A DNA stretch of 64,000 nucleotides from an uncultured Muribaculaceae bacterium. Lineage in GTDB: Bacteria > Bacillota_I > Bacilli_A > RF39 > UBA660. This document shows, in pieces, positions 1 through 64,000 of this stretch (position 1 is the first letter of the stretch; every line of letters starts with the position of its first letter). A program made the position numbers and the translations under genes. The stretch lies in the NCBI GenBank assembly GCA_964491535.1, contig CAZBGR010000002.1, forward strand, positions 3,440 to 67,439, in the 5' to 3' direction. A model generated the notes under the pieces. It made no database searches and was not told where the DNA came from. It saw nothing but the letters and a program-made list of their open reading frames with translations.

Positions 1-809
1 GTAGTTGGCGAAGTGATCCATACTTTTTTCTTATTAGCATATTCAATGATTTCTTGATGATAAGCATTTAACTCGGCAAAAATAGCTTCCGCTGGTAAAA
101 ACATAATCGCTTGCTCAGCAGTAACTGAAGGCATAATATATTTATTAGCTATTGTATCAATATGGAACTTTACATCATTTTTAAATTCTTTTTCAGCTTT
201 TTCACGTTCATTTTTACTTTTGTTTTTATCAACCATTATCTGATAATTTTCTAAAGGGAATTTAGCATCAATTGCAATCATTCCTAAAGGAGAAGGGGCA
301 AATAAAACAGCATCTGCTATTAAATTATTAGGTAAAGTATATTGCATTTGATAAATAGTATCATTTTTTTCACCAAAAATATTAGCTAAAATATGTTTTA
401 AATTAACTTCCCCAAAAATACCCCTTGTTTTCTTATCAGTAAGAATACTTTGTAGAGATACTATATCTAAAGATAAAGCATCTATTTTCTTTTGAGCTTC
501 ATCTATTTTAGATAAGCGTTCTAAAATAGAAGTAAATGTTTTATTGGACTTTTCAAAACTATGCTCTAAACGTTCATTAACCCGATCACTTATTTGATTT
601 AAGCGTTGTTCTAACCTTTCATTTAAACGATTAAAATCATCGTTTAAATGATGATTAACCTCGTTTTTAAAAGCCCCCATCTCTTTAGCTAGATTAGTTT
701 CAAAACGACCTAATCTTTCAATTATATTACCTTCATTAATATTCCTAAATAAATTAAAAATAGATATTATTAAAACTAAAAGTAAAACACTAAATATAAT
801 ATATTCCAT
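1..809 (-). CDS. rmuC: DNA recombination protein RmuC, N-terminal ~270 aa; the 3' end runs off the window start
   Basis: Own minus-strand translation from ATG at 807-809 (AAAGGA RBS upstream) gives MEYIIFSVLLL... with IDAKFPLENY and IMFLPAEAIF motifs typical of RmuC. Absent from the ORF track because it is open at the window edge. Confidence 0.75.
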   Translation of the reverse strand, partial: MEYIIFSVLLLVLIISIFNLFRNINEGNIIERLGRFETNLAKEMGAFKNEVNHHLNDDFNRLNERLEQRLNQISDRVNERLEHSFEKSNKTFTSILERLSKIDEAQKKIDALSLDIVSLQSILTDKKTRGIFGEVNLKHILANIFGEKNDTIYQMQYTLPNNLIADAVLFAPSPLGMIAIDAKFPLENYQIMVDKNKSKNEREKAEKEFKNDVKFHIDTIANKYIMPSVTAEQAIMFLPAEAIFAELNAYHQEIIEYANKKKVWITSPT

Positions 810-842
810 TTTATCATCCTTTCTCCATTAAATTATAAATAA

Positions 843-1235
843 TTACTTATTTATTTCAGATAAAATATAATTTACATCTTCAATCACTTTATCAATATTT
901 CTAAGCCCATTACCAATAGGATAATATACCGGATACACTTTATAAGTAATATTATTAATTGTTTTATAAAAATAACATTTGCGACAATCAGCTACTTTTA
1001 ACTTCTTATTTAAAAAGATAGAGCTTACTTGATTACCAAAAGTAATAATTATTTTAGGCCTTATTATATCAAGTTCTTGAGCTAATAAATTTAAATATTT
1101 ACGATATATATTATCAGATAAACGCCTAGCATCCTCTTGAGTCGCTTTAGCTAAATTAGTTAAATAACATTTGTTTTTTGTTATATTATTATAGATTAAA
1201 TTAACTAAAGCTTCATCCCCACTATATTTTAACAT
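843..1235 (-). CDS. Truncated uracil-DNA glycosylase superfamily (family 4/5-like) protein lacking the N-terminal motif A
   Basis: The 130-aa ORF aligns by eye to the C-terminal two-thirds of family-4 UDGs: CYLTNLAKA (compare V-Y-I-T-N-V-V-K-C), RPKIIITFGNQV, and YKVYPVYYPIG in place of the HPS motif. There is no GE(A/G)PG motif and no room upstream, because the next gene ends at 1256. Confidence 0.45.
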   Translation of the reverse strand: MLKYSGDEALVNLIYNNITKNKCYLTNLAKATQEDARRLSDNIYRKYLNLLAQELDIIRPKIIITFGNQVSSIFLNKKLKVADCRKCYFYKTINNITYKVYPVYYPIGNGLRNIDKVIEDVNYILSEINK

Positions 1236-1255
1236 AATAATTTATAATATAATAA

Positions 1256-1831
1256 TTATCTCTTAATTAGCTTTTTCTGAATCAATAAAGTAATAACATA
1301 CGCTAAAGACATCATTACTATTAATTCTAATAAAACAATAGGATTATGAAGACTATCAATAAAACCAGAACCTACATAGCCCCAAAAGTAAACAATCGAT
1401 ATTTTACCAATAATAATTGCAATTAAAAAGGTTTTAAACGGCATCTTAGATAAACCACAAGCAATATTAATCCAAAAGGCTGGACCAAAAGGAAGAGCTG
1501 CTACTAAAGTTAAATTTACTAAATTAAGATTACTGACAAATTTCATAAATTTACTCATTTTACCATCAATTTTAAGACGACGATATAAAAATTTGCTAAA
1601 TCCTTTTCTAAAAAGATAAAACGAAATAATGCACCCAATAATAGTTCCAATCCACGAGATTAAAAATCCGACTATAGGTCCAAAAACGATCATATTTAGA
1701 GCAATAAAAGCCGCTAAAGGTAAAATAGGAATAATGGATTCAATAATAATAATTAATAACCCAGAGACAAAGCCAAACTTCATCATAATCCCTGTAACCA
1801 TCGCAATAATACTTTCAATAATAACTATCAT
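1256..1831 (-). CDS. TVP38/TMEM64 (DedA/SNARE-associated, VTT-domain) family membrane protein
   Basis: 191 aa, multiple TM helices, residue pattern typical of the VTT/DedA family. Confidence 0.6.
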   Translation of the reverse strand: MIVIIESIIAMVTGIMMKFGFVSGLLIIIIESIIPILPLAAFIALNMIVFGPIVGFLISWIGTIIGCIISFYLFRKGFSKFLYRRLKIDGKMSKFMKFVSNLNLVNLTLVAALPFGPAFWINIACGLSKMPFKTFLIAIIIGKISIVYFWGYVGSGFIDSLHNPIVLLELIVMMSLAYVITLLIQKKLIKR

Positions 1832-1866
1832 ATTTAATTACCTCATCACTATTATAATACAAAAAA

Positions 1867-2619
1867 TTAATTAAGTTTGTTTTTATTTTGTTTATAAATA
1901 ACCCTACTTAAATAAAGACCTTCAGAATGAGCTTTATTATTTATAGTTACTTTATTTAATAACAAGTCTTTTATAAAATCTGCATCCTTTTTAAAAGCAC
2001 CTATTTCTATTAAAGCAGCTACCATGTTTCTAATTTGATACCTTAAAAAACCATTACCTAAGAATGAAAAAGTTAATTCATTTCCCTTTTTGATAACTTT
2101 TATCTTTAATAGCTTCCTAATACTACTTCCTTTTTGTTCGCTTTTATTAGTAAAAGCTATAAAATCATGAGATCCTTTTAAATATTTAAGGGCTTTTTTT
2201 ATTCTTTTCAAACTTAAAGGTTGATTATATTGATATATTAATTTTCTTGTTAAAGGATTATAAACACCTAAATTAATTTTATAAAGATATTCTTTAGCTA
2301 AAACATCAAAGCGAGCATGAAAATCATCATTTACTTTAATTACTTTTTTAATATAAAGATCATTATCAGGATAGCTATTTAAAAAGCCTTTTAGTTTAAA
2401 AGGGCTAATTTCTTTATCTAAATCAAAATGAGCCGTTTGATTTAAAGCATGAACCCCTGTATCCGTTCTCCCTGACGCATAAATAATTACTTCTTTATTA
2501 TTGTTTAATTTAGTTAAAGCTTTTTCAAGGGATCCTTGAATAGTTCTTAAACCCAGTTGCCGTTGATAGCCATGATAAAGACTACCATCGTAACTGAAAG
2601 TTATTAAGTAACGACTCAC
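1867..2619 (-). CDS. truA: tRNA pseudouridine(38-40) synthase TruA
   Basis: GSLYHGYQRQ and RTDTGVHALNQ catalytic motifs. Conserved position downstream of ecfT. Confidence 0.9.
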   Translation of the reverse strand: MSRYLITFSYDGSLYHGYQRQLGLRTIQGSLEKALTKLNNNKEVIIYASGRTDTGVHALNQTAHFDLDKEISPFKLKGFLNSYPDNDLYIKKVIKVNDDFHARFDVLAKEYLYKINLGVYNPLTRKLIYQYNQPLSLKRIKKALKYLKGSHDFIAFTNKSEQKGSSIRKLLKIKVIKKGNELTFSFLGNGFLRYQIRNMVAALIEIGAFKKDADFIKDLLLNKVTINNKAHSEGLYLSRVIYKQNKNKLN

Positions 2620-3383
2620 TTTAAGACCTTTAAAATAATAAAGAATAAAGTTATCATCAGCAATAAAAGAAAGATTATAAAAATAAGATAATCAATTAAA
2701 AGCCATTTCTTTTTAATTAATGTTTTTTTGTTTAAATCAAATAATTTAACTTCTAAAGCATCGGCGATATCATCTGCTCTTCTTAATGATAAAATAAACA
2801 TTGGCAATAGCATCGATGATAACGCTAAAGCTTTGTGTTTAAAACGACCATATTTAAAATCGATCCCTCGACTTGCTTGAGCTTTTATAATCTTTTCAGC
2901 TTGAATAAAAATAAGAGGAATAAATTTAAAAGCTAATGATAATGATAAACTTAATTGTTTTACTGGAAATTTTAGTTTTGATAAAGGATTAAATAATTTT
3001 TCCAAACCGTATATTATATCTTTAAAAGTAGTTGTATAAATAATCATCATACTATATAAAACACTAATTATAACTTTTAAAATCATAATAAAAGATACCA
3101 TAAAAGATACTTTAACAATTAAATTAATTATAATAATAAAAACAATTAAAGTTTTTAAACTATTAAGTACCCTTAAATATAAAATTAAAGGAATTTTTGA
3201 TAAAAATATCATTATTAAAATTAAAAGAGATATAGTAATTAGTAACCATAATTCATGATTAATTAACATTAAAATAACTAAAATTAAAAGGCTTAGAAAT
3301 TTAGTTAAAGGATTTAAGCGATGAATTATGGAAGAAGCGGGATAATAACTACCAATATTTAGGTTAAACATTGCGATAAACAT
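2616..3383 (-). CDS. ecfT: Energy-coupling factor transporter transmembrane component EcfT
   Basis: Polytopic membrane protein immediately after two EcfA ATPases; overlaps truA by 4 nt. Canonical ecfA-ecfA'-ecfT-truA arrangement of Firmicutes. Confidence 0.85.
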   Translation of the reverse strand: MFIAMFNLNIGSYYPASSIIHRLNPLTKFLSLLILVILMLINHELWLLITISLLILIMIFLSKIPLILYLRVLNSLKTLIVFIIIINLIVKVSFMVSFIMILKVIISVLYSMMIIYTTTFKDIIYGLEKLFNPLSKLKFPVKQLSLSLSLAFKFIPLIFIQAEKIIKAQASRGIDFKYGRFKHKALALSSMLLPMFILSLRRADDIADALEVKLFDLNKKTLIKKKWLLIDYLIFIIFLLLLMITLFFIILKVLK

Positions 3384-4212
3384 CCTTTATTAAATCTTTT
3401 ATATCAATATGATTACCCAAGGTTATATTTTTTTTCTTTTTTACTTTTTGAATAAAGTCAACTATTCTTGGTTTTCTTAGATAATCATTGTTAAAGATTG
3501 ATGGTTGATTAAATATTGTTTCCTTTTTACCCACTCTGATAAGATTACCTTTATCTAAAATAACTAAATAATCAACTATTTGATATAATAAATCAAGATC
3601 ATGACTACTAATAATAATTGTTTTATGATATCTATCTCTCAATAATTTTAAATTTTTAATTAACATTTGTTTTCCATTATAATCTAAACCAGCAGTAGGT
3701 TCATCTAAAACAATGACCTTAGGATTGAAAATTAAAACAGAAGCGATTGCTACTTTTCTTTTTTCACCACTACTTAAATTAAAAGGATTTAATTTTAAAT
3801 AACTATCATCAAGTCCTACCATCATTAAAGCTTCGCTGACTCTTTTTTTTATAATATCTTTTTTATATTTAAACTTTCTTAAAGCGAAAGCAATTTCCTT
3901 TTCAACAGTTGAATTAAAAAATTGCTCCTCTGGATACTGAAAAACAAGGCCAATTAAAGAGCGTAAACTATTAATTGTTTTAGCTTTGGTGTGTTTTTTT
4001 AATTGATAATTGTCAATTTCTATGATTCCACTAGTAGGTAATAATAAACCATTAATTAGTTCTAATAATGTTGTTTTACCACTACCGGAAACACCAGTTA
4101 TGCCATTAATTTTTTCTTTTTCTAAAGTAAATGATATATCTAAAAGGGCTAAAGTTTTTTGTTTATTAGGTTGGTGATATACATAACTCACTTTATCAAA
4201 TCTTATATCCAT
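3364..4212 (-). CDS. ecfA2: ECF transporter ATPase EcfA2
   Basis: Walker A GVSGSGKTT, ABC signature LSGGEKRKV, Walker B VLDEPTAGLD. Confidence 0.9.
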   Translation of the reverse strand: MDIRFDKVSYVYHQPNKQKTLALLDISFTLEKEKINGITGVSGSGKTTLLELINGLLLPTSGIIEIDNYQLKKHTKAKTINSLRSLIGLVFQYPEEQFFNSTVEKEIAFALRKFKYKKDIIKKRVSEALMMVGLDDSYLKLNPFNLSSGEKRKVAIASVLIFNPKVIVLDEPTAGLDYNGKQMLIKNLKLLRDRYHKTIIISSHDLDLLYQIVDYLVILDKGNLIRVGKKETIFNQPSIFNNDYLRKPRIVDFIQKVKKKKNITLGNHIDIKDLIKDVYRNV

Positions 4213-5012
4213 AACAAATCAACCATCTCATCCACATCATAAATAATGGTTTTAATTAAACCATATAAATATAACTTAATTGACAAATCAACCATAAAAG
4301 GTACTTCTAAACCAATTCGATAAAAAACCTTGTCCTTTTTTAAAACCTCATGACTAGGTCCATCTAATAAAATAAGACCTTTATTTAAAACTATTAAACG
4401 ATCACTTAAATGGGTTCCTTCTAAATTATGAGTAACATTAATAATTGTTAAATTATCTTCACGATGAATTTTAGTTAAAAGGTTTAACATATCTTCTCTT
4501 TCATAAAAATCAAGCATTGAAAAAGCATCATCTAAAATTAAAAGTTTAGGTTTAGTAATTAAAACAGCTGCTAAAGCTACTTTTTGTTTTTCTCCACCAC
4601 TTAATGAATGAGGATTACGATTTAAAAGATTATCTATTCTTAACCTAATCGCCATTTCATTAACTCTATTATCAATTTCCATCTTATCATAATCTAAATT
4701 ATCCAAAGTTAAAGATATTTCATCCCTAACTGTTTCATTAATAAATTGATTGTCCACATTTTCAAACACAATCCCCATTAATGATCTTATTTTTTTTATA
4801 TTTTCTTTATTTAAAGCTAAATCATTAATTATAATTTCTCCATTTAATTTTAATAAACCACTTAATAATTTAACCAAAGTTGTTTTGCCACTATTATTAG
4901 GACCAGCTATGGTAAGCCATTCTCCTTCTTTAATAATTATATTAAGTTTATCTAAAATTAATTTATCACTATATTTAAAAGATAAATCTTTAATTATAAT
5001 TAAATCCTTCAT
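4203..5012 (-). CDS. ecfA1: ECF transporter ATPase EcfA1
   Basis: Walker A GPNNSGKTT, signature LSGGEKQKV, Walker B LILDDAFSMLD. Confidence 0.9.
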   Translation of the reverse strand: MKDLIIIKDLSFKYSDKLILDKLNIIIKEGEWLTIAGPNNSGKTTLVKLLSGLLKLNGEIIINDLALNKENIKKIRSLMGIVFENVDNQFINETVRDEISLTLDNLDYDKMEIDNRVNEMAIRLRIDNLLNRNPHSLSGGEKQKVALAAVLITKPKLLILDDAFSMLDFYEREDMLNLLTKIHREDNLTIINVTHNLEGTHLSDRLIVLNKGLILLDGPSHEVLKKDKVFYRIGLEVPFMVDLSIKLYLYGLIKTIIYDVDEMVDLLWI

Positions 5013-5098
5013 TTTATCGCCCCACTATCTATCTTATTATACTAAAAAAAGAAAGAAAACAAAAATTTTCTTCGTTTTCTCATTTTTATGATAAGTTA

Positions 5099-5857
5099 TT
5101 ATAAAACACTCTTTTTTCTTCTTTGAATATGATAAGTAATAATTAAAGACCATTTTAAAGGCATAATTTTACCTAAAAGATATAATAATTTCATATGAAA
5201 ACCAGGAATAATAAGTAATTTCTTTTTAAACATCATTTCAATCCCATATTTAGCTACTACTTCGCTCTTTAATGATTTAAGATTAAATTCAACACCAGCT
5301 ACTTTATTAAAATTAGTTGAAACTGGTCCTGGACATAAAGCTGATACAACTACTTTACTTTTTTCTTTTCTTAATTCTTCATAAATAGCCATTGTTAATC
5401 TTAAAATATAGGCTTTAGTAGCATAATAAGTAGCCATTAAAGGCCCTGCTTGAAAAGCTGATGATGAAGATACATTTAGAATATAACCTCTATTTCTTTT
5501 TTTCATATCTATTAAAAATAATTTGGTTAATAAATGGACTGTTTTTATATTTAGATTTATCATTGATAATTCTTTATCTAAATTAGTTTTATTAAACAAA
5601 CCAAAAACACCAAAACCAGCATTATTAACTAAGATTTCAATGTTTTCATGTTTTAACATTTCATATAATTGATAACTATTTTCAATTACTGATAAATCAA
5701 GTGCAATGGTTTTAACTTTCGTTTTGAACTCTTTTTTTACTTTAGCTAATTCATCTTTATCTCTAGCTACTAAGAAAAGATCATAGCCTAATTTGCTAAG
5801 ATACAAAGCTATATCTTTCCCTATTCCAGAAGTTGCCCCAGTAATTAGTGCTTTCAT
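5099..5857 (-). CDS. Short-chain dehydrogenase/reductase (SDR) family oxidoreductase
   Basis: TGATSGIGK Rossmann motif, NNAG, catalytic YxxxK (YYATK). Confidence 0.85.
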   Translation of the reverse strand: MKALITGATSGIGKDIALYLSKLGYDLFLVARDKDELAKVKKEFKTKVKTIALDLSVIENSYQLYEMLKHENIEILVNNAGFGVFGLFNKTNLDKELSMINLNIKTVHLLTKLFLIDMKKRNRGYILNVSSSSAFQAGPLMATYYATKAYILRLTMAIYEELRKEKSKVVVSALCPGPVSTNFNKVAGVEFNLKSLKSEVVAKYGIEMMFKKKLLIIPGFHMKLLYLLGKIMPLKWSLIITYHIQRRKKSVL

Positions 5858-5882
5858 ATGACCTACTTTCTAGTTTAAAAGA

Positions 5883-6224
5883 TTAAACTAATTCTAATTT
5901 GACCATTAAGGCACCATCGCCTCTTCTTTCTTCTAATTTATAAATTCTAGTATAACCACCTTTACGTTCTTGATAACGAGAAGCTATATAATTAAAAAGT
6001 TTTTTTACCACGGTCTTATCATTATGGAGGAAAGCTAAAGCTTTTCTTCTAGCTCCTAATGAACCATCTTTAGCATAAGAAATCATCTTAGCTACCTTTC
6101 TTTGGACCTCTTTAGCGCGTTTTTCAGTAGTTATAATTGATTCTTTAATGATTACTTCTTTAGTTAAATTAGCTAATAACGCTCGACGATGATTAGTATC
6201 CCGTCCTAATTTAAGATAAGCCAT
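5883..6224 (-). CDS. rplQ: 50S ribosomal protein L17
   Basis: MAYLKLGRDTNHRRALLANL... typical L17. Confidence 0.95.
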   Translation of the reverse strand: MAYLKLGRDTNHRRALLANLTKEVIIKESIITTEKRAKEVQRKVAKMISYAKDGSLGARRKALAFLHNDKTVVKKLFNYIASRYQERKGGYTRIYKLEERRGDGALMVKLELV

Positions 6225-6236
6225 TCTTAAATCCTC

Positions 6237-7181
6237 CTATTCTTCTTTTTTAAAACTAAGATCTAGTTCTTTTACTTTATCTGTAACTTCTTTTAATGAT
6301 TTTTTACCTAAGTTTCTTACTTTTTGCATTTCTAATTCTGTTTTATCAATTAAATCTGCTACCGTTTTAATATTAATTCTATTTAAACAATTAAAAGCTC
6401 TAACTGATAATTCTAAATCTTCAATTGGTTTTTCTAAAACCTTTTGTTTAGGATCTTCTTCATTTTGTTTCATTAAACCTCTAATCGCTTCTGTAAATTC
6501 GGGGTTATGAAATTTTTCTAATTGAGCGATTAAAATACTAGCTGCTTTAGCTAAAGCTTCTTCAGGTAAAATAGATCCTTTAGTCCAAACATCTATTATT
6601 AATTTATCATAATTAGCATCTTGACCAACTCTAGCTGTCTCCACTTCAAAATTAACTCTTTCAATTGGTGAATATAATGAATCAATAGCAATTACTCCGA
6701 TTTTATCATTCGTAATATATTTTTTATTTTCTTCAGCTAAGATATAACCTCGTCCTCTACTAACGGTTACTTCCATTTCTAATTTAGCATCTTTCGCTAA
6801 AGTAGCAATTACTTGATCATGATTACATATTTCAATATCTGGTTTTTTTTCTAACATTCCGGCTGTTAGAACACCTTCTCCATTAGCTCTTACTTTAATA
6901 ATAACATCTTCTTCATTATTTTTTCTAACAACAACTCTTTTTAAATTTAAAACAATAGTTACGACATCTTCAATTATACCTTCAATAGTTTGAAATTCAT
7001 GTAATACTCCATCAAGATAAACACTTCTAATAGCATCTCCTGGCAATGAAGAAAGCATAATCCTTCTTAAAGCATTACCTAAAGTAATTCCAAATCCTCG
7101 TTCTAATGGTTCTAATTCAAAACGACCATAATTTTTTTGATTATAATCAGTGATTTGATACTTTGATTTTTCAAAAATCAA
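6237..7181 (-). CDS. rpoA: DNA-directed RNA polymerase subunit alpha
   Basis: YGRFELEPLERGFGITLGNALRRIMLSS N-terminal domain and C-terminal DLELSVRAFNCL domain. The start is re-set to TTG at 7179-7181 (AAGGA RBS 6 nt upstream), giving MIFEKSKYQITDY, which matches RpoA N-termini. The ORF-track extension to 7352 overlaps rpsK and is rejected. Confidence 0.85.
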   Translation of the reverse strand: MIFEKSKYQITDYNQKNYGRFELEPLERGFGITLGNALRRIMLSSLPGDAIRSVYLDGVLHEFQTIEGIIEDVVTIVLNLKRVVVRKNNEEDVIIKVRANGEGVLTAGMLEKKPDIEICNHDQVIATLAKDAKLEMEVTVSRGRGYILAEENKKYITNDKIGVIAIDSLYSPIERVNFEVETARVGQDANYDKLIIDVWTKGSILPEEALAKAASILIAQLEKFHNPEFTEAIRGLMKQNEEDPKQKVLEKPIEDLELSVRAFNCLNRINIKTVADLIDKTELEMQKVRNLGKKSLKEVTDKVKELDLSFKKEE

Positions 7182-7293
7182 ACTTTGATCCTTACCTTTT
7201 ACAAAATCTAAACTAACATTTAAATCAAACTTACTAGCTTTTTTTGAATCATTAACTTTTTCTTTGGCCACTTTAATCACTCCTTTTCTAAAA

Positions 7294-7677
7294 TTATCCT
7301 CTTGGTTTTTTAGGTGGACGACATCCATTATGGGGAACCGGGGTAACATCATTAATAGCTGTTATTTCTAAACCACTCGATTGTAAAGTTCTCATGGCCA
7401 TTTCCCTAGCCCCACCTAAACCTTTTAAAAATACTTCTACTTTTTTAACTCCGGCTTCAATTGCTTCTTTAGCAGCTGCTTCAGCAGCTACGGAAGCAGC
7501 GAAAGGAGTTTCCTTTTTAGCTCCTTTATAACCTACTGCCCCTGATGAAGAAGCACTTATCTTATTACCACTTTTATCAGTAATCGTAATAATAGTATTA
7601 TTTTGACTAGAATGAATGTGAGCGTAACCTTCAGGAATATTTTTCTTAACTTTTCTCTTTCTTGGTTTATAAGCCAT
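7294..7677 (-). CDS. rpsK: 30S ribosomal protein S11
   Basis: [34 protein letters not shown] ... [12 protein letters not shown]. Confidence 0.95.
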
Positions 7678-7689
7678 CTCTTTTCCTCC

Positions 7690-8064
7690 TTATTTACTTG
7701 CTTTTTTCTTATTAGCAATTACTTTACCAGGGCCTTTACGAGTTCTAGCATTTCGATTAGTTCTTTGTCCCCTAACCGGTAAGCCTTTACGATGACGAAT
7801 CCCTTGATAACTGCCTATTTCTTGCTTGGTTTTAATATTCATACTAATTTCACGACGTAAATCGCCTTCTACTAAATAATTATTTAATTTATCACGAAGA
7901 TTAAGTAATTCTTCATTATCTAAATCTTTAGCCTTTTTATTAAAATCAATCCCTACCTCACTCAAAATCTTTTGAGCTCTCTTTTTACCAATACCATAAA
8001 TATAAGTTAAAGCTATTTCAATTCGCTTATCATTTGGAATATCAATTCCTTTAATTCGTACCAT
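7690..8064 (-). CDS. rpsM: 30S ribosomal protein S13
   Basis: Start re-set to ATG 8062-8064 (AGGAGGTG RBS), giving [10 protein letters not shown]... The ORF-track N-terminal extension is rejected. Confidence 0.92.
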
Positions 8065-8074
8065 GCTCCACCTC

Positions 8075-8188
8075 CTAACCTTGTTTCTGCTTATGCTTGG
8101 GATTTTCACAAATAATTAAAACTTTACCTTTTCGTCTAACTATTTTACATTTAGGACATATCGGTTTTACTGATGGTCTTACTTTCAT
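8075..8188 (-). CDS. rpmJ: 50S ribosomal protein L36 (37 aa)
   Basis: Own translation: [37 protein letters not shown], with GGAGGT RBS. Missing from the ORF track (<60 aa). Confidence 0.9.
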
Positions 8189-8199
8189 TTTCTAACCTC

Positions 8200-8415
8200 C
8201 TATTTTCGATATATAATTCTACCTTGCGTAATATCGTAAGGTGATAATTCTAATATTACTGTATCACCTGGTAAAATACGAATATTATTCGTTCTTATTT
8301 TACCAGATACATGAGCCGTAATAAGATGTTTATTGTTAATTTCTACCTTAAATTTACCACTTGGTAGTGGTTCTAATACTTTACCTTCTATTTCAATATT
8401 CTTTTTAGTAGCCAT
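8200..8415 (-). CDS. infA: Translation initiation factor IF-1
   Basis: 71-aa S1-like fold, typical IF-1 sequence. Confidence 0.93.
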
Positions 8416-8419
8416 TTAA

Positions 8420-9166
8420 TCACTCTCCTGTCAAAATTTTATAGCCATTTTTGGTAACTAAAACAGTATGTTCAAAATGAGCGGCTGGTTTACCATCGAC
8501 AGTAGCGATAGCCCAACCATCATCTTTAAGATAAATATCTCTGTTACCTAAATTAATCATCGGTTCAATAGCAATAACCATATTTTTTTTAAGCCTTGGG
8601 CCTGTGTTTGGTTTCCCATAATTAGGAATTTCAGGATCTTCATGTAAATCACTACCAACGCCATGACCTACTAATTCCAAAACGATACTAAAATTATATT
8701 TAGTAATATAACTTTCAATCGCATAACCAATATCACCTACTCGATTACCAGCTTTAACAGATTTAATACCTCGATAAAGAGCCTCTTTAGTATGCTTTAA
8801 TAAAGATTTTAATTTATCATCTATCTTTCCTACTGGATAAGTCCAAGCTGTATCAGCATGATATCCTTGATAATTTACTCCTAAATCAATAGTAATAATA
8901 TCTCCATTTTGTAAGCAATAATTACTTGGTAAGCCATGAACTATTTCATCATTAAGAGAAGTACAAATGGCTTTAGGAAAACCTTTAAAACCTTTAAATG
9001 ATGGACTAGCTCCTAATTTTTTAAGATGAATTTCGGCTAAGGTGTTAAGCTCATTAGTCGTTACCCCAGCTTTGATATGTTTTTCTAAAAATTGAAGAGT
9101 TTTATAAGCAATATTTCCTGCTTTAGTCATCAAAACTATTTCTCTTTCTGTTTTAATAGTAATCAA
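8420..9166 (-). CDS. map: Methionine aminopeptidase type I
   Basis: MITIKTEREIVLMTKAG start consensus; GYHADTAWTYPVG and HGVGSDLHE metal-binding motifs. Probable TTG start at 9164-9166, 1 nt after the adk stop; the ORF-track start is 9187. Confidence 0.88.
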   Translation of the reverse strand: MITIKTEREIVLMTKAGNIAYKTLQFLEKHIKAGVTTNELNTLAEIHLKKLGASPSFKGFKGFPKAICTSLNDEIVHGLPSNYCLQNGDIITIDLGVNYQGYHADTAWTYPVGKIDDKLKSLLKHTKEALYRGIKSVKAGNRVGDIGYAIESYITKYNFSIVLELVGHGVGSDLHEDPEIPNYGKPNTGPRLKKNMVIAIEPMINLGNRDIYLKDDGWAIATVDGKPAAHFEHTVLVTKNGYKILTGE

Positions 9167-9167
9167 A

Positions 9168-9827
9168 TTATTCAACCTTACTTTCAATGATTGCTACTAT
9201 TTCAGCAAACTTACCTTCAATATCTTTATCACCTTCAATTTTAAATAACAATTTTTGTTGTTGATAATAATCAATTAAAGGGGCAGTTTTTTGAAGATAG
9301 TAATCAAATCGTTTATCAAAGGTAGCTTCATTTTCATCATCTTCTCTTTTAGTTAATGATTTCTTACATTTAGAACATTCAAGCTTATCATCAACCTTAA
9401 AAAAAGAAGTATGATAAATAGCTCCACAAGAAGGACAATTAAGTCTTCCTAAGATTCTTTCTTTAGCTAATTCTTTACTAATATCAATAAAGAAAACCAT
9501 CTTAATAGCTCGATTTATTTCTTTGGCTAAGCTATCATATTTTTTAGCTTGATTAAGAGTTCGAGGAAACCCATCTAAAATATAACCTTTAGCATATTTA
9601 TCCTTTTTTATTTCTTCAGCTAAAATAGTTAAAATAGTATCATCATCTATTAAATGACCCTCTTCCATTAACTGTTTAATTTCTTTCGCTAATTTATTAT
9701 CTGATTTAATAAATTCCCTAAGTAAATCACCTGTTGATAGATGAGGTAACTTATATTTTTCTTGAATTAGTTTCGCTTGAGTCCCTTTCCCAGCAGCAGG
9801 TGGGGCTAATAAAACAATATTTTTGAT
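9168..9827 (-). CDS. adk: Adenylate kinase, full length with a non-canonical start
   Basis: The frame is open from 9854 down and encodes the P-loop LLAPPAAGKGTQ upstream of the ORF-track Met at 9668, and also the lid-domain zinc motif CPSCG...CSKC. The only candidate starts near the P-loop are ATC at 9825-9827 or ATT at 9816-9818, directly downstream of a GAAGGTGA RBS-like sequence that contains the secY TGA stop. Confidence 0.7.
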   Translation of the reverse strand: MKNIVLLAPPAAGKGTQAKLIQEKYKLPHLSTGDLLREFIKSDNKLAKEIKQLMEEGHLIDDDTILTILAEEIKKDKYAKGYILDGFPRTLNQAKKYDSLAKEINRAIKMVFFIDISKELAKERILGRLNCPSCGAIYHTSFFKVDDKLECSKCKKSLTKREDDENEATFDKRFDYYLQKTAPLIDYYQQQKLLFKIEGDKDIEGKFAEIVAIIESKVE

Positions 9828-9831
9828 AAGA

Positions 9832-11091
9832 TCACCTTCTTTTATAATTTCTAGTCAATAATTGACTTTCAATTTGATTATAAGTTTCTAATAAAACACC
9901 AACCACAATTAAGAGCCCTGTTCCCCCAATCGTTATTTTAGCACTTAAATTAGATATGTTAGAAAAAATAATTGGCAAGCCAGCTATAATAACTAAGAAT
10001 AAAGCTCCTACGATAGTTAAACGTGATAATACTTGTTTAATATAAGTAGTTGTTTCTTCTCCAGGTCTAATACCAGGAATATAACCTCCATTATCATTTA
10101 AATCCTTCGCTAAATTTTTAGGATTAAGTTGAAAATAAACCCAAAAATAACAAAAGAAAATAATTAAAGCCATATAAAGAATAAAACCACTAATATTATC
10201 ATAACTAATATATTTTTTAATAAAAAGCAAAAAGCTATCTTTTTTAAGCAATTGAGCAATAAAAGATGGAACAGCAATAATCATTGAAGCAAAGATAACT
10301 GGAATAACTCCGGCTGAGTTTATTTTAATTGGCATATATGATTGTTTAGCTCCATAGGCACTGGCAGTCCGATTAGAATACTGTATTGGAATTCGGCGCT
10401 CAGATTGCTGAATAAAGACCATTCCTATTACAATTACTAAATAAACTAAGACAAACAAGCTGAAGGTTACTAAGCCAATAAAAATTGTTTGGGTATTAGT
10501 AAAGGTTACCATTTCTGAAAAAGCATTAGCAAACATCATTGGAATAGTCGATAGGATACCCGCCATAATAATTAAAGAAATACCATTACCAATTCCTTTT
10601 TGAGTGATTTGATCACCTAACCAAAGAATAAAGGCTGTGCCAGCTGTTAAAATAATAGCAGTTCTCATATAATCAATTGGCATAGCATCTTTTAGAAAGG
10701 AAAAAGAAATAGCATACCCTTGAATAAAGGCTAAAAATATTCCTACATATCTTGTTATTTTATTTAACTTTTGACGTCCTATATGACCTTGTTTTGATAA
10801 TTCAATAAAATAAGTAATATTTAACATTTCATGTTGTAATAATTGAATAGCAATTGAGGCTGAAATATAAGGCATTACCCCTACGGCAAAAATAGAAAAT
10901 TGTTTTAAGGCTCCACCTCCCATAACATTAATTAATTCAAGAAACCCTAAATCTTGAGTAATTCCTTCTGTTCCAGGAACTGAAATAGTTGTTCCTAATT
11001 CAAAAACAAATAAAGCAAAAAAAGTAAATAAAAGACGATATTGGATATCTTTATTTTTAGCTTTAAATAATTGCTTTATAAAATCAATCAT
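9832..11091 (-). CDS. secY: Preprotein translocase subunit SecY
   Basis: 419 aa, 10 TM segments, typical SecY sequence. Terminates with TGA at 9832-9834. Confidence 0.95.
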   Translation of the reverse strand: MIDFIKQLFKAKNKDIQYRLLFTFFALFVFELGTTISVPGTEGITQDLGFLELINVMGGGALKQFSIFAVGVMPYISASIAIQLLQHEMLNITYFIELSKQGHIGRQKLNKITRYVGIFLAFIQGYAISFSFLKDAMPIDYMRTAIILTAGTAFILWLGDQITQKGIGNGISLIIMAGILSTIPMMFANAFSEMVTFTNTQTIFIGLVTFSLFVLVYLVIVIGMVFIQQSERRIPIQYSNRTASAYGAKQSYMPIKINSAGVIPVIFASMIIAVPSFIAQLLKKDSFLLFIKKYISYDNISGFILYMALIIFFCYFWVYFQLNPKNLAKDLNDNGGYIPGIRPGEETTTYIKQVLSRLTIVGALFLVIIAGLPIIFSNISNLSAKITIGGTGLLIVVGVLLETYNQIESQLLTRNYKRR

Positions 11092-11535
11092 TTAAATCAC
11101 CTCGATTTTACCACCAGCGGCAATAATTTTTGCTTTAGCGGTTGATGAAAAGTGATGAGCTTGAACAGTTAATTTCTTAGTTAAGGTTCCCTGACCTAAT
11201 ATTTTAACACCGTCTAATTCTTGCTTAAAATAACCAAGTTCCTTTAATAAAGCAGGAGTCACTAAACTTCCATCTTCAAATTTATTTAAAGATTCTACAT
11301 TAATAACAACCCATTTTGTTTTAAAACGAATATTACTAAACCCTCTTTTTTTAGGAATTCGTCTAAATAATGGAGTTTGACCACCTTCAAAAGTAATTCT
11401 TACTTTGCCACTTCTAGCTTTTTGACCCTTATGTCCTTTACCACTTGTTTTACCAACCCCACTACTAGAACCACGTCCTAATCTTTTATTAGCTTTATTT
11501 TTAGCTGGATAGCTTTTTAATTGATGTAATTTCAT
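11092..11535 (-). CDS. rplO: 50S ribosomal protein L15
   Basis: [24 protein letters not shown] motif. Confidence 0.95.
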
Positions 11536-12047
11536 CCTAAAATCTCCTCTATGGAACGGCCTCTTAATTTAGCCATCTGTTCAATTGTTTTTTGATCTTT
11601 AAGAGCTTTAATCGTAGCGCGTGCCATATTTATTTTAGTATTAGAACCTAATGATTTAGAAATAACATCTTGAATACCGGCTAATTCTAAAATAGCTCGA
11701 ACTGGTCCTCCGGCAATAATTCCTTTCCCAGCTTTAGCTGGTTTAATTAAAACTCGAGTCGCTCCACTTACTCCAATTACTTCATGGGAAATAGTTCGGT
11801 TATCAATTAAAGAAACCTTAATTAAGTTTTTGTTAGCAGCTTGAATGGCTTTTTTAACTGCATCTGGAACTTCATTAGCTTTTCCAGTTCCAATCCCAAC
11901 CATTCCTTTGCCATTACCAATAGCTACAACAGCAGCAAAACGAAATTGGCGACCACCTTTACTAACTTTGGTTACTCTTTTAACCGAAATAACTTGTTCT
12001 TCATATTCCTTTTTTACTTCTTCTTTATTTCTATATTCCATCGCCAT
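11532..12047 (-). CDS. rpsE: 30S ribosomal protein S5
   Basis: Typical S5 sequence; overlaps rplO by 4 nt. No L30 gene lies between S5 and L15. Confidence 0.95.
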
Positions 12048-12053
12048 CCTCCT

Positions 12054-12416
12054 TTAAAATTTTAAACCTGCTTCTCTTGCTGCTTCCGCTAAAGCTTGTA
12101 AGCGCCCATGATAAAGATATCCACTACGATCAAAGATAACATCTTTTATTTTTTTAGCCTTAGCCTTTTCTGCTAAAGATTTACCTACTACTTTAGCAGC
12201 TTCTTTATTACCACCCTTAGTTAATTTTAATGATTTATCTAATGAAGAAGCACTAACTAAGGTTATTCCTAATTGATCATCTATAATTTGAGCAGCTATG
12301 TGCTTATGAGAACGAAAAACACTTAATCTAGGTAACGTTTTAGTCCCTATTATTTTTTTTCTAATTCGTTTATGCCTTAATAATCTTTTTTTATTTCTTG
12401 ATATTTTCTTTAGCAT
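12054..12416 (-). CDS. rplR: 50S ribosomal protein L18
   Basis: Typical L18 sequence. Confidence 0.93.
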
Positions 12417-12432
12417 ATCTTTTCTCCTTTAC

Positions 12433-12969
12433 TTACATTTTAGAAGCTTTTTTACCTTCCTTACGACGAATAAACTCACCTTTATAACGAATCCCTTTCC
12501 CTTTATAAGGTTCTGGTGGTCTAACCTTCCTTATTTTAGCAGCTAATTCACCAACTGCTTGTTTATCAATTCCTTTAATAATAATTTCATTATTACTAAT
12601 CCCTTCAATTTCTAAATTGTCAGGAATCTGTATTAAAACAGGATGAGAAAAGCCAGCATTAATAGTTAGAGTTTTATCTTTAAGATAAAAACGATATCCT
12701 ACACCAACTATCTCTAAGTTTTTAGTAAAACCATCACTAACTCCAATTATCATATTGTTAATTAAGGAATTAATAACTCCATGTAAGGCTTTAAGGTTAT
12801 CATTTTTTCTTAACACCTTAACTGTTTGATCTTCAATTTGAACTGTTAAACCTTTAGGAATAATAAGTTCTAATTCCCCTTTAGGACCTTTAACAATAAG
12901 TTTATCATCATCTAAAGATAAATTAAGATTATCTTTAATTTTTAATATTCGTTTCCCTATCCGACTCAT
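12433..12969 (-). CDS. rplF: 50S ribosomal protein L6
   Basis: Start re-set to ATG 12967-12969 (AAGGAGGAAG RBS), giving MSRIGKRILKI. Confidence 0.93.
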   Translation of the reverse strand: MSRIGKRILKIKDNLNLSLDDDKLIVKGPKGELELIIPKGLTVQIEDQTVKVLRKNDNLKALHGVINSLINNMIIGVSDGFTKNLEIVGVGYRFYLKDKTLTINAGFSHPVLIQIPDNLEIEGISNNEIIIKGIDKQAVGELAAKIRKVRPPEPYKGKGIRYKGEFIRRKEGKKASKM

Positions 12970-12983
12970 CTTCTTCCTCCTTA

Positions 12984-13382
12984 TTACCAAATATAAGCTA
13001 AAACTTCTCCTCCCAAACCTTCTTTTCTAGCTTTTTTATTAGTCATTAAGCCTTTCGAAGTAGAAACAATAGCAATTCCCAAACCATTTAAAACGGTTGG
13101 TAATTGTTCTACTTTAGCATAAACTCTAAGCCCTGGTTTAGAAATTCTTTTTAAACCACTAATTACTCTTTCTTTCTTTTGCCCATATTTTAAAATAATA
13201 ATTAGTTTATCTGGTTTTTGATTTTTATCAACTTTATAACTTTGGATAAAACCCTCTTCTTTTAAAATCTTAGCAATATCATATTTCATTCTAGAAATAG
13301 GCATTAACACTTCCTTATATCGCATTTGATTAGCATTTCGAATTCTCGTTAACATATCAGCGATTGGATCATTAATTATCAT
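12984..13382 (-). CDS. rpsH: 30S ribosomal protein S8
   Basis: Start re-set to ATG 13380-13382 (TAGGAGGAT RBS), giving [17 protein letters not shown]. Confidence 0.93.
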
Positions 13383-13402
13383 TTTAATCCTCCTATCTAT
13401 GA

Positions 13403-13588
13403 TTACCAACTTGCTTTTTTGATTCCAGGTATTTGCCCCTTATGCGCTAATTCCCGAAAACAAATACGGCATAATTTAAACTCTCTAATAACAGCATGTG
13501 GACGACCGCATCTAAGACAACGGGTATAATTTCTTACTTTATACTTCTTAGGTTTGTTAGTCTTTATAATGATGCTTTTTTTAGCCAT
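13403..13588 (-). CDS. rpsZ: 30S ribosomal protein S14, type Z (zinc-binding)
   Basis: 61 aa with a CxxC...CxxC motif. Confidence 0.93.
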
Positions 13589-13607
13589 CTAATCCCTCCT
13601 AATTTAA

Positions 13608-14150
13608 TTATTTTCTAAATGGAAGTCCTAAAGCTTTTAACAACCCTAAAGCTTCTTGATCAGTTTTAGCAGTAGTTACTAAAGTTACATCCATTCCTCT
13701 TATTTTTAAAACATTATCATAAATTATTTCTGGAAAAATTAATTGTTCAGTTAAACCCAATGTATAATTTCCTCTACCGTCAAATGATTTAGGTGATAAA
13801 CCTCTAAAATCCCTAACTCGTGGTAAGACTATATTTATTAATTTTTCCAAAAAAGTATACATTTTAGATCCACGAATAGTTACTTTACAACCAATTGGTG
13901 CTCCTGGTCTTCTTAAATTAAACCCAGCAATTGATTTTTTAGCCTTAGTCACTATCGGTTTAGCTGAAGTTATTAATTCTAATTCCTTTAAAGCAGCCTC
14001 TAATAATTTACTATTAGTGGTAGCATCTCCTATTCCCATATTAATAATAACCTTCTCTATTTTGGGTACTTCCATAACTGTTTTATAATTATTTGAAGTT
14101 ATTAATTCCTTAATTACTTCTTGATTATATTTTTCTTTTAGGAAACTCAT
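13608..14150 (-). CDS. rplE: 50S ribosomal protein L5
   Basis: Start re-set to ATG 14148-14150 (GAGGAGGAG RBS), giving [12 protein letters not shown]. Confidence 0.93.
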
Positions 14151-14174
14151 TATTTTTCTCCTCCTCAAAGCTTT

Positions 14175-14453
14175 TTATTTTGATTTCTTATCCTTTGCTA
14201 CCTTTAATGGCTTCTTAGTTTTTTTATTAGCTTGTTCTTTAACTAATTTAACATTAGACATCTGAATCATCGCTTCAATATCAAAAATACCACCTTGTTC
14301 ATTTTTATCATTTGGTTTTAAATGTTTTTTAACCATATTAAGTCCCTCGATAATAACTTTATCCTTTTTAGGTAAAACTTTAATAATCATCCCTGTTTTA
14401 CCTTTATCTTTGCCAGTAATAATTTTTACCTTATCGCCCTTTTTTAATTTCAT
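14175..14453 (-). CDS. rplX: 50S ribosomal protein L24
   Basis: [21 protein letters not shown]; second ATG preferred on GGAGGAT RBS spacing. Confidence 0.92.
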
Positions 14454-14462
14454 CATATCCTC

Positions 14463-14831
14463 CTATAATACTTCCTTAGCTAAAGAAATAATTTTCATAA
14501 AGCCACGCTCTCTTAACTCTCTAGCTACAGGACCTAAAATACGAGTCCCCATGGGTGTTTTATCATCTTTAATTAAAACGCAAGCATTATCATCAAATTT
14601 AAGATAAGAACCATCATTTCTTCTAACTCCAAATTTACTTCTTACTATAACAGCTTTAACTACTCGACCTTCTTTTATAGTAGCATTAGGAGTAGATTTT
14701 TTTATTGTTCCAACGATAATATCACCAATATTACCAGCTTTTACTTTACTACCACCCAATACTCTAATTACTAACAATTCACGGGCTCCTGTATTATCAG
14801 TTACCTTTAATCTGCTTTCTTGTTGGACCAT
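14463..14831 (-). CDS. rplN: 50S ribosomal protein L14
   Basis: Start re-set to ATG 14829-14831 (AGGAGGAAT RBS), giving [16 protein letters not shown]; 122 aa. Confidence 0.93.
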
Positions 14832-14847
14832 TTTTATTCCTCCTAAC

Positions 14848-15108
14848 TTATAATAACACTGCTTTTTCAACAATTTTGACTAATTTAAAATGTTTTCTTT
14901 TTGATAAAGGCCTTACTTCCATAATAGCTACTTTATCACCCACTTTAGCTTGATTTTTAAGATCATGAACTAAATATTTTTTAGAACGTTTTACTCTTTT
15001 ACCATAGAGAGGATCACGACGATAAGTTTCAATTAACACATTAATCGTTTTATCTCCTGAAATACTTACTACTTTACCAAGCAATTGACGACTACTTTTT
15101 CGGTTCAT
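14848..15108 (-). CDS. rpsQ: 30S ribosomal protein S17
   Basis: Typical S17 sequence. Confidence 0.93.
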
Positions 15109-15310
15109 GATTAGCCTCCTCTTTTAAATCACGTTCTTTAATAATTGTTTTCATCCGCGCGATTGTTTTTCTTAGTTCTTTAATCCGATGTGGTTTTTCT
15201 AATTTACCAACCGCTTGTTCAAAGCGTAAATTAAATAATTCTTGCTTATAATCATCTATTTTAGCCATAATATCCTTAGTGGTTAAAGCTCTAATTTCAT
15301 TTATTTTCAT
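15092..15310 (-). CDS. rpmC: 50S ribosomal protein L29
   Basis: Typical L29 sequence. Confidence 0.9.
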
Positions 15311-15728
15311 TTATCTCACCACTTTCACGACTAATGAATTTACTCTTTATTGGTAACTTATGAGCAGCTAAACGAAGAGCTTCTTTAGCTACTTCTTCAT
15401 TAACGCCACCTATTTCAAACATAATTTTACCCTCTTTAACTACTGCTACCCATTCCTCTGGAGAACCTTTACCTTTCCCCATTCTAGTTTCAGCTGGTTT
15501 TTTAGTTTTAGCTAAATGGGGGAAAATATTAATCCAAACTTTTCCGCCCCTTTTCATATAACGAGTCATCGCTATTCTCGCTGCTTCTATTTGACGAGCT
15601 GTTATCCAAGCTCCTTCTTTAGCCATTAAACCGTAACTACCAAACTGTAATTCTCTATTTCCTTTAGCTTGACCTTCATATTTAATACGATGAGGTTTAC
15701 GATATTTAGTTTTTTTAGGCATTAACAT
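15297..15728 (-). CDS. rplP: 50S ribosomal protein L16
   Basis: Start ATG 15726-15728 immediately after the rpsC TAG stop, giving [14 protein letters not shown]. Confidence 0.93.
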
Positions 15729-15729
15729 T

Positions 15730-16383
15730 CTATTCACCTGCCTTTTGATCTTTGGTTGCTAAAATTTCACCTTTATAAATCCATACTTTAACACCAATCT
15801 TACCAACGGTTGTTTCAGCTTCACTAACCGCATAATCAATATTAGCTCTCAAAGTATGAAGTGGAATCATCCCTTCTGTATAACCTTCAGTACGAGCCAT
15901 CTCTGCTCCCCCTAAACGACCAGCAACTGAGGTTTTAATTCCTTTAGCACCAGCCTTCATAGTATTCCTAATAGCTCTTTTTTGAGCAGTTCGAAATGAA
16001 ATACGATTACTAATTTGACGAGCAATATTATCTGCTACTAATTTAGCTACTAATTCAGGCTTCTTTATTTCCATTACCGAAATTCTAACATTTTCATCTG
16101 TTAATTTAGATAATTCCTTTTTTAATTTATCAATCGCCTCACCTTTATGACCAATAACAACTCCTGGTTTAGCGGTATGAACAAATACTTCGGTATTCTT
16201 TTTTTTACGTTCAATAATAATATCAGCGATACTAGCTTCTTTTAATTTCTTTTCCAAATAAGTTCTTATTTTAATATCTTTATGTAAAAGATCTGCAAAA
16301 TCTGCCTTAGAAGCATACCATTTAGCTTGCCAATCTTTGTTGATTCCAAGCCTAAATCCTATTGGACTAACTTTTTGCCCCAT
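15730..16383 (-). CDS. rpsC: 30S ribosomal protein S3
   Basis: KH domain plus typical S3 C-terminus. Confidence 0.95.
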
Positions 16384-16735
16384 TAACTATCCTCCTTATT
16401 TTTTCCTCTTTTGCTAAAATTATTGTTATATGACTATAATATCGATATTTTTTCCCTGCTCTTCCTTTAGCATGGGTAGAAAAACGTTTTAAAGTTTTTC
16501 CTTCATCAACATAACAAGCCCTAATATACATCTCAGCCCCTTTTAAATTTAAATTATTCTCGGCATTAGCAATTGCTGATAATAATAATTTTTTAATAAT
16601 TGGAGCGGCTTTTTTATTTAAATTAGCTAAAATATCCAAAGCTTCATTTACTTTTTTATGCCTAATTAAATTAATAACTAAACGAGCTTTATCAGGCGAT
16701 ATTCTAACTTTTCTAACTTTTGCTTTAGCTTCCAT
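16367..16735 (-). CDS. rplV: 50S ribosomal protein L22
   Basis: Typical L22 sequence. Confidence 0.93.
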
Positions 16736-16761
16736 CTTAGCCTCCTTGTTTGTTTTTAAAA

Positions 16762-17034
16762 CTATTTATTCTCTTTTTTAGTACCATGGCCACCAAATTT
16801 ACGAGTTGGAGAGAATTCTCCTAATTTATGACCAACCATATCTTCAGTTACATAAACAGGAATAAATTCTTTGCCATTATGAACTGCTAAAGTATGCCCT
16901 ATAAAATCAGGATAAATAGTCGATCCTCTAGCCCAGGTTTTAATAACCTCTTTTTTATTATCTTCATTTAATTTCTTTATTTTAATTAATAATTTAGCAT
17001 TTACATAGGCCCCTTTTTTTAAACTTCTAGCCAT
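16762..17034 (-). CDS. rpsS: 30S ribosomal protein S19
   Basis: Typical S19 sequence. Confidence 0.95.
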
Positions 17035-17045
17035 TTTCTTCCTCC

Positions 17046-17873
17046 TTATTTTTGACGATGTTTAATAATAAATTTGTTAGATGCTTTTTGTTTCTTTCTA
17101 GTTTTATAACCTAAAGTTGGTTTACCCCATGGGGTTAAAGGTCTTTTGCGACCAATTGGTGATTTCCCTTCCCCACCACCATGTGGATGATCAACTGGAT
17201 TCATAGCTGAACCTCTAACTGATGGTCTAAAACCTAATTTTCTTTTACGACCGGCTTTACCTAATTTTACTAATTCATGATCAGTATTACCAACTTCACC
17301 AATCGTTGCTCGACAAGTTCCTAGAATCTTTCTAGTTTCACCACTTTTTAAACGCAGCAAAACATACTTTTCCTCACGACCAATAATTTGGGCACCACCA
17401 CCAGCTGAACGAGCTATTTGAGCCCCTTTACCAGGTCTCATTTCAATATTATGAACCATAGTTCCTATAGGAATATTAGCTAATGGTAAGCAATTACCTA
17501 CCTTTATATCGACTTTTGGCCCACTTATTATTTTAGAACCTACTTTTAAACCTAAAGGAGCAATAATATATCTTTTTTCACCATCAACATAATTAACTAA
17601 AGCAATATTAGCTGTTCGATTAGGATCATATTCAATACTAGCAATAGTTCCTTCAACATTATCTTTAGTTCTTAAAAAATCAATTACACGATATCTTCTT
17701 TTAACACCACCACCACGATGCCTAACTGTTATTTTACCTTGATGATTACGACCAGCTGTTTTATTTAATTTAGTTGTTAACTTTTTAATTGGTTTATTTT
17801 TACTTATCTTACCAACTAAAACACTCATTTTTCTTCTTGCATTAGTAGTTGGTTTATAAACTCTTATCGCCAT
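17046..17873 (-). CDS. rplB: 50S ribosomal protein L2
   Basis: Typical L2 sequence with [14 protein letters not shown]... motif. Confidence 0.95.
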
Positions 17874-17883
17874 CCTCTTCCTC

Positions 17884-18162
17884 CTATATATCTATTTTTT
17901 CTCCTTCTTTTAAAGTAACCATCGCTTTTTTATAACGACTAGTAAGACCTTGATAACGACCAACTCTTTTTTTCTTTGGTTTAACATTCAAAGTATTAAC
18001 TTTAGATACTTTTACTTTAAAAAGAGCTTCAATCGCTTGTTTAATTTCAACCTTATTAGTATTAAGCGCTACTTTAAAAACGTATTTTAAATTATCTTTT
18101 TTAAGATCACTACTTTTTTCAGTTATAATTGGTGATTTAATAATATCTTTATACTTATTCAT
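17884..18162 (-). CDS. rplW: 50S ribosomal protein L23
   Basis: Typical L23 sequence. Confidence 0.92.
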
Positions 18163-18163
18163 C

Positions 18164-18787
18164 TTATATCAATCTCTTTTCAATCAATGATAAAGCCTCT
18201 TCTGTTAGGATTAAATGATGATAATGACTTAAATCATAAGGATTTATTTCAGGAGCCGTTATTACTTTGAAGTTATTTAAATTACGACTAGCTAAAATAA
18301 GATTATCATTTAATTCCTTAACAATAATTAAAGCTCCTTTATCAATTTTCAAATTATTAATAATTTTAATCATCACTTTAGTTTTAGGTTGATCAACAAT
18401 AAATTTATCTAATAATAATAATTCTTTATTAATATATTTATAGACTAAAGCAGATTTCAAGGCCAAAAGATAAACATTTTTATTCATCTTAAGTTTATAA
18501 TTTCTAGGCTGAGGCCCAAAAACAACACCGCCACCTTTCCAAATCGGAGAACGAATACTACCATGACGAGCTCTACCCAGTCCTTTTTGACGCCATGGTT
18601 TTCGACCTCCGCCCCTGACTTCACCTCTTGTTTTAGTTTTATGAGTTCCTTGCCTCAACGACGCTAAAGAATTAATTAAAGCATCATGTAATGCTTGATC
18701 ATTAGGTTTTATTTCCCATAAAGCAGGATTTAATTTAATCTTATTTAATTTATTACCTTCTATATCCAAAAGATCTACCGTTGGCAT
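18164..18787 (-). CDS. rplD: 50S ribosomal protein L4
   Basis: Typical L4 sequence. Confidence 0.93.
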
Positions 18788-18825
18788 AGTCTCCTCCTTC
18801 TATCTTACCGATTAGTTTAGTTAAT

Positions 18826-19707
18826 CTAAATTGCTTTAGGTTCTTCTGTTCCTTCAACTATCTTTTTTTCATCAGTTACTGTTAAAGATTCAGCTTTAGT
18901 TTCCTTAATTATTTCTGTTTCTTTTACCTCTTTAACTTTAGATTCGTTATCTACAGTTAAAACATCACTTTCAATCTCTTTAGGAGCTTGAATTGTAGAA
19001 TCTTCTGTCTCTTTATCCTTTATTAAATGCTCATCAACAACTGTTTGATATGATACTAATTCTTCTGTTTTTATTTTAAGTTTTGGCTTTTTAATTGATG
19101 TTTTAACAATTACTAGTGATTTACTAGGCCCTGGAACACTGCCTTTAATTAAAATTAAATTATTAACAGTATCAATCGCTACTATTTTCAAATTTTGAAT
19201 AGTAACTGTTTCATTTCCCATATGACCTGGTAATTTTTTTCCTTTAGAAACATTCATTTGACCAACTGAACCTAAAGAGCCTACTCGACGATGATGTCTT
19301 GAACCATGAGTCATAGGACCTCTTTTTTGATTATAGCGTTTAATAACCCCTTGGAAGCCCTTTCCTTTAGATATTCCAGTCACATCAACTATTTCCCCCA
19401 CTTCAAAGATATCAACTTTAATTTTTTTACCTAATTGATAAAGATCTAAATCAACATCTCTTATTTCTCTCAAGAAGCGCTTAGGTAAAGTATTAGTTTT
19501 TTTAAAATGACCTAATTCAGGTTTGTTAGCTAATTTTTCTCTTTTAGTCAAAAAACCTAATTGAACAGCTTCATAACCATCCTTTTCCCTTGTTTTAATT
19601 TGGGTAACTACATTCGGTGAAACAGCCACTGCTGTAACGGGTATTAATTTACCCCTAACTGTAAACACTTGAGTCATTCCCAATTTAATACCTAAGATTC
19701 CTTTCAT
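18826..19707 (-). CDS. rplC: 50S ribosomal protein L3 with a ~80-aa K/E-rich C-terminal extension
   Basis: Core L3 of ~210 aa plus an acidic/lysine-rich low-complexity tail, for a total of 293 aa. Confidence 0.92.
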
Positions 19708-19719
19708 TTAATATTCCTC

Positions 19720-20025
19720 CTACGATTTAATTTCAATATCAACCCCACTAGGTAAATCTAAATGGGTTAAACCATCAATAGTTTCTTTACTAGGATTAAA
19801 GATATCAATTAAACGTTTATGAATACGTCTTTCAAATTGTTCTCTTGAATCCTTATACTTATGAACAGCCCTTAAAATAGTATATATCTTTTTTTCAATT
19901 GGTAAAGGTACTGGTCCACTTATTTTGCCACCAGTCTTTTTTACCGATTCAACTATCTTTACGGCCGCTTGATCAAGTATTCGATGATCATAAGCTTTTA
20001 ACTTGATTCTAATTTTATTAACCAT
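19720..20025 (-). CDS. rpsJ: 30S ribosomal protein S10
   Basis: Typical S10 sequence; first gene of the cluster. Confidence 0.95.
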
Positions 20026-20154
20026 TACTTTTCCTCCTCGCCTATATCAGGTATAGACTCGCTCCGTGCAAATTACCTGTTTGACTAGATTTCGTATAAC
20101 AACGCAACCTAGTGTATCAGCAACCTTGTACCTCAAAACAGTCACACGTAAATG

Positions 20155-20184
20155 ATTATACCAAATATATTATATGAAAAGCAA
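20155..20184 (-). promoter_or_regulatory. Putative sigma-A promoter of the S10 operon (-35 TTGCTT, 18-nt spacer, extended -10 TGGTATAAT)
   Basis: Minus strand reads TTGCTTTTCATATAATATATTTGGTATAAT about 125 nt upstream of rpsJ. Confidence 0.55.
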
Positions 20185-20195
20185 GTGAAAAAATG

Positions 20196-20260
20196 ATAAA
20201 TATTAAAAAAGTTCTCTTTTTATAACTTTACTAATGAAAAATAAAGAAAAAGAGAACTTA
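20196..20260 (-). terminator. Rho-independent terminator downstream of the 20302..21591 surface-protein gene
   Basis: Minus-strand hairpin AAGTTCTCTTTTT ...loop... AAAAAGAGAACTT followed by TTTTTTAATATTT. Confidence 0.6.
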
Positions 20261-20301
20261 ATTACTATATCTCATTCTCTTTTGATTAATCTTATTTCTT
20301 T

Positions 20302-21591
20302 TTACTTTTTTAACTTAATTACTAAACAAATGCTTATTAATGATAACAATCCTCCTAGCGAACCAATAATTATTATAAGTTGATGCTGATAAATTGTTTT
20401 TTCAGCTAATGATAAACAATGTTGATGGTAACGTTGTAAAGTTCGTTCATGACTATCATATAAATAAAAGCCTTCTTCACCACTTTCTATATTAATCCCA
20501 TATAATAAATAAAAATCTTGATCATCGGTAGTTGATAATTGCCAACCTTTTATCTTTTTATCATCCCTTGAAAAAGTAACCCTTTTAAAATTAGGTGGTA
20601 TTTTTACATCAGCCTCAGGTTCAAATAAATAAAGAACAACATTACCTGATAAAAACTCATTATAAATAGTATATTTTTCGTTATCAGCATCATAGACATA
20701 TAAATAATTATTACCCACTTTATCCTTTACCCCAACTAATACTAAACCAGTAGCTTCATTAGTATAAGCAGCTACTTCTTTCCCTAAGATTGAAATAGTA
20801 GACATTGAAAAATTATCAGGAGGTTCTATAACCCCACTTGTTTTAATAATTTGATATGTTTTACCTTTAATATCAATTTCTATTGGATCTAAATCTATAA
20901 TATTAACTACTATCGTATAGGTTTTAGGATTACCATTTTCAGCAGTTACTTTAATATCAAACTTATTAGAACCTTCACTAACTTTTAAAAGCCCATCACC
21001 AATAATAGTCGCTTTAGAATCAGCGCTTTTCGCTAAAATAGTAATTTCAGTAAGTAATTCATTAATATCAACTGTATAAGATGTTTCATCAGCCTTAAAA
21101 ATAGGATCTAGTTCATAATCTAAGACTGAAAGACTAGTTAAATCATTATTAGAAGATAGCGTAGACGCTACTGATTCAACAACATTAATAGTACATCCTG
21201 AAGTAGTTAAACCCATCTCATTTACTTCAAAATCAATAAGGGAAGCATCTTTAACTGAGACTGTAGTCTTACCTAAAGCAAGAGTTTTAAAAGTATAAGT
21301 ATAGGAAATTGATTTTCTAGAACCATCCCCATAACCTACAATAAAAGTAGCATTATTAGTACTGGTAAGTTTTAACTTACTTTTATCATAATTAACTACA
21401 AACTCCCAAGCTCCAATTATTACTGGGCTAGAAACAGTAACTGTTACCGTAACAGAGCTCCCAATAACTACCGTTGTTTTAGACGCTCTAGCGTTTATCG
21501 TTCCACTAGCGGCCTTTATTTGAAGCGGGACTATACTCACTAATAACCCAACTAAACTTAGCCCTATTATTTGTTTTAATATTCTCATCAT
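20302..21591 (-). CDS. Cell-surface protein: signal peptide, cohesin-like domain, cadherin-like beta-sandwich domain, C-terminal TM anchor
   Basis: N-terminal signal peptide MMRILKQIIGLSLVGLLVSIVPLQIKAASG. Cohesin hallmark pattern SKTTVVIGSSVTVTVTVSSPVIIGAWEFVVNYDKSKLKLTS (GxxVxVxV...FVxxYDxxxLxL). DLTSLSVLDYELDPIFKADETSYTV is cadherin-like. C-terminal hydrophobic helix plus KLKK. Confidence 0.5.
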   Translation of the reverse strand: MMRILKQIIGLSLVGLLVSIVPLQIKAASGTINARASKTTVVIGSSVTVTVTVSSPVIIGAWEFVVNYDKSKLKLTSTNNATFIVGYGDGSRKSISYTYTFKTLALGKTTVSVKDASLIDFEVNEMGLTTSGCTINVVESVASTLSSNNDLTSLSVLDYELDPIFKADETSYTVDINELLTEITILAKSADSKATIIGDGLLKVSEGSNKFDIKVTAENGNPKTYTIVVNIIDLDPIEIDIKGKTYQIIKTSGVIEPPDNFSMSTISILGKEVAAYTNEATGLVLVGVKDKVGNNYLYVYDADNEKYTIYNEFLSGNVVLYLFEPEADVKIPPNFKRVTFSRDDKKIKGWQLSTTDDQDFYLLYGINIESGEEGFYLYDSHERTLQRYHQHCLSLAEKTIYQHQLIIIIGSLGGLLSLISICLVIKLKK

Positions 21592-21597
21592 AACCTC

Positions 21598-23634
21598 CTA
21601 TTGTCTAATAGCATCTATTCCTAAAAGATGACGTTGAATCATTAATAAATCCTTAATCGTAATTTGCCCATCTCGATCAACATCAGCTGCTTTTTCATAA
21701 ACACCAGTTAAATTAACAACCTTTAATAAATGACGTTGGACCATTAATAAATCTTTGATAGTAACTTGATCTTCTCCTTTAACATTACCATAAATTAAAA
21801 TAGTAAATTGATGATTTTCATTATTACTAACAATAGCAATTTTATCTCCAGTAGTAATATTGCCACTTGTTTTAGGTTCATTAGTAGGGGTTAAAGTTTC
21901 AATTGTGGCAAATTGATTAACCTGATTAATCTTACTAATAAACTTATCAACACTAGTATTTAAAGGAATGCCACTTAATAAGTTGTTATTAATATTCCAT
22001 TTTAAACTACCAACAATATCATTAACCGTAATAGGAATATCATCCCTTTTTATAATCGTAATCTTATAAGTTAACTTTGTTCCATTTTCAGCTTCAATTA
22101 TAATATCATTAATGTTTTTCTCTTTATTTAAAACAATATTGCCAACCCCGGATAAAATACGAGCTTTAGAACTTGCTTTAACTGCCTCAATATTAATATT
22201 ATTAAGTAAAGTTGGTACATAAAAAGTATAATTTAAAGTATCTCGATTAAAAGCTGCTAAAGGAATACCATTAATCTTAATCGAATTTAAATAATTATTA
22301 GCATTACCTAATAAAGTTGGTAAACTAGTAACCACCGGCATATTATTATAAACAGGAACAATAAAAACTAATGGATTATCTAAAACGCCATAATTAAGAT
22401 AAGCATTATAGGTAATACTTGATTCTGATTTAGGAGCTTCAATATTAGTCATATATTGATGAGTATGTTTTGTATAATAAGCATTAGGGGCAACATTCCA
22501 TTTTTGTAAATATAAAGTATTTTGAGCGCGAGTAATATAAGCCCCACCTAAAAATTCGGCACCACCAACAATTGAAGTATATGGACTTTTCCATGGTCTA
22601 CCATAAGAAGTATCAGTTCCATTTTCTCCCCCATTAGCATAAACCAAACCCTTTTTCCAATTGTCTACCCCACTAGTAGCCCCAATGTTAAAAAAGTTAT
22701 ATAACCCACTGTATGTTTTACCATTATAAGAGAAAGAACCTCCAGTAACTGCTGCTGAACCACCACTACCCTGTTCTTGCCTAACTCGAGAAGCTAAATG
22801 AATAGGGCTAACCTTTTTTAAGCTAGCGGCTTCAATAAAAGTATCAGCATATGATTTGTTACTTCCATTATATGAGTAAGAATTAGCCATAAAAGTACCA
22901 TTTAAAACTCGTTGTACTACTGTCTTAGTTTGATAAGCACTTTGGTAATTTAAAGCTTCAAACATTAAAACATTAGTTAAAGTTAAAAAGTTTCTTGGGT
23001 CCATATGATAAGCTACCACATCAGGATGAGCTGCATACCAACTCGTACCATCTAAAGGAATCCAAGTATCAGTACCTACATTATAAGCTCCCGCTTCAGT
23101 CGAACGATAAGCTACATCACGATTATAATAAATTAAACTTTTCCCCACCACGCTTTGAGCATTTATTACATCATTCCAATTTAAACCAGTATGTTGAGCT
23201 ATAAAAACCCAATTTGGATATATAGCATGCAATTCCTTTAATTTAGACCAATAACTTGATGGAAAAGCTTGATCAATTAAATAGCTTTCAAAATCAGAAT
23301 CATCCGTAAGTTCATAAGTAATAGTCGATATATAATCACTTCTCATATAACCTTTATAATTAATACTATCATAATTAAAATCAAGGTGATACCATGGAAT
23401 ACCTTCATTATCATTTTTTGAACCTAATATTGAAACTTTATGTCCTGCTCCAAGTAACACTTGATTATTAATATTGATATTTGGATAATTAGTCCCAGGA
23501 CCAGTTCTAACATTAACACGATTATTATTAACTATTGAAATAGTAACTGTTTCTGCTTTAACAATTAAATGGCAAAAAGAAGAAATAAATAAGCTTATTA
23601 ACAATAAACTTAAGCTCTTAATAACTAATTTCAT
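21598..23634 (-). CDS. Secreted peptidoglycan hydrolase (glucosaminidase/muramidase-like) with SH3b, cadherin-like domain and C-terminal dockerin-like module
   Basis: Start re-set to ATG 23632-23634 (GGAGGT RBS), giving signal peptide MKLVIKSLSLLLISLFISSFCHLIVKA. SH3b motif VNVRTGPGTNYP. Hydrolase-like core with LASRVRQEQG. Two C-terminal dockerin repeats: GNVKGEDQVTIKDLLMVQRHLL and DVDRDGQITIKDLLMIQRHLLG. Confidence 0.6.
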   Translation of the reverse strand: MKLVIKSLSLLLISLFISSFCHLIVKAETVTISIVNNNRVNVRTGPGTNYPNININNQVLLGAGHKVSILGSKNDNEGIPWYHLDFNYDSINYKGYMRSDYISTITYELTDDSDFESYLIDQAFPSSYWSKLKELHAIYPNWVFIAQHTGLNWNDVINAQSVVGKSLIYYNRDVAYRSTEAGAYNVGTDTWIPLDGTSWYAAHPDVVAYHMDPRNFLTLTNVLMFEALNYQSAYQTKTVVQRVLNGTFMANSYSYNGSNKSYADTFIEAASLKKVSPIHLASRVRQEQGSGGSAAVTGGSFSYNGKTYSGLYNFFNIGATSGVDNWKKGLVYANGGENGTDTSYGRPWKSPYTSIVGGAEFLGGAYITRAQNTLYLQKWNVAPNAYYTKHTHQYMTNIEAPKSESSITYNAYLNYGVLDNPLVFIVPVYNNMPVVTSLPTLLGNANNYLNSIKINGIPLAAFNRDTLNYTFYVPTLLNNINIEAVKASSKARILSGVGNIVLNKEKNINDIIIEAENGTKLTYKITIIKRDDIPITVNDIVGSLKWNINNNLLSGIPLNTSVDKFISKINQVNQFATIETLTPTNEPKTSGNITTGDKIAIVSNNENHQFTILIYGNVKGEDQVTIKDLLMVQRHLLKVVNLTGVYEKAADVDRDGQITIKDLLMIQRHLLGIDAIRQ

Positions 23635-23989
23635 AATCAACCTCCACTTCGTTAATGCTATAAATAGTATATCAATTAACAGAAAAGCGAACAAGACTAA
23701 TCGTTTAAATTTGACATTAGAAGATGTAAAGCCAATCATCGTTTTTACAATTTAATATCCTTTTTGGCTTTGTTTTTTAATTAATTTTATAAATTATCTT
23801 CAAGATTATTCTTTTTAATTATATATATACCTATTTTATATCATAATTTTTAGTTGATTTTTAAATCGTTTTTCATCAAGATATTAAAATAATTTTATTA
23901 ATTATAATTTCAAACTAAAATTATTTTCGCAAAAATTATTTACGAAAACCATTTTTTAGACTATAATTGATAAAAGAAAGGATTACAAC

Positions 23990-26131
23990 ATGAAAAAAAC
24001 AATTCTCCTTTATCGACGATCCCCCTTTAAATTACGTTTGTTAACAATTTTATTATTACTTGTTTATCTTGGTAGCAGTCTTTATCTTTGTTTCAGTCTT
24101 CTTTTATTTAGTAATATTGAAACTATATTAAGAATTATAATTATTTTTATAATTAGCTCACTTACTATATTCCTTATTATAAAAAGCTATCGATTACTAT
24201 TTAAATTGAAAAATAAATTGAAAATAATGTTAATCTTTATTTTTTTGTTAATTATTATCCAATCTTTAAGTGCTTTTACCATTAATAAAGTTTATTCTAC
24301 TTTAGTCAATATAAATAAATCACAAATTACCTATACTACTAATTTAATAACTTTAATAGATAATGACATAAACAATATTAATGACGTGAAAAAGAAAAAA
24401 ATAGCTTTAATTAATGACGAAGATAACATTGAAGGTTTTATCATCAGTCAGGAATTAATTAAGCGTTATAAATTAAATAAAAACAATGATATCGTTTTAT
24501 ACGAAAGCTTTATTCAAATGCTAACAGATCTGTATAATCAATCAATTGATGCCGTTTTTATTTCTGGTAATTATATAACTATGTTTTCATCAATTGAATC
24601 TTTTGAAAATATTAAAGATGAAACTAAAATTATTATTAGTCAATCAAAAAAAGTAACCAAAGATAATAAAAAAAAGGCAATAAAAAAATTAACTGAACCA
24701 TTTACCTTTTTAATAATGGGAGTAGATTCTACTAAAGATGATATTAATAGCGGATCTGCTTTTAATGGTGATGCCTTAATGTTAATTACTTTTAATCCCA
24801 AAACATTAAATACTACTATTTTAAGTATCCCACGAGATACCTATGTCCCAATAATGTGTTTTAAAAATAATCTTAAAAATAAAATTACTCATGCTGCTTG
24901 GCACGGAGAAGATTGCATGATTAAAACCATCGAAAACTTTACTAGTATTAAAATTGATTATTATATAAAAATTAACTTTAAAGGCGTAGTCGATCTAGTT
25001 AATGCTTTAGGAGGAATAAAAATAGATGTCCCAATCACCTTTTGTGAACAAAATAGCAAACGCCAATGGGATGATCAAACAATTTATTTAAAAGCGGGCC
25101 AACAAACTATAAATGGTGAAGAAGCTTTAGCTTTAGCTAGACATCGTAAAGATTTAAAAATATGTGGAAAATATTATGTCAATAATAAAATGAACGATTT
25201 AAAACGAGGTTTAAATCAACAATTAGTTTTAAGTGCTATCTTAAACGAAACCAAAAAAATAAATAACATTAATAAAGTTTATACTTTGTTAGATATCATG
25301 GAAAAAACAATTGATACTAATTTAGAAACTAATCAAATTTTAAACTTTTATAATGTAAGTAAAGATCTTATTAAACATAATAAGAAAATAAAAAATAATG
25401 ATATTTTATTTTTAGAAAGATTATATTTAAACGGCTATGATCAATATATATATGATGCTAGTTTTAACAAATCATTATATAATTATGTTTACTATCAAGA
25501 TAGTTTAGAAGCGATTATTAAAGCCATGAAAATAAATTTAGAAATAGAAAATCCTATTTTAATTAAAAACTTCTCTTTTTCAATCAATGAACCTTATCAA
25601 CAATCTATAATTGGCCAAGATATTTACAGTAAAAAAACTATTCAAGTAATTCCTAATTTTACTGTTAAAACTAAACAAGAAGCAATTGATTGGGGAATAA
25701 ACAATAAAATTAAAATAACTTTTAAAAGTATCGATTCAACAGATGATGAGTATCAACAAAATCAAATAATTTATCAAAATATTCCAACCCATACTTTATT
25801 AAATCAGCTTAATAATAACGAAATTATCCTAACTATTATTAATAAAACAACTCCTAAAATAGAAAAAATTAATTGTAACGAACCTGAAAACGAATTAAAA
25901 GATGTTTGTTTAATGCCAAATTTTATAGATAATTCAATAAGCGAAGTTGATAAATGGTTAAATAACATATTCTTTAATTTTATTGTAACTAAAACAAAAG
26001 AAATCACTATTGATCCTTTAAAAAACGGAATCATATTTGAACAATCAATAAAGCCCCAAACCAAAGTATCAAATATCGGAGCAGAATTAATTATTAAATA
26101 TTATCTATTAGAAGAAATAGAAGAAGAATAA
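23990..26131 (+). CDS. LytR-CpsA-Psr (LCP) family cell-envelope phosphotransferase with a long C-terminal extension
   Basis: N-terminal TM; LCP core GDALMLITFNPKTLNTTILSIPRDTYV ... NFKGVVDLVNALGGIKIDVP ... INGEEALALARHRKD. AAAGGA RBS 8 nt upstream. 713 aa, of which ~300 C-terminal aa are unassigned. Confidence 0.75.
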   Translation: MKKTILLYRRSPFKLRLLTILLLLVYLGSSLYLCFSLLLFSNIETILRIIIIFIISSLTIFLIIKSYRLLFKLKNKLKIMLIFIFLLIIIQSLSAFTINKVYSTLVNINKSQITYTTNLITLIDNDINNINDVKKKKIALINDEDNIEGFIISQELIKRYKLNKNNDIVLYESFIQMLTDLYNQSIDAVFISGNYITMFSSIESFENIKDETKIIISQSKKVTKDNKKKAIKKLTEPFTFLIMGVDSTKDDINSGSAFNGDALMLITFNPKTLNTTILSIPRDTYVPIMCFKNNLKNKITHAAWHGEDCMIKTIENFTSIKIDYYIKINFKGVVDLVNALGGIKIDVPITFCEQNSKRQWDDQTIYLKAGQQTINGEEALALARHRKDLKICGKYYVNNKMNDLKRGLNQQLVLSAILNETKKINNINKVYTLLDIMEKTIDTNLETNQILNFYNVSKDLIKHNKKIKNNDILFLERLYLNGYDQYIYDASFNKSLYNYVYYQDSLEAIIKAMKINLEIENPILIKNFSFSINEPYQQSIIGQDIYSKKTIQVIPNFTVKTKQEAIDWGINNKIKITFKSIDSTDDEYQQNQIIYQNIPTHTLLNQLNNNEIILTIINKTTPKIEKINCNEPENELKDVCLMPNFIDNSISEVDKWLNNIFFNFIVTKTKEITIDPLKNGIIFEQSIKPQTKVSNIGAELIIKYYLLEEIEEE

Positions 26132-26152
26132 AAGCAAACCTTTTATTCTTCT
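26118..26152. terminator. Bidirectional hairpin between the convergent LCP gene and the 26143 gene
   Basis: GAAGAATAAAAG-caaac-CTTTTATTCTTC, a 12-bp perfect inverted repeat spanning both stop codons. Confidence 0.5.
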
Positions 26153-26751
26153 GTTAATTCAACTATACTTAATTTTATATCTTCATTAATTAAATAAAGA
26201 ATAGCTTTAGATTGATAATCTAAATCTTTTTCATAATCCCAGGTTAAAATAATTTTATATGCTTCATGTTCACCATTATATTGATATTTAACCTCTTCTA
26301 CAGTTAAAACTGTTATTTTTTTTATTTTAGGCAACAATTGTTTTCGATCCCCATACAAATTGTTTTCAATATATTTATAAAAAGTATCTTTAGCCTTCAT
26401 TATAAAATTATCCTCGATAGCTGAATGAATAAATTGTACTCCTCCAATATCATTACGACTTAATTTATTATCTAAATCGTAAAAATCTATAATAAATAAT
26501 TTTGAGATTAAAGTAGCATATAATTTGTTATCTATTTCATCTTTTGTTAAAACCTTATATAATTCATCAAATGTATCAGCAAATAATTTTGATTTAGTAT
26601 CTTCCAAAACATAACCGTAAAGTGGAATTTCTTTTATAATACTTGAATCATCTTGATTATCAACTTTTATATTAATTAAACCAACTATAAAAATAACAAC
26701 CAAAAAAGAACTTAACAAAAAACCTAAAATAATTAATATTCTTTTTTTCAT
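26143..26751 (-). CDS. Hypothetical N-terminally membrane-anchored extracytoplasmic protein
   Basis: A single N-terminal TM helix (MKKRILIILGFLLSSFLVVIFIVGLI) followed by a hydrophilic domain; no recognisable motif. Confidence 0.4.
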   Translation of the reverse strand: MKKRILIILGFLLSSFLVVIFIVGLINIKVDNQDDSSIIKEIPLYGYVLEDTKSKLFADTFDELYKVLTKDEIDNKLYATLISKLFIIDFYDLDNKLSRNDIGGVQFIHSAIEDNFIMKAKDTFYKYIENNLYGDRKQLLPKIKKITVLTVEEVKYQYNGEHEAYKIILTWDYEKDLDYQSKAILYLINEDIKLSIVELTEE

Positions 26752-26755
26752 TTAA

Positions 26756-28840
26756 TTACACTCCCTTATATTCTTTCATCAAATCATCTATTTCTTGTTG
26801 TTTCCTAATATAATCATATAAGATTATTGAATTAGATATATCCAAAACCAAACTAGCATGTTGTTGATATTTATCTATATATTCCTGACTAATAATGTCT
26901 TCTTTTAATAATAAATACTCCTGTTTTTGATTATTATAATAAAGATCATTAGTCAACCAATTACCATTTGGAAAAACAACTATATTTTCATCAACTTTAA
27001 AAATATCATGTCCTAATTGATAAGGACTATAAAAATCAAACATATTACCTAAGGTAGGTAAAATATCATACATCCCCATTACTTTATCTATATCACCTTT
27101 AATTTTACCGTCTTTTGTCCAAATAATAAAAGGAACCTTTCGATTTAATTCATAAGTATAATAATTAACCGGCATATACCCAGGATCTTCTTTGTTAATA
27201 ATTGAATCAGTATAGGGATCATAATTATAAAGACGTACATATTCTTTACGTGGTAATCTAGCATCATGATCACCGTAAATTACTATAACAGTATTATCGA
27301 GCAAACCAGCTTCATCTAAACCATCAATAAATTCTCCAATCGCTGAATCAGCATAATGAACGGCTTTAAAATAATTTCCAAGTAATGTCCCTTCCATATA
27401 AGGAGCATTAATTGTTTCTTCAATTCCTTCTTCATTGATAAGTGATATTTGAGCATCTACTGGAAATTCTCCATATAAATCAATCCTATCAAAGGGAGTA
27501 TGATTAGTAAGCATAATCATTGTTCCATAAAAAGACTTATTATTTTTACTTATTTCTTTAATCATTGGAATTGATTGACGAAAAAATGAACGATCAGATA
27601 AACCCAAACCAATTTTTTCGTCAATTTCATAATCGTTTTTATGATACATTCGATCATAACCCATTTCTCGATGAACTACTAAACGATTCCAATAAGTACC
27701 ATTATTACCATGCATACTAAACGAATAATAATTTTGAGCTTTTAATAGTTTAGGGATAGTAACAAATAAACGATCCCAATAACTAACAAAAACAGTGCCA
27801 CTAGAAACAGGTAATAAAGAAGTATTTAAAGTAAATTCACTATCACTACTAGTTCCTGCCCCCACTTGAGCATAAAAATTAGTAAAGTTTAAACCAGATT
27901 TCGCTAAACGGTTTAAATTAGGAGTTACTTCTTGATTATTAAAAGTTAAATCCATGACAAAAGATTGAATGCTTTCAGCATGAATCGTCAAAATGTTTTT
28001 ACCCTTAAAAATATTAGTATATTTATTATGACTTAAATCTAATTCCCGTTCATCATAATAAGTACTTACTTTTCTAGCTACTTCATCATAACCAAAAATA
28101 CTATTAATTTTAGGTTCTAAGCTCCTAAAAAAGTCATTTGTTTGATAAGTATACAAACCTACCTTCATTACTAAAAACTCTCTATTCCACTGTTTAATTA
28201 AACGACTGATATCAATTGGTGTTAGAGAAAGAAAGAAAATAACTAATAAAATAAAAGCAGCTAAAATGGTTTTTAAAGTATAACGCTGTTCTTTTTGAAA
28301 ATAATATTTTTGATATGATTTTCTTTTTTTTAAATTTATATGAGTAAATAAAACAACTAATGGTTGACATAAAAAAATAAAATCTTTAACTTGTAAAACG
28401 TTTTGAACAATAGCATCACCTACATCAACAGCTTGTAGTGAGGTTACTAACAAAGAAACCGAAGCGAAAGAAGTATAAAAAGTATAATAAAGACTATTAA
28501 TCATACAAATCAAACTTAAAACTATTGAGATTATCATTAAATATATTATTTGCTTTTTTGGTTTAAATAAAAACACAAAAGAACAAACAATCAAAACAAT
28601 CGCTAAATCAGCGATAATTGGTCTAAAATCAAAATAATTTTTAACTGTCACAAATCTTAAGATAGTTGAATTTAATAACAAAGTAATAATTGTTACTATA
28701 AATAAAGGATTATTGCTAATATATTGTTTAAAGCTTAAATTTTTTAAATTTTGAATATATTGTTTAAAATTAAACTTCTTTAAATTTTTTATTCTAGTTT
28801 TTATTTTGGTTATTAAGTTAGCCATAATTTCCTCCATCAA
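26756..28840 (-). CDS. LtaS-family sulfatase-fold protein (lipoteichoic acid synthase / phosphoglycerol transferase-like)
   Basis: Five N-terminal TM helices plus an extracellular sulfatase domain (ESIQSFV, NFYAQVGAGTSSDSEF, GDHD motifs). Confidence 0.7.
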   Translation of the reverse strand: MMEEIMANLITKIKTRIKNLKKFNFKQYIQNLKNLSFKQYISNNPLFIVTIITLLLNSTILRFVTVKNYFDFRPIIADLAIVLIVCSFVFLFKPKKQIIYLMIISIVLSLICMINSLYYTFYTSFASVSLLVTSLQAVDVGDAIVQNVLQVKDFIFLCQPLVVLFTHINLKKRKSYQKYYFQKEQRYTLKTILAAFILLVIFFLSLTPIDISRLIKQWNREFLVMKVGLYTYQTNDFFRSLEPKINSIFGYDEVARKVSTYYDERELDLSHNKYTNIFKGKNILTIHAESIQSFVMDLTFNNQEVTPNLNRLAKSGLNFTNFYAQVGAGTSSDSEFTLNTSLLPVSSGTVFVSYWDRLFVTIPKLLKAQNYYSFSMHGNNGTYWNRLVVHREMGYDRMYHKNDYEIDEKIGLGLSDRSFFRQSIPMIKEISKNNKSFYGTMIMLTNHTPFDRIDLYGEFPVDAQISLINEEGIEETINAPYMEGTLLGNYFKAVHYADSAIGEFIDGLDEAGLLDNTVIVIYGDHDARLPRKEYVRLYNYDPYTDSIINKEDPGYMPVNYYTYELNRKVPFIIWTKDGKIKGDIDKVMGMYDILPTLGNMFDFYSPYQLGHDIFKVDENIVVFPNGNWLTNDLYYNNQKQEYLLLKEDIISQEYIDKYQQHASLVLDISNSIILYDYIRKQQEIDDLMKEYKGV

Positions 28841-28928
28841 TAAAAAAACTGATGTTTAAAGTATAGCACTTTCTAACTTTTTTTTCAAATTAATAACTGC
28901 TATTTAACACTAATTGACTATAAAGAAG

Positions 28929-30644
28929 TTATTGATATAGTTCTTTATATACATCAGAATCCTTGATTAATTGTTGATGCGAGCCCTCAGCTATTATTTC
29001 ACCCTTATCTAAAACTAAAATTCGATCACAATCAATAACTGTATTTAATCGATGAGCAATAATTATAATCGTATAATCTTTAGAAATATTACGAATCGAT
29101 TGCTGAATAGCTTTTTGAGTTTCATTATCCAATGAACTCGTAGCTTCGTCAAATAAAATAATTTCCGTATCTTTAATTAAGGCCCTGGCAATAGCTAATC
29201 GTTGAAGTTGACCCCCACTTAAATTAACGCCTCCTTCACCAAGTAAAGTATCATATTGATCAGGTAAAGTCATTATATAATCATGAATACAAGCCATTTT
29301 ACATTTAGTAATGATTTCCTTATCACTAATGTTTTCTTTTGCTAGTTTTAAATTTTCTTTAATAGTCATATTAAAGAGATAAGGATGTTGAGAAACAATT
29401 GAAATATTATTTCTTAATGAGGCTTCTGATAATTCGTTAATTGGGACATCATCAATTAAAATCAAACCTTTATCGGGTAAATATAATTTAGAAATCAAAT
29501 TAAAGATAGAGCTTTTCCCGCTACCGCTCCGACCGACAATTGCAATGCTTTGATTTGGATAAATTAATAAATTTAAATTATTAAAGACTTGATTAGAGCC
29601 ATAACTAAAAGCTACATTTTTAAATTCTAATTTCCCCTTAATACGACCTATATTCTTTTTTCCATATTTATCTTTTCTAAATTTAGGTCCTTCAACCAAT
29701 TCAAATATCCGTTCTGATGATAAACTAAAATCAGCCGTAAATTGTTTTAATTCCGAAATATCATCTAGAAAATTAAAAATATTATGACGATACAGAAAAA
29801 CAATAAGTAAGTTAACCACACTTAATTGTTGGTTAATAATTAAATAAATACCAAAAAGAATAATTAAAGCAACTAACAATTCTTCTAAAACACGATAGAC
29901 AATCCAAAAATTCCATTTTATTTGTTCTAAATCATAATTTTTTTGAAAATGGTCATATAAAACTTGATTGCTATGTTTATTAAATTGCTTTTTTAAATTT
30001 AATATTTTTATATCACGAATTCCTCTAACCATTTCACTCAAAAGACTACTAGCTTTTTCCTCAGTTATCTTTAAATCCTTTCTTTTTTTTCTTCTTTCTT
30101 TTACTTCTTTATTATTTACTATAAAAAGAAGAACACTTGAAAAAAGATAAAGCAATCCTATTGGAATATTAATCACAAAAACATAAGCTAAAATACCAAA
30201 ATTAGCTATAATGTCAAAAATATATAATTGAAAGCGATGAAAAACATCAAACACTTCCTCAGAATCTTTAATTATTCGCTGGTGAAATATCCCAGTAGCA
30301 TATTTATCAAAATTACTAACCTCTAATTCAAGTAAATGACGACAAATATATTTACGAATATTTAAAATAATATTACCTCTTGTTTTTTCATAATTACGAA
30401 ATGATATAAAACGAATAAGACGGCTTCCAGCCTGAACCATAAAAATAAGGAGCACAAAGTTTTTAGCTTTAACAAAATTTAAAGTAGTTAAATTTGTGAT
30501 TAAATGAGCGTTTAAAACAGGATATAAAATAGATATTGAGCTAGTAAATAAACCAATAATAACTAATATTATAAAATTTCTTTTATAAAGTTTAAAAAAA
30601 GGCCACATCTTTTTAAAATAATATAAAGCTTTTTTATTTTGCAT
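28929..30644 (-). CDS. ABC exporter, fused permease-ATPase (MsbA/type-I exporter-like)
   Basis: Six-TM N-terminal half; Walker A GRSGSGKSS, signature LSGGQLQRLAIARAL, Walker B ILFDEATSSLD. Confidence 0.85.
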   Translation of the reverse strand: MQNKKALYYFKKMWPFFKLYKRNFIILVIIGLFTSSISILYPVLNAHLITNLTTLNFVKAKNFVLLIFMVQAGSRLIRFISFRNYEKTRGNIILNIRKYICRHLLELEVSNFDKYATGIFHQRIIKDSEEVFDVFHRFQLYIFDIIANFGILAYVFVINIPIGLLYLFSSVLLFIVNNKEVKERRKKRKDLKITEEKASSLLSEMVRGIRDIKILNLKKQFNKHSNQVLYDHFQKNYDLEQIKWNFWIVYRVLEELLVALIILFGIYLIINQQLSVVNLLIVFLYRHNIFNFLDDISELKQFTADFSLSSERIFELVEGPKFRKDKYGKKNIGRIKGKLEFKNVAFSYGSNQVFNNLNLLIYPNQSIAIVGRSGSGKSSIFNLISKLYLPDKGLILIDDVPINELSEASLRNNISIVSQHPYLFNMTIKENLKLAKENISDKEIITKCKMACIHDYIMTLPDQYDTLLGEGGVNLSGGQLQRLAIARALIKDTEIILFDEATSSLDNETQKAIQQSIRNISKDYTIIIIAHRLNTVIDCDRILVLDKGEIIAEGSHQQLIKDSDVYKELYQ

Positions 30645-30845
30645 AATATCACCGCTTATATAAGTATAACATTTTTAAAAGAATATTCATATTATAAAAA
30701 GTGGTTTACAAAACCACTTTATCTAAAAATAGACCAACTGTATATAAAGGATACCTTTAAAGTGTAGTCTAGGATAATGAACACATCATTTTAGGTACCA
30801 ATTTTAATGCATTCATTTTTATTATTAACTTAAATTTTTTATTTA

Positions 30846-31664
30846 TTATTTTTCTTTGTTTGAAGATAATGCATTTAAAGCTAAACCGGTAACAAAAATA
30901 TAAGATAAAATATAAATCCATAATAATAAAATAATTAAATTAACAATACTACCATAAAAAAGATTATAGGTGGCAAAAAGAGCTACATAAAAAGAATAAA
31001 ATTTGGTTATTATAATCCATAAAACAGTTGTAAATAAAGCTCCATAAGTAGAATCTTTACTTTTTATATATTTATCAGGTGCAATAGTATAAATCAATTT
31101 AATGTTAAAAAAGATATATAAAAAGGATAATGGCATTTCTGCTAATTTAAATATATAAAATAACTTATTATGAATAGATTTAATAATATTTATTTCTTTT
31201 AAAGCTAATAAAATAAAATTACCAAAAGCCGGAATAATAATAATAAAACCTAATAATAAAACTAATAAAAAAGTTAAAATGACAGCTTTTATTCTTCTTT
31301 TTAAAACATTATCATTTTTTACCTTATATAAAATATTAGAAGTTACAATGACAGAATGAAGCCCATTAGAGGCTAATAAAAAGGCTGAAACAATAAAGAT
31401 AAAAACACTTACATCAAAACCTTTACCCTCAAATAAAGGAATAATTAAATTGCTAGTTGAAGCCGGAAAGGAATGTTCAATAAAAGCAATAAAATTAGCT
31501 GTTGAAAAAGAAAAAAAGGTCGCAATTAAAGCTACTAAAGTTATTAAAGGAATTAATGATAATACAAAATAAAAAGCCAATTGTCCAGGAAGAACAGTCA
31601 TTACTGGAATGCTAATAACTTCTTTTAGTCTCTTTAGAAAAATAACAATTCTTTTTTTTATCAT
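30846..31664 (-). CDS. YihY/BrkB family membrane protein
   Basis: LPGQLAFYFVLSLIPLITLVALIA motif and polytopic membrane topology. Confidence 0.6.
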   Translation of the reverse strand: MIKKRIVIFLKRLKEVISIPVMTVLPGQLAFYFVLSLIPLITLVALIATFFSFSTANFIAFIEHSFPASTSNLIIPLFEGKGFDVSVFIFIVSAFLLASNGLHSVIVTSNILYKVKNDNVLKRRIKAVILTFLLVLLLGFIIIIPAFGNFILLALKEINIIKSIHNKLFYIFKLAEMPLSFLYIFFNIKLIYTIAPDKYIKSKDSTYGALFTTVLWIIITKFYSFYVALFATYNLFYGSIVNLIILLLWIYILSYIFVTGLALNALSSNKEK

Positions 31665-31679
31665 TATTTACCACCTAAT

Positions 31680-33743
31680 TTAAGAATCCTTATTACTTTT
31701 TTTAGCTTCTTTATCTTTTAACATGTTTAAAATAGCCTCATTAGTAGCATCATCAATTGTTTTAATATCATCTGTAATCATACTATAACCTAAAGAAGCT
31801 CCGTAATCATAAGGTAAATCACTAAACAAATTATTTAACTTTTTAAGATATTCCTCTATAGCAACTTTTTCATAACCAATCATATAAATAAGAAATTCAT
31901 CCCCATCAATCCTAATAACATCTGTTTTAGATAATTGATGATTAATCAAAATATTAGCCACCATTTTAATTAAACGATCTCCCTCATCATGACCATAATT
32001 ATTATTAATTTCTTTTATATTATTTAAATTGATAATCATTATAGCTTGTGGATAAACAGTATTTTCCTCCCATTGATGAAGATGATGGTTTAAATAACAT
32101 CTATTTTTTAACGAAGTAAGATGATCAATATATTTGACTTTTGTATACTCTTTTGCCTTTTTTAATTGTTTTATTTTAAATAATAAAAAATAAAACATTA
32201 CTCCAAAGCTAGGAATTAAAATAATATATAACCATAATGAGGATAAATTTAATTCATCCTCAGTTAATAAAAGATTATTAATAGCTAAATATTGATATTG
32301 CTGCTCATTAATACTAGTTAAATAATATTGATAAAATAAATAAAACAAACGGTTATTATCTTTATTACTAATTAAATAACGATAATTGGGAGAGGCATCA
32401 TCTTCAAAAATAAGATTATAATTTGATAATTTAGTGTGTTTATAATAAAGATAAGTATTATAATCTAGAAGAATTAAATCATAATTAAGCAATTGTTGAA
32501 AACGGTCAACTAATTTCCAAGAAACTTCAGTATTTCGATCTAAAAACTTAGTTAATTTTAAATTTTTTATAGTAGCTATCGTTTTTCCGTCCAACGATGT
32601 TAACCCATCTAAAATTAAATTGTTTTTTATTGATGATAAAACAACATAACGATTAGCGATTACCTCATTGGTTGCTAAATAATTATCCGTTACATTAAAA
32701 TTATAATAATCAAAAATAATGTCAATTTCCCCTTTGTTAAAATCTTTATACAAAGTTTCTATTGAATTATATTTTTTATGAGTTAATTCAATGTTGGAAA
32801 AAGAAGCAAACGGGTCAATAAATTGACTATTAATGCCTGCTAATTTATTATCGATTAAAGCATCATAGGGTTTATTTTCAAGGTAACCATATATATACCT
32901 TTTACTTTTAAAAGCATCCTTTTGCTCATCACTAATATTTTTAAGATCAGCATATAATTTAAACATTGCTTCATTATAATCATTTAAATAATCATTAGCC
33001 ATCCATCCTTGAAAATACTTTTTAATAATACTATTTAATTTATCATCATTATCAAGGTGATAGGTTAAAACATATTTTATAGATAAATTATTAAAAGTAT
33101 ACACTACCTGATACTCATTAGTAATAATAAAAGAAAAATATAATTGGCGGGGAATAATTAAATAATCAATTAAATTATCTTCAAATAAAATATTTAATTC
33201 ATCTATATTATCAACTGGGACATATGATATTTTTTTGGTTTGATTTAAATAATTAGTTATCTTATTTAAATCCCCTCTTAATAACCCAATATTAGTATCA
33301 TCTAATAACTTTAAATCATTTATTTTCTCCTTTTCTTTACTTAAAACAACGTAATAATCTTCTAATAATAACAAATCATTAGCTGATAATAATTGATTAT
33401 TATCTATTATTTTAAAAATAAATTGATTGTTAGGCTGAGGGCCGTTAATATTATAAGAAATCTTATTAAAATCTAAATCACTATCTATTTTAATAGCATC
33501 TAATAACGAAAAAATTAATCCTTCACCACCACTACTAAAAATTGGAATATTATTTAAGATAGCAATATCTATCATCTTGTTTTTATTTTCTTGAATCCAC
33601 CTTTCTTCAAAAAGGCTTAAATTAACCAAATTATTTTTAGGAATAGGATTAAATAATTGATAAGTAATAATACTAGACATAACAATTAAAAAGCAAAGTA
33701 AAAAAATTAAAACTTTAGAATAACGATATTTAATCTTCATCAT
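31680..33743 (-). CDS. Membrane-anchored GGDEF-domain signalling protein with large extracytoplasmic sensor region (degenerate DGDEF motif)
   Basis: N-terminal TM, ~480-aa extracellular region, second TM, then a GGDEF domain beginning HLTSLKNRCYLNHHL. The active-site motif reads RIDGDEF instead of GG(D/E)EF. Confidence 0.7.
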   Translation of the reverse strand: MMKIKYRYSKVLIFLLCFLIVMSSIITYQLFNPIPKNNLVNLSLFEERWIQENKNKMIDIAILNNIPIFSSGGEGLIFSLLDAIKIDSDLDFNKISYNINGPQPNNQFIFKIIDNNQLLSANDLLLLEDYYVVLSKEKEKINDLKLLDDTNIGLLRGDLNKITNYLNQTKKISYVPVDNIDELNILFEDNLIDYLIIPRQLYFSFIITNEYQVVYTFNNLSIKYVLTYHLDNDDKLNSIIKKYFQGWMANDYLNDYNEAMFKLYADLKNISDEQKDAFKSKRYIYGYLENKPYDALIDNKLAGINSQFIDPFASFSNIELTHKKYNSIETLYKDFNKGEIDIIFDYYNFNVTDNYLATNEVIANRYVVLSSIKNNLILDGLTSLDGKTIATIKNLKLTKFLDRNTEVSWKLVDRFQQLLNYDLILLDYNTYLYYKHTKLSNYNLIFEDDASPNYRYLISNKDNNRLFYLFYQYYLTSINEQQYQYLAINNLLLTEDELNLSSLWLYIILIPSFGVMFYFLLFKIKQLKKAKEYTKVKYIDHLTSLKNRCYLNHHLHQWEENTVYPQAIMIINLNNIKEINNNYGHDEGDRLIKMVANILINHQLSKTDVIRIDGDEFLIYMIGYEKVAIEEYLKKLNNLFSDLPYDYGASLGYSMITDDIKTIDDATNEAILNMLKDKEAKKSNKDS

Positions 33744-34194
33744 GATCTCCTTTGACTAATGTCCAAACTATATTATGGCTGTTTTTATTTTTATATCCAA
33801 TAATCGGAAAAGTGTAATCTGTTACTTCGTTTTTTAAATTTATAAAAAACTGCACATCATAAAAAGCTAGTATATCATTAGGAAACCTTGTTAATAAATT
33901 ATCAGCAATTTGATAAGCTTTTTCAAGATTTATACCATCATCAATGATAATAATAATATTAATTATTTTTCCTCTAATATCAATATTAACCTGATCAACT
34001 TCTGATAATGAAAGAAGATTGCTTTTAAAATCATTTTTCAAATCTTCTTTAATTAAAACTTGATTAATGCCTTCTAAACGGTTACCATAAACAGATTTAA
34101 TATTATAAAAAGTAAAATAAGCAATAACTAAAATAATAATTAATAAACTGCCACATAAGATAAGTAACCATTTATACCTTTCAACAAATTTCAT
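33730..34194 (-). CDS. Hypothetical small membrane-anchored protein
   Basis: 154 aa, N-terminal TM; overlaps the GGDEF gene start by 14 nt. Confidence 0.35.
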   Translation of the reverse strand: MKFVERYKWLLILCGSLLIIILVIAYFTFYNIKSVYGNRLEGINQVLIKEDLKNDFKSNLLSLSEVDQVNIDIRGKIINIIIIIDDGINLEKAYQIADNLLTRFPNDILAFYDVQFFINLKNEVTDYTFPIIGYKNKNSHNIVWTLVKGDHDED

Positions 34195-34299
34195 CTCTCA
34201 CCTCTTGCATTAGAGATTATACTACAAATAACTAAAAATGGTCAATTACAATTCTATATTATTATTATATTTTAACAAATTAAATATGTTAAAAAATAA

Positions 34300-34331
34300 G
34301 TAATAAAAACAAAAAACGGTTTCCCCGTTTT
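34300..34331. terminator. Hairpin with flanking T-runs immediately downstream of comK
   Basis: AAAAACGG-tttcc-CCGTTTTTT; T/A runs on both sides. Confidence 0.5.
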
Positions 34332-34781
34332 TTAAATCGTTTTTCTACTTCTCAATACTGACTCTAATCTCGTAGCCCTTAAAATTTGGTTTTCTAAGGA
34401 ACCATAGGAAATATCTACATCCAGTAAATAGCCACTAGTAAATATTACTAATGAATTTTTGTGATCGATTTTCTTGTACTTTTCAATGTTCTTTAACGAT
34501 ATCCAACAACAATCATATAATCTTGGTGAATTAGTAGGAAAAAAGATTATTTCCCTACTCTCTTCAACGATAATAGGTGCTTTATGGGAAACACCAATTA
34601 ATTTTTTTGTTCCGGAATGGCGGCCAAAATAAGAACTTCCGAAAAATTGGCAACTATTTTCAATAATATCCATTGGTTTCATATTAACAATAAAAGTACG
34701 ATCCTTTTCAACTACTTTAGAATGACCATTATCAATTGGTATAATGGCTAAAGTTTCGGCCGAAATTTCATAAGATGTCAT
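34332..34781 (-). CDS. comK: ComK-family competence transcription factor
   Basis: Strong by-eye match to B. subtilis ComK: SYEISAETLAIIP, FIVNMKPMDIIENSCQFFGSSYFGRHSGTKKL, ISYGSLENQILRATRL. 149 aa, shorter than Bsu ComK at the C-terminus. Confidence 0.8.
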   Translation of the reverse strand: MTSYEISAETLAIIPIDNGHSKVVEKDRTFIVNMKPMDIIENSCQFFGSSYFGRHSGTKKLIGVSHKAPIIVEESREIIFFPTNSPRLYDCCWISLKNIEKYKKIDHKNSLVIFTSGYLLDVDISYGSLENQILRATRLESVLRSRKTI

Positions 34782-34903
34782 TTTTTCACCTCCTTTTTTG
34801 GGTCTATATATTTTTTTCTTAATAAAAAATATATATTCCTCTATTTTAGGATGAAAAACTGTAAAAAATGTCGTTTTTTGTCATTAATTATTTTTTATAG
34901 CCT

Positions 34904-36880
34904 TTATTCTAATATATCCTTTAATTTATCCTCATTCCAAATACTAATTCCTATTTTTAAAGCCTTTATATATTTACTACCCGGATTCTTTCCCACGATA
35001 ACTATATCAGTTTTAAAAGATACATTTTCACTTACTTGACCATTGTGATTTTCAATTATAGTTATTAATTCTTTCCTAGGAATTGATAAAGTCCCCGTAA
35101 TAACAAAAGTTTTACCATCAATATGAGGATTAAAGATTTGATTTTTAACTATATATTTCATATTTATACCTAGTTTTTTTAAATCAGTAATCATCTTTTG
35201 GTTATCTAAATTACTAAAATAATTAATTAAATTTTGAGATATAATGGGACCTATATCATTATTCATCATAAGCTCCTTAATGGAAGCTTGGCTTAAATTA
35301 TCTAAAGTTTGATATTTAGCTGCTAAAACTTTAGCAATTTTACTACCTACTTGGCTAATACCTAAAGCAAATAATAATTTGTCTAATGAATTTTGTTTGC
35401 TGTTTTCTATATTTATTAATAATTTGTCTATACTTTTATTCCCAAAACCCTCTAATTCTTTTAATTCTTCTTGATGTTGATATAAAAGATAAATATCAGG
35501 CAACGTTTTTAAAAAGCCCAAATTATAAAAGTCTTCTATTATTTTTTCACCTAAACCTTCAATATTCATTGCTTTTCTACTTACAAAATGAACTAAACCT
35601 TCAATCTTCCTAGCTTCACAATTTTTGTTATAACAAAAATAACCACTATTACTTTTTACTAATAACGTATTACAAATAGGACAATCTTTAGGCATTTTAA
35701 ATTCTTTCTCTTTACCCCGACGGCGCTCTTTAACTGCTTTAACTACTTCAGGAATAACTTCGCCTGCTTTCCTAACAATAACGATATCCCCTATTTTAAT
35801 ATCCTTTTCCTTAATAATATTTTCATTATGAAGACTAGCCCTTCTAATCAAAGAACCTTGAATAATAACTGGTTCTAAAACAGCATTAGGGGTTACTTGT
35901 CCAGTTCGTCCAACTGTAAAAACAATATCTTTTAATCTAGTAGTTGCTTCTTTAGCGGGAAATTTATAGGCAGTTGCCCATTTGGGTTGCCTATCAGTAG
36001 CCCCTAATTGTTGTTGATCTAAAAGATTATCTACTTTTATTACGATACCATCAATATCATAATCTAAAGTTTGACGATGATTAGTATAAAAGTCAATAAA
36101 AGTTAAAACATCATCTATTTTATTTATATATTTACTATTAGGTTCTAATTTAAAACCTAACTCTTTTAAATATTCTAAACTTTGAGAATGCTTTGTCATC
36201 CCATAATTCATAGCATTAGCTAAATGATAAACAAAACAATCTAATTGACGTTTTAAAACCACTTTAGAATCTAATTGTCTAACAGTACCCGAAGCAGCAT
36301 TACGAGCATTCATAAAAGGCTTTAAACCTTCTTTATAACGATTTTGATTAAGTTTAATAAAAACCTTTTTAGGAATAAATATTTCTCCTCGAACTTCAAT
36401 ATCTATTTTTTCTTTTATCTTTAAAGGAATTGATTTAATCATTCTAACATTAACAGTAATATCCTCACCAACTAAGCCATCTCCTCTAGTAACTGCCCTT
36501 ATAAATAGTCCTTGTTCATAAATTAATGAAATAGCTAAACCATCAATCTTTAACTCACATACATATCCAGAAGTAATCTTTTTTTCTTTAAGACGAGCAT
36601 CAAACTTTCTAACATCAGTTTCATTAAATATATTTCCTAAACTAAGCATTGGAATTTTGTGGGAAACCTTAAGATATTTAGCTGAGGCACGACTCCCTAC
36701 TTTTTGAGTTGGGGAAGTTGAAAGAACATAATTTGGATATTTAGCTTCCAAATTAAATAACTCTTGCATATAACGATCATATTCTTGATCAGTTAAACTA
36801 GGATTATCTAACCCATAATATTCATGATTTGCTTCATCAATAATTTTAATTAATTCCTTAATTCGTTTTTTTATATCCAT
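34904..36880 (-). CDS. ligA: NAD-dependent DNA ligase
   Basis: KxDG adenylation motif (ELKIDGLAISL), Zn-finger cysteines, HhH and BRCT regions. Confidence 0.93.
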   Translation of the reverse strand: MDIKKRIKELIKIIDEANHEYYGLDNPSLTDQEYDRYMQELFNLEAKYPNYVLSTSPTQKVGSRASAKYLKVSHKIPMLSLGNIFNETDVRKFDARLKEKKITSGYVCELKIDGLAISLIYEQGLFIRAVTRGDGLVGEDITVNVRMIKSIPLKIKEKIDIEVRGEIFIPKKVFIKLNQNRYKEGLKPFMNARNAASGTVRQLDSKVVLKRQLDCFVYHLANAMNYGMTKHSQSLEYLKELGFKLEPNSKYINKIDDVLTFIDFYTNHRQTLDYDIDGIVIKVDNLLDQQQLGATDRQPKWATAYKFPAKEATTRLKDIVFTVGRTGQVTPNAVLEPVIIQGSLIRRASLHNENIIKEKDIKIGDIVIVRKAGEVIPEVVKAVKERRRGKEKEFKMPKDCPICNTLLVKSNSGYFCYNKNCEARKIEGLVHFVSRKAMNIEGLGEKIIEDFYNLGFLKTLPDIYLLYQHQEELKELEGFGNKSIDKLLINIENSKQNSLDKLLFALGISQVGSKIAKVLAAKYQTLDNLSQASIKELMMNNDIGPIISQNLINYFSNLDNQKMITDLKKLGINMKYIVKNQIFNPHIDGKTFVITGTLSIPRKELITIIENHNGQVSENVSFKTDIVIVGKNPGSKYIKALKIGISIWNEDKLKDILE

Positions 36881-36983
36881 TTTAGCTCCTCACTTTTACT
36901 ATTATTTTAGAATTCATTATTTTATTTTTAACCTTTAAAATTATAAATTGGTTTAATTATTTTAATAATATCAACTGTATCTT

Positions 36984-37550
36984 TTATTTTAACATATATT
37001 CATCTAAGGTTAAATTATTTTCACTAAGATAAAGGGCTAAAGTTTTACCTACATATCTTAAATGCCACGGTTCATAAATATAACCTGTAATAGATTGTTT
37101 CCCTTTAGGATATCTAACAATAAATCCAAATTGAGGGGCTAGTTTATTAGTATAAATAGAAGCTTCTAAATTATCTACATCCTGTTCAATAATAAAATTA
37201 TTATCTTTAAGAACACAATAATCTAAAGCCTCCCCAGTTTGATGCTCTGAATGCCCTGGTTTCGCTACCGCTTGATAGGCATAAGTTTCTCCTTTTTCCT
37301 TAATAAGATTAATTAATAATTGCTGTTGATAATCATACGATCGATAACCACTTTCAATTTCAAGATCAAAACCTGCTTTTAAAACTTCTTTTTGTAAAGC
37401 TTGCCAATGTTTAAAAGTTTCAGCTTCTAACATTATTCCTTTATGATAACGACTATTAGTCTTAACTAAGTTATTAGGTTTAAAATATTTATCAATTCCT
37501 CTTTCTTTATTAACATAAATAAACTGTTTTATAATATCCCTCCTTATCAT
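36984..37550 (-). CDS. Peptidase M15 family D-alanyl-D-alanine carboxypeptidase (VanY/LdcB-like)
   Basis: SGYRSYDYQQQL, KPGHSEHQTGEALD, EPWHLRYVG metal-binding motifs. Confidence 0.8.
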   Translation of the reverse strand: MIRRDIIKQFIYVNKERGIDKYFKPNNLVKTNSRYHKGIMLEAETFKHWQALQKEVLKAGFDLEIESGYRSYDYQQQLLINLIKEKGETYAYQAVAKPGHSEHQTGEALDYCVLKDNNFIIEQDVDNLEASIYTNKLAPQFGFIVRYPKGKQSITGYIYEPWHLRYVGKTLALYLSENNLTLDEYMLK

Positions 37551-37588
37551 TTAAAATAATCTTTAATATTTTCATTATCCCTAACTCC

Positions 37589-39649
37589 TCACTTATCTTT
37601 ATTCTTTATTATTTTTATTCCATATGGATAACTAAAAGCTGCAACCATTATTTTTTTACCTTTAGAAATAATAAATCCCTTTCCATATTTCTTGTGAATA
37701 ATAGACTGCCGTTTAACTGCTTTTATTTTAGGAAGCTTAGTTATCTTTAATTGCTTATCTTTCATTATTACCTTCTTAAGATAATCATCACCTATTTCTT
37801 TAATAAAACGACTAACTAAATTACCAGCTCGATCACCAAATAATAATCTATTTTTAGTATTAGTTAAATAAAGATACTTTTTAGTTCTAGTCAAGCCAAC
37901 ATAAAAAAGACGTCGCTCTTCTTCTAGTTCTTCAAGATTATCTAAAGCATTATGATGGGGAAAAAGTCCTTCCTCTAAACCGGTTATAAAAACAATTTCA
38001 AACTCTAAACCTTTAACAGCATGAATAGTCATTAACGATACTCGATTAGTAAGATTAATTGATTCACTTTTATCAGTAAATAAACTAATTTCCATTAAAA
38101 AAGACGCTAAAGAGACTTCATCATGTTGTTCCTCAAATGATTTAACAATTGATTTAAATTCAGCTATATTTTCTAATCTCATAGTAGATTCTAAATCATT
38201 GTTTTTAGCTAAAGAAGCAACTAAACCAGATTTAATTAAAACTTTATCTATTAACTTACTAAGAGATAATTGTTCACTATCCTTTTTTAACTCTTCAATC
38301 AACTGTTTAAAAGCTTGTTCTTTACCCCCATTAAGAACTTCATAAATAGCTTTTTGTTCTTCTTTAGCTTTAGCAACTAATTTATCAATTGTTTTTATAC
38401 CTATTCCGCGAGGAGGATTATTAATACATCGAAGAAGATTAAGATTATCTTGTTCATTATAAATAACTTTTAAATAAGCTAATAAATCCTTTACCTCTTT
38501 ACGATTATAAAAAGCATAACCACCTATTATTTTATAAGGTATATTTTCTTTTAAAAAGACTTCCTCAATTACTCTAGATTGAGCATTAGTCCGATATAAA
38601 ACCGCTATATCATTATATGAATAAGAGTGTTTAATCATTATCCCTTTTATTTCTTTAACAATAAAAGAAGCCTCATCTCGTTCATCGACAGCTTGATAAT
38701 AACTTATCTGATTACCTTTCCCCTTTTCAGTCCATAAATTTTTAGGATGTCTTAATTCATTATAACTAATTACCTTATTAGCGGCTTCTAAAATAAGTTT
38801 AGGTGAACGATAATTTTCTTCTAATAAAATTACTTTAGCTTTTTGATAATCCTTTTCAAAATTAAGAATATTTTGATAATTCGCTCCTCTAAATCCATAA
38901 ATAGCCTGATCGGCATCACCAACCACCCAAATATTTTGATGTTTAGCGCTAATTAATTTAGCTAAAACATATTGAGCTTGATTTGTGTCTTGATATTCAT
39001 CAATTAAAAGATAATGATAATGAAGCTGATAATCATCTAAAATTTGTTTATTTTTTTTAAACAAAACAACTGGTAATCTTAACAAATCATCAAAATCTAC
39101 CATATTATTATTAATTAAAGAAGCTTGATAATGTTTATAAACACGAGCTACTATTTTATGCCATTCATCTTTGGCATATGTTAGATAATCATTTTCATCA
39201 ATTAATTCATTTTTAGCAGAACTAATTTTATTTTTAATTATCTTAGGATTATAATATTTAATATCTAAATTTAATTCTTTCATAATACTTTTAATAACTG
39301 CTAAGCAGTCATTTTCATCTAAAATAATAAAATTACTAGCTAATTTTAAAGCTTGATGATATTTTTTAATAATTCTTACCCCAAGAGCATGAAAAGTTGA
39401 TATTTGAATACCATAAGCCTCTTTACCAACTAAAGCAAAAACACGATCTTTCATTTCTTTAGCAGCCTTATTAGTAAAAGTAATTGCTAAGATTGAATGA
39501 GGATTAATCTTTTTTTCTTTAATTAAATAAGCAATTTTATAAGTTAAGACTTTAGTTTTACCACTACCCGCCCCAGCTTCAATTAACAAAGGACCTTTAA
39601 GATGAAATAAAGCCTCTTGTTGAGCTTGATTTAAATCATCAATCTTCAT
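37589..39649 (-). CDS. pcrA: ATP-dependent DNA helicase PcrA/UvrD
   Basis: GAGSGKT Walker A, UvrD helicase motifs, TIHAVKGLEF. Confidence 0.9.
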   Translation of the reverse strand: MKIDDLNQAQQEALFHLKGPLLIEAGAGSGKTKVLTYKIAYLIKEKKINPHSILAITFTNKAAKEMKDRVFALVGKEAYGIQISTFHALGVRIIKKYHQALKLASNFIILDENDCLAVIKSIMKELNLDIKYYNPKIIKNKISSAKNELIDENDYLTYAKDEWHKIVARVYKHYQASLINNNMVDFDDLLRLPVVLFKKNKQILDDYQLHYHYLLIDEYQDTNQAQYVLAKLISAKHQNIWVVGDADQAIYGFRGANYQNILNFEKDYQKAKVILLEENYRSPKLILEAANKVISYNELRHPKNLWTEKGKGNQISYYQAVDERDEASFIVKEIKGIMIKHSYSYNDIAVLYRTNAQSRVIEEVFLKENIPYKIIGGYAFYNRKEVKDLLAYLKVIYNEQDNLNLLRCINNPPRGIGIKTIDKLVAKAKEEQKAIYEVLNGGKEQAFKQLIEELKKDSEQLSLSKLIDKVLIKSGLVASLAKNNDLESTMRLENIAEFKSIVKSFEEQHDEVSLASFLMEISLFTDKSESINLTNRVSLMTIHAVKGLEFEIVFITGLEEGLFPHHNALDNLEELEEERRLFYVGLTRTKKYLYLTNTKNRLLFGDRAGNLVSRFIKEIGDDYLKKVIMKDKQLKITKLPKIKAVKRQSIIHKKYGKGFIISKGKKIMVAAFSYPYGIKIIKNKDK

Positions 39650-39754
39650 AGTATCACCTCAATCTTTATAAATCCTTAAAATATAATTAAAATAGTTTTA
39701 AGGTCTCATTATTATATTCTAAAATAAAAAGAGATTATCAGCCTTAAAAACTAT

Positions 39755-42706
39755 TTAAGATAATTTAGTTAATTTGAAAATATTTAATTGATAACGAGAC
39801 ATTCTTTTTTCTACTCTACCACTAAGGTATACAATGTCACCTCTTTCAATATTTTCATATTCTAAATATAACTTAGGAAAAATAACCAAATCGACAATAC
39901 CTAATTCATCACTTCCACTTGCTAGAATCATATTATCTTTATTTTTAGTCTTTATTTTAGATACTTTTTCAAGATATAAAACACAATTTACTATCTTATC
40001 AAAATGATTTTTAAAATCAATCGTTAATACTAAATTTTGATAAGAGGCTGCATATTTAGAGGTTGGATGATGATTAAGATAAAAACCTAAAACCTGTAAT
40101 TCTCTTTTCGTTAATTCCTCCTTAGAATATTCTGTAACTATTTCCATTAATGGCTTTTCAATTAATTCTTTAGATATTTCTTTAACTAAATCAGCATAAT
40201 TAAGAGCCTTTTCCAAATTATAATTCAAAGTATGATGGTTATAGCCAAAATCTTTAAAACAATCTGCATCAATTAATGATTCAATAGTTTTAGAATTAAC
40301 TGCCCGACCATAGGTTCGACTAACAAAATCAAAAAAATCAACAAACAACCCTTCATCTCTAATTTTTAATATTTCACGGCAGGCCATCAAACCCACATTA
40401 CGAATAGCAGCTAAACTGAATCTAATACCCTTTGATACTACTTGATAATGATAAGTACTTTTATTAATATCTGGTTTTAAAATAGCAATATTATTAAGCT
40501 TACATTCTTTAATATACTCTTTGGTCTTTACGTCACTGCCAATAACATTAGTTAATAAACTACTCATAAAATAAGCTTTATAATGAACTTTTAAATAAGC
40601 CATCCGATAACCTATTAAAGCATAGGCTACTGAATGAGCCCGATTAAAACCATAATTAGCAAACTTCAAAATTAAACGATATACCTTTAAAGCTAAATCA
40701 TGAGGATATCCTTTAGACACACTACGAGAAACAAACTTTTGCTGCTCATTTTCTAAAATATCTTTCTTTTTTTTACTCATCGCTCTTCTTAAAACATCAG
40801 CTTCACCTAATGAATAATCAGCCATTACATGAGCTATTTGCATAATTTGTTCTTGATAAACAATAATTCCATAGGTTGGTTTTAAAATATAATATAAATC
40901 AGGATGCAAATAATCTATCTTTTCATATCCGTTTTTACGACGAATATAATTATCAATATTAGCCATTGGTCCTGGTCTAAACAAAGCAATAGCAGCTACT
41001 AAATCTTCAAAATTATTAGGTTTAAGTTTGTTAATAAAATTCTTCATCCCTACTGATTCAAATTGAAAGATACCCTCAGTTAAAGCTTCACTAAATAAAT
41101 TAAAGGTTTGTTTATCATTCATAGGAATCTGATTAAAAGCTATTTGATTCCCTGCTTCTTTTAATTTATTTAAAACCTCTTCAATTAAAGTAAGGTTTTT
41201 CAAACCTAAAAAATCAATTTTCAACAGACCTAATTCTTCTAAATGTTCCATTGAAAAACCAGTAATATAATGTTGATCATATTTTTGAAGAGGAAGATAA
41301 TTATTAAGTTCAAGATTAGAAATAACTATTCCAGCGGCATGAATTGAAATTTGTCTTTTCATACCTTCTAATTTATAAGCTATTTTATATAGTTTTAATA
41401 ATTCTGGATATTTAATTAATAACTTTTTTAAGTTACTATTAGTTTTAAGATTTTCTTGTAACTTAATAAAAGGATTTATTAATCTGGATAATTCATCTAA
41501 TAACTTAGTATCTATATCAAAAATACGACCTAAATCCCTTATCACTTGCTTACCTCCTAAAGTAACAAAAGTAATAATTGGCATCGCTCTTTTAGGACCA
41601 TATTTATTTATAACATAATTAACTACTTCACCTCTTCTATTTGATTCAAAATCAATATCAATGTCAGGCATAGAAATACGTTCGGGATTTAAAAACCTTT
41701 CAAATAATAAATTATATTTAAGGGGATCAACATCAGTAATTCCTAAACAATAAGATATTAAACTACCAGCTGATGAACCCCTTCCTGGACCTACTAAAAT
41801 ATTATTTTTTTTAGCATATTTAACAAAGTCCCACACAACTAAAAAATAATTATCAAAACCCATCTTATGAACAATCTCTAATTCATACTTTAATCTTTTT
41901 ACATAAGAAACTAAAACATTAGAGCCTAATCTTTTTTGTAACCCTTTTTTAGTTAATGATCTTAAATAAAGATGATCATCAAAATCAGGTTTATCACTAT
42001 ACTTAGGTAATAAATCCTGATTATAATCAAAAGTTAACTGACATAAATCTTTAATTTCTTGCATTTGTTTTAAATCTTTTTTCAAACTATAAGTTAATAC
42101 TTCATCAATTGTCATTAAATAATTATCTTCTTCAACTTGATAGCTGTCTAAATCTTCATTTTTCTTACCATCTTTAATTAAATATAAATATTTTAAATAA
42201 AGTGAATCATCTTTATCTAAATATAAAACTTCATTCATAAAAACTAGTTTTTTACTAACTTTACTTAATTCTTCTCTTTCTTTTAATTGACGATAACTAA
42301 GATAAACATCTGAATAAATACTTTTTATTTTCTTATATAAATGAAGGGCTTTAAAAGGAATAATACATATTAAATGTTGATGATATGTTTTTAAAAGATC
42401 GATAGTTAATAATTGTTCTTGTTTTTGGTATAGTAATCTCGTTAAATTTTGATATCCTTCATAATTTTTAGCATAAAGATATAATTTATTATCTTCTAAT
42501 TCTATTTCCAAACCAATTATTGGTTTTAAATTATTTTTTTGACAAACTTTATAAAATTCCATTACTCCAAACATATTAGAATCAGTAATAGCTAAAGAAG
42601 TAATATTATATAGCTTACATTTTTCAATTAAAGCCTCAATATCATTTAAACTAGATAATAAAGAATAGCTTGTTTTGACATTTAACGGGATATAATTCAT
42701 ACTCAC
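39755..42706 (-). CDS. dnaE: DNA polymerase III alpha subunit (DnaE-type, short 983 aa)
   Basis: N-terminal PHP domain, pol III alpha core (PDIDIDF, GLLKIDFLGLKNL). No PolC-type exonuclease insert. Confidence 0.85.
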   Translation of the reverse strand: MSMNYIPLNVKTSYSLLSSLNDIEALIEKCKLYNITSLAITDSNMFGVMEFYKVCQKNNLKPIIGLEIELEDNKLYLYAKNYEGYQNLTRLLYQKQEQLLTIDLLKTYHQHLICIIPFKALHLYKKIKSIYSDVYLSYRQLKEREELSKVSKKLVFMNEVLYLDKDDSLYLKYLYLIKDGKKNEDLDSYQVEEDNYLMTIDEVLTYSLKKDLKQMQEIKDLCQLTFDYNQDLLPKYSDKPDFDDHLYLRSLTKKGLQKRLGSNVLVSYVKRLKYELEIVHKMGFDNYFLVVWDFVKYAKKNNILVGPGRGSSAGSLISYCLGITDVDPLKYNLLFERFLNPERISMPDIDIDFESNRRGEVVNYVINKYGPKRAMPIITFVTLGGKQVIRDLGRIFDIDTKLLDELSRLINPFIKLQENLKTNSNLKKLLIKYPELLKLYKIAYKLEGMKRQISIHAAGIVISNLELNNYLPLQKYDQHYITGFSMEHLEELGLLKIDFLGLKNLTLIEEVLNKLKEAGNQIAFNQIPMNDKQTFNLFSEALTEGIFQFESVGMKNFINKLKPNNFEDLVAAIALFRPGPMANIDNYIRRKNGYEKIDYLHPDLYYILKPTYGIIVYQEQIMQIAHVMADYSLGEADVLRRAMSKKKKDILENEQQKFVSRSVSKGYPHDLALKVYRLILKFANYGFNRAHSVAYALIGYRMAYLKVHYKAYFMSSLLTNVIGSDVKTKEYIKECKLNNIAILKPDINKSTYHYQVVSKGIRFSLAAIRNVGLMACREILKIRDEGLFVDFFDFVSRTYGRAVNSKTIESLIDADCFKDFGYNHHTLNYNLEKALNYADLVKEISKELIEKPLMEIVTEYSKEELTKRELQVLGFYLNHHPTSKYAASYQNLVLTIDFKNHFDKIVNCVLYLEKVSKIKTKNKDNMILASGSDELGIVDLVIFPKLYLEYENIERGDIVYLSGRVEKRMSRYQLNIFKLTKLS

Positions 42707-42749
42707 CTACCTAAAACATGTAAAAAAGTGTAAAGTTTTTAATTTGCCG

Positions 42750-42779
42750 TTGACTTTTTAATATTTATTGTGTTATTAT
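42750..42779 (+). promoter_or_regulatory. Strong sigma-A-like promoter (-35 TTGACT, 18-nt spacer, extended -10 TGtTATTAT)
   Basis: Plus strand reads TTGACTTTTTAATATTTATTGTGTTATTAT. Confidence 0.5.
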
Positions 42780-42783
42780 TTTC

Positions 42784-42851
42784 TTAGCTCTACTTCCTTT
42801 ATGGTAATTAGAGCGACAAACCGTTATGTTAAATCATGACGGTTTTTTATT
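42784..42851 (+). ncRNA. Candidate ~65-nt small RNA or rpmB leader-attenuator: two hairpins ending in an intrinsic terminator
   Basis: First hairpin GCTCTA...TAGAGC. Then CCGTTATG-ttaaat-CATGACGG (8-bp stem with one G-U) followed by TTTTTTATT, immediately downstream of the promoter above. Confidence 0.35.
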
Positions 42852-42974
42852 ACATTTTAATTATATCAAACTAATGTATGGCCGTCAAGGATAACCACCC
42901 CCCTAAAATTTGACTTTAATTATATAGTATGCTATCGTTATAAACGACTTAAATAAAAAAAAGGAGCTGATAAC

Positions 42975-43136
42975 GTGGCTAAAAAAGTCACTAATCGAAA
43001 ACCGTTATTTGGTAATAAACGTTCTCATGCAATGAATATTACGAAAAAGAAACAACGATTAAACATTCAAAAGGCAACTATAAAAGGGAAGAAAATTAAA
43101 ACAACTGTCCGTGAAGCTAAAAAAAAGTTTAGTTAA
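42975..43136 (+). CDS. rpmB: 50S ribosomal protein L28 (53 aa, GTG start)
   Basis: Own translation: MAKKVTNRKPLFGNKRSHAMNITKKKQRLNIQKATIKGKKIKTTVREAKKKFS, with AAGGAG RBS. Missing from the ORF track (<60 aa). Confidence 0.8.
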   Translation: MAKKVTNRKPLFGNKRSHAMNITKKKQRLNIQKATIKGKKIKTTVREAKKKFS

Positions 43137-43256
43137 TAATCATATTCATCACCTATTTACTAAACAAGCATTTCTTATTTAATTATTTAAATTTATATTA
43201 ATAAACATTTGAATAATCTATTTTAAATACATTAAAGAACACAACTTTAATGTTTT

Positions 43257-44383
43257 TTAATGTTTTAACCATTTATAATTTAAATATTGTTCTACTTGTT
43301 GTCGTTTTTGATCATTTAATACTGTATTATATAATAATATCTCAGCAATATCTCCTCTTAAATAATTAACTTTACCAGCCGCTGCCCCAATAGTATGACG
43401 AGTTCCAAAATCATCATTATAAGCATTAAGACCAAAGTTAACCGTTCCGGTAGTTGTTAATTTTTCTTGATTAATCCATATTTTAATTTCATTATCTTCC
43501 AAACTCTGAGTAGTACTTATAATATGATAATTATTCGTAGTATATGTATTAGCAGAAATTACATTTTGAAAATTCTCAGATTTTGATCTTCCTCCAGAGC
43601 GCAAAGTATTATTAGCTTGAAAATCAAGAAATATTTTAGAATTATTAGCTTCTATTGTGATATCAATATAAGAATTCCTCTCATTATGAGCTGTTTTATT
43701 ACCAACTAAAAATAAAGTTATTCCTTCTTTAGCCTTAAGAAGAATAGCGATATCATTTGGTAAAATTAAATAACTATTAGCAAAACGAACAATCGCTTGA
43801 TTATTAAGAATGTTGGTTTTATATATAGGCTTAAAACTATTATCAGATTGCGTAGCATGATTTTTTTTGGCGATAAATCATCCCATTGAGTTACCATATC
43901 TCCATTATCTAAATTAATAATATTTGCGGCATCTAAATGTAAAATCAAATTATTCTTAGGGAAAAGATAATAAGAAGATAAATTTTCGTCAGAATAAGAA
44001 AATTTAATATCATATCGATTATTACCCAACACATAAATATAAATTTTAGTGTCTAGAGGGATAGAAATATCATTTCTGGGATCAATTACTGGTTCAGTTA
44101 ACATTTCTTTAGAAATTAAATCTCCTAAAGTAATAGAAATTTCTTGACCAGGTTCATCAATATTGTCAATAATATCTCGATAATCATCAATATATAACCT
44201 AGTAGTAGTTTCAATGCTATTAATTAATAAATAATAGGCTTGCTCTTTTGCTTTATTGATATAATTCATCCCTAAAGAAATTACTATAGATGATAAAACA
44301 CCTAAAATAATAATAACGGCTAATAATTCAACAAGTGTAAAAGCATGATTATTAATTAACCTTTTTAATTTTATTTGTTTCAT
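43257..44383 (-). pseudogene. Type IV pilin-like (class III signal peptide) protein with C-terminal LamG-like domain, split by a +1/-1 frameshift at an A8 homopolymer
   Basis: N-terminal prepilin motif HAFTLVELLAVIIILGVL. The upstream ORF (43766..44383) and downstream ORF (43257..43604) join into one ~375-aa frame if the A8 run (T8 at plus 43861-43868) is A9; the joined frame was verified codon by codon. The C-terminus GDIAEILLYNTVLNDQKRQQVEQYLNYKW is Laminin_G_3-like. Confidence 0.6.
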
Positions 44384-44470
44384 AATACACTTCCTCTAAA
44401 TTATATAATTGTTATCAATTTAAAAAAACAAACTCATTATTTATCTTAAATTTTACTTTTTCTATAAAAA

Positions 44471-45481
44471 TTATACTAGGGCATGCCTTTTAAAAATATT
44501 AACGTTATCTAAAGCGTATACTCTAATTTTAGCTTGATTAATAATTTTAATCCATCCTAAACCACTAATAACCACATCTTCATTACCTTCAATATTGAAA
44601 TTTATTTCTTTTAATTTTCGTAATCGAATATCGTGATTTAAATTTACTTGTTCAATCTTAATGCCATTAGCTACATAAATTACTAAAATATTTTTGTTTC
44701 CTTCTAAATAATCAATTCTAACTAAATCATCAATTATTAACGATTGATTAGCTTGAACTTGATAAATTCTTGGTTGTATCTCATTAACTGGAATAATTGT
44801 TTTTAATTTCATGAAATCAACCACATTCTCAATACTACCTCCATCTAATAAACCAGGAGTATCAATCAAAGTTAAATCATCGTTTAATTTTATTTCCATC
44901 ATTTCAAAAGTGGTTGACGGTAACATACTAATTGTTATATCTGATTCTTGATGAGCATAATTTTTAGTTAAAGTATTAATTAAAGTTGATTTACCAGCAT
45001 TAGTGTTCCCCACCACATAAACATTATTAGATTTTTTATAGTAATTAATTAGCTCATATAATTTATCTAACTGATAATGTTCATGACTACTTATACATAT
45101 TAACTTTAGATAATTTAAATTATAGGGCTTTAACCAATTAATAATATCTATTTCCGTTAATGTTTTAGGTAATAGATCTCTTTTATTTAAGACAAGGATA
45201 AAAGGGTTTTTTAAAAAATCATCAACTTTTTCTATTTTTTGACCAATATTAAATAAATCAACTACATACACAACCAAATCGTTAGTATAATTAATATGAC
45301 TTAACATTTTTTGATAATCTTCACTATCTTTTTTAATAAAAACATAATCACCATAATTTTTAATACGAAAACAACGACGACATATTTTAGTCTTTCCATA
45401 AATACTAGCATTAATATAACCGGCCATTTCTGGTTTTTCTGATTGAAAAGTAGCTCCACAGCCCAAACATTTTTTAATCAT
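44471..45481 (-). CDS. yqeH: Ribosome biogenesis GTPase YqeH (circularly permuted GTPase with N-terminal zinc ribbon)
   Basis: CLGCGATFQ...CRRCF zinc ribbon; GNTNAGKST G1 motif after the G4 region. Confidence 0.85.
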   Translation of the reverse strand: MIKKCLGCGATFQSEKPEMAGYINASIYGKTKICRRCFRIKNYGDYVFIKKDSEDYQKMLSHINYTNDLVVYVVDLFNIGQKIEKVDDFLKNPFILVLNKRDLLPKTLTEIDIINWLKPYNLNYLKLICISSHEHYQLDKLYELINYYKKSNNVYVVGNTNAGKSTLINTLTKNYAHQESDITISMLPSTTFEMMEIKLNDDLTLIDTPGLLDGGSIENVVDFMKLKTIIPVNEIQPRIYQVQANQSLIIDDLVRIDYLEGNKNILVIYVANGIKIEQVNLNHDIRLRKLKEINFNIEGNEDVVISGLGWIKIINQAKIRVYALDNVNIFKRHALV

Positions 45482-46001
45482 AATATTGCCCCTTATAAAA
45501 CAATTGTTTCTTACTAGCCTTATTCATAATTATTTTCTCTATCCCTCTATTTATCTTAGTTATTAACTTATCTCTTAAACTAATAGGATTAACTAAAATA
45601 GTTGTAATACCTACTTTATTACCACCTAAAATATCAGTTAACAATTGATCGCCAACACTAGCTATTTCATTTTCTAATAATTTATATTCCTTCATAATTT
45701 TATGATATTTATAACTCAAAGGTTTCATAGCAAAAGCAGCACAATCTACTTCTAAATAATCTTTAAATACCTTTAACCTATCTTTTGTAGCATTAGATAA
45801 TAAAGCAATAATAAAACCCATTTCTTTTAATTTTTCAATTAAATCCTTTACTTTTTTAGGTGGCTTTTTAATATCAACTGGAACTAAAGTATTATCAACA
45901 TCAAATAAAATGCATTTAATTCCTGCTTTTTTCAATTTCTTATAATCTATAGTATAAATACTTTTTTGATAAATATTAGGAATACACTTTTCTAACATCA
46001 A
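45474..46001 (-). CDS. yqeG: HAD-superfamily (subfamily IIIA) phosphatase YqeG
   Basis: FDVDNTLVP motif; conserved position upstream of yqeH. Confidence 0.8.
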   Translation of the reverse strand: MMLEKCIPNIYQKSIYTIDYKKLKKAGIKCILFDVDNTLVPVDIKKPPKKVKDLIEKLKEMGFIIALLSNATKDRLKVFKDYLEVDCAAFAMKPLSYKYHKIMKEYKLLENEIASVGDQLLTDILGGNKVGITTILVNPISLRDKLITKINRGIEKIIMNKASKKQLFYKGQYYD

Positions 46002-46138
46002 ATAACTCCTCCCTAATTACATATCTTATATCATTTTAAACAAAAAAGGAAAGATAATCAAGTGTTTTACTATTTTAAGCTAAAGTCAACAAGCTTAAAT
46101 AACTCAAGATTAATAAAATGTTGATAAATTATTATCAT

Positions 46139-49100
46139 TTATTTTTCTAAAGATTGATAATAAGCAAATCTTTCTTTAGCCTCTTTTTTTAATTCCATTC
46201 TTAATTTAGCTGCTCTTTTTTGATTAATATTTTTTAAAATTGTAAACCGATTTTCACTATCAAGAAAGTGATCAAATAAATCAAAATTTGGATTATTATA
46301 ATCTAATTTGAAAATTTCTTCTGTTGGATTATATCTAAAAATAGGAAAATAACCACATGCAACCGCTTTTTTTTGGTGTTCAATACTTTCTTCCATCCCA
46401 TTTTTAATACCATGTAAAATACAAGTAGCATAAGCTATAATCAATGAGGGGCCCTTATGCTTTTCAGCTTCGATGAAAGCATCTAAAGTAGCCTTCATAT
46501 TAGCTCCTAAACTTACTTCAGCAATATAAGCATGCTTATAAGTCATCATCATTCGAGCTAAATCTTTTCTAATGGTATCTTTCCCACTAATTGAAAACTT
46601 AGATACAGAACCTTTTTCTGATGCCTTTGACAATTGGCCTCCTGTATTAGAATAAACTTGAGTATCTAAAACTAAAATATTAATATTATGATGGCTAGCT
46701 AAGACATGATCAATACCTCCAAAACCAATATCATAGGCCCAACCATCTCCCCCCACCGCCCAAACAGAACGAGTTTTAAGATATTCTTTTAAAGGTTCTA
46801 AGAAAGGAACTTTTTGATAATCTAAACGTTCATATACTTCTTTAGTTACCTCATAATCATCTTTATCATTTAACCATAATTCAAATAAATATCTACTTTC
46901 TTCATCAACGTTATCAATCATATCAATCATCATATTTTCAATTCTTTTTCTCATTTGTTGATAAGCTATTACCATTCCAAAACCATATTCTGCATTATCT
47001 TCAAATAAAGAATTAGCCCATGGTACTAAATAAGGCATACTAGGCATACTAGCTCCATAAATAGAAGAACAACCTGTTGCATTAGCAATTATTAAACGAT
47101 CATTAAATAATTGAGTTAATAGTTTAAGATACGGAGTTTCGCCACAACCGGCACAAGCCCCACTAAATTCAAATAAAGGTTTTTGAAATTGAGAGGCTTT
47201 AACATTATTTTTAATAACTTCTTTTTTAACAGTTACTTCATTTACTAAGTAATCAAACCCATTTTGATGATTAATTTCATCAAAAGGTTTCATCCTAAGA
47301 GCTTTATTACCATCTTTTCCAGGACATATTTTAGCACAAATTCCACAACCAGTACAATCTAAGGTAGATATTCCAATTTGAAAATAATAATTGTTCCCGA
47401 TTGCCTTTAAGGCCTTTTCTTTAACCTCTAAGGGAGCCTTTTGATATTCTTCTTCAGTCAACAAAAAAGGTCTAATTACAGCATGAGGACAAACAAAAGA
47501 ACAAAGATTACATTGAATACAATTTTCAGGATTCCACGCGGGAACATTTTCAGCAATTCCTCTTTTTTCATATTGAGAAGTTCCCTTAATAAATGTTCCA
47601 TCTTTATAATCTTTAAAAGCTGACACCTTTAAATCATTACCCTTTAAATCACTCATCAATTTAAAAATATCATTATTAAGATGCTTAGTTATCTTTTTTT
47701 TCTCTATAAAATCTAATACTTCTTCTTTTAAATGAATTTCTTTTAAATAATAAATAGTATTAGTAACTGCTTTTAAATTAGCCTCCACTATTTTATCTCC
47801 TTTATAAGCGAAATCTAATTTAACATTTTCTTTAATCTTAAATAAAGCATCCTCAAAGGGCATAAAATTAGTTAATTTAAACAAACAAGTTTCTATAATA
47901 GTACTTATTTTATTTTTTAAACCTGATTTATTAGCTAATTGATAAGCATCAATTACGTAAAATTTAATTCTTTTGTTAATTAATATACTTCTTAGCTCAT
48001 AAGGTAAGGATTTAATGATTTCTGTTTCATCTAAAGTACTAACATATAAAAAAATTCCATCATTTTTTAGGAGTGACAACATGTCATAACGACCTAAATA
48101 ACTTTCTTTAGCACATACCAAAATATTAGGATTTGATACTAAATAAGGAGCTCTAATATCATCAGAAGCGATTCGAAGATGCCCTCTAGTTATCCCCCCA
48201 CTTTTTTTAGAATCATATTGAAAATAAGCTTGAACCTTATTATTCGTATTATCACCAATAATCCTAATAATGTTTTTAGCACAACTAATCATTCCATCAG
48301 AACCATAACCATAAATCAATAATGAAAATCGGTCCTTTAAATTAATAGTAAATGGAATTATTGGAATACTTAAATGAGTAACGTCATCATCAATCCCAAC
48401 TGTAAAACCATGAAAATAATGATCACTATCTAAAAAGCTATAAATTGATTTAATATGAGCGGGAGTAATATCTTTGCCAGATAACCCGTAACGACCCCCA
48501 ATAATAATTGGTTTACGATTTGTTTTATTAAACAAACTTACTACATCTAAATATAATGGTTCTCCACTACTGCCAGCTTCTTTAGTTCGATCTAAAACAG
48601 CTATTCTTTCTACTGTTTTAGGTAATACTTTAAAAAAATATTTAGCACTAAAGGGGCGATATAAATGAACCTCTATTAATCCTATTTCCCCGTTTAGATA
48701 ATCAATAGTTTCTTTAATAGTTTCACAAATTGAACCCATCGCAATAATAATCCTTTTAGCTTCTTTATTACCGTAATAATTAAAAGGCTGATAATCTCGA
48801 CCTGTTTTTTGATGAATCTTTTCCATGTAATCATTAACTATTTCAACTACCAATTCATAATCCTTATTACGAGCTTCAGTTGCTTGAAAATAAATATCTT
48901 CATTATGAGTTGTACCCCTAATTACTTGATTAGAAGGGGATAAACTACGATTTCTAAAGTTAGCTATAGCTTTAAAATCAACTAAATCAATAATATCTTC
49001 TTTAGTTAATAATTTTATTTTTTGAATTTCATGACTAGTTCTAAAACCATCAAAAAAATGAAGAAAAGGAATCCTACTTTTAATAGCAGATAAATGACTA

Positions 49101-49561
49101 ATGGCTGCTAAGTCAGTAATTTGTTGAACGCTTGAACTAGCTAATATTGCAAAGCCAGTAGCCCGAGTAGCATAAATATCTTGATGATCCCCTAAAATAC
49201 TAAGGGCATGAGTCGCAATTGTTCTAGAGGCTACATGAATAACGCAAGGTAATAGCTCGCCAGCTATTTTATACATATTAGGAATCATTAATAACAATCC
49301 TTGACTAGATGTAAAAGTAGTTGCTAAACAACCACTTTGTAAAACCCCATGTACAAAACCAGCTACCCCTCCTTCAGATTGCATTTCTACTACTTTAACT
49401 TGATCATTAAAAATATTCTTTTCCCCTTTATTACTCCACTCATCAATTAATTCAGCCATTGGTGAAGCTGGGGTAATAGGATAAATGCCAGCTATTTCAG
49501 TAAATAAATAAGCTATTCTAGCACAAGCTTCATTCCCATCGAGTGTTTTATATGTTATCAA
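46139..49561 (-). CDS. nifJ: Pyruvate:ferredoxin (flavodoxin) oxidoreductase, single-chain
   Basis: 1140 aa. Two 4Fe-4S ferredoxin motifs (CIQCNLCSFVCPHA, CTGCGICAKICP) and a TPP-binding GDG motif (GGDGWAYDIGFGG). TTG start with GAGGT RBS. Confidence 0.9.
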   Translation of the reverse strand: MITYKTLDGNEACARIAYLFTEIAGIYPITPASPMAELIDEWSNKGEKNIFNDQVKVVEMQSEGGVAGFVHGVLQSGCLATTFTSSQGLLLMIPNMYKIAGELLPCVIHVASRTIATHALSILGDHQDIYATRATGFAILASSSVQQITDLAAISHLSAIKSRIPFLHFFDGFRTSHEIQKIKLLTKEDIIDLVDFKAIANFRNRSLSPSNQVIRGTTHNEDIYFQATEARNKDYELVVEIVNDYMEKIHQKTGRDYQPFNYYGNKEAKRIIIAMGSICETIKETIDYLNGEIGLIEVHLYRPFSAKYFFKVLPKTVERIAVLDRTKEAGSSGEPLYLDVVSLFNKTNRKPIIIGGRYGLSGKDITPAHIKSIYSFLDSDHYFHGFTVGIDDDVTHLSIPIIPFTINLKDRFSLLIYGYGSDGMISCAKNIIRIIGDNTNNKVQAYFQYDSKKSGGITRGHLRIASDDIRAPYLVSNPNILVCAKESYLGRYDMLSLLKNDGIFLYVSTLDETEIIKSLPYELRSILINKRIKFYVIDAYQLANKSGLKNKISTIIETCLFKLTNFMPFEDALFKIKENVKLDFAYKGDKIVEANLKAVTNTIYYLKEIHLKEEVLDFIEKKKITKHLNNDIFKLMSDLKGNDLKVSAFKDYKDGTFIKGTSQYEKRGIAENVPAWNPENCIQCNLCSFVCPHAVIRPFLLTEEEYQKAPLEVKEKALKAIGNNYYFQIGISTLDCTGCGICAKICPGKDGNKALRMKPFDEINHQNGFDYLVNEVTVKKEVIKNNVKASQFQKPLFEFSGACAGCGETPYLKLLTQLFNDRLIIANATGCSSIYGASMPSMPYLVPWANSLFEDNAEYGFGMVIAYQQMRKRIENMMIDMIDNVDEESRYLFELWLNDKDDYEVTKEVYERLDYQKVPFLEPLKEYLKTRSVWAVGGDGWAYDIGFGGIDHVLASHHNINILVLDTQVYSNTGGQLSKASEKGSVSKFSISGKDTIRKDLARMMMTYKHAYIAEVSLGANMKATLDAFIEAEKHKGPSLIIAYATCILHGIKNGMEESIEHQKKAVACGYFPIFRYNPTEEIFKLDYNNPNFDLFDHFLDSENRFTILKNINQKRAAKLRMELKKEAKERFAYYQSLEK

Positions 49562-49605
49562 CTTTTATCAACCTCGTATTCTAAATAAAATTATACACTA
49601 AAATT

Positions 49606-49640
49606 AAGCAAAAAAAAAGACCTAGGTTACCCTAGACCTT
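49606..49640 (-). terminator. Rho-independent terminator of argS (strand-specific: G-U pairs only in the minus-strand RNA)
   Basis: Minus strand reads AAGGTCTAGG-gtaa-CCTAGGTCTT followed by T9. Confidence 0.7.
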
Positions 49641-49661
49641 GCCATACGGTATCCGTATGGC
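49641..49661. repeat. Perfect 9-bp palindrome GCCATACGG-tat-CCGTATGGC adjacent to the argS terminator
   Basis: Seen directly in the sequence; it can form a hairpin on either strand. Confidence 0.6.
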
Positions 49662-49741
49662 ATTATTATAATATGCGATAAACCTAAAAATATACTTATT
49701 TTCTTTTTATTAATTATATTTATTAATTAACTAATAATATA

Positions 49742-51493
49742 TTACATTCTAGATGGTACCTCAATCGCTAAAATATGAAGTAGTTTAAGATTAGTTTCTA
49801 AAATAATGGCTGATAAAGTTAACCAAGAACTTCTTTTTTGGTTATCACTTTCGGTTAAAATATGGTTACTAGCATAAAAATGATTATATAGACTATTTAA
49901 TTTATATAAATATTCTGTGATGTCATTTAACGATTTAGCTTCTAAAGCATTATTTAAAACAGTTCCTACTGATAATAAACTTAACACTAAAGCTAAATCA
50001 TCATCATTAGCAATTACCGTCATTGAGCCACTAGCAAAATCCTTCTCTTTAGCTTTCTTTAACAATGATTTAAGACGAACAGTTGAATACAATATATAAG
50101 GACCTGTTTTACCAGTCATATCACTAAATTTAGCAGGATCAAAAATATAATCAGTCTCACGACTAGGTAAAAGATCAGCATATTTTATAGCCGCCATAGT
50201 AATCATATCAATAATTTTTTCTCTTTCTTTACCTTTAATATTAGGATTTAAACGGGTTATAGTTTCCTCTTTTACTAATGTAATTAAATCCTCTAAAGGC
50301 ATAACATCCCCCGCCCTTGTTTTAAATGGCTTCCCATCTTTACCATTCATCGTTCCAAAACCCATAAAAGATAATTTTATATCCTTAGGAACAATTTTTG
50401 ATTTATAGGCTGCTCTAAAGGCTTGTTCAAAATGAAAGGCTTGCCTTTTATCAGTCAAATACCAAATTTCATCCAAATCAAATCTTTTGACTCTTGAATA
50501 AAGAGTCGCTAATTCTGTAGTCCCATAAAGAATGGCTTTATGACTAGTTTGAAAAATAAGAGGTGGCATAGGCTTTAAATCACTCTCTTTAGCTACATCC
50601 ATTACCAAAGCACCATCACTTTCATAAACTAAGCCTTTCTCTTTTAAATACATCATCATTTCTTCAATATAAGAATGGCTATCACTTTCTCCTTCCCATA
50701 ATTCAAAAGAAGTATTTAATTTGTCATAAATCTTTTTAATATCGGCTACTGAAACCTTAACAATATGTTGCCATAAAGCCCTATAACCAGGATGACCCTC
50801 TTGTAATTTAGTTGTTATTTCTTTAGCTTCATTTAAATAATGTTCATCATCTTTAGCTTTTTGACTAGCTAAAGGATAAATTTCATCCAAATCTTGATTA
50901 GTAACAGGACTAATAGCAGGATACTCTCCTTGATAAGAATCTTTAAAATAAACTAAATCAGGATAACGATTTTTAATTTCTAACATTACTAAGCCCATTG
51001 GCCTACCCCAATCACCCAAATGAACATCACCAATAGCATCATAATTTAAAGCAATAGCTAATCTTTTTAAAGCCTCTCCAATATTAGCACTACGTAGATG
51101 ACCTACATGAAGCCTTTTAGCAACATTAGCACCCCCATAATCAATTAAAATACGCTTTTTAGAACGACGATTAAAATTAATTTCTATGTTTTGATGAATT
51201 AAATTCATATAATTAATTAAAGCTTCTTTAGTAAAAGAAAAATTAATAAAAGCAGGACGAGCAACATTTAAATTAATAAAATCATTATCTAATGATAACC
51301 TTTCAACTACTTTAAGGGCTAAATCATAAGGATTTAGATTGTTTTTCTTAGCTATTCCCATAACCCCATTATATTGAAATTGTCCTAAATCAGGCCTTGA
51401 AGAAACATTTAAAATAACATTATCAACCTTATAACCCATACCCTCTATAACCTTTTTAATTTTTAATTGTTGACTAGAAATAAAATCTTTCAT
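49742..51493 (-). CDS. argS: Arginine--tRNA ligase
   Basis: Class I HIGH-like motif ANVAKRLHVGHLRS and typical ArgRS length and sequence. Confidence 0.9.
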   Translation of the reverse strand: MKDFISSQQLKIKKVIEGMGYKVDNVILNVSSRPDLGQFQYNGVMGIAKKNNLNPYDLALKVVERLSLDNDFINLNVARPAFINFSFTKEALINYMNLIHQNIEINFNRRSKKRILIDYGGANVAKRLHVGHLRSANIGEALKRLAIALNYDAIGDVHLGDWGRPMGLVMLEIKNRYPDLVYFKDSYQGEYPAISPVTNQDLDEIYPLASQKAKDDEHYLNEAKEITTKLQEGHPGYRALWQHIVKVSVADIKKIYDKLNTSFELWEGESDSHSYIEEMMMYLKEKGLVYESDGALVMDVAKESDLKPMPPLIFQTSHKAILYGTTELATLYSRVKRFDLDEIWYLTDKRQAFHFEQAFRAAYKSKIVPKDIKLSFMGFGTMNGKDGKPFKTRAGDVMPLEDLITLVKEETITRLNPNIKGKEREKIIDMITMAAIKYADLLPSRETDYIFDPAKFSDMTGKTGPYILYSTVRLKSLLKKAKEKDFASGSMTVIANDDDLALVLSLLSVGTVLNNALEAKSLNDITEYLYKLNSLYNHFYASNHILTESDNQKRSSWLTLSAIILETNLKLLHILAIEVPSRM

Positions 51494-52710
51494 TTAATCA
51501 CCTTTTCTAATTGGATATCTTTCTTTATTAATTCTATAACGCTATTATCATGAAGAAGAAACGTTTCTGGCTTACAAGTTTTTAAAAAACTATCCATTTT
51601 CACCGTTGCTTCACCTAAATCTTTTAAACGATAATTATTAAAGTCTTCCCTTTGCTCTTTTAGCAACCGCCAATAAGAAATTATCCCTTTGTTAGCCATT
51701 TCCTCCATTAAAGAAGTAGCAATATTAATTTGAAAACTATTCTTTTTTTGATTCATTATCAAATGTAAAGCTTGGTAACCATTTAAACAGCGATTATTAA
51801 TATAATCTTTTATTTGATAACATCGATATTTCGCTTGAATCAAACCTAAAACTTGATAGCAATTTCTAATATCAGTTACTATTATTTTTAATTTAAATAA
51901 ATCATCAATATTATTAATCTTTTGCTTAGGATTTAAGATTAAATCTTTAGCAATTTCATATTTATTTTTAATATCCCCCATTAATTGATGATTAATATCA
52001 TAATTATTTAATAACTCATTAATCTTATTAGCAAAAGAGGATATCCGTGCTTCATATAATTCTTGTAAAAGAGATAATTGATTATCAAGATAATTATAAA
52101 AAGAAGGATTTAAATAGGCTAAAGAAAGATCTTCTAATTCATTTTTAATTGGATATAAACTTAAATAATACGCTAAAGGAGCATATAAATATAAAGTCTC
52201 ATTAGCAATCTTCTTTCTTACCTCTTCATTTTCCTTACCAAACAAAGTACGCATATTATCAATCCGATCAGCTAATTTAATTAAAATAATTCTAAAATCA
52301 TCATTAATTGAATTAATAATCTTCTTAAGATAATTTAACCTTAATTCATTACTATTTTTAAATAAAGATTTTGGACTTTTAGTTACCGATGATACTATAT
52401 TAGCTACTGTTGGATTAAAGGTTTTAGTTATTTCTTCTTCCCTAAGATTACAGTCTTCTATCGTATCGTGTAATAAAGCAGAAACCAAACAATCAACATT
52501 AGTAAAACCATACTCTATTAAAATTAAAGCTACTCTTAAAGGATGTTGAATATAATCTTCTTTTGTTTCTCTTTTTTGTCCATTATGTTTTTCCTTAGCA
52601 AAATTGTAGGCTTTCTTAAGTAAAAATAAATCTTCATCATTAAAATAAGTTTTTGTTCTCTTTATGATATCTTCAATTAATACATTTTGATTAATATAAT
52701 TCATCATCAA
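51490..52710 (-). CDS. Short Rel/SpoT-homolog: HD hydrolase domain plus degenerate synthetase-like domain, with no TGS/ACT regulatory C-terminus
   Basis: HDTIEDC HD motif. Downstream region (DDLFKLKIIV, NGYQALHLIM, FQINIATSLMEEMANKGIISYW) resembles the RelA/SpoT synthetase fold, but GRxK and EVQIRT appear substituted. 406 aa. Confidence 0.6.
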   Translation of the reverse strand: MMMNYINQNVLIEDIIKRTKTYFNDEDLFLLKKAYNFAKEKHNGQKRETKEDYIQHPLRVALILIEYGFTNVDCLVSALLHDTIEDCNLREEEITKTFNPTVANIVSSVTKSPKSLFKNSNELRLNYLKKIINSINDDFRIILIKLADRIDNMRTLFGKENEEVRKKIANETLYLYAPLAYYLSLYPIKNELEDLSLAYLNPSFYNYLDNQLSLLQELYEARISSFANKINELLNNYDINHQLMGDIKNKYEIAKDLILNPKQKINNIDDLFKLKIIVTDIRNCYQVLGLIQAKYRCYQIKDYINNRCLNGYQALHLIMNQKKNSFQINIATSLMEEMANKGIISYWRLLKEQREDFNNYRLKDLGEATVKMDSFLKTCKPETFLLHDNSVIELIKKDIQLEKVIK

Positions 52711-52846
52711 TCATCCTCATTATTACATTAATTAATTAAATGTTATAATATCACAGTTTAAAACTTAAGGCAAATATTTTAATAGAGATTTATATACTAT
52801 AAATTGAAATATTAATTTTAGTTTAAACAAATCAAAGTATAATAAT

Positions 52847-53407
52847 TTAATTTAAAATCTCCGCTTTAGCTACTTCTCTTTTCCTTTTTTTAAGTAAACA
52901 TTCTCCACATAGAGGTATGTAACCCTCATTACCAACCAAAACATCCACCTCTTTTTCCCCATTATAATAAGTATAACTAGCCGGTTTATGACATAGATAA
53001 CAATTAGCTTTAAAAATTTTAATTTCATCTGCTATAGCAAGTATCTGTGGCATTATTCCAAAAGGAATTTGCTCTGAAGTCATATTTAAACCAGCTATAT
53101 AAAAATTAATACCTTTAGTTAACGATAAGTCTAATAATAGATTAACATCACCCTTTAAAAATTGAACTTCATCTATAAAAATGGTTTTTATTTTCTTAGT
53201 TAAATAAAGTTTTATTTCATCAAGATTATTAATAGCAATAGCCTTGATTACTTTTTCTATGTTTCTTGATTTAATTACTGATTGATCCCTATTATCAATT
53301 TCCGGTTTAAAACATAAAGTTTCTTCTTTATTCCAAATATTCATATAAGAATCAATAATTACCGTTGATTTGCCACTATACATTGGCCCTGTATATACCT
53401 TTATCAT
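52847..53407 (-). CDS. tdk: Thymidine kinase
   Basis: P-loop GPMYSGKST and C-terminal zinc ribbon CYLCHKPASYT...CGEC. Confidence 0.9.
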   Translation of the reverse strand: MIKVYTGPMYSGKSTVIIDSYMNIWNKEETLCFKPEIDNRDQSVIKSRNIEKVIKAIAINNLDEIKLYLTKKIKTIFIDEVQFLKGDVNLLLDLSLTKGINFYIAGLNMTSEQIPFGIMPQILAIADEIKIFKANCYLCHKPASYTYYNGEKEVDVLVGNEGYIPLCGECLLKKRKREVAKAEILN

Positions 53408-53466
53408 TTGAACCTCCTAAAATTAAAAATATAAATTTATCATGTTTTTACTCTCTTATCTTGACC

Positions 53467-53781
53467 TTAAAAATTACTCATTAATTCAATTATTAAATTC
53501 AGATTATCATCTTTAGCGGCAACATTTCTTTTTATCATATTACATTTTTGACAAAGATAAACAATCTTATAGTTATCCTTTTTACCCTTTTCAATGGCAA
53601 TTGGTTTTAAAAAACCATTGCAACTACATTCTCTATCACCAGGATTTAAATCAACATGTTTGGAATATAAACAATAAGGACAATGATCCCTTGAAGTATA
53701 ACCTAAAGGAATTACTAATTTCCCACAAACATCACACTTAAAACCTTCATCTACTTTTTTAAACTTAGCTTTCTCCATCAT
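53467..53781 (-). CDS. RNHCP-domain zinc-ribbon protein
   Basis: Four CxxC-like pairs with SRDHCPYCL, matching the RNHCP signature. Confidence 0.5.
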   Translation of the reverse strand: MMEKAKFKKVDEGFKCDVCGKLVIPLGYTSRDHCPYCLYSKHVDLNPGDRECSCNGFLKPIAIEKGKKDNYKIVYLCQKCNMIKRNVAAKDDNLNLIIELMSNF

Positions 53782-53792
53782 AATATTCTCTT

Positions 53793-55865
53793 TTAATCAT
53801 CATCACTAAAAAAGTCGTCAAAGAAAGCATCATCTGAAATACCTTTATCTACCTTATCATTAATAATTTTATCAAGATCAGCATTTATTTTAATTACTTC
53901 TTCTTTTGGTTTCTGATCAACTTTATTCACTGGAGGTTTCTCTTCTTTCTTTTCAACCACTGGTTTTTTAGGCTTTTCTACTATCCCTTTTTCTTCAGCT
54001 TCTAATTCAGCTATTTTAGTATCTATTTTTTTAATTAATTCATCAACGTTAAAAGATGAAGGAACATCTTTCTTTCCAAATAAAGAATTAGAAGATGGTA
54101 AAGGTGGGGTTGGTACAAAAGGTCTATCTTCACCTAACATATTAAACAAACTATTTTTTTTCTTTTCTTTAACGAAAGCTCTAATATCAAAAAGAGCGAT
54201 TGGTTTAGTAATTCGTTCTGGATAGTTAGGTTTAGCGCCCTTTTTATCACCATAACTATATTCAAACATTGGTAATAATTTAACTTTAAAAGGCCAACAA
54301 CGATCCTTTAATATAATAGCATCTTTAAATTTCAATCGTTGTAAATCACTAACCGTAATTAAAGGCCTAATTTGTTCTTTACCATCTTTACTCTTATCTT
54401 TTTCTTTAACTTCACCAGCTAGTTTACTTAACTCTTCTAAGGCTGATAATTCCTTAGTAATTAAATAAATAACATTCGCACAATTACCTTTTATTGTTTC
54501 TGCATTTTCCTTGCCATAAACTTGAGTTAATTGAGCATAATTTTGAATAATTAAATTAAAACGAATTAAACGAGATCGAGCAGCCGTAATCATTGTTGTT
54601 ACATCCCTTAAGGGTGGCATATTAGCAAATTCATCTAAAATAAAATTAGTTCTAATTGGTAATTTACCCCCATGAGCATGAGCAACATCAATTAAAATTT
54701 CATAACATTGTTTAACAAAAACAGTCGCTAAAGCATGATAAGTTTTCTTTTCATCTTGAATAATAATAAAAACAGCTGTCTTTTGCTTCCCAATATCACT
54801 CACTTCAAAATCACTATAAGATAACATTTCTGATAAGTGTTCTGTTAAAGCAAAAATCTTAATTTTTTGCCTAAACACTGATAAAATACTATCCCTTGTT
54901 TGATCAGGAGCATTAATCGCACTAGCAGCATTAATATAAACTGGTTTAGATGGATCTTTGTCCATAAAGTATTGCTTAATATAAGAAGCACTACCATACC
55001 TTTCTTCCCCAACAGATGTCATATAACTAATTGAATTTAAATTGATTTCATCTTCTTTAGCATCAGCAAATAACCCTAAAGCACAGGCCACAAAATAATC
55101 AGCTGAGGTGCTTTCCCAAAAGGGATCATCTTTACTTTTTTCATCATGGATTAAATTAAAGGCTAAATCATTTAACAATTCATTAGCTTTATCTGAACCT
55201 TGTTTATATAATTTATAAGGTAATATTAACGGATTCCATGCATTACCTTTTTCAGGATTACGAAGATTAATCAACACAATATTATAACCCTTTTCTAATA
55301 GCATACTCGCTGTTTCTTCGTATAACTCACCTTTAGGATCAGTTAAAATCATCGATTCACCTTTTTTAGCTAAAATCTTAATCAATGGTTTAACAACTAT
55401 TTCGGTTTTACCACTACCGGTAGACCCAATAATTAAGGAATGTGACTCGCCGTCATCTACCCATACTTCATTAGGTTCAGTAATTAAAGGTACCCCTGCA
55501 TATTCAAAAACGGGATCTAAAGGTCTTACTTTTTTCAAAACCTTTTTCATCTCTTCCTTTTTAGCCCATCTTGAATACCCACCCTTTTCTTTCTTACCTC
55601 TACTAATACCAATACCTTCTTCACGATCAAAAAAATATGAAGAAACAGCAGTTAAAATAGCTATAAAAGCAAAAAGATAAAAAACAATAGTAGCTGATAA
55701 AAACTCAGGAGTAAAAGCAGGTAATGGATTAAAACCATGGAATTCTTGAACCCGAGTTAAAGAAGCAGCATTTAAAACGCCTATTGATACTAAATAAAGT
55801 AAAAAAAAGGCAAAGACAAAAAAATACATGATATCTTTAGCTTCAGCTTTAAATTTAAGCTTCAT
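53793..55865 (-). CDS. Type IV secretion coupling protein (VirD4/TraG/TcpA family)
   Basis: Two N-terminal TM helices, Walker A GSTGSGKTE, TraG/TraD family core, and an acidic C-terminal tail DDAFFDDFFSDDD. GAGGTGA RBS. Confidence 0.85.
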   Translation of the reverse strand: MKLKFKAEAKDIMYFFVFAFFLLYLVSIGVLNAASLTRVQEFHGFNPLPAFTPEFLSATIVFYLFAFIAILTAVSSYFFDREEGIGISRGKKEKGGYSRWAKKEEMKKVLKKVRPLDPVFEYAGVPLITEPNEVWVDDGESHSLIIGSTGSGKTEIVVKPLIKILAKKGESMILTDPKGELYEETASMLLEKGYNIVLINLRNPEKGNAWNPLILPYKLYKQGSDKANELLNDLAFNLIHDEKSKDDPFWESTSADYFVACALGLFADAKEDEINLNSISYMTSVGEERYGSASYIKQYFMDKDPSKPVYINAASAINAPDQTRDSILSVFRQKIKIFALTEHLSEMLSYSDFEVSDIGKQKTAVFIIIQDEKKTYHALATVFVKQCYEILIDVAHAHGGKLPIRTNFILDEFANMPPLRDVTTMITAARSRLIRFNLIIQNYAQLTQVYGKENAETIKGNCANVIYLITKELSALEELSKLAGEVKEKDKSKDGKEQIRPLITVSDLQRLKFKDAIILKDRCWPFKVKLLPMFEYSYGDKKGAKPNYPERITKPIALFDIRAFVKEKKKNSLFNMLGEDRPFVPTPPLPSSNSLFGKKDVPSSFNVDELIKKIDTKIAELEAEEKGIVEKPKKPVVEKKEEKPPVNKVDQKPKEEVIKINADLDKIINDKVDKGISDDAFFDDFFSDDD

Positions 55866-55968
55866 TAATAATCACCTCAATATAAATAACATCTAATTAA
55901 ATTATAGCATAAAAAAGCATGATTTAGTAAAAAGCCACTTTAATAATCAGTTCAATCCATTCAATATT

Positions 55969-56661
55969 TTATATTTGATTATTTTGCTGCTCTTTATTTT
56001 TAATAAATATTACAAATATTACTATACCTATCCCAAGTATAATAATTAAAATAACTGAATAACTAATTTTGATTTCTTCATTAATGTTTATAAAATTGTT
56101 TTGCTTTGTTTTATCAAATGATATTATAATTTCCTTTTCTTCTGTATTTTTATTAGTGTTCCATATATAATCATTATTCTTTACTTCATCAGCATTATGT
56201 TCAACCACTTTGAAAATAGAATTAATTGTAATTTTAGCATTATTTATGGCTGGACGCTCTGGATCATCTTCATTGTATAAATAAAAATTTGAAGCTTTCA
56301 AAGTTATTATCTTACCATGTTCATCATAATTAATTTTTTCAAATAAATACTTTGCAGCATCCGTATTATCTTTATAATCTTGAATTGATAAAAACGTTCT
56401 TGATATTAATACTCCCCCCATTTCATTGTTATCTATCATTTCATATACATATAAACTTTTATCCGTTTCTTCAAAATAAGGTTCAAAAATAAAACCTATT
56501 ACCTCACTTTTATCGCTAAATTTATACATATTAAAGAAAGCATTTGTTTCCGTAGCTTTAATTTGTTCTTCAACCACTAAATCCTTGTTAATAATCAAAT
56601 TATATTCCACTGAACAGCCAGTAAAAATAATCAAAACTAAAAATAAAATAATTTTCCGCAT
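55969..56661 (-). CDS. Lipoprotein with C-terminal TM anchor (T4SS-associated, possibly VirB8/TcpC-like)
   Basis: Start re-set to the internal ATG (AAGGAGGT RBS) giving MRKIILFLVLIIFTGC lipobox; the upstream ORF-track extension overlaps the preceding gene. Coordinate accuracy is within a few nt. Confidence 0.55.
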   Translation of the reverse strand: MRKIILFLVLIIFTGCSVEYNLIINKDLVVEEQIKATETNAFFNMYKFSDKSEVIGFIFEPYFEETDKSLYVYEMIDNNEMGGVLISRTFLSIQDYKDNTDAAKYLFEKINYDEHGKIITLKASNFYLYNEDDPERPAINNAKITINSIFKVVEHNADEVKNNDYIWNTNKNTEEKEIIISFDKTKQNNFININEEIKISYSVILIIILGIGIVIFVIFIKNKEQQNNQI

Positions 56662-56692
56662 AAAAACCTCCTTATTTTTATTTTTTTGAAAA

Positions 56693-58330
56693 TTATTTAG
56701 AAATAATCCAAAAAGGTGTATTGTTAGTAGCTTTAGTCTGTCTAACAATAAGTTCAAAATCCCACTCCTTACATCTCTTTTCCACTTTAGGATCGGCAAC
56801 TAAAACTTGGCCTGAAGATGTTACCCCTCTTAATACAATATAATGCCCACCCTTAGTAAAATCTCCCGGCCCCATATGGGCAACAACTAAACTACCTTGA
56901 GATAATGCATTAATAATTCTCTGCAAATCTGAATTAGTTCTACTTACAGCTATTGATTTTAATCCATAATATTCAGGAGCAGCTATCATCATACTTCCAT
57001 AAGAGCCATTAGAAGTACAATAAGCAGGGCAAAATTTATCTACTATATTTATAGGTGTAACTTCCTTTCCAAGTAATGATGATATTACTATCGCTAATGA
57101 AGTTGGCCCACACCCCCATCTACTAATATTTCCTCTTCCAGAAGGATAAATATAAGGATAATTTGCCCATCTTGGATCATCTTGATTAAAATACATTACA
57201 TCTATAACTCCATCTGTAAAAATTACATTTATATAATATTGGCCACCACTATAACCATCACTTTTATTCATTAAATAAGCAAAAGCATCTCTTTGATCAA
57301 ATATTTCATCAATTTGGCGATTAAAAACAATCTCTTGTTCTTCTTTGCTTTTAGTAATTATATGTTCATTATAAGATTGGCGTGGTAAATAATTATCCCT
57401 TAAATAGTCTTTATAACGATTATAATTCATAAACTTAACCATTACAGGAAAAGCTATTTCTCCTTCTGAACAATTACTAACAAGGTATGATTGGGTCATT
57501 ATTCTGTAAATGTTTTCTAACAAATCTTCATCATATATTGTAGATAACTGTTTTGTAAAATAACTTTGACCTTCTTGGTTATATGCATATATTAATCTAA
57601 TTAAGTGTAATACATTGTTATATTTTATAACATCTTTAATGGTATCTTCAACTGTATAACCTAAATGGAGGGCAAAATCATTAAACAAATCCTTAGCCGC
57701 TTTACTTAATTCACTATATTCACCAGGTTGATCTGAAAAGAAACCAAAAAAGTCTTTAAATTTACCAAACGCTCCCTGCGAAAAACCTACGCACCTAGAT
57801 TCAAACCTAGTATCAACAAGATGACCTAATAATCCTTGCTGAGAACGTATTAAAGTATAGGCACTACCCAGTTCATCTACAGCTACTACATAAAAGTTTC
57901 TAATTTGCGATGTTTCTACAACATAATCATTATCATCAAATGTATATTCTTCTTCACTAACATTTTCATCATCATATCCCTCAGGATTAATATAATTAAA
58001 ATAATGAACCGTAGCAGATAATAGGGGGATATCCAATTCCCCCATGTCATGAGAAAAATCCCTATATCTTACATATTCTTCATCTAATTTTAGAAAGAAA
58101 ACCTCTTCTGATTTCTTAAAACCTTCACCTATAGTAAAATTAATAAATTTATCTAAACCCGTTCCTACCGCCTCAATTATATCTGATAAATACATAAACG
58201 GTACCATTATTAAAATTATAATTAATATCACTAAGGCAACTTTAGCAGCAATTACCGCTATAGCTGAAATGATAGGCCATGATTTAACTATTGTATGTAT
58301 CATCTTAGCTTTTTCAATAATTTTATTCAC
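56693..58330 (-). CDS. Membrane-anchored cell-wall hydrolase with C-terminal peptidase_C39-like (papain-fold) domain, analogue of TraG/CwlT/TcpG
   Basis: N-terminal TM; C-terminal WGCGPTSLAIVISSL...GGHYIVLRG Cys/His pattern. GTG start with AAAGGAGTGA RBS. Confidence 0.6.
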   Translation of the reverse strand: MNKIIEKAKMIHTIVKSWPIISAIAVIAAKVALVILIIILIMVPFMYLSDIIEAVGTGLDKFINFTIGEGFKKSEEVFFLKLDEEYVRYRDFSHDMGELDIPLLSATVHYFNYINPEGYDDENVSEEEYTFDDNDYVVETSQIRNFYVVAVDELGSAYTLIRSQQGLLGHLVDTRFESRCVGFSQGAFGKFKDFFGFFSDQPGEYSELSKAAKDLFNDFALHLGYTVEDTIKDVIKYNNVLHLIRLIYAYNQEGQSYFTKQLSTIYDEDLLENIYRIMTQSYLVSNCSEGEIAFPVMVKFMNYNRYKDYLRDNYLPRQSYNEHIITKSKEEQEIVFNRQIDEIFDQRDAFAYLMNKSDGYSGGQYYINVIFTDGVIDVMYFNQDDPRWANYPYIYPSGRGNISRWGCGPTSLAIVISSLLGKEVTPINIVDKFCPAYCTSNGSYGSMMIAAPEYYGLKSIAVSRTNSDLQRIINALSQGSLVVAHMGPGDFTKGGHYIVLRGVTSSGQVLVADPKVEKRCKEWDFELIVRQTKATNNTPFWIISK

Positions 58331-58353
58331 GGTATCACTCCTTTACATAGATG

Positions 58354-60138
58354 TTATAAGCCGCCACCACTACCAAATGATTCTAATTCTTCTTCTGTTA
58401 CCACTACATTTATTCTCATTCGCCTACTACCGCAAACAAACAAAGCCTCCCCTTGTCCATAACGCTTAATACTTTCCTTTTCATTATCATTTAAATCAAT
58501 TAACATCGACAAATCTTCAACTGCTTGTTTTTTTAAACCCATTACCATATAATAAGAAGCATTATCAAAGATAGCTTTACCTTGAGTAATAACATGCGGA
58601 TCAATAAAGTCACTAGGTTGTTGAGTAATAATAATTGTCCCCGTGTTATATTTCCTTGCCCTTCTTTGAACTTGAGCTAAAAATTCAGCCCCTAAAGTAT
58701 TATTGCTACCTAATAATACGTGAGCCTCATCAACTGATAAAACAGTATTAACTGATTTATCTAAACATAAACCCCAGGCATATTTTAAAATATTAAAAAA
58801 TAAAGCATTTCTAATATTAGTATCAGCATTCATTATTTCCCTTATATTAAAAACAATAAATTCTTTGTTCCCACTAATTGTCGTATGACCATCAAAATAA
58901 TACTTAAGTTCCTTAGTTAGAGGCCTTATTTTTAATTCTAAACGTTCCATAATATCTCGTTCATGTGTTTTTTCTTGATACTGCGCTAAACGACCTCTAA
59001 TGGTAGCATAAACATCTTTAAAAGTAGGGTAATCGGTTGTTTTAAAATTACTAAAATCAGTGTTAAAATCAATCCCAAAACGTTTATATGTATCTTGCAC
59101 TACTTCACTAAACAATGTTAAAACATCTTCTTCAATACCAGGATCGTAATACTTCATAAAAGCTTTTAAAAATTGAAGTGTTTTAGTTAAAATAGTATAA
59201 CCTAAACCTTGTTCTAATTCATCTTCATCAGCATCAATAATTATTTCTAAGGGATTAATCATTCCAAATTCGCCACCCTTACCTAAATCAATAAAATTAC
59301 CTCCATACATCCTAGTCATTTCATCAATTTCACCCTCGGGATCAATAACTACTATTTGATACCCATTACGAATATGACTTCTTAACATTAATTTAGCTAC
59401 TGTTGATTTTCCACTACCAGAAGCCCCTAAAATAACTAAATTAGCATTATGACGATTGTGTTCCTTTTTTATTTGAAATAAAAATTGATTAAAAAGAATA
59501 ACACCACCAGAAAAGTCAACCCCTAATAAAGTTGCTAAACCAGCATCCTTAATGCTATCAAAAATAAAAGGATACATAGCAGCCATTGAAATAGAAGGAA
59601 TCGCTGTTCCAATTCTATTTTCAACATCTTGTTTTGGAAAAATAGGTAACATTGATTTTAAAACCTTTTCTTGTTCAAAACGCAAAGGTATTGCCCTTAA
59701 ATCCATAGCAATTAAATAATTTTTGACATTTACTTTTTTTAATTCTAATTCTTCTCTAGTATCAGCTGTAATCATAATATGCATTTGAAAATCAAAAATC
59801 CTGGCTTGAGAAGAAGCTAACATTGAAATAAAATATTCTAATGATTCAACATCTAATCTAATTCGTTCTTGCATTGTTTTATCACGTTCTTCTTGATATT
59901 TAGCTTTTAAATCTACTATTTGCTTATTTATCATTTTTGATAAGTTACCAAAAGGAATAGGAATATGTTTAATAACAACCTTTATTCCCGACATAGTTGT
60001 TAAATTAGATAAAAAACCAACCGATACTGTTTTCGGATAAGAAATAACTGTTAATAAGGTCGAATACTTATCACTAATAACAAAATCATTGGCAAAAAAC
60101 TGCATTCCCTTAGGAGCAATTTGTGTTTTTATATTCAT
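58354..60138 (-). CDS. Type IV secretion ATPase VirB4 (TraE/TcpF/PrgJ-like)
   Basis: Walker A LGASGSGKST, Walker B LSVDEAHVLL, AAA_10/DUF87-like architecture; overlaps the upstream gene by 4 nt. Confidence 0.85.
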   Translation of the reverse strand: MNIKTQIAPKGMQFFANDFVISDKYSTLLTVISYPKTVSVGFLSNLTTMSGIKVVIKHIPIPFGNLSKMINKQIVDLKAKYQEERDKTMQERIRLDVESLEYFISMLASSQARIFDFQMHIMITADTREELELKKVNVKNYLIAMDLRAIPLRFEQEKVLKSMLPIFPKQDVENRIGTAIPSISMAAMYPFIFDSIKDAGLATLLGVDFSGGVILFNQFLFQIKKEHNRHNANLVILGASGSGKSTVAKLMLRSHIRNGYQIVVIDPEGEIDEMTRMYGGNFIDLGKGGEFGMINPLEIIIDADEDELEQGLGYTILTKTLQFLKAFMKYYDPGIEEDVLTLFSEVVQDTYKRFGIDFNTDFSNFKTTDYPTFKDVYATIRGRLAQYQEKTHERDIMERLELKIRPLTKELKYYFDGHTTISGNKEFIVFNIREIMNADTNIRNALFFNILKYAWGLCLDKSVNTVLSVDEAHVLLGSNNTLGAEFLAQVQRRARKYNTGTIIITQQPSDFIDPHVITQGKAIFDNASYYMVMGLKKQAVEDLSMLIDLNDNEKESIKRYGQGEALFVCGSRRMRINVVVTEEELESFGSGGGL

Positions 60139-60689
60139 AAAGGCATCACCGTCCCAAACTCTACCGACATTCCCCCACCCAAGAAATTATCAAGAATAAT
60201 TCTTAAATCCTCATTACTTGTTTGAGTAGCATTTAAACCACAGCCTGCCATCCCATTAATCAAGGATCTAATCTTTTTTTGAATAATTTCAGGGTCCTTA
60301 TCCTTAAACAAAATATAATATTCAGTATCAACCACATTATTAGCCATAAACATATTAGCTTTATTAATATCCTCAGTTATCAATTTTCTAAGTTGTGTCC
60401 CTTGAACGTTATTATATAAGAGTTGTAATTGAGATAAATAAAGATTAATATCAACCGGACGATCGGCTACTATTACCCAAAATTCATAATCAATCATATT
60501 GTAAAAATTACGAAGACCTCCAATAACATTCATTTGCGAATCCTCATCTAAAATAAATATATTTCGAGGACTAACTTTGATTCCAGTTACTTTAGTGTTA
60601 TCATCTAAAATTATCATCCCATTAGTTATATTTTTAACTGGTACCCAATCCTCAGTATATTTACTTTTTGGCCTCTTCTTGGTATTCAT
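60135..60689 (-). CDS. T4SS-associated hypothetical protein (184 aa)
   Basis: Translationally coupled to virB4 (ATGA overlap); no recognisable motif. Confidence 0.4.
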   Translation of the reverse strand: MNTKKRPKSKYTEDWVPVKNITNGMIILDDNTKVTGIKVSPRNIFILDEDSQMNVIGGLRNFYNMIDYEFWVIVADRPVDINLYLSQLQLLYNNVQGTQLRKLITEDINKANMFMANNVVDTEYYILFKDKDPEIIQKKIRSLINGMAGCGLNATQTSNEDLRIILDNFLGGGMSVEFGTVMPL

Positions 60690-60987
60690 TAATACACCAT
60701 CCTTTCCATATATAAAGTCTTCTTTCTGTTAAAAACTTTAAACCAGATTTAATAACTGTTAATACATTATGATAATTAGGAATCGGCAAAACTAAAAACC
60801 CAGCCAATAACCCCGGTCCTAAAATAATAACCGTTTTCAACAAATTATCAGTTGACAATGTAAATAACAATATTAAAGTTATAGAAACCCCTACCGCCAA
60901 TAATATTAAGTCATTAATCATAAAAACATTAAAAATTAAAGCCCCTCTTTTAGTATTAGCTGGTATCAAATAAGTATTTTTATTCAT
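60661..60987 (-). CDS. Small two-TM protein, TcpE/VirB3-like
   Basis: 108 aa with two hydrophobic helices; position immediately upstream of VirB4. Confidence 0.4.
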   Translation of the reverse strand: MNKNTYLIPANTKRGALIFNVFMINDLILLAVGVSITLILLFTLSTDNLLKTVIILGPGLLAGFLVLPIPNYHNVLTVIKSGLKFLTERRLYIWKGWCINEYQEEAKK

Positions 60988-60993
60988 TCACTA

Positions 60994-61485
60994 TCACCTT
61001 TCCTTTTTATTATTAATGATTTCCAATAACATTTGGTTTTCTTCATATTGTTTTATCAAATTATATTTTTCACAATCATCTGGACAAATATTTTTTACTT
61101 TTTCAAATTCCTTTTCTATACAATCTAAAGCCTCTTTAACTTTTTCATATTCATTTTTAACCCTTAAATAATAATCCTTTAACGAAATTACTATACCCTT
61201 TTGATGATCAATTATAAAGTTTTTGTTTTCATCAAGAAGAACCTCATTATTAGTATTTATAGTTACCATTGCGTTAGGATGGTTAGCAAACCATATGTTA
61301 ACAATTTTAAATTGATTTTCTATACTCTCAAAATAAATTTTAATTAATTCTGCCCTTTCATAAACTTTACTAAAAAGATTAGAAAAAACAGCATATTTAC
61401 TTCCCCTTTTATTTATTTCTATTAATAACTTTTTAAGTCTTTTTTGTTGATGTTTTAATAAATGTTGATATTGACTTGGATTCAT
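60994..61485 (-). CDS. T4SS-associated hypothetical cytoplasmic protein (163 aa)
   Basis: No recognisable motif; sits in the conjugation cluster. Confidence 0.35.
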   Translation of the reverse strand: MNPSQYQHLLKHQQKRLKKLLIEINKRGSKYAVFSNLFSKVYERAELIKIYFESIENQFKIVNIWFANHPNAMVTINTNNEVLLDENKNFIIDHQKGIVISLKDYYLRVKNEYEKVKEALDCIEKEFEKVKNICPDDCEKYNLIKQYEENQMLLEIINNKKER

Positions 61486-61588
61486 GCTTTATTTCCTTTC
61501 ATTAATTGAATGTATCTAAATTTTAATGAAATATATAAATAATTTAAAAGTTTTGAATTCCATCATTTAGTCAAATTTACTGTTATAC

Positions 61589-63388
61589 TCATACTACCCC
61601 ACCCCAATCTCCCGTTGTTTTAGTAGATGACGATGAAGAAGTTGCAGCACCAGCAGCTTTAGTTACTTTTTCTGCATCTTCCCTAGCCCTAATAAGATCA
61701 TACATTTCTCCATCTTTTTTATGTGCCTTTTTAACAGTAGTAAAGCGTTCTTCAGCTGTTTTGGCACTACCTTCTAATTTTTTGAATTTTATCAATTCTT
61801 CCGTATATTTATCTTCACTAAGGCTTCCTGTTCTAAATTTATTTTCTGTAACAGCAAAATCATTAGAAGCATATTTTAATTGTTCTTTAAGAGCTTGATA
61901 ATTTCTGTTTGCATTTATAAAACTAGCAGAATCATAAGCGTTTTGTTCGGCATTAATTTTAGCCATAGCTTGTCCCATGCTATCCTCACCCCTATTTTCT
62001 GCATCTTTTTCTGCAGTAAACATTTGCTTCCATATGTCATTAGTAGCCTTTTCATCATCTTTTTGTTGTTTAAGATAGGCTCCCCTTTGGGCTTCTGCTT
62101 GCCATTTATCCGCTGTTCTTCCCAATCCCCATCGATACCCTTCCCCTTTTATTCCTTTACCAACATCACCTACTGTTTTAAATGGAGATGTTAAAGCAGC
62201 TTTACCTTGCCCTAAAACATTGCCTTTAGCACCCCAAACCCCTCCAGCTCCAGACTTTATTCCGGACCAAGCTCCACCTAAAATACTTTTACTTCCACCT
62301 TCAATGCCACCTGTTATTCCCCCAGCTATACCACCTAATGCCGTAGCTGCGCCACCTAAAGCTAAACCTGTACCAAAACTGGCCGCTCCTTTTAAGGCCT
62401 TACCTAAAGTTCCAAAGCCCATATCTTCAACCCCAAATAAATCAGCAATCATCTTTGGAACATCTTTTGCAAATAATAATAACCCCACAATTACTAAAAT
62501 CTTAAGAAAGAAACCCTCTTCTTTCAAATTTACAAATTCTTCTTGAATTACATCAAATGCAAAAACCATAAATGCTATTGCTGCCATCCTTAAAAATAAC
62601 AATACATAAGTATCAACGCTAAGTTTTTGCCATTTGCTAAAAAATCCCGACTCCGATGATTTTGGATCAATATAAGACATAACAGCTATTGGAGCTATCA
62701 TTTGTAAAAAGGCTAGTTTTACAGTCCTAACAGCTATATCCAAACTATAAACCAGTAACATTATTAAAACAAAACCGCCTGCTGCTAAGGAAAATATCCA
62801 TAAATATTCGTATTTAAAATCATCACCCATCCTAATTTTATCATTTAAAACCTCTTGCATAGCAGAAAGGTTTGTTATGTCCTCTAGTAATTCATTTAAT
62901 TCGTTTTCACAATAGGACGGAGCATCTTTATTGCACTTTAAAAAAGATGATAAGGTTTCTTTTCCTATCTCCTGCCCTGCAGAAATATTAGTTTCGTTAG
63001 TTCCCATAAAAATTCTCATAAAAATATTTCTCTTGCCTTCAGGATCAATAAGAACCCTTTGAATTCGAAACCCATAACTAAATATAAAAGGAATTAATAC
63101 TATCAAAGCAAGTGCAATCATCGACCTTTGAATAATCTTGCCAAACCCCTGATTTTGATCGGTTAACAAATCTGGATTTACAACCGTCGTAATTAAACTA
63201 AAAGCCAATCTAAACAACATAAATAACGCTAATAAGGCATATATATTTTTAGCAAAACCATCGATTTTACCTTCAAAAAGGTCTAATACTGACACTTTTA
63301 CAATTAAATCATATATCCTTGGAATCATTCCGTATATCAAACGATCCAAAGCAAAAAAGATAGTTCGAAGGACACTTACAAAAAACAT
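61589..63388 (-). CDS. VirB6/TrbL-like polytopic membrane protein with glycine-rich and coiled C-terminal region
   Basis: N-terminal half has multiple TM helices; C-terminal GKALKGAASFGTGLALGGAATALGG... Gly-rich tract, then a charged tail. Confidence 0.55.
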   Translation of the reverse strand: MFFVSVLRTIFFALDRLIYGMIPRIYDLIVKVSVLDLFEGKIDGFAKNIYALLALFMLFRLAFSLITTVVNPDLLTDQNQGFGKIIQRSMIALALIVLIPFIFSYGFRIQRVLIDPEGKRNIFMRIFMGTNETNISAGQEIGKETLSSFLKCNKDAPSYCENELNELLEDITNLSAMQEVLNDKIRMGDDFKYEYLWIFSLAAGGFVLIMLLVYSLDIAVRTVKLAFLQMIAPIAVMSYIDPKSSESGFFSKWQKLSVDTYVLLFLRMAAIAFMVFAFDVIQEEFVNLKEEGFFLKILVIVGLLLFAKDVPKMIADLFGVEDMGFGTLGKALKGAASFGTGLALGGAATALGGIAGGITGGIEGGSKSILGGAWSGIKSGAGGVWGAKGNVLGQGKAALTSPFKTVGDVGKGIKGEGYRWGLGRTADKWQAEAQRGAYLKQQKDDEKATNDIWKQMFTAEKDAENRGEDSMGQAMAKINAEQNAYDSASFINANRNYQALKEQLKYASNDFAVTENKFRTGSLSEDKYTEELIKFKKLEGSAKTAEERFTTVKKAHKKDGEMYDLIRAREDAEKVTKAAGAATSSSSSTKTTGDWGGVV

Positions 63389-63405
63389 TTTTCACATCCG
63401 TTCTA

Positions 63406-64000
63406 TTAATTAAATATACAAAGCATAGGATTAGCCTTTTCGACTATTCCTGCTAAATATGCCAAATAAAACATAAGTTTTATTAAAGATGGTAATAAAA
63501 ACAAAATAACAGCAGCTAATAATCTTTTCATAAAATTAGATTGAGATTTTTTCATCGCTTCATCATCAGAAGCAAAAGTTGCTTTAGCCAAATCTAACGA
63601 ACCTAATAAAATAACTAATATCGGAACAATTAGCATTATCATCCTATATATATCTTTTAAAATGTTCCCTTCTTCATCTTCAAAATCCTGACATTGAACA
63701 GCAATAGAATCTTTTCTTTTTTTTTGATATGGTGATGTTGTTGTTTCATCTGAAATTTCCACTTCGGAAGGGTCAGTATATTTATCAACTTCTTCATCTT
63801 TAAGTTTTAAAACAGAAGGTGAAACTATATAAAGTACACCTGCACGCCCACTAGGTGAAGATGGTTTAGTAGCATAAACATATATTCTAGGAGGGCAAAA
63901 CAAAGCCGGTTCTTCATTAGCATTATAAAAATTTGATGGCTGGAAATTTGAAATGTCATATTTTATATCTGCACTATTACTTTTAGGTTCTTTTAACGAT
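63406..64000 (-). CDS. Membrane protein with two C-terminal TM helices, T4SS-associated; N-terminus lies beyond the window end
   Basis: The frame stays open to position 64000 (own translation ...SLKEPKSNSADIKYDISNFQPSNFYNANEEPALFCPPRIY...). The ORF-track M at 63903 is an internal TTG. Confidence 0.5.
   Translation of the reverse strand, partial: SLKEPKSNSADIKYDISNFQPSNFYNANEEPALFCPPRIYVYATKPSSPSGRAGVLYIVSPSVLKLKDEEVDKYTDPSEVEISDETTTSPYQKKRKDSIAVQCQDFEDEEGNILKDIYRMIMLIVPILVILLGSLDLAKATFASDDEAMKKSQSNFMKRLLAAVILFLLPSLIKLMFYLAYLAGIVEKANPMLCIFN

What the first reader, a model, noticed from the sequence alone, without database searches (positions are those of the whole stretch)
20302..23739. Adjacent cohesin-like anchor and dockerin-bearing peptidoglycan hydrolase: a possible two-gene surface-display module
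The 678-aa secreted hydrolase (SH3b, glycoside-hydrolase-like core, cadherin-like domain) ends in two tandem dockerin-type repeats. The second repeat, DVDRDGQITIKD then LLMIQRHLLG, is a clean EF-hand-like Ca loop plus helix. The gene immediately downstream encodes a signal-peptide protein whose first domain has the cohesin hallmark pattern (VVIGSSVTVTVTV...GAWEFVVNYDKSKLKLTS), followed by a cadherin-like domain and a C-terminal membrane anchor. Together they would tether a cell-wall hydrolase to the cell surface through a cohesin-dockerin contact. Non-cellulosomal cohesin-dockerin pairs are known, but a murein hydrolase cargo in a small AT-rich genome next to the S10 operon is unusual. The pair has its own terminator.
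Basis: partly seen in the sequence, partly recalled or inferred. Interest (0 to 1): 0.7.

Follow-up and report, generated by a model that had tools for sequence, protein, structure and literature searches.

The report
Cohesin-dockerin tethered cell-wall hydrolase cassette
Two adjacent genes encode a secreted peptidoglycan-cutting enzyme ending in a dockerin and a membrane protein tipped with a small cohesin, a pairing kept in more than 80 uncultured gut Bacilli species, so the "plug and socket" known from cellulosomes probably holds a wall hydrolase on the cell surface here.

Summary
Gene 1 (21598-23634, minus strand, 678 aa) has a signal peptide, SH3b, a GH73 N-acetylglucosaminidase core, a Cadherin-like domain and a type I dockerin. 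The GH73 family profile matches S. aureus SagB at E 8e-29, and the catalytic Glu287 is invariant. The dockerin scores 40.5 bits against a Pfam cut-off of 22.9.

The pair is translationally coupled. The same pair in the same order occurs in essentially every related locus across 80 species, with one dockerin and one cohesin per locus. These are RF39-type gut Bacilli. An LCP gene lies nearby in 58 of 80 loci; the S10 adjacency is incidental.

Binding itself is untested. GH73-dockerin plus a lone cohesin has been mentioned for Ruminococcus bicirculans, so this is a new variant of a known kind. The claimed terminator is weak, and the first Ca loop is degenerate.

The parts
21598..23634 (-). Hydrolase gene (678 aa plus stop TAG): secreted GH73 peptidoglycan N-acetylglucosaminidase with a C-terminal dockerin
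   Evidence: ORF. The GGAGG RBS before the ATG at 23634 marks the true start. Domains.
23554..23634 (-). Hydrolase signal peptide (res 1-27, ...IVKA|ET)
   Evidence: It is the only hydrophobic segment of the protein, res 1-28. The n-h-c layout is read from the sequence. Cleavage is inferred.
23326..23520 (-). SH3b domain (res 39-103)
   Evidence: Pfam SH3_3 at 25.5-25.7 bits, just under the cut-off of 27. 33 of 45 orthologues hit SH3_3, best 2e-25. The family profile hits C. perfringens SH3 structures 2kt8, 2krs and 2kq8.
22345..23277 (-). GH73 catalytic module (approx. res 120-430); catalytic Glu287 in RVRQEQG at 22768-22788
   Evidence: phmmer to Atl 6fxo at 2e-9, and hits to SagB 6fxp and AtlE 4pi7. 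The family profile hits SagB 6u0o_B at 7.8e-29 over profile positions 152-416. E287 is invariant in 45 sequences. NCBIfam SagB at 9.6e-13.
22048..22290 (-). Cadherin-like beta-sandwich (res 449-529), paralogous to the one in the anchor
   Evidence: Pfam PF12733 at 23.9-24.0 bits, cut-off 24.2. 37% identity over 110 aa with anchor res 137-243, E 1e-7.
21799..22047 (-). Unassigned module before the dockerin (res 530-612)
   Evidence: Only a weak PBP5_C hit, E 0.007. Not modelled.
21601..21798 (-). Type I dockerin (res 613-678). Repeat 1 (21721-21789) has a degenerate Ca loop; repeat 2 (21619-21684) has a canonical loop.
   Evidence: Dockerin_1 at 40.5 bits against a cut-off of 22.9. PDB dockerins 2ccl_B, 1ohz_B and 2yik. 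45 of 45 orthologues hit Dockerin_1. Loop statistics.
21592..21603 (-). Gene junction: hydrolase stop TAG overlaps the anchor's RBS (TAGGAGGTTATGATG)
   Evidence: Sequence read. Gaps of -11 to +25 nt in relatives.
20302..21591 (-). Anchor gene (429 aa as it stands; 443 aa ending at 20258 in the near-identical contig L001)
   Evidence: ORF. Family of more than 319 proteins. 1-nt indel against L001.
21511..21591 (-). Anchor signal peptide (res 1-27, ...QIKA|AS)
   Evidence: Hydrophobic segment at res 2-29. Conserved A-A-S after it in the family alignment.
21172..21510 (-). Compact cohesin module (res 28-140)
20896..21156 (-). Cadherin-like beta-sandwich spacer (res 146-232)
   Evidence: Pfam PF12733 at 30.4 bits, above the cut-off of 24.2. 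40 of 40 relatives hit it.
20416..20892 (-). Membrane-proximal all-beta domain 'D3' (res 234-392), no known relative
20317..20379 (-). C-terminal transmembrane helix (res 405-425) followed by a Lys-rich cytoplasmic tail
   Evidence: Kyte-Doolittle maximum of 2.58 over res 403-428. Relatives have K/E/R-rich tails after it.
20228..20301 (-). Possible weak intrinsic terminator (AU-rich hairpin plus U-run) before the S10 promoter and leader
   Evidence: Fold at -12.9 kcal/mol, z -1.5. Not found by the consensus scan. Overlaps the 3' coding end in the L001 version.
23635..23989 (.). Divergent intergenic region shared with the LCP-PASTA gene (23990-26131, + strand); presumed promoter region
   Evidence: Promoter-like hexamers are present but not more than chance, 18 found against 25 expected.

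Best explanation
This is a two-gene, translationally coupled operon that builds a minimal cohesin-dockerin surface-display unit for a peptidoglycan hydrolase. Both products are exported through Sec. The anchor stays in the membrane through its C-terminal helix, with its basic tail inside the cell. It projects three beta domains outward: D3 next to the membrane, then a Cadherin-like spacer, then a compact cohesin at the tip. The hydrolase loses its signal peptide, and its C-terminal type I dockerin plugs into that cohesin in a Ca-dependent manner. That leaves the GH73 N-acetylglucosaminidase and its SH3b wall-binding domain on a multi-domain leash at the membrane-wall interface. There it most likely cuts GlcNAc-beta-1,4-MurNAc bonds in the producer's own wall, for glycan-strand trimming, wall turnover or daughter-cell separation. 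That would be functionally analogous to membrane-held SagB of S. aureus. Shown here: domain identities, cohesin fold, conserved catalytic Glu, gene coupling, and strict 1:1 co-occurrence. Inferred: export, topology, the cohesin-dockerin contact, Ca dependence, substrate and physiological role. My probability for the docking architecture alone is about 0.8. For the self-wall role given that architecture, it is about 0.6-0.65.
For: The dockerin scores above the Pfam gathering score here and in 45 of 45 orthologues. Cohesin homology and fold are supported. GH73 assignment: SagB 6u0o_B at 7.8e-29, plus Atl, AtlE and Acp, with invariant E287. The hydrolase has only an N-terminal hydrophobic segment, while the anchor has a signal peptide plus a C-terminal TM helix. 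The anchor's RBS overlaps the hydrolase stop codon. In every related locus where the upstream gene is readable, across 80 species and further metagenome contigs, the gene just upstream (gap -11 to +25 nt) is the GH73-dockerin orthologue, in otherwise different neighbourhoods. There is exactly one dockerin and one cohesin per locus and in the 64-kb window. An LCP wall-polymer ligase gene lies within 5 kb in 58 of 80 loci, and the window also carries LtaS-like and PASTA-bearing genes, pointing to a housekeeping envelope context. The two dockerin helices are nearly identical, TIKDLLM(V/I)QRHLL, as in dual-binding-mode type I dockerins.
Against: This protein's own Pfam Cohesin score is below the gathering score, 22.7 against 24.1, and sequence similarity to cohesins is confined to the first 50 or so residues. 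The cohesin is about 25-35 residues shorter than solved cohesins, so the dockerin-binding face may differ. The first Ca loop of this dockerin lacks the canonical ligands. Inter-protein covariation between dockerin and cohesin is no stronger than with the two other anchor domains. Whether other dockerin proteins in the genome compete for the cohesin is unknown. The role in the cell's own wall, as opposed to foreign peptidoglycan, is not discriminated.
Confidence: 0.65

Rival explanations
1. The complex is the same, but it faces outward as a scavenging or attack device. The surface-tethered glucosaminidase would degrade peptidoglycan debris or neighbouring cells in the gut. That would supply amino sugars or muropeptides to a reduced-genome bacterium.
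For: The relatives belong to RF39-type Bacilli: Ca. Aphodocola, locus L025, is GTDB CAG-594 in order RF39 (PMC8035907). RF39 and its relatives are predicted to have incomplete peptidoglycan precursor synthesis and possibly to need scavenged muropeptides (PMC10868615). The combined length of anchor plus hydrolase modules could reach through or beyond the wall (inference). A NAGPA-family gene follows the pair in L002.
Against: The closest characterised enzymes are housekeeping autolysins: SagB, Atl and AtlE. The conserved neighbour is an LCP ligase, not sugar transporters or catabolic genes. The cassette is single-copy and near-universal, as expected of a housekeeping function. A membrane anchor keeps the enzyme beneath or inside the producer's own wall.
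Confidence: 0.2
2. The two modules do not bind each other. The N-terminal domain of the anchor is a cohesin-derived beta-sandwich with another role, such as an adhesin or stalk, and the dockerin binds a different partner or only stabilises the enzyme with Ca.
Against: Adjacency and translational coupling are strictly conserved, with exactly one of each module per locus in about 80 species. Cohesins dominate both sequence and fold searches. No other cohesin candidate is present in the window.
Confidence: 0.12
3. The pair is a remnant of a phage or mobile-element lysis module, not a chromosomal housekeeping system.
For: The GH73 core weakly matches a PHROG 'tail associated cell-wall hydrolase' at 1.8e-10. 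Conjugation genes lie at 53.8-63.4 kb of the window.
Against: There are no other phage genes around it. The flanks are the S10 operon, LCP and LtaS. The cassette sits in the chromosomes of at least 80 species with vertical-looking divergence. The anchor has no PHROG or PADLOC hit.
Confidence: 0.03

Closest known systems
Single dockerin plus single cohesin associated with a GH73 enzyme in Ruminococcus bicirculans (stated in PMC4611034, citing Wegmann et al. 2014), and GH73-dockerin proteins of R. albus (PMC4081043, Table 3)
   Same: The cargo family (GH73) carries a dockerin in a non-cellulolytic or cohesin-poor gut Firmicute, and one lone cohesin is the presumed partner.
   Different: Those are Clostridia (Oscillospiraceae), mentioned only in passing and without functional or structural analysis. 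Homology of their cohesin protein to this anchor family was not tested here, because the primary paper is not held. Here the pair is a conserved operon across a whole clade of reduced-genome Bacilli, with a TM anchor and an extra unknown domain.
Non-cellulosomal cohesin-dockerin pairs of Clostridium perfringens glycoside hydrolases (cohesins of NagJ/GH84C, 2w1n, 2jh2, 2o4e; GH33 sialidase cohesin, 2vo8)
   Different: In C. perfringens, as I recall it, the modules sit on secreted enzymes and link enzymes to one another, not to a membrane anchor. The cargo acts on host glycans, not peptidoglycan.
Cellulosome anchoring proteins with one cohesin (C. thermocellum OlpA/OlpC; PDB 3ul4, 4dh2) and classical type I cohesin-dockerin (1ohz)
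   Different: As I recall, anchoring there is through SLH domains on the wall; here it is a C-terminal TM helix. This cohesin is 113 aa against about 140-156. The cargo is a murein hydrolase, not a plant-cell-wall enzyme. There is no scaffoldin and no multiplicity.
SagB-SpdC peptidoglycan-release complex of Staphylococcus aureus (PDB 6u0o)
   Same: It is the best sequence match of the catalytic module, at 7.8e-29. In both cases a GH73 glucosaminidase is positioned at the membrane by a membrane protein partner. This is the 'works like' analogy.
   Different: As I recall, SagB has its own TM helix and binds a polytopic CAAX-like protein within the membrane. Here the enzyme is soluble and would be held through an extracellular cohesin-dockerin contact. 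The partners are not homologous.
Ruminococcus bromii amylosome
   Same: Gut Firmicute using cohesin-dockerin contacts for a non-cellulosic function (PMC4611034). The Amy4 cohesin 9qf3 appears among the profile's PDB hits.
   Different: It involves many dockerins (26) and several scaffoldins, with starch-degrading cargo. Here the system is 1:1 with a wall hydrolase.

Membership tests
Dockerin type I (Pfam PF00404) | Profile match above the curated gathering score | tested here: met
   40.5 bits against 22.9, covering profile positions 4-57 of 57. 45 of 45 orthologues match, best 4.4e-16.
Dockerin type I (Pfam PF00404) | Two tandem ~22-residue repeats, each a 12-residue EF-hand-like Ca loop (Asp/Asn at positions 1, 3, 5, 12) followed by a helix | tested here: inconclusive
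   Repeat 2 is canonical, D-V-D-R-D-G-Q-I-T-I-K-D. Repeat 1 keeps the helix and D12 but has N1, K3, E5 and D6. Repeat 1 is canonical in 83 of 84 relatives. The same degenerate loop is kept in sister species L087.
Dockerin type I (Pfam PF00404) | Ca-dependent high-affinity binding to a cohesin | not testable with these tools
   Needs ITC or pull-down with and without EDTA.
Cohesin (Pfam PF00963) | Profile match above the curated gathering score | tested here: not met
   22.7 bits (E 1.2e-4) against a cut-off of 24.1 for this protein. 10 of 40 family members hit at E<0.01, best 9.2e-8. The miss is marginal.
Cohesin (Pfam PF00963) | Detectable homology to bona fide cohesins by profile methods | tested here: met
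   The top 22 PDB hits of the domain profile are all cohesins, best 3.9e-5. hhalign against 10 scaffoldin cohesins gives 96.4% probability, E 1e-9, over 51 columns. The profile retrieves scaffoldins with 7-11 Pfam cohesins at E about 1e-27.
Cohesin (Pfam PF00963) | Nine-stranded flattened beta-sandwich (jelly-roll) fold | tested here: met
   [not shown]
Cohesin (Pfam PF00963) | Binds a dockerin through the 8-3-6-5 sheet | not testable with these tools
   No complex prediction was possible. The covariation test was uninformative.
Glycoside hydrolase family 73 (N-acetylglucosaminidase) | Sequence homology to characterised GH73 enzymes across the catalytic domain | tested here: met
   6u0o_B (SagB) 7.8e-29, 6fxp 1.7e-28, 6fxo (Atl) 4.6e-27, 4pi7 (AtlE) 6.7e-24, 5wqw 1.2e-21. 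The single sequence hits at 2e-9. No Pfam Glucosaminidase model is listed among the hits up to E = 1, so the domain is divergent.
Glycoside hydrolase family 73 (N-acetylglucosaminidase) | Catalytic general-acid Glu in the E-x-G motif, plus the conserved YxT(D/N) segment | tested here: met
   E287 (RVRQEQG aligned to SHALLETG of Atl) is invariant in 45 sequences. Q393, Y394 and N397 are at least 90% conserved (HQYMTN aligned to HQYATD).
Glycoside hydrolase family 73 (N-acetylglucosaminidase) | Hydrolysis of GlcNAc-beta-1,4-MurNAc in peptidoglycan | not testable with these tools
   Needs muropeptide analysis of digested sacculi.
Cellulosome / scaffoldin system | Scaffoldin with multiple cohesins integrating several dockerin enzymes that degrade plant polysaccharides | tested here: not met
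   There is one cohesin and one dockerin per locus and in 64 kb. The cargo is a murein hydrolase. The pair has no CBM. It uses the same parts but is not a cellulosome.
SagB-SpdC type peptidoglycan release complex | GH73 enzyme with its own TM helix, bound to a polytopic CAAX-like membrane protein | tested here: not met
   The hydrolase has only a cleavable-looking N-terminal segment, and the partner is a single-pass cohesin protein. The NCBIfam SagB model scores 47.9 bits against a cut-off of 425. This is an analogy only.

The most novel reading that the evidence does not exclude
The cassette would be the principal, clade-defining peptidoglycan-processing machine of the uncultured RF39-type gut Bacilli. 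It would have been adopted after these reduced genomes lost most classical lytX/cwlX autolysins. A miniaturised cohesin on a membrane stalk sets the working distance of a SagB-like glucosaminidase from the membrane. The structurally unprecedented membrane-proximal domain D3, with its cytoplasmic tail, couples the enzyme to wall synthesis or division, or lets the cell harvest muropeptides it cannot make.
Probability: 0.3. Interest if true: 0.65.

Novelty: new variant of a known kind. Interest (0 to 1): 0.5.

Why it matters
Cohesin-dockerin pairs are textbook parts of cellulosomes. Outside plant-fibre degradation their roles are mostly unknown, and many are 'orphans'. Here the pairing is 1:1, operonic and conserved over a whole uncultured gut lineage, and the cargo is a wall hydrolase. 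That gives a clean, testable case of the module used for bacterial cell-envelope housekeeping. It also offers a 113-residue cohesin for protein engineering, a candidate main autolysin for RF39 bacteria, whose wall biology is known only from gene inventories, and a confidently folded domain with no solved relative.

Tried and rejected
The tool also returns no coordinates or PAE, so I used the second job for domain D3 instead.

(2) Inter-protein covariation: MI with APC on 84 pairs (Neff 47). The top dockerin-cohesin scores (max 0.31, z 5.7) were no higher than dockerin-Cadherin (0.33) or dockerin-D3 (0.32). Phylogeny dominates and the result is uninformative.

(3) The afdb50 fold library was not available, so the distribution of D3 among predicted structures is unknown.

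(5) Defence-system and phage libraries: no PADLOC hits. PHROGs matched only the GH73 core. I rejected a phage or defence origin.

(6) The terminator consensus scan found nothing after the anchor. Only a weak AU hairpin is present.

(7) The first search for related loci attempt, with the 40-sequence alignment, failed for lack of conserved stretches. It was repeated with 8 sequences.

(8) S10-operon linkage as something meaningful: rejected. It is seen in close relatives only (L001, L006, L087) and in 0 of 80 genome loci.

(9) The Wegmann et al. 2014 R. bicirculans paper could not be read, so homology with that system is untested.

Full report
**What is there**

The region holds two minus-strand genes.

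The ORF lister extends the first gene to 23739 (713 aa). The ATG at 23634 is preceded by GAAGTGGAGGTTGATT, that is, a GGAGG at proper spacing. The upstream ATG has no ribosome-binding site.

The second gene (20302-21591) starts 6 nt after the first gene's TAG and in the same frame. Its AGGAGG overlaps that stop codon. This is the layout expected of translational coupling.

The window is AT-rich, at 22-33% GC. It is chromosomal:
- the S10/spc ribosomal operon lies downstream;
- an LCP-PASTA gene is the divergent upstream neighbour;
- an LtaS-like sulfatase, an ABC exporter, BrkB and a GGDEF protein follow;
- DNA ligase, PcrA, PolIII-alpha, PFOR, ArgRS and RelA lie further on.

**The hydrolase**

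- **Dockerin.** Pfam gives Dockerin_1 at 40.5 bits against a gathering score of 22.9. SH3_3 and Cadherin-like fall just at or below their cut-offs.
- **Catalytic core.** The single sequence matches the GH73 glucosaminidase domains of S. aureus Atl (6fxo, 2e-9), the SagB chain 6fxp and AtlE. Its C-terminus matches C. thermocellum dockerins.
- **Family profile.** A profile of 45 orthologues raises these matches to 7.8e-29 (SagB chain of 6u0o), 4.6e-27 (Atl), 6.7e-24 (AtlE) and 1.2e-21 (5wqw). It also picks up clostridial SH3b structures and many dockerins.
- **Catalytic residues.** The general-acid glutamate (E287, RVRQEQG aligned to SHALLETG) is invariant. The HQY(M/A)T(N/D) segment is at least 90% conserved.
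- **Export.** The only hydrophobic segment is the N-terminal 28 residues, ending IVKA|ET. The enzyme is predicted to be released from the membrane.

**The dockerin in detail**

Repeat 2 (21619-21684) is canonical. Repeat 1 keeps the helix but has N-V-K-G-E-D in place of D-x-[NSD]-x-D-G.

Among 84 orthologues this window is the only one with that loop. An independent sister species at 76% anchor identity has the same loop, GNIKGEDQ. It is therefore a fixed lineage trait and not a sequencing error.

The two helices are almost identical (TIKDLLMVQRHLL and TIKDLLMIQRHLL). In classical type I dockerins such symmetry underlies the dual binding mode. This last point rests on established knowledge, not on a test here.

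**The anchor**

It belongs to a well-populated family: more than 319 clusters at 90% identity and 143 confirmed genome hits. All members share one layout:
- signal peptide;
- N-domain of about 113 aa;
- Cadherin-like domain, found in 40 of 40 members;
- a conserved domain of about 160 aa (D3);
- one TM helix;
- a K/E/R-rich tail.

**Is the N-domain a cohesin?**

- Pfam Cohesin scores 22.7 bits (E 1.2e-4), just under the 24.1 cut-off. 10 of 40 relatives hit it, the best at 9e-8.
- The family profile's PDB hits are cohesins and nothing else down to E about 0.25. They include the C. perfringens NagJ cohesin and the R. bromii Amy4 cohesin.
- Searched against 1.84 billion representatives, the domain profile finds 3,534 proteins at E no higher than 1e-3. 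Among the top 150 are proteins that Pfam annotates with 7, 10 and 11 cohesins; the one with 10 also carries CBM3 and a dockerin.
- hhalign against ten such scaffoldin cohesins gives 96.4% probability, E 1e-9, though only over the first 51 columns.
- The AlphaFold2 model is confident (pLDDT 93.5, pTM 0.83).
- The Foldseek top 16 are all cohesins, E 1e-6 to 3e-5.

I conclude it is a genuine but miniaturised cohesin, closest in shape to non-cellulosomal ones.

**Evidence that the two genes work together**

The evidence is comparative:
- In three distant relatives with different neighbourhoods, the gene upstream of the anchor carries Dockerin_1.
- Across the 80 species loci from the genome collection, plus metagenome contigs, every locus with a readable upstream gene has the GH73 orthologue ending in two dockerin repeats. 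The gap to the anchor is -11 to +25 nt.
- 45 of 45 orthologues scanned have Dockerin_1.
- HMMs built from the family find exactly one dockerin and one cohesin per locus (about ±5 kb) and in the whole 64-kb window.
- An LCP gene lies within 5 kb in 58 of 80 loci. S10 lies within 5 kb in none of them.

So the envelope context is conserved and the ribosomal neighbourhood is incidental. The two proteins also share a paralogous Cadherin-like domain, 37% identical over 110 aa.

**Who carries it**

The carriers are MAGs labelled Bacilli, 'Tenericutes', Mycoplasmatota, Clostridium sp. CAG:594, CAG:609 and CAG:762, Ca. Aphodocola and Ca. Onthousia. They come from human, rabbit, goat, chicken and rumen samples, and include a 1.52-Mb circular MAG.

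Ca. Aphodocola is GTDB genus CAG-594 in order RF39 (PMC8035907). RF39 and its relatives are reduced-genome kin of Mycoplasmatales. Most RF39 species are predicted to keep a peptidoglycan wall. Their common ancestor is predicted to have lost most PBPs and lytX/cwlX hydrolases, and possibly to need scavenged muropeptides (PMC10868615).

That the window's own organism belongs to RF39 is an inference from these relatives. The closest named one is only 44% identical.

**Mechanism**

My best explanation is a minimal display unit. The cohesin sits on a membrane stalk, and the secreted GH73 docks through its dockerin. The catalytic and SH3b modules then work on the producer's wall from a fixed tether.

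In effect this resembles membrane-held SagB, but it is built from cellulosome parts. I put the architecture at about 0.8. Given that architecture, I put the self-wall role at about 0.6-0.65.

The main rival keeps the complex but points it at foreign peptidoglycan, for scavenging. I give this 0.2, prompted by the RF39 auxotrophy predictions.

A non-interacting pair gets 0.12. It is kept alive by the sub-threshold Pfam score, the small size of the module, the degenerate first loop and the absence of a covariation signal. A phage or mobile origin is unlikely.

**Comparison with what is known**

- It is not a cellulosome: one cohesin, no CBM, and a murein hydrolase as cargo.
- Non-cellulosomal cohesin-dockerin pairs are known, for example in C. 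perfringens glycosidases and the R. bromii amylosome.
- R. albus strains list a GH73 with a dockerin (PMC4081043).
- No paper in the library combines RF39 with dockerin. None describes a dockerin-bearing peptidoglycan hydrolase functionally.

**Corrections to the finding**

- The hydrolase starts at 23634, not 23739.
- The 'own terminator' is only a weak AU hairpin with a U-run, at z -1.5. The consensus scan missed it.
- Relative to the near-identical contig L001, the window has a 1-nt deletion next to an A-run. It cuts 14 residues off the cytoplasmic tail, giving 429 aa instead of 443. Relatives keep the longer tail.
- The S10 adjacency carries no functional meaning.

Noticed in passing
window 20258-20320 (-): There is a 1-nt deletion beside an A-run (AAGTT-AAAAAAG) relative to the near-identical contig L001. 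The anchor here stops at ...KLKK (429 aa). L001/P0001 continues ...KLKKVKRNKINQKRMRYSN (443 aa; its stop would be at window 20258-20260). Relatives keep the long basic tail, so this is a real truncation or a homopolymer assembly error.
   Followed up: partly
[not shown]
   Followed up: partly
window 21721-21789 (-), dockerin repeat 1: The first Ca-binding loop is N-V-K-G-E-D instead of D-x-N/S-x-D-G. It is unique among 84 orthologues but shared by sister species L087 (GNIKGEDQ), so one Ca site has probably been lost in this lineage.
   Followed up: yes
window 23990-26131 (+): The divergently transcribed neighbour is a 713-aa LytR-CpsA-Psr ligase with a C-terminal PASTA domain. An LCP homologue lies within 5 kb of the cassette in 58 of 80 species loci, suggesting a conserved envelope gene neighbourhood.
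   Followed up: partly
window 20032-20144 (-): There is a sub-threshold match to the S10-Clostridia ribosomal protein leader (RF03136, 25.9 bits against a gathering score of 35.1, E 0.026), just upstream of rpsJ and preceded by a TTGCTT...TATAAT promoter-like site.
   Followed up: no
window 53793-63388 (-): A cluster of conjugation-type genes lies on the chromosome: a T4SS coupling protein (T4SS-DNA_transf/TraG-D_C), a TraG/VirB4-like P-loop ATPase, and a 545-aa protein with a Peptidase_C39_2 domain. It may be an integrative conjugative element or its remnant.
   Followed up: no
window 21592-21600 (-): The hydrolase and anchor ORFs are in the same reading frame, separated only by TAG GAG GTT. 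Read-through of the TAG would fuse the dockerin to the anchor's signal peptide. No evidence that this happens.
   Followed up: no
L004:1-1228 (+): A second protein with a Cadherin-like domain, distantly related to the anchor (E 5e-18), lies 7 kb upstream of the cassette in one relative. It is not detected by the cohesin or D3 HMMs.
   Followed up: partly
window 23635-23739 (-): The ORF lister's 713-aa form of the hydrolase adds 35 N-terminal residues from an ATG without an RBS. The GGAGG-preceded ATG at 23634 is the likely start.
   Followed up: yes

Follow-up and report, generated by a model that had tools for sequence, protein, structure and literature searches.

The window, by which the whole 64,000-nucleotide stretch of DNA analyzed here is meant, carries a gene for a predicted modular type IV pilin between a yqeH-type GTPase gene and rpmB. 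Two minus-strand open reading frames (ORFs), one of 205 aa (43766-44383, reading ...NNHA followed by FTLVELLAVIIILGVL...) and one of 115 aa (43257-43604, the downstream half), form a single gene cut at a run of eight A, seen as T8 on the plus strand at 43861-43868. This split had been proposed in an earlier, sequence-only reading of the stretch and is borne out; no other ORF in the window is split at a homopolymer. The features of the locus are as follows.

44471-45481, minus strand: yqeH-type GTPase gene, the upstream synteny anchor
44390-44397, minus strand: Shine-Dalgarno-like AGAGGAAG, as read from the sequence, 6 nt upstream of the ATG
43257-44383, minus strand: predicted modular pilin gene as a whole, 375 codons at A9; as it stands, with a -1 nt frameshift
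43861-43868, minus strand: A8 run, the frameshift site, within CC[A AAA AAA] ATC; A9 in sister haplotypes
43766-43861, minus strand: out-of-frame tail of the zero frame (IMLRNLIIVLSLYIKPTFLIIKRLFVLLIVI) and its TAA stop
43848-43850, minus strand: codon Q179, CAA in the window and TAA in both sister haplotypes with A9 (L006, L007)
43257-43862, minus strand: rest of the putative LamG/ConA-like module, read in the -1 frame (repaired-protein residues 175-375, with the stop codon); not translated from the zero frame
43229-43263, minus strand: hairpin overlapping and extending beyond the stop codon (dG -9.5 kcal/mol, z = -2.3), probably a terminator common to the pilin gene and the convergent rpmB
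42975-43136, plus strand: rpmB (ribosomal protein L28), convergent, the downstream synteny anchor

At the run, the zero frame passes through CC[A AAA AAA] ATC into a hydrophobic nonsense tail and stops about 30 codons on. A second frame is open from only 9 nt upstream of the run, through 200 codons, to 43257, and the overlap of the zero and -1 frames is limited to 43766-43877. These 200 open codons are not a chance occurrence, because wrong-frame stops have a density of 0.158 per codon in this genome and the longest open stretch is 77 codons. Insertion of one A into the run gives a 375-aa ORF, as had been predicted, and restores with exact spacing the motif QWDDLS-xxx-NHATQ conserved among homologues, which read without interruption over the junction (WDDLSGNDNHATQ, WDDLSGENNHATQ and WDDISGSGNHLTQ versus WDDLSPKKNHATQ in the window, equally spaced). 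No further lesion lies within 200 codons downstream of the frameshift, which is therefore recent, unless the frame is still under some selection. Both gene halves have a GC3 of about 0.12-0.13 and, like their third-position base use, this equals that of the neighboring genes; the pilin gene is therefore native, and its horizontal acquisition was ruled out on these grounds.

A pilin carrier with a lectin cargo

Profile searches with the repaired 375-aa protein gave matches above the Pfam cut-offs for both N_methyl (PF07963; 24.5 bits, cut-off 21.2) and Laminin_G_3 (PF13385; 28.4 bits, cut-off 27.6), the latter mapping to 43308-43667, and for TIGR02532 (25.2 bits against a cut-off of 16.3). The class III, prepilin-like signal recognized earlier (MKQIKLKRLINNHA before and FTLVELLAVIIILGVLSSIVISLG after the cleavage site) has a short basic leader, a small -1 residue (Ala, not Gly), F+1, E+5, and about 20 hydrophobic residues. 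Residue 15 aligns with the mature F1 of solved pilins, and the alpha-1 region matches as well.

44342-44383, minus strand: leader peptide MKQIKLKRLINNHA of the class III signal, with predicted cleavage before F15 and E19 as mature +5 (N_methyl, TIGR02532)
43991-44341, minus strand: predicted pilin module, residues 15-131, a long alpha-1 helix (17-67) and then a beta-sheet (AF2)
43952-43990, minus strand: predicted linker, residues 132-144, with pLDDT below 50 at 132-138; homology to the 132-aa pilin of the sister species ends here

The AF2 model of the repaired protein, built from alignment A2 (pLDDT 76) and replacing one from the shallow alignment A1 (pLDDT 62.6), proceeds from helix and sheet through a linker to a beta-sandwich. 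The pilin module is predicted with a pLDDT of 80-92 (helix 17-67; strands 81-85, 113-120, and 123-128), while the sandwich is predicted at residues 145-373, after the low-confidence linker. Foldseek matched this model to a trans-sialidase lectin domain, neurotoxin Hc, CBM40, and Streptococcus sanguinis PilC (7oa8/7oa7; for 7oa8, E = 4.7e-8 and TM about 0.41). Together with the Laminin_G_3 match, the predicted sandwich and its ConA-like structural neighbors agree with the LamG/concanavalin-like C-terminus originally suspected.

As judged from profiles and model, the gene product is a predicted modular type IV pilin consisting of a class III signal, a pilin module, a linker, and a ConA-like/LamG module. 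The gene is a disrupted member of the N_methyl + PF13385 modular pilin family, carrier and cargo being separated from a single uninterrupted frame by the A8 frameshift in the window and by a TAA codon in the A9 haplotypes. The nearest full-length relatives, P0104 (both Pfam matches) and P0098, are intact N_methyl + PF13385 pilins, 30-32% identical. In an intact protein, the pilin module (~115 residues) would anchor the molecule in a type IV filament, and the C-terminal module would be displayed as an adhesin, presumably at the tip by analogy with S. sanguinis PilC. A search of the 64-kb window for silent or donor cassettes gave no second copy of the LamG module.

A role in competence or a type IV pilus had also been suggested, on account of a comK gene some 9 kb away. 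The gene is indeed present (34332-34781, minus strand, E = 1e-46), but the association itself found no support. Pfam scans of 30 window ORFs found no com or pil machinery (prepilin peptidase, ATPase, platform protein), the 64-kb window holds no second prepilin motif, and the strict ComK box AAAAN5TTTT-N8-31-AAAAN5TTTT, a consensus that may be too strict, has zero matches in it. The proposed tie to competence thus has only the position of comK, 9 kb away, in its favor, and the gene belongs to a yqeG-yqeH-pilin-rpmB locus. Rfam at the gathering threshold gave no matches in the window.

Tract length in sister haplotypes and across the genome

Two sister haplotypes, L006 and L007, match the window at 97-98% identity and differ from each other at 3 synonymous sites. 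Both have A9 and are in frame, yet carry a CAA to TAA change four codons later, at codon 179. The A8 run is found in the window and in L001, so that tract length is polymorphic (A8 vs A9) among close strains. Such a difference between close haplotypes is also seen in true contingency loci, which is a counterpoint to reading the locus as one in decay. The window allele is itself mosaic or recombinant, with 0 differences in 577 nt followed by 20 in 456 nt (P = 6e-8). In the LamG region, the comparison with the sister haplotypes covers 32 codons; their 3 nonsynonymous and 2 synonymous differences are too few for demonstrating relaxed selection on the cargo.

An exhaustive search of a library of 1.84 billion representatives found no intact allele, nor was one found among ~15 billion proteins. 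The exhaustive search supplied P0011, P0032, P0098, P0104, and P0126; all protein clusters were singletons, and cluster members added no extra alleles of the LamG half. By exact look-up, the 205-aa, 115-aa, YqeH, and L28 proteins of the window occur on only one other contig, identical to the window. Distant matches only were returned by a word-indexed protein search with the repaired protein (identity 34% or less) and by its comparison with genome and metagenome contigs, where they mostly covered the C-terminal GDIAE...YL..KW motif in unrelated organisms.

Homopolymers are classic sites of error, and the source looks like a contig derived from a metagenome, so a sequencing or assembly artefact in a genome that is truly A9 and has an intact gene was considered. 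This is very unlikely. Over 6,298 nt, A8 run included, the NCBI contig shows no difference from a Logan contig, albeit the two may derive from the same reads; other genes contain 66 sense A7-A9 runs, yet the 64 kb has no second ORF broken at a homopolymer. Assemblies of related samples, one of them documented as Illumina HiSeq (PMC9723747), moreover resolved A9 cleanly, and the method therefore distinguishes A8 from A9.

Across the genome, 18 sense-strand A8 runs occur in other coding sequence, including dnaE, rpoA, and rpsC, whereas runs of nine or more A are nearly absent from coding sequence (1 observed vs 13.6 expected, P = 1.8e-5). At eight A, the tract is of background length for this genome, and the in-frame A9 lies above a sharp genomic cliff. 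This A8/A9 cliff cleanly shows that selection acts against tracts prone to slippage in coding sequence.

The run also bears on programmed recoding, in which the full-length protein would be made from A8 by -1 frameshifting on A_AAA_AAA or by an extra A added by RNA polymerase, at the low stoichiometry of a minor tip pilin. CC[A AAA AAA] ATC is a canonical X_XXY_YYZ heptamer in the zero frame, and a -1 shift or one more A in the mRNA would give exactly the conserved PKKNHATQ product. However, the 141-nt fold at the site is no better than expected (z = +0.88; 167 of 200 shuffles fold at least as well), and no GGAGG-like element was seen in the 20 nt before the run. Six other A8 runs stand in the same phase in ordinary genes, and the 18 runs tolerated in coding sequence, essential genes included, argue for low slippage at A8. 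A_AAA_AAA is reported to be much less shift-prone in E. coli than A_AAA_AAG (PMC5009743), and the frameshift is not conserved, since the sister haplotypes are in frame and distant homologues are uninterrupted. Recoding as a programmed mechanism is accordingly most improbable. Some adventitious low-level rescue of the frame is nevertheless physically likely, because insertions of a single nucleotide predominate during the transcription of A/T runs and become exponentially more frequent as the run lengthens (PMC5574713).

The yqeH-rpmB locus in related species

The pilin gene sits in a conserved yqeG-yqeH-pilin-rpmB locus. In a sister species (L008), the syntenic yqeH-rpmB locus holds a 132-aa pilin without LamG; window positions 43127-44005 have no counterpart there, and blastn homology ends at about 44006. 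In a more distant species (L010), the syntenic gene encodes a 997-aa pilin with Ig-like, F5/8-C, and Gly-rich modules. The locus L012 of P0009 was set aside as synteny evidence, having a different context in a pilin cluster. The pilin module shares 72% identity with P0032, the pilin of the sister species, and 50% with P0126. Its omega is 0.19 against L008 (yqeH 0.20) and 0.15 against L006, values that point to purifying selection on the pilin module like that on yqeH. Homopolymer runs are short in the related pilin genes: L008 has one A8, at the 5′ end, and L010 one A7; the orthologous or analogous genes of L008, L009, L010, and L012 have no run of nine or more, and those of L009 and L012 none of seven or more.

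The explanation somewhat favored by these data is that A8 is a real, segregating, truncating allele of a dispensable, fast-evolving cargo module and one of several independent losses. Briefly, one A would have been lost from an A9 tract in this strain, probably by replication slippage, at a point some 30 residues inside the lectin module, where the loop of the conserved WDDLS-xxx-NHATQ motif lies. Translation would then yield a 205-aa product in which the pilin module is complete and is followed by a stub of LamG and 31 hydrophobic residues read out of frame, and the lectin module would go unmade save for rare transcriptional or ribosomal slippage at A_AAA_AAA restoring the frame. The lineage would thereby lose its cargo and keep its carrier by several independent routes: the frameshift in the window, a premature stop four codons farther on in the sister haplotypes with A9, and complete absence of the module in the sister species, while the more distant species would represent a fourth case, with different cargo at the yqeH-rpmB locus. 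By itself the lesion is ordinary: in an uncultured bacterium, a surface-protein gene is shifted out of frame by one base at a homopolymer.

The sequence-only reading had offered two possibilities, a phase-variable switch and a recent pseudogene. The comparison with orthologues that it called for came close to one of its refuting outcomes: related alleles are broken too (A9 with TAA), and the module is absent in L008. The orthologues being also broken, the second possibility is favored, restricted to the cargo module.

As a phase-variable contingency adhesin, the locus would toggle the lectin OFF and ON at high frequency through A8/A9 slipped-strand mispairing, the window representing the OFF state. 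Both lengths do occur among haplotypes 97-98% identical, the product is of a surface adhesin type, and the allele is mosaic or recombinant. A9 is nearly absent elsewhere in coding sequence, a class purged from it, and this tract may therefore be a site of easy slippage that is under selection. Precedents exist in Mycoplasma hominis vaa, which is ON at A8 and OFF at A7/A9 with switching at 1e-3 to 1e-4 (PMC524362), and in homopolymer phase variation of Neisseria pilC (PMC5953494). The in-frame A9 state thus exists, but the 'ON' length is not ON, because both A9 haplotypes carry TAA at codon 179. Furthermore, no intact allele exists among the representatives and proteins searched, the sister species deleted or never had the LamG module, A8 is of background length, and related pilin genes lack runs of nine or more. 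Taken together, phase variation of the locus is possible, because the tract is polymorphic, but unsupported, and as an account of the A8 allele it is unlikely. The allele is reversible in principle, with no evidence of a maintained switch.

A wider version of the same idea, a lectin-tipped type IV filament switch at a yqeH-rpmB 'carrier pilin' locus of an uncultured, very AT-rich landfill Bacillota, at which cargo is repeatedly swapped, turned off, or discarded, is distinctly unlikely. Were a switch real, the TAA alleles would form a second, later layer of inactivation, and the locus would act as a hotspot at which adhesins diversify, perhaps supplied through natural transformation (comK being nearby).

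Comparison with known systems

A close parallel to the repaired protein is S. sanguinis PilC (7oa7/7oa8; PMC9934059), as both combine a class III signal, a short pilin module, a linker, and a ConA-like/LamG-type beta-sandwich. By this likeness, the window lectin would be expected to act as a tip-displayed glycan-binding adhesin. However, the two proteins share only about 13-14% sequence identity, and PilC has an extra Ig-like module and sits in a pil operon with machinery, whereas the window gene stands alone between yqeH and rpmB. PilC is also intact, with glycan binding demonstrated, while the lectin module in the window is out of frame. The same domain architecture recurs in the N_methyl (IPR012902) + PF13385 modular pilins (Raynaud et al. 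2021, PMC8179133), from which the window copy differs in being disrupted and in having a carrier orthologous to pilins with other or no cargo at the same locus.

Among switched adhesins, M. hominis vaa (Zhang & Wise 1997, as summarized in PMC524362) likewise has a poly-A of 7-9 within a surface adhesin ORF of an AT-rich genome, in which ±1 A shifts the frame, and it has exchangeable C-terminal cassettes. In vaa, though, switching has been measured (1e-3 to 1e-4) and the ON length is intact, in contrast to the stop codon carried by the ON-length alleles of the window locus. Neisseria pilC1/pilC2 (Jonsson et al. 1991, cited in PMC5953494) resemble it as a type IV pilus-associated adhesin switched by homopolymer frameshift; Neisseria PilC/PilY1 is, however, a large non-pilin protein, and its tract is a poly-G/C of 9-20, far above genomic background, with variation conserved across pathogenic strains.

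The A-rich X_XXY_YYZ heptamer and the A-run recall dnaX-type -1 frameshifting and the rescue by poly-A slippage of AT-rich endosymbionts (PMC5009743, PMC5574713), and here too a -1 shift or an extra A in the mRNA would restore the frame. In contrast to those systems, no stimulatory element was found at the window site and its frameshift is not kept in relatives, and the tract is one base below the 9-nt class where slippage becomes efficient.

The comparison of four related loci makes a modest, concrete addition to the modular-pilin picture. Depending on the lineage, one orthologous carrier pilin, under purifying selection at one conserved site, either carries a LamG lectin or an Ig-like/discoidin/Gly-rich array or has no cargo, and the lectin module was knocked out twice independently in one species. 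The locus thus illustrates in nature the 'evolutionary tinkering' that has been proposed for modular pilins, with cargo lost as well as gained. If intact A9 alleles do cycle with A8, it would offer a tractable case, outside Mollicutes and Neisseria, of a type IV pilus adhesin phase-varied by a poly-A tract.

The split gene and its ancestral reading frame

The gene lies on the minus strand as two open reading frames (ORFs) placed in different frames around a run of eight A:

43766-44383 (-), upstream ORF, 205 aa, start MKQIKLKRLINNHAFTLVELLAVIIILGVL
43861-43868 (-), A8 run (T8 on the plus strand), context tcg CC[A AAA AAA] ATC
43257-43604 (-), downstream ORF in the other frame, 115 aa

Past the run, the zero frame encodes a hydrophobic nonsense tail of 30 codons and stops at a TAA (43766-43768). 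The second frame opens just 9 nt before the run and meets no stop for 200 codons, reaching 43257. Wrong frames of the window (27.6% GC) average one stop per 6.3 codons and are open for at most 77 codons; the 200 open codons are therefore coding sequence and not chance. Insertion of one A at the run yields a 375-aa ORF, bearing out the sequence-only reading of two ORFs split at this tract. A -1 ribosomal slip on the A_AAA_AAA heptamer would yield the same protein.

The distant homologues P0001 (...QWDDLSGNDNHATQS...) and P0002 (...QWDDLSGENNHATQS...) are uninterrupted across the junction, as are P0098 (...QWDDISGSGNHLTQS...; 366 aa, with the same pilin and LamG-like architecture) and P0104 (...IWPDFSGNSNDAIQ...; 342 aa, with N_methyl and Laminin_G_3 matches). 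The junction of the repaired protein, QWDDLSPKKNHATQS, has spacing identical to that of the homologues, and this conserved motif therefore identifies A9 as the ancestral, in-frame length. The frame would be regained with A6 too, at the cost of one residue.

An assembly artefact is an unlikely source of A8. A contig of SRR8925752 from the independent Logan assemblies is 100% identical to window 42760-49057, A8 run included, and the same fragments are also found on a 69.8-kb NCBI contig; the two assemblies may share reads. When every homopolymer of the window was tested, no other one-base indel merged two long ORFs, which makes systematic homopolymer error unlikely. Two other homopolymer matches in the window proved to be ordinary gene overlaps.

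A8 is no special tract in this window. Besides the pilin gene, its coding sequences hold 18 sense-strand A8 runs, two in dnaE and others in genes including rpoA, rpsC and that of pyruvate:ferredoxin oxidoreductase (PFOR). Counts of coding sense A runs fall geometrically as far as A8, each further A multiplying them by ~0.42, and then drop from 18 to 1, leaving one run of at least nine, at 63717-63725, against 13.6 expected (Poisson P = 1.8e-5), and none of the 14 KKK tripeptides is written AAA-AAA-AAA. A9 and longer tracts are thus strongly avoided in this genome, and so sharp a fall is a signature of selection against runs of nine or more, which are prone to slip. This avoidance fits the transcriptional slippage threshold of the ~9-nt RNA:DNA hybrid, and also the finding that insertions increase exponentially as runs lengthen (PMC5574713, PMC5009743). 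In its in-frame A9 form, the pilin tract was itself a member of this disfavoured, unstable class.

Fate of the lectin cargo among relatives

For the phase-variable switch or recent pseudogene proposed by the sequence-only reading, comparison with relatives of the locus was decisive: the gene is also broken in sister haplotypes (A9 plus TAA), uninterrupted in distant homologues and without LamG in a sister species. An exhaustive search of 1.84 billion representatives yielded P0011, a 178-aa protein (97% identical; C-terminus ...SPKKNHAT) whose DNA lies on two short contigs, L006 (Logan assembly, SRR8925753) and L007 (JGI 3300014206, metagenome of leachate from a municipal landfill, Illumina HiSeq; PMC9723747). 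Each is 97-98% identical to window 43752-44784, and they are distinct haplotypes, since they differ by three synonymous changes in the pilin gene and by more in yqeH. Both carry A9, and both read ACA TAA where the window reads ACG CAA, giving the nonsense change Q179* four codons past the tract. The sister-species locus L008 (SRR8925724; ~80% nucleotide identity, YqeH protein 73%) has the window's gene order, yqeG-yqeH-pilin-rpmB, with a pilin of only 132 aa that ends at the module boundary, and the counterpart of window 43127-44005 is absent from it. At L010, from a more distant species (YqeH 62% identical), the synteny is the same and the pilin reaches 997 aa, its pilin module (50% identical to the window's) being followed by Ig-like (PF16403), F5/8-type-C and glycine-rich (PF12810) modules. 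Of the modular pilins of this broad family at other loci, P0009 (within L012 319-2167) adjoins a second small N_methyl pilin, and P0098 (L009 760-1860) has a pilin-like match on the opposite strand, 317-574 (-); these two lie in pilin clusters, and the yqeH-rpmB pilin stands alone.

The pilin module, or carrier, is under purifying selection equal in intensity to that on the neighbouring GTPase: omega (Nei-Gojobori method) between the window and L008 is 0.19 for the former and 0.20 for the latter, and pilin codons 1-174 give 0.15 against L006. Selection on the C-terminal lectin module, or cargo, may be relaxed. The 32 downstream codons available from a sister haplotype hold 3 nonsynonymous and 2 synonymous changes. 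The window and L006 show 0 differences over 577 nt (yqeH 3' end, spacer and pilin codons 1-58) and 20 over the next 456 nt (Fisher P = 6e-8). The variable part of the pilin gene is therefore a mosaic allele, probably recombinant. Mosaic alleles are common in pilins and other surface proteins. L007 also differs from the window by a 109-nt yqeH patch (44663-44771), 10% divergent. The mosaic divergence of window 43752-44784 from both haplotypes suggests that the pilin gene and its surroundings recombine often.

A LamG-less pilin has been reached by three independent routes (frameshift, nonsense and absence) with the carrier constrained throughout, the pattern expected of a lectin cargo that these populations can do without or select against. 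Cargo loss is therefore ranked first and modestly favoured, the change from A9 to A8 presumably having occurred by replication slippage. A phase-variable switch at the A8/A9 tract ranks second. The tract-length polymorphism between close strains that it needs is present, and comparable switches are known: the short poly-A of M. hominis vaa, where 8 A is the ON length and 7 or 9 A the OFF length, switches at 1e-3 to 1e-4 (PMC524362), and Neisseria pilC is a classic case of homopolymer switching of a pilus adhesin (PMC5953494). However, the sole A9 alleles seen are dead, the LamG module is dispensed with in the sister species, and an intact allele is seen nowhere, none occurring in ~15 billion proteins, among which each fragment forms a singleton cluster. 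The switch is thereby weakened to a rather unlikely reading, not fully exclusive of cargo loss because a slippage-derived null allele can revert.

Programmed recoding would make the full-length protein from the A8 allele itself, and the A_AAA_AAA heptamer is canonical for it. Nothing marks such rescue as programmed, however: the RNA around the site is no more stably folded than shuffled sequence (z = +0.88), the sister haplotypes do not share the frameshift, ordinary genes contain six other A8 runs in this codon phase, and in E. coli A_AAA_AAA reportedly shifts much less readily than A_AAA_AAG (PMC5009743). Some rescue through slippage of polymerase or ribosome probably takes place, at a low level and adventitiously. 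The most useful by-product is the evidence that a fixed locus retains a conserved carrier pilin whose cargo turns over.

Surroundings and the proposed competence link

34332-34781 (-), comK
18826-19707 (-), ribosomal protein L3 ORF, 293 aa
20302-23739 (-), two large secreted-type proteins adjoining the S10 ribosomal operon
23990-26131 (+), LytR-CpsA-Psr protein, 713 aa
53793-63388 (-), conjugation or ICE-like block
53793-55865 (-), VirD4/TraG-type coupling protein, in the block
56693-58330 (-), Peptidase_C39_2-domain protein, in the block
58354-60138 (-), VirB4/TraG P-loop ATPase, in the block

The comK gene noticed 9 kb from the pilin gene encodes a clear ComK homologue (Pfam E = 1e-46), but the competence link drawn from it gained no support: the window contains no pilus assembly machinery, and the strict ComK-box pattern AAAAN5TTTT-N8-31-AAAAN5TTTT has no match in the whole 64 kb. 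The organism would be a very AT-rich, anaerobic member of the Bacillota with a cell wall, judging from its gene content: ComK, YqeH/YqeG, an LtaS-like sulfatase-domain protein, an LCP+PASTA protein, VanY, PFOR and dockerin/cohesin proteins.

Of the two secreted-type proteins, one combines Dockerin_1, SH3_3 and Cadherin-like domains and the other has a Cadherin-like domain that passes the Pfam cut-off and a Cohesin match that narrowly misses it; such cellulosome-type parts are unexpected in so AT-rich a genome. The LytR-CpsA-Psr protein (C-terminal PASTA match, whole-protein E = 3e-9) is encoded by the only sizeable plus-strand gene besides rpmB, the rest of the window being minus-strand. Several ORFs of the conjugation block are without Pfam match, and its GC3 is slightly above that of housekeeping genes. 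The L3 ORF is matched by Pfam on residues 99-180 only, which may reflect an over-extended start or an unusual extension. No Rfam family reached gathering score in the 64 kb, though the S10-spc-alpha ribosomal protein operons are spanned.

A lectin-bearing modular pilin

The pilin and LamG identity suggested from the sequence was upheld on the repaired protein, which exceeds the curated Pfam thresholds for N_methyl (24.5 vs 21.2 bits, residues 11-34) and Laminin_G_3 (28.4 vs 27.6 bits, residues 240-359) and also matches TIGR02532. In PDB sequence comparison, type IV pilins were matched by the alpha-1 region only, with their mature F1 aligned to residue 15, which puts the cleavage site after A14, F15 becoming the first mature residue and E falling at +5. 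An AlphaFold model (10-sequence alignment, mean pLDDT 76) displays one long helix (residues 17-67), then a small beta-sheet reaching residue 128, a low-confidence linker at 132-138 and a beta-sandwich from ~145 to 373. Foldseek searches of the PDB retrieved ConA-like lectin domains, namely the trypanosomal trans-sialidase lectin domain, clostridial neurotoxin Hc, CBM40 and phage tailspike, together with the S. sanguinis minor pilin PilC (7oa8, E = 4.7e-8; 7oa7, E = 7.2e-7). The protein would be assembled into a filament, where its lectin module may bind glycans. S. sanguinis PilC, a modular pilin that carries a ConA-like lectin module, has been characterised experimentally (PMC9934059), and the repaired protein shares its architecture, which is therefore of a known kind; the gene adds a new, disrupted member to the known lectin-bearing modular pilins.

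What the first reader, a model, noticed from the sequence alone, without database searches (positions are those of the whole stretch)
53467..64000. Gram-positive-type conjugative T4SS module, open at the window end
The minus strand carries, in order: a two-TM protein (63406 to beyond the window), a VirB6/TrbL-like Gly-rich polytopic protein, small cytoplasmic and two-TM proteins, a VirB4 ATPase, a membrane-anchored papain-fold (peptidase_C39-like) hydrolase, a lipoprotein and a VirD4 coupling protein with an acidic tail. The order VirB4, hydrolase, anchored protein, T4CP parallels pIP501 TraE-TraG-TraH-TraJ and ICEBs1/Tn916. No relaxase, integrase or att repeats occur inside the window, so the element probably extends past 64000. 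Its low-coordinate boundary relative to tdk and the RNHCP gene is unclear. An ICE-like element in such a reduced AT-rich genome is a likely source of horizontally moving cargo.
Basis: partly seen in the sequence, partly recalled or inferred. Interest (0 to 1): 0.6.

Follow-up and report, generated by a model that had tools for sequence, protein, structure and literature searches.

The report
Chromosomal relaxase-less type IV secretion system
The genes are a real and intact Gram-positive type IV secretion system, but it looks like a fixed, inherited chromosomal organ shared by hundreds of uncultured, genome-reduced gut Bacilli (RF39 group) rather than a mobile conjugative element.

Summary
Window 53793-64000 (minus strand) encodes a VirD4 coupling protein, a lipoprotein, a membrane-anchored C39-like hydrolase, VirB4, a VirB3/PrgI-like protein, a TrbL/VirB6-like protein and a VirB2-like pilin-family protein that runs past 64000.

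Corrections:
- VirB4 is encoded in two pieces (184 aa and 594 aa).
- RNHCP is not part of the set.

The ICE interpretation is not supported:
- No relaxase, recombinase, tRNA or att-like repeat is present.
- The same gene order occurs in several hundred species-level genomes of RF39-type Bacilli, flanked on both sides by housekeeping genes.
- VirB4 forms an isolated clade (at least 70% identity inside it, at most 46% outside).
- Its divergence tracks that of flanking chromosomal genes, and dN/dS is 0.03-0.08.

In most relatives the set directly follows a Tad/VirB11-like pilus module. That module is not adjacent in this genome. Surface-exposed parts are swapped even between near-identical strains. 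VirD4 carries an invariant FFDDFF tail.

The closest mobile relative is the pAW63/pXO2-type plasmid apparatus, which does have a relaxase. The closest functional analogue is the co-opted chromosomal T4SS of Patescibacteria.

The substrate is unknown. A partner-cell interaction role and relaxase-independent DNA transfer are the leading readings.

The parts
53793..55865 (-). VirD4-type coupling protein (690 aa). It has two N-terminal TM helices, Walker A GSTGSGKT, a variable acidic/lysine-rich linker and the C-terminal tail DDAFFDDFFSDDD.
   Evidence: Pfam T4SS-DNA_transf 2e-50, TrwB_AAD_bind 1e-26 and TraG-D_C 9e-25. NF045973 scores 315 bits, above its 250 cut-off. The FFDDFF tail is invariant in 71/71 relatives. 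dN/dS 0.12-0.21.
55969..56661 (-). Lipoprotein (230 aa) with a C-terminal TM anchor. It occupies the 'anchored protein' slot between the hydrolase and VirD4. The longer TTG ORF that reaches 56799 is probably not used.
   Evidence: The ORF is. Gene calls of 230 aa appear in L173/L174. The G15-C16 lipobox is invariant in 25 family members. No Pfam, NCBIfam or PDB match. The AF2 model is unusable, pLDDT 47.6.
56693..58330 (-). Membrane-anchored cell-wall hydrolase (545 aa) with a C-terminal Peptidase_C39_2 (papain-like) domain. This is the VirB1-equivalent slot, and its catalytic domain is exchangeable between strains.
   Evidence: Peptidase_C39_2 2e-15, residues 377-514. In the strain with 99% identical VirB4 (L090) this slot holds an M23 peptidase only 20% identical in the N-terminal part. 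Other relatives carry M23 or SpoIID+VanY.
58354..60138 (-). VirB4 ATPase, C-terminal two thirds (594 aa), with intact Walker A (GSGKST) and Walker B (DEAH).
   Evidence: P-loop_TraG 3e-15 and AAA_10 2e-11. NF045975 positions 294-893, E=4e-103, below the equivalog cut-off. More than 7200 homologues of 594-599 aa at 77-100% identity. Invariant motif columns. dN/dS 0.03-0.08.
60135..60689 (-). VirB4 N-terminal domain as a separate 184-aa ORF. Its stop overlaps the start of the ATPase ORF by 4 nt (ATGA).
   Evidence: NF045975 positions 96-271, E=6e-14. PF26593 TraC-like is on record for the identical protein in L001. It is a separate ORF in all ~80 relatives and in plasmid pBMB67 (29% identity).
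60661..60987 (-). VirB3/PrgI-like two-TM protein (108 aa). It overlaps the next ORF by 29 nt.
   Evidence: Present in 68 loci at the same position. The profile matches the pBMB67 'PrgI family' protein with hhalign E=1.2e-4 and a shared YLIPxNxK motif.
60994..61485 (-). Species-specific 163-aa helical cytoplasmic protein inserted between the TrbL-like and VirB3-like genes. Its role is unknown.
   Evidence: Found only in L001 and L090, which are the same species, among about 170 loci. No family match. The AF2 model has pLDDT 57 and is mostly helical.
61589..63388 (-). VirB6/TrbL-like polytopic membrane protein (599 aa). It has a variable N-terminal membrane domain, a Gly-rich linker and a conserved charged C-terminal domain.
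   Evidence: TrbL_4 E=0.003. NF045848, NF045889 and NF045890 match below threshold. PF19597 TrbL_4 is on record for orthologues. Against L090 the N-terminal ~340 aa are about 50% identical and the C-terminal ~260 aa about 93%.
63406..64000 (-). 3' part of a 337-aa secreted protein with a Cys-containing N-terminal domain and a C-terminal two-TM VirB2-like pilin domain. The start codon lies near window-equivalent 64419, outside the window. It is the first gene of the operon.
   Evidence: Full length in L001 202-1215. It clusters with the 'sm' family, of which 37/71 members hit T4SS_pilin PF18895 and one hits TrbC/VirB2. A promoter-like region of ~120 nt upstream is conserved between two strains.

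Best explanation
Shown:
- This is the type IV secretion half of a chromosomal, vertically inherited, relaxase-less gene cluster.
- The cluster is a lineage-wide feature of genome-reduced, uncultured RF39-type Bacilli.
- It descends from the same kind of machinery as the pAW63/pXO2/pBMB67 conjugative plasmids of the Bacillus cereus group. Shared features are the two-piece VirB4, a PrgI/VirB3-like protein, a TrbL/VirB6-like protein, a CD1115-family VirD4 and an accompanying CpaB-like / PF00437-ATPase / polytopic-protein module.
- It has lost, or never had, the relaxase and any recombinase.

Inferred mechanism:
- The VirB2-like, TrbL-like and VirB3-like proteins form the membrane channel.
- The two-piece VirB4 energises assembly.
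- The exchangeable hydrolase opens the thin cell wall.
- VirD4 recruits a substrate, using its invariant FFDDFF tail to dock a conserved partner that has not been identified.
- The substrate is pushed to a contacted cell.
- In most relatives a Tad/VirB11-like pilus module in the same operon probably makes the contact.

The system does not transfer itself. My preferred reading is a partner-cell or host-interaction organ that serves the bacterium's dependent lifestyle, like the co-opted T4SS of Patescibacteria. The substrate has not been shown.

The confidence of 0.75 refers to the shown part (fixed chromosomal system, not an ICE). The specific 'interaction organ, non-DNA substrate' reading is about 0.4.
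For: Intact genes:
- Profile matches and conserved ATPase motifs.

Conservation:
- More than 7200 90%-identity protein clusters at 77-100% identity, all 594-599 aa.
- One isolated clade: a single 50%-identity representative at 70%, then 46%, 41% and 35% or less.

Synteny and flanks:
- Gene order is conserved across about 80 species.
- Downstream flank: rhodanese, DedA/VTT, RmuC, YuzI, DUF3603, TrpS, or PFOR, NDK, RecG.
- Upstream flank: TrmL, QueH, LeuS.

No mobility genes:
- No MobP3 homologue anywhere.
- No recurrent recombinase cluster.

Co-divergence with the chromosome:
- VirB4 against RmuC: rho 0.74, p<=0.0005.
- Pilus-module ATPase against TrmL: rho 0.88, p=0.0002.
- dS of VirB4 is 1.07 against 0.92 for PFOR in the same genome pair.

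Selection and lineage-specific features:
- dN/dS 0.03-0.2.
- The VirD4 tail is invariant and specific to the lineage.

Plasmid relative and analogue:
- pBMB67 shares the architecture and carries a relaxase.
- Analogue in the literature: bioRxiv 10.1101/2025.01.22.634366.
Against: - No substrate, effector or partner cell is identified.
- Whole genomes could not be scanned, so a relaxase or recombinase encoded elsewhere is not excluded.
- The contig could not be extended more than about 620 bases beyond the window. In this genome the pilus module is not adjacent, and a divergent gene starts upstream.
- RmuC sits next to the cluster, so it could in principle travel with it.
- Prevalence within RF39 (presence against absence) was not measured, because the loci were found through VirB4 itself.
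- The RF39 assignment rests on record titles (UBA660, CAG:1193, CAG:710) plus one paper, not on a phylogeny.
Confidence: 0.75

Rival explanations
1. Chromosomal DNA-transfer organ. The fixed T4SS moves DNA between RF39 cells without a cis-encoded relaxase. It does so either by mobilising small elements that bring their own relaxase and oriT, or by relaxase-independent, distributive chromosomal transfer, as in mycoplasma chromosomal transfer, pXO16 or Streptomyces TraB. This reading accepts that the cluster itself is not mobile.
For: - VirD4 keeps the full T4CP architecture, including the TrwB all-alpha domain.
- The ancestry lies with conjugative plasmids.
- The nearest NCBIfam models are the mycoplasma ICE VirB4 and membrane proteins.
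- Surface parts are hypervariable and swapped between strains, as expected for mating-pair recognition or exclusion.
- RmuC, a recombination protein, is a frequent neighbour.
- Relaxase-less or oriT-less transfer systems are documented.
Against: - No relaxase or oriT candidate in any locus.
- Near-universal retention with dN/dS of 0.03-0.08, and conservation higher than PFOR, is unusual for a gene-exchange device.
- The analogous relaxase-less system of Patescibacteria is interpreted as co-opted for other functions.
Confidence: 0.35
2. Integrative conjugative element. On this reading the relaxase, integrase and att sites lie beyond 64000.
For: - T4SS genes of conjugative ancestry.
- The cluster is open at the window end.
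- A divergent gene of unknown identity starts about 200 nt upstream of the first gene.
- Two strains differ upstream of the promoter region.
Against: - Conserved order and housekeeping flanks on both sides in about 125 loci.
- No relaxase or recombinase.
- No tRNA or credible repeats.
- Composition is not distinct from the rest of the window.
- Co-divergence with chromosomal genes.
- An isolated clade with no close copies in other taxa.
Confidence: 0.05
3. DNA-uptake (competence-like) machine, comparable to Helicobacter ComB or the archaeal Ced/Ted systems. It would import DNA for repair, or as a nucleotide source for a lineage said to lack de novo nucleotide synthesis.
For: - Weak NCBIfam matches of VirB4 and VirD4 to CedB/CedD.
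- RF39 is reported to lack de novo nucleic-acid precursor synthesis.
- Thymidine kinase lies two genes downstream in this genome.
- A pilus module accompanies the system in relatives.
Against: - From general knowledge, known import T4SSs lack a VirD4 coupling protein, whereas VirD4 here is conserved and carries a dedicated tail.
- tdk is not a conserved neighbour.
- The CedB/CedD matches are far below threshold.
Confidence: 0.07
4. Decaying remnant of an ancient integrated element with no present function.
For: - Lack of a relaxase.
- Separation from the pilus module in this genome.
Against: - All nine genes are intact.
- dN/dS is 0.03-0.39 at saturated dS.
- Motifs are invariant.
- The cluster is retained in hundreds of species with small genomes.
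Confidence: 0.02

Closest known systems
tra module of pAW63/pXO2/pBMB67-type conjugative plasmids (Bacillus cereus group; MPF_FATA)
   Same: - The same parts list: CD1115-family VirD4, TrbL-like protein, PrgI/VirB3-like protein, and VirB4 encoded as a separate N-domain ORF plus a DUF87 ATPase ORF.
- In RF39 relatives, also a SAF/CpaB-like protein, a PF00437 ATPase (called VirB11 in the pAW63 literature) and two polytopic proteins.
- These are the best plasmid hits.
   Different: - Only 20-30% identity.
- The order of the modules is different.
- The plasmids carry a MobP3 relaxase next to VirD4 plus replication and partition genes. The RF39 cluster has none and sits in the chromosome.
- The plasmid VirD4 lacks the FFDDFF tail.
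Chromosomal T4SS of Patescibacteria/Saccharibacteria (Quinonero-Coronel et al., bioRxiv 10.1101/2025.01.22.634366)
   Same: - Lineage-wide, chromosomal and derived from MPF_FATA.
- No relaxase in most clusters.
- One or several VirB2-like (T4SS_pilin) paralogues.
- The hosts have reduced genomes and dependent lifestyles, and type IV pili play a role alongside.
   Different: - A different phylum.
- The phylogenetic relation of the two VirB4 clades was not tested.
- The RF39 cluster is physically joined to a Tad/VirB11-like module, has a two-piece VirB4 and has a specific VirD4 tail.
- There is no experimental evidence of essentiality in RF39.
Mycoplasma ICE conjugation genes (CDS5 VirD4, CDS17 VirB4, CDS16 membrane protein; NCBIfam Mbov_0397 and Mbov_0396 families)
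   Same: - The best NCBIfam model for VirB4 (E=4e-103), with weak matches for the TrbL-like protein.
- A minimal monoderm T4SS that also moves chromosomal DNA.
   Different: - Scores are below the equivalog cut-offs (346 against 590; 26 against 70).
- Mycoplasma VirB4 is one fused 894-aa protein.
- The ICEs are mobile, carry a DDE transposase and lack VirB1-like hydrolases. Here there is a hydrolase and no transposase.
   Same: The general monoderm layout of VirB4, anchored hydrolase, anchored protein and coupling protein.
   Different: - Those are mobile elements with a relaxase and a recombinase.
- No VirB2-like pilins or PF00437 ATPase module are described for them (review PMC12857230).
- NF045971 (CD1110 family) scores 171, below its cut-off of 325.
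T4SS plus type IV pilus combinations in Gram-negative elements (IncI R64 thin pilus; PAPI-1)
   Same: A secretion/conjugation channel is encoded together with a type IV-filament-type pilus that makes or stabilises cell contact.
   Different: - Those are diderm, mobile and relaxase-encoding.
- Their pilus systems are of different types, and no homology was shown.

Membership tests
Integrative conjugative element (ICE) | VirB4 ATPase, coupling protein and mating-channel genes | tested here: met
Integrative conjugative element (ICE) | Relaxase (MOB) and oriT | tested here: not met
   tblastn with the MobP3 relaxase of the closest plasmid relative finds nothing (E>1) in the window or about 90 loci. 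No relaxase family appears among the 20 window ORFs scanned from 34.9 to 64 kb, the gene calls of L002-L006 and L087-L090 or the recurrent flank clusters. Other MOB classes were not searched with dedicated profiles.
Integrative conjugative element (ICE) | Integrase or DDE recombinase at one end | tested here: not met
   None is found in the same sets as above. The flanks are TrmL, QueH and LeuS on one side and rhodanese, DedA, RmuC, TrpS or PFOR, NDK, RecG on the other. The 5.8 kb of the source contig outside the window were not available.
Integrative conjugative element (ICE) | Flanking direct repeats / tRNA or other att target | tested here: inconclusive
   There are no tRNA genes in 64 kb, and only short imperfect AT-rich repeats. 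The upstream end lies outside the window.
Integrative conjugative element (ICE) | Patchy distribution and phylogeny incongruent with the host | tested here: not met
   Mantel rho is 0.74 for VirB4 against RmuC and 0.88 for the ATPase against TrmL. dS equals that of PFOR. The clade is isolated. A presence/absence survey across all RF39 genomes was not possible.
Monoderm MPF_FATA-type T4SS | VirB4 and T4CP of the Firmicutes type | tested here: met
   VirD4 passes the NF045973 cut-off. VirB4 matches NF045975 and NF045971 strongly but below their equivalog cut-offs.
Monoderm MPF_FATA-type T4SS | VirB6/TrbL-like and VirB3/PrgI-like membrane proteins | tested here: met
   TrbL_4 and NCBIfam hits are sub-threshold in the window protein, while PF19597 is on record for orthologues. 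The VirB3-like profile matches the PrgI-family protein with E=1.2e-4 and a shared motif.
Monoderm MPF_FATA-type T4SS | Membrane-anchored peptidoglycan hydrolase (VirB1 equivalent) | tested here: met
   Peptidase_C39_2 2e-15 behind an N-terminal TM helix. Relatives carry M23 or SpoIID/VanY in the same slot.
Monoderm MPF_FATA-type T4SS | VirB8-like (NTF2-fold) cell-wall-spanning protein | tested here: inconclusive
   The lipoprotein is the positional candidate. It has no sequence match, and the AF2 model has pLDDT 47.6, so no fold search was made.
Mycoplasma ICE T4SS (Mbov_0397 / Mbov_0396 equivalogs) | Score above the NCBIfam equivalog cut-off | tested here: not met
   345.9 against 590, and 26.1 against 70.
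pAW63/pXO2-type plasmid tra module | Two-piece VirB4, PrgI-like, TrbL-like and CD1115-type VirD4, plus a CpaB-like / PF00437 ATPase / polytopic module | tested here: met
   tblastn of window and L005 proteins against pBMB67 gives 20-30% identity, with E from 4e-6 to 6e-79. The pilus-like half is seen in relatives and not in the window.
pAW63/pXO2-type plasmid tra module | MobP3 relaxase and a plasmid backbone | tested here: not met
   plus the chromosomal flanks.
Co-opted chromosomal T4SS of genome-reduced bacteria (Patescibacteria type) | Chromosomal, lineage-wide, no relaxase, VirB2-like pilin paralogues | tested here: met
   Definition.
Co-opted chromosomal T4SS of genome-reduced bacteria (Patescibacteria type) | VirB4 inside the Patescibacteria clade | not tested
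   No Patescibacteria VirB4 sequences were compared.
Tad/Flp pilus system (for the module joined to the T4SS in relatives) | TadA/CpaF ATPase, CpaB, TadB/TadC (T2SSF), Flp pilin, prepilin peptidase | tested here: inconclusive
   The ATPase is PF00437, but it scores about equally for VirB11 (111 bits) and TadA-type (97 bits), both below their cut-offs. CpaB/RcpC matches are weak. The two polytopic proteins have no T2SSF match. No peptidase was found. The module is not in the window.

The most novel reading that the evidence does not exclude
RF39 Bacilli, an abundant but never cultured gut lineage, are obligately dependent on physical contact with another cell, either a bacterium or the host epithelium. 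This conserved pilus-plus-T4SS apparatus would be their essential interaction organ. That would be a convergence with, or an evolutionary relative of, the T4SS that Saccharibacteria need for epibiotic growth. The swapped surface modules would then set partner specificity, and the invariant VirD4 FFDDFF tail would dock the translocated cargo.
Probability: 0.25. Interest if true: 0.85.

Novelty: new variant of a known kind. Interest (0 to 1): 0.66.

Why it matters
RF39 bacteria are widespread in human and animal guts, have small genomes and have never been cultured.

A secretion apparatus kept under strong purifying selection in hundreds of their species points to an obligatory cell-to-cell activity. 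That activity would be either delivery of molecules to a partner or a lineage-wide DNA-exchange system that works without a relaxase. Either would help explain their lifestyle and suggest how to culture them, for example by co-culture with a partner.

The finding also extends relaxase-less, co-opted monoderm T4SSs from Patescibacteria into Bacilli. It adds a counter-example to the textbook statements that Gram-positive T4SSs lack VirB2-type pilins and VirB11-type ATPases.

For annotation, it warns that tools keyed on VirB4 plus VirD4 will mislabel this locus as an ICE.

Tried and rejected
- **Extending the contig past 64000.** Exact-protein look-ups for VirB4 and P0001 found nothing. The lipoprotein gave only 4-kb Logan contigs. 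Only about 620 extra bases were obtained, from L001.
- **Promoter and terminator scan.** Counts were no higher than in shuffled sequence, so the scan is uninformative.
- **Repeat and tRNA search for att sites.** Nothing credible.
- **Structure prediction.** The 163-aa protein gave pLDDT 57 and the lipoprotein pLDDT 47.6. Both are too poor for fold searches, so none were run. The lipoprotein has only three detectable homologues by word-based search.
- **PDB profile searches.** The lipoprotein family and three pilus-module families gave no hits.
- **hhalign of p327 and the two polytopic proteins against annotated plasmid proteins.** Not significant (E 0.01-0.24). The TadZ/TadB/TadC labels therefore remain positional.
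- **Literature searches linking RF39 with T4SS, conjugation or competence.** Nothing relevant was returned.
- **Rejected: a frameshifted or pseudogenised VirB4.** The split is conserved with overlapping start and stop codons in all relatives and in pBMB67.
- **Rejected: RNHCP and tdk as cargo.** They are not conserved neighbours.

Full report
**1. What is in the window**

Between 53793 and 64000 the minus strand carries nine tightly packed ORFs.

- VirD4 coupling protein, 53793-55865: T4SS-DNA_transf 2e-50. NF045973 (CD1115 family) scores 315 bits, above its 250-bit cut-off.
- Peptidase_C39_2 hydrolase behind an N-terminal TM helix, 56693-58330: 2e-15.
- VirB4 ATPase, 58354-60138: NF045975 E=4e-103, below the equivalog cut-off.
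- Gly-rich polytopic TrbL/VirB6-like protein, 61589-63388: sub-threshold hits only.

Four details need correcting.

- The 184-aa ORF at 60135-60689 matches positions 96-271 of the same VirB4 model whose positions 294-893 match the ATPase ORF. VirB4 is therefore encoded in two ORFs, with an ATGA stop/start overlap.
- The preceding 108-aa two-TM protein is VirB3/PrgI-like (hhalign E=1.2e-4 and a shared YLIPxNxK motif).
- The lipoprotein starts at the ATG at 56661 (230 aa). It has an invariant G-C lipobox and a C-terminal TM helix.
- The protein cut by the window end is 337 aa long (L001). Its C-terminal two-TM domain places it in a family in which 37 of 71 members hit Pfam T4SS_pilin, so it is VirB2-like.

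Walker motifs of both ATPases are intact.

**2. Surroundings in the window**

Downstream of VirD4 lie RNHCP, thymidine kinase, a small RelA/SpoT protein, ArgS, PFOR, YqeG, YqeH, DnaE, PcrA, VanY and LigA. All are housekeeping genes on the same strand.

- There is no tRNA gene in the 64 kb.
- There is no credible direct or inverted repeat around the cluster.
- Base composition and skew do not step at 53.8 kb.
- A tblastn with the relaxase of the nearest plasmid relative finds nothing.

Two short assemblies of the same species (L001, L090) reach about 620 bases past the window. They show the start of the 337-aa gene near window-equivalent 64419 and a ~120-nt promoter-like region conserved between the two strains. 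Beyond that the sequence differs between the strains, and in L001 it begins a divergent gene. Further extension failed.

**3. Relatives**

- The ATPase ORF has more than 7200 relatives (90%-identity clusters) at 77-100% identity. All are 594-599 aa long, which shows that the split is conserved. Where named, they come from 'Bacilli', 'Mollicutes' or 'Tenericutes' MAGs.
The titles include Bacillales bacterium UBA660 and Clostridium sp. CAG:1193 and CAG:710. UBA660 is a family of the genome-reduced order RF39.
- In a library clustered at 50% identity the whole family collapses into one full-length representative at 70% identity. The next are at 46% and 41%, and everything else is at 35% or less. 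The named ones among those are from Thomasclavelia/Coprobacillus and Solobacterium.

The clade is therefore tight and isolated, and it is not shared with other taxa.

**4. Synteny**

In about 80 species-level genomes and about 45 metagenome contigs the order is essentially constant:

1. a secreted 220-aa protein
2. a large surface protein
3. DUF5411
4. a CpaB/RcpC-like protein
5. a PF00437 ATPase
6. two polytopic proteins
7. a 55-75-aa hydrophobic pilin-like protein
8. one or two ~123-aa proteins
9. a 327-aa protein
10. one to four VirB2-like paralogues
11. TrbL-like
12. VirB3-like
13. VirB4-N
14. VirB4-C
15. a variable hydrolase
16. an anchored protein
17. VirD4

Downstream flanks are rhodanese, DedA/VTT, RmuC, YuzI, DUF3603 and TrpS in many species. 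One sub-lineage has CoA-enzyme activase genes there, and the closest relatives of the window (88-89% VirB4) have PFOR, NDK and RecG. In the window PFOR follows four genes further on. Upstream flanks are TrmL, QueH, thioredoxin-like proteins, LeuS and CinA.

No recurrent cluster in either flank is a relaxase, integrase or transposase. In a minority of loci, and in the window's species, the pilus-like half and the T4SS half are not adjacent.

**5. Vertical inheritance and selection**

- Pairwise identities of VirB4 and of the flanking RmuC correlate across 36 species (Spearman 0.74, Mantel p<=0.0005). That is about as well as VirB4 correlates with VirD4 (0.79).
- On the other side of the cluster, the ATPase correlates with TrmL (0.88, p=0.0002, n=11).
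- Between the window and L088, synonymous divergence of VirB4 (1.07) equals that of PFOR (0.92). VirB4 is 88% identical at the protein level and PFOR 65%.
- dN/dS is 0.03-0.08 for VirB4-C, 0.06-0.12 for VirB4-N, 0.12-0.21 for VirD4 and 0.26-0.39 for TrbL.

These are the signatures of an old, functional chromosomal gene set. They do not fit a recently arrived or decaying element.

**6. Variable and invariant parts**

A strain whose VirB4 is 99% identical (L090) is 92% identical at the DNA level from mid-TrbL to the end of VirB4. Three parts differ sharply:

- its pilin-family protein;
- the membrane/extracellular half of TrbL, about 50% identical;
- its hydrolase, which has an M23 domain instead of C39_2 and is only 20% identical in the N-terminal part.

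Across species the hydrolase slot holds M23, SpoIID+VanY or C39_2 domains. By contrast, every full-length VirD4 (71 of 71) ends in D-D-x-F-F-D-D-F-F followed by one to four mostly acidic residues, after a hypervariable linker. The motif occurs in no other protein of the loci or the window, and it is absent from the plasmid VirD4. It is a likely docking motif for a conserved partner.

**7. Relation to known systems**

- **pAW63/pXO2/pBMB67 plasmids.** The best plasmid matches (28-30% identity) are Bacillus thuringiensis plasmids of this type and a plasmid of a marine Mycoplasmatota isolate. pBMB67 has the same parts: CD1115-type VirD4, TrbL, a PrgI-family protein, a separate VirB4 N-domain ORF, a DUF87 ATPase and, further on, a SAF/CpaB-like protein, an AAA ATPase, a PF00437 ATPase and two polytopic proteins. 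It also has a MobP3 relaxase next to VirD4. The pAW63 literature calls the PF00437 ATPase VirB11.
- **Mycoplasma ICEs.** Their models are the best NCBIfam matches but fail their cut-offs.
- **Recent T4SS review.** It states that Gram-positive systems lack VirB11 homologues. It also describes Gram-negative elements that pair a T4SS with a type IV pilus, and relaxase-independent chromosomal transfer systems.
- **Patescibacteria.** The closest analogue in logic is their T4SS. It is chromosomal, lineage-wide, derived from MPF_FATA, mostly without a relaxase, has VirB2-like paralogues, and is reported as essential for the epibiotic growth of a Saccharibacterium.

No paper in the searchable library links RF39 with a T4SS.

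**8. How it most likely works**

Shown:
- a complete, selected monoderm T4SS gene set without mobility genes;
- it is fixed in the chromosome of a whole lineage;
- it is usually co-encoded with a pilus-like module.

Inferred:
- the pilin-family, TrbL-like and VirB3-like proteins form the channel;
- the two-piece VirB4 powers assembly;
- the hydrolase opens the wall;
- VirD4 recruits cargo through its cytoplasmic domain and FFDDFF tail;
- the pilus module provides contact;
- the rapidly exchanged surface modules tune or diversify recognition of the contacted cell, or evade phages and antibodies.

The cargo is unknown. I give about 0.4 to a partner- or host-interaction role with non-self cargo, as in Patescibacteria. 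I give about 0.35 to relaxase-independent or trans-mobilising DNA transfer between RF39 cells, about 0.07 to DNA uptake, about 0.05 to a true ICE and about 0.02 to a dead remnant.

**9. Limits**

- Whole genomes could not be scanned, so an unlinked relaxase is not excluded.
- Prevalence within RF39 was not measured.
- RF39 membership rests on record titles and one paper.
- The Tad identity of the accompanying module is only partly supported.
- Structure predictions for two unknown proteins were too poor to use.

**10. Verdict**

The ICE interpretation is not supported. The locus is best described as a new, RF39-wide variant of the co-opted, relaxase-less chromosomal T4SS. It is of moderate to high interest because it points to an unrecognised cell-contact activity in a major uncultured gut lineage.

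Noticed in passing
window 43766-44383 and 43257-43604 (minus strand): A 205-aa protein has a type IV prepilin N-terminal methylation motif (N_methyl, E=6e-6...HAFTLVELL...). After a gap comes a separate 115-aa ORF whose end resembles lectin/LamG-type tails of pilin-like proteins. This may be a disrupted or two-part pilin-like gene, unrelated to the T4SS cluster.
   Followed up: partly
window 60994-61485: A 163-aa helical, lysine/glutamate-rich ORF sits between the TrbL-like and VirB3-like genes. It exists only in this species (L001, L090). Other relatives have a 27-53-nt spacer there, or in two cases unrelated 175-179-aa ORFs.
   Followed up: partly
window 53793-53840 (VirD4 C-terminus) and all VirD4 genes in L002-L086: An invariant C-terminal short linear motif DDxFFDDFF(x)D/E follows a hypervariable low-complexity linker. 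It is specific to this lineage. No partner is known.
   Followed up: partly
L090 6268-7737 against window 56693-58330; L090 191-1900 against window 62774-64419: Strains with 99% identical VirB4 carry different hydrolase types (M23 against C39_2). Their pilin-family protein and TrbL N-terminal half are also strongly diverged. This looks like cassette-like recombination of the surface-exposed parts.
   Followed up: yes
L001 52-62 and 78-88 (window-equivalent about 64533-64569, outside the window): Two direct copies of TAGGGTGACAT lie 26 nt apart just upstream of the conserved promoter-like region of the operon, next to a short ACCTCC-TTTTT-GGAGGT hairpin. They are absent from strain L090. This could be an operator or a chance match.
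   Followed up: no
L002-L086 and L093-L172, about 5-10 kb upstream of VirB4: The pilus-like module joined to the T4SS in most relatives includes a 327-aa protein. Its consensus looks like a receiver-like domain plus a degenerate ParA/MinD fold (TadZ-like), but no profile or PDB match reached significance. The module also includes a PF00437 ATPase, although a recent review states that Gram-positive T4SSs lack VirB11 homologues.
   Followed up: partly
L008 17683-18792, L012 5727-6833, L016 17542-19059 and others: Membrane-anchored DUF6273 proteins ending in GSGTxxDPY(I/V) occur as paralogues, both among the pilin-family genes and directly after VirD4, in about 40 species. None is present in the window.
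   Followed up: no
window 53467-53781: The RNHCP gene starts 11 nt after the VirD4 stop with no terminator between, so it is probably co-transcribed. In relatives it is not linked to the cluster: the one other copy, in L110, is on the opposite strand upstream of the pilus module.
   Followed up: yes
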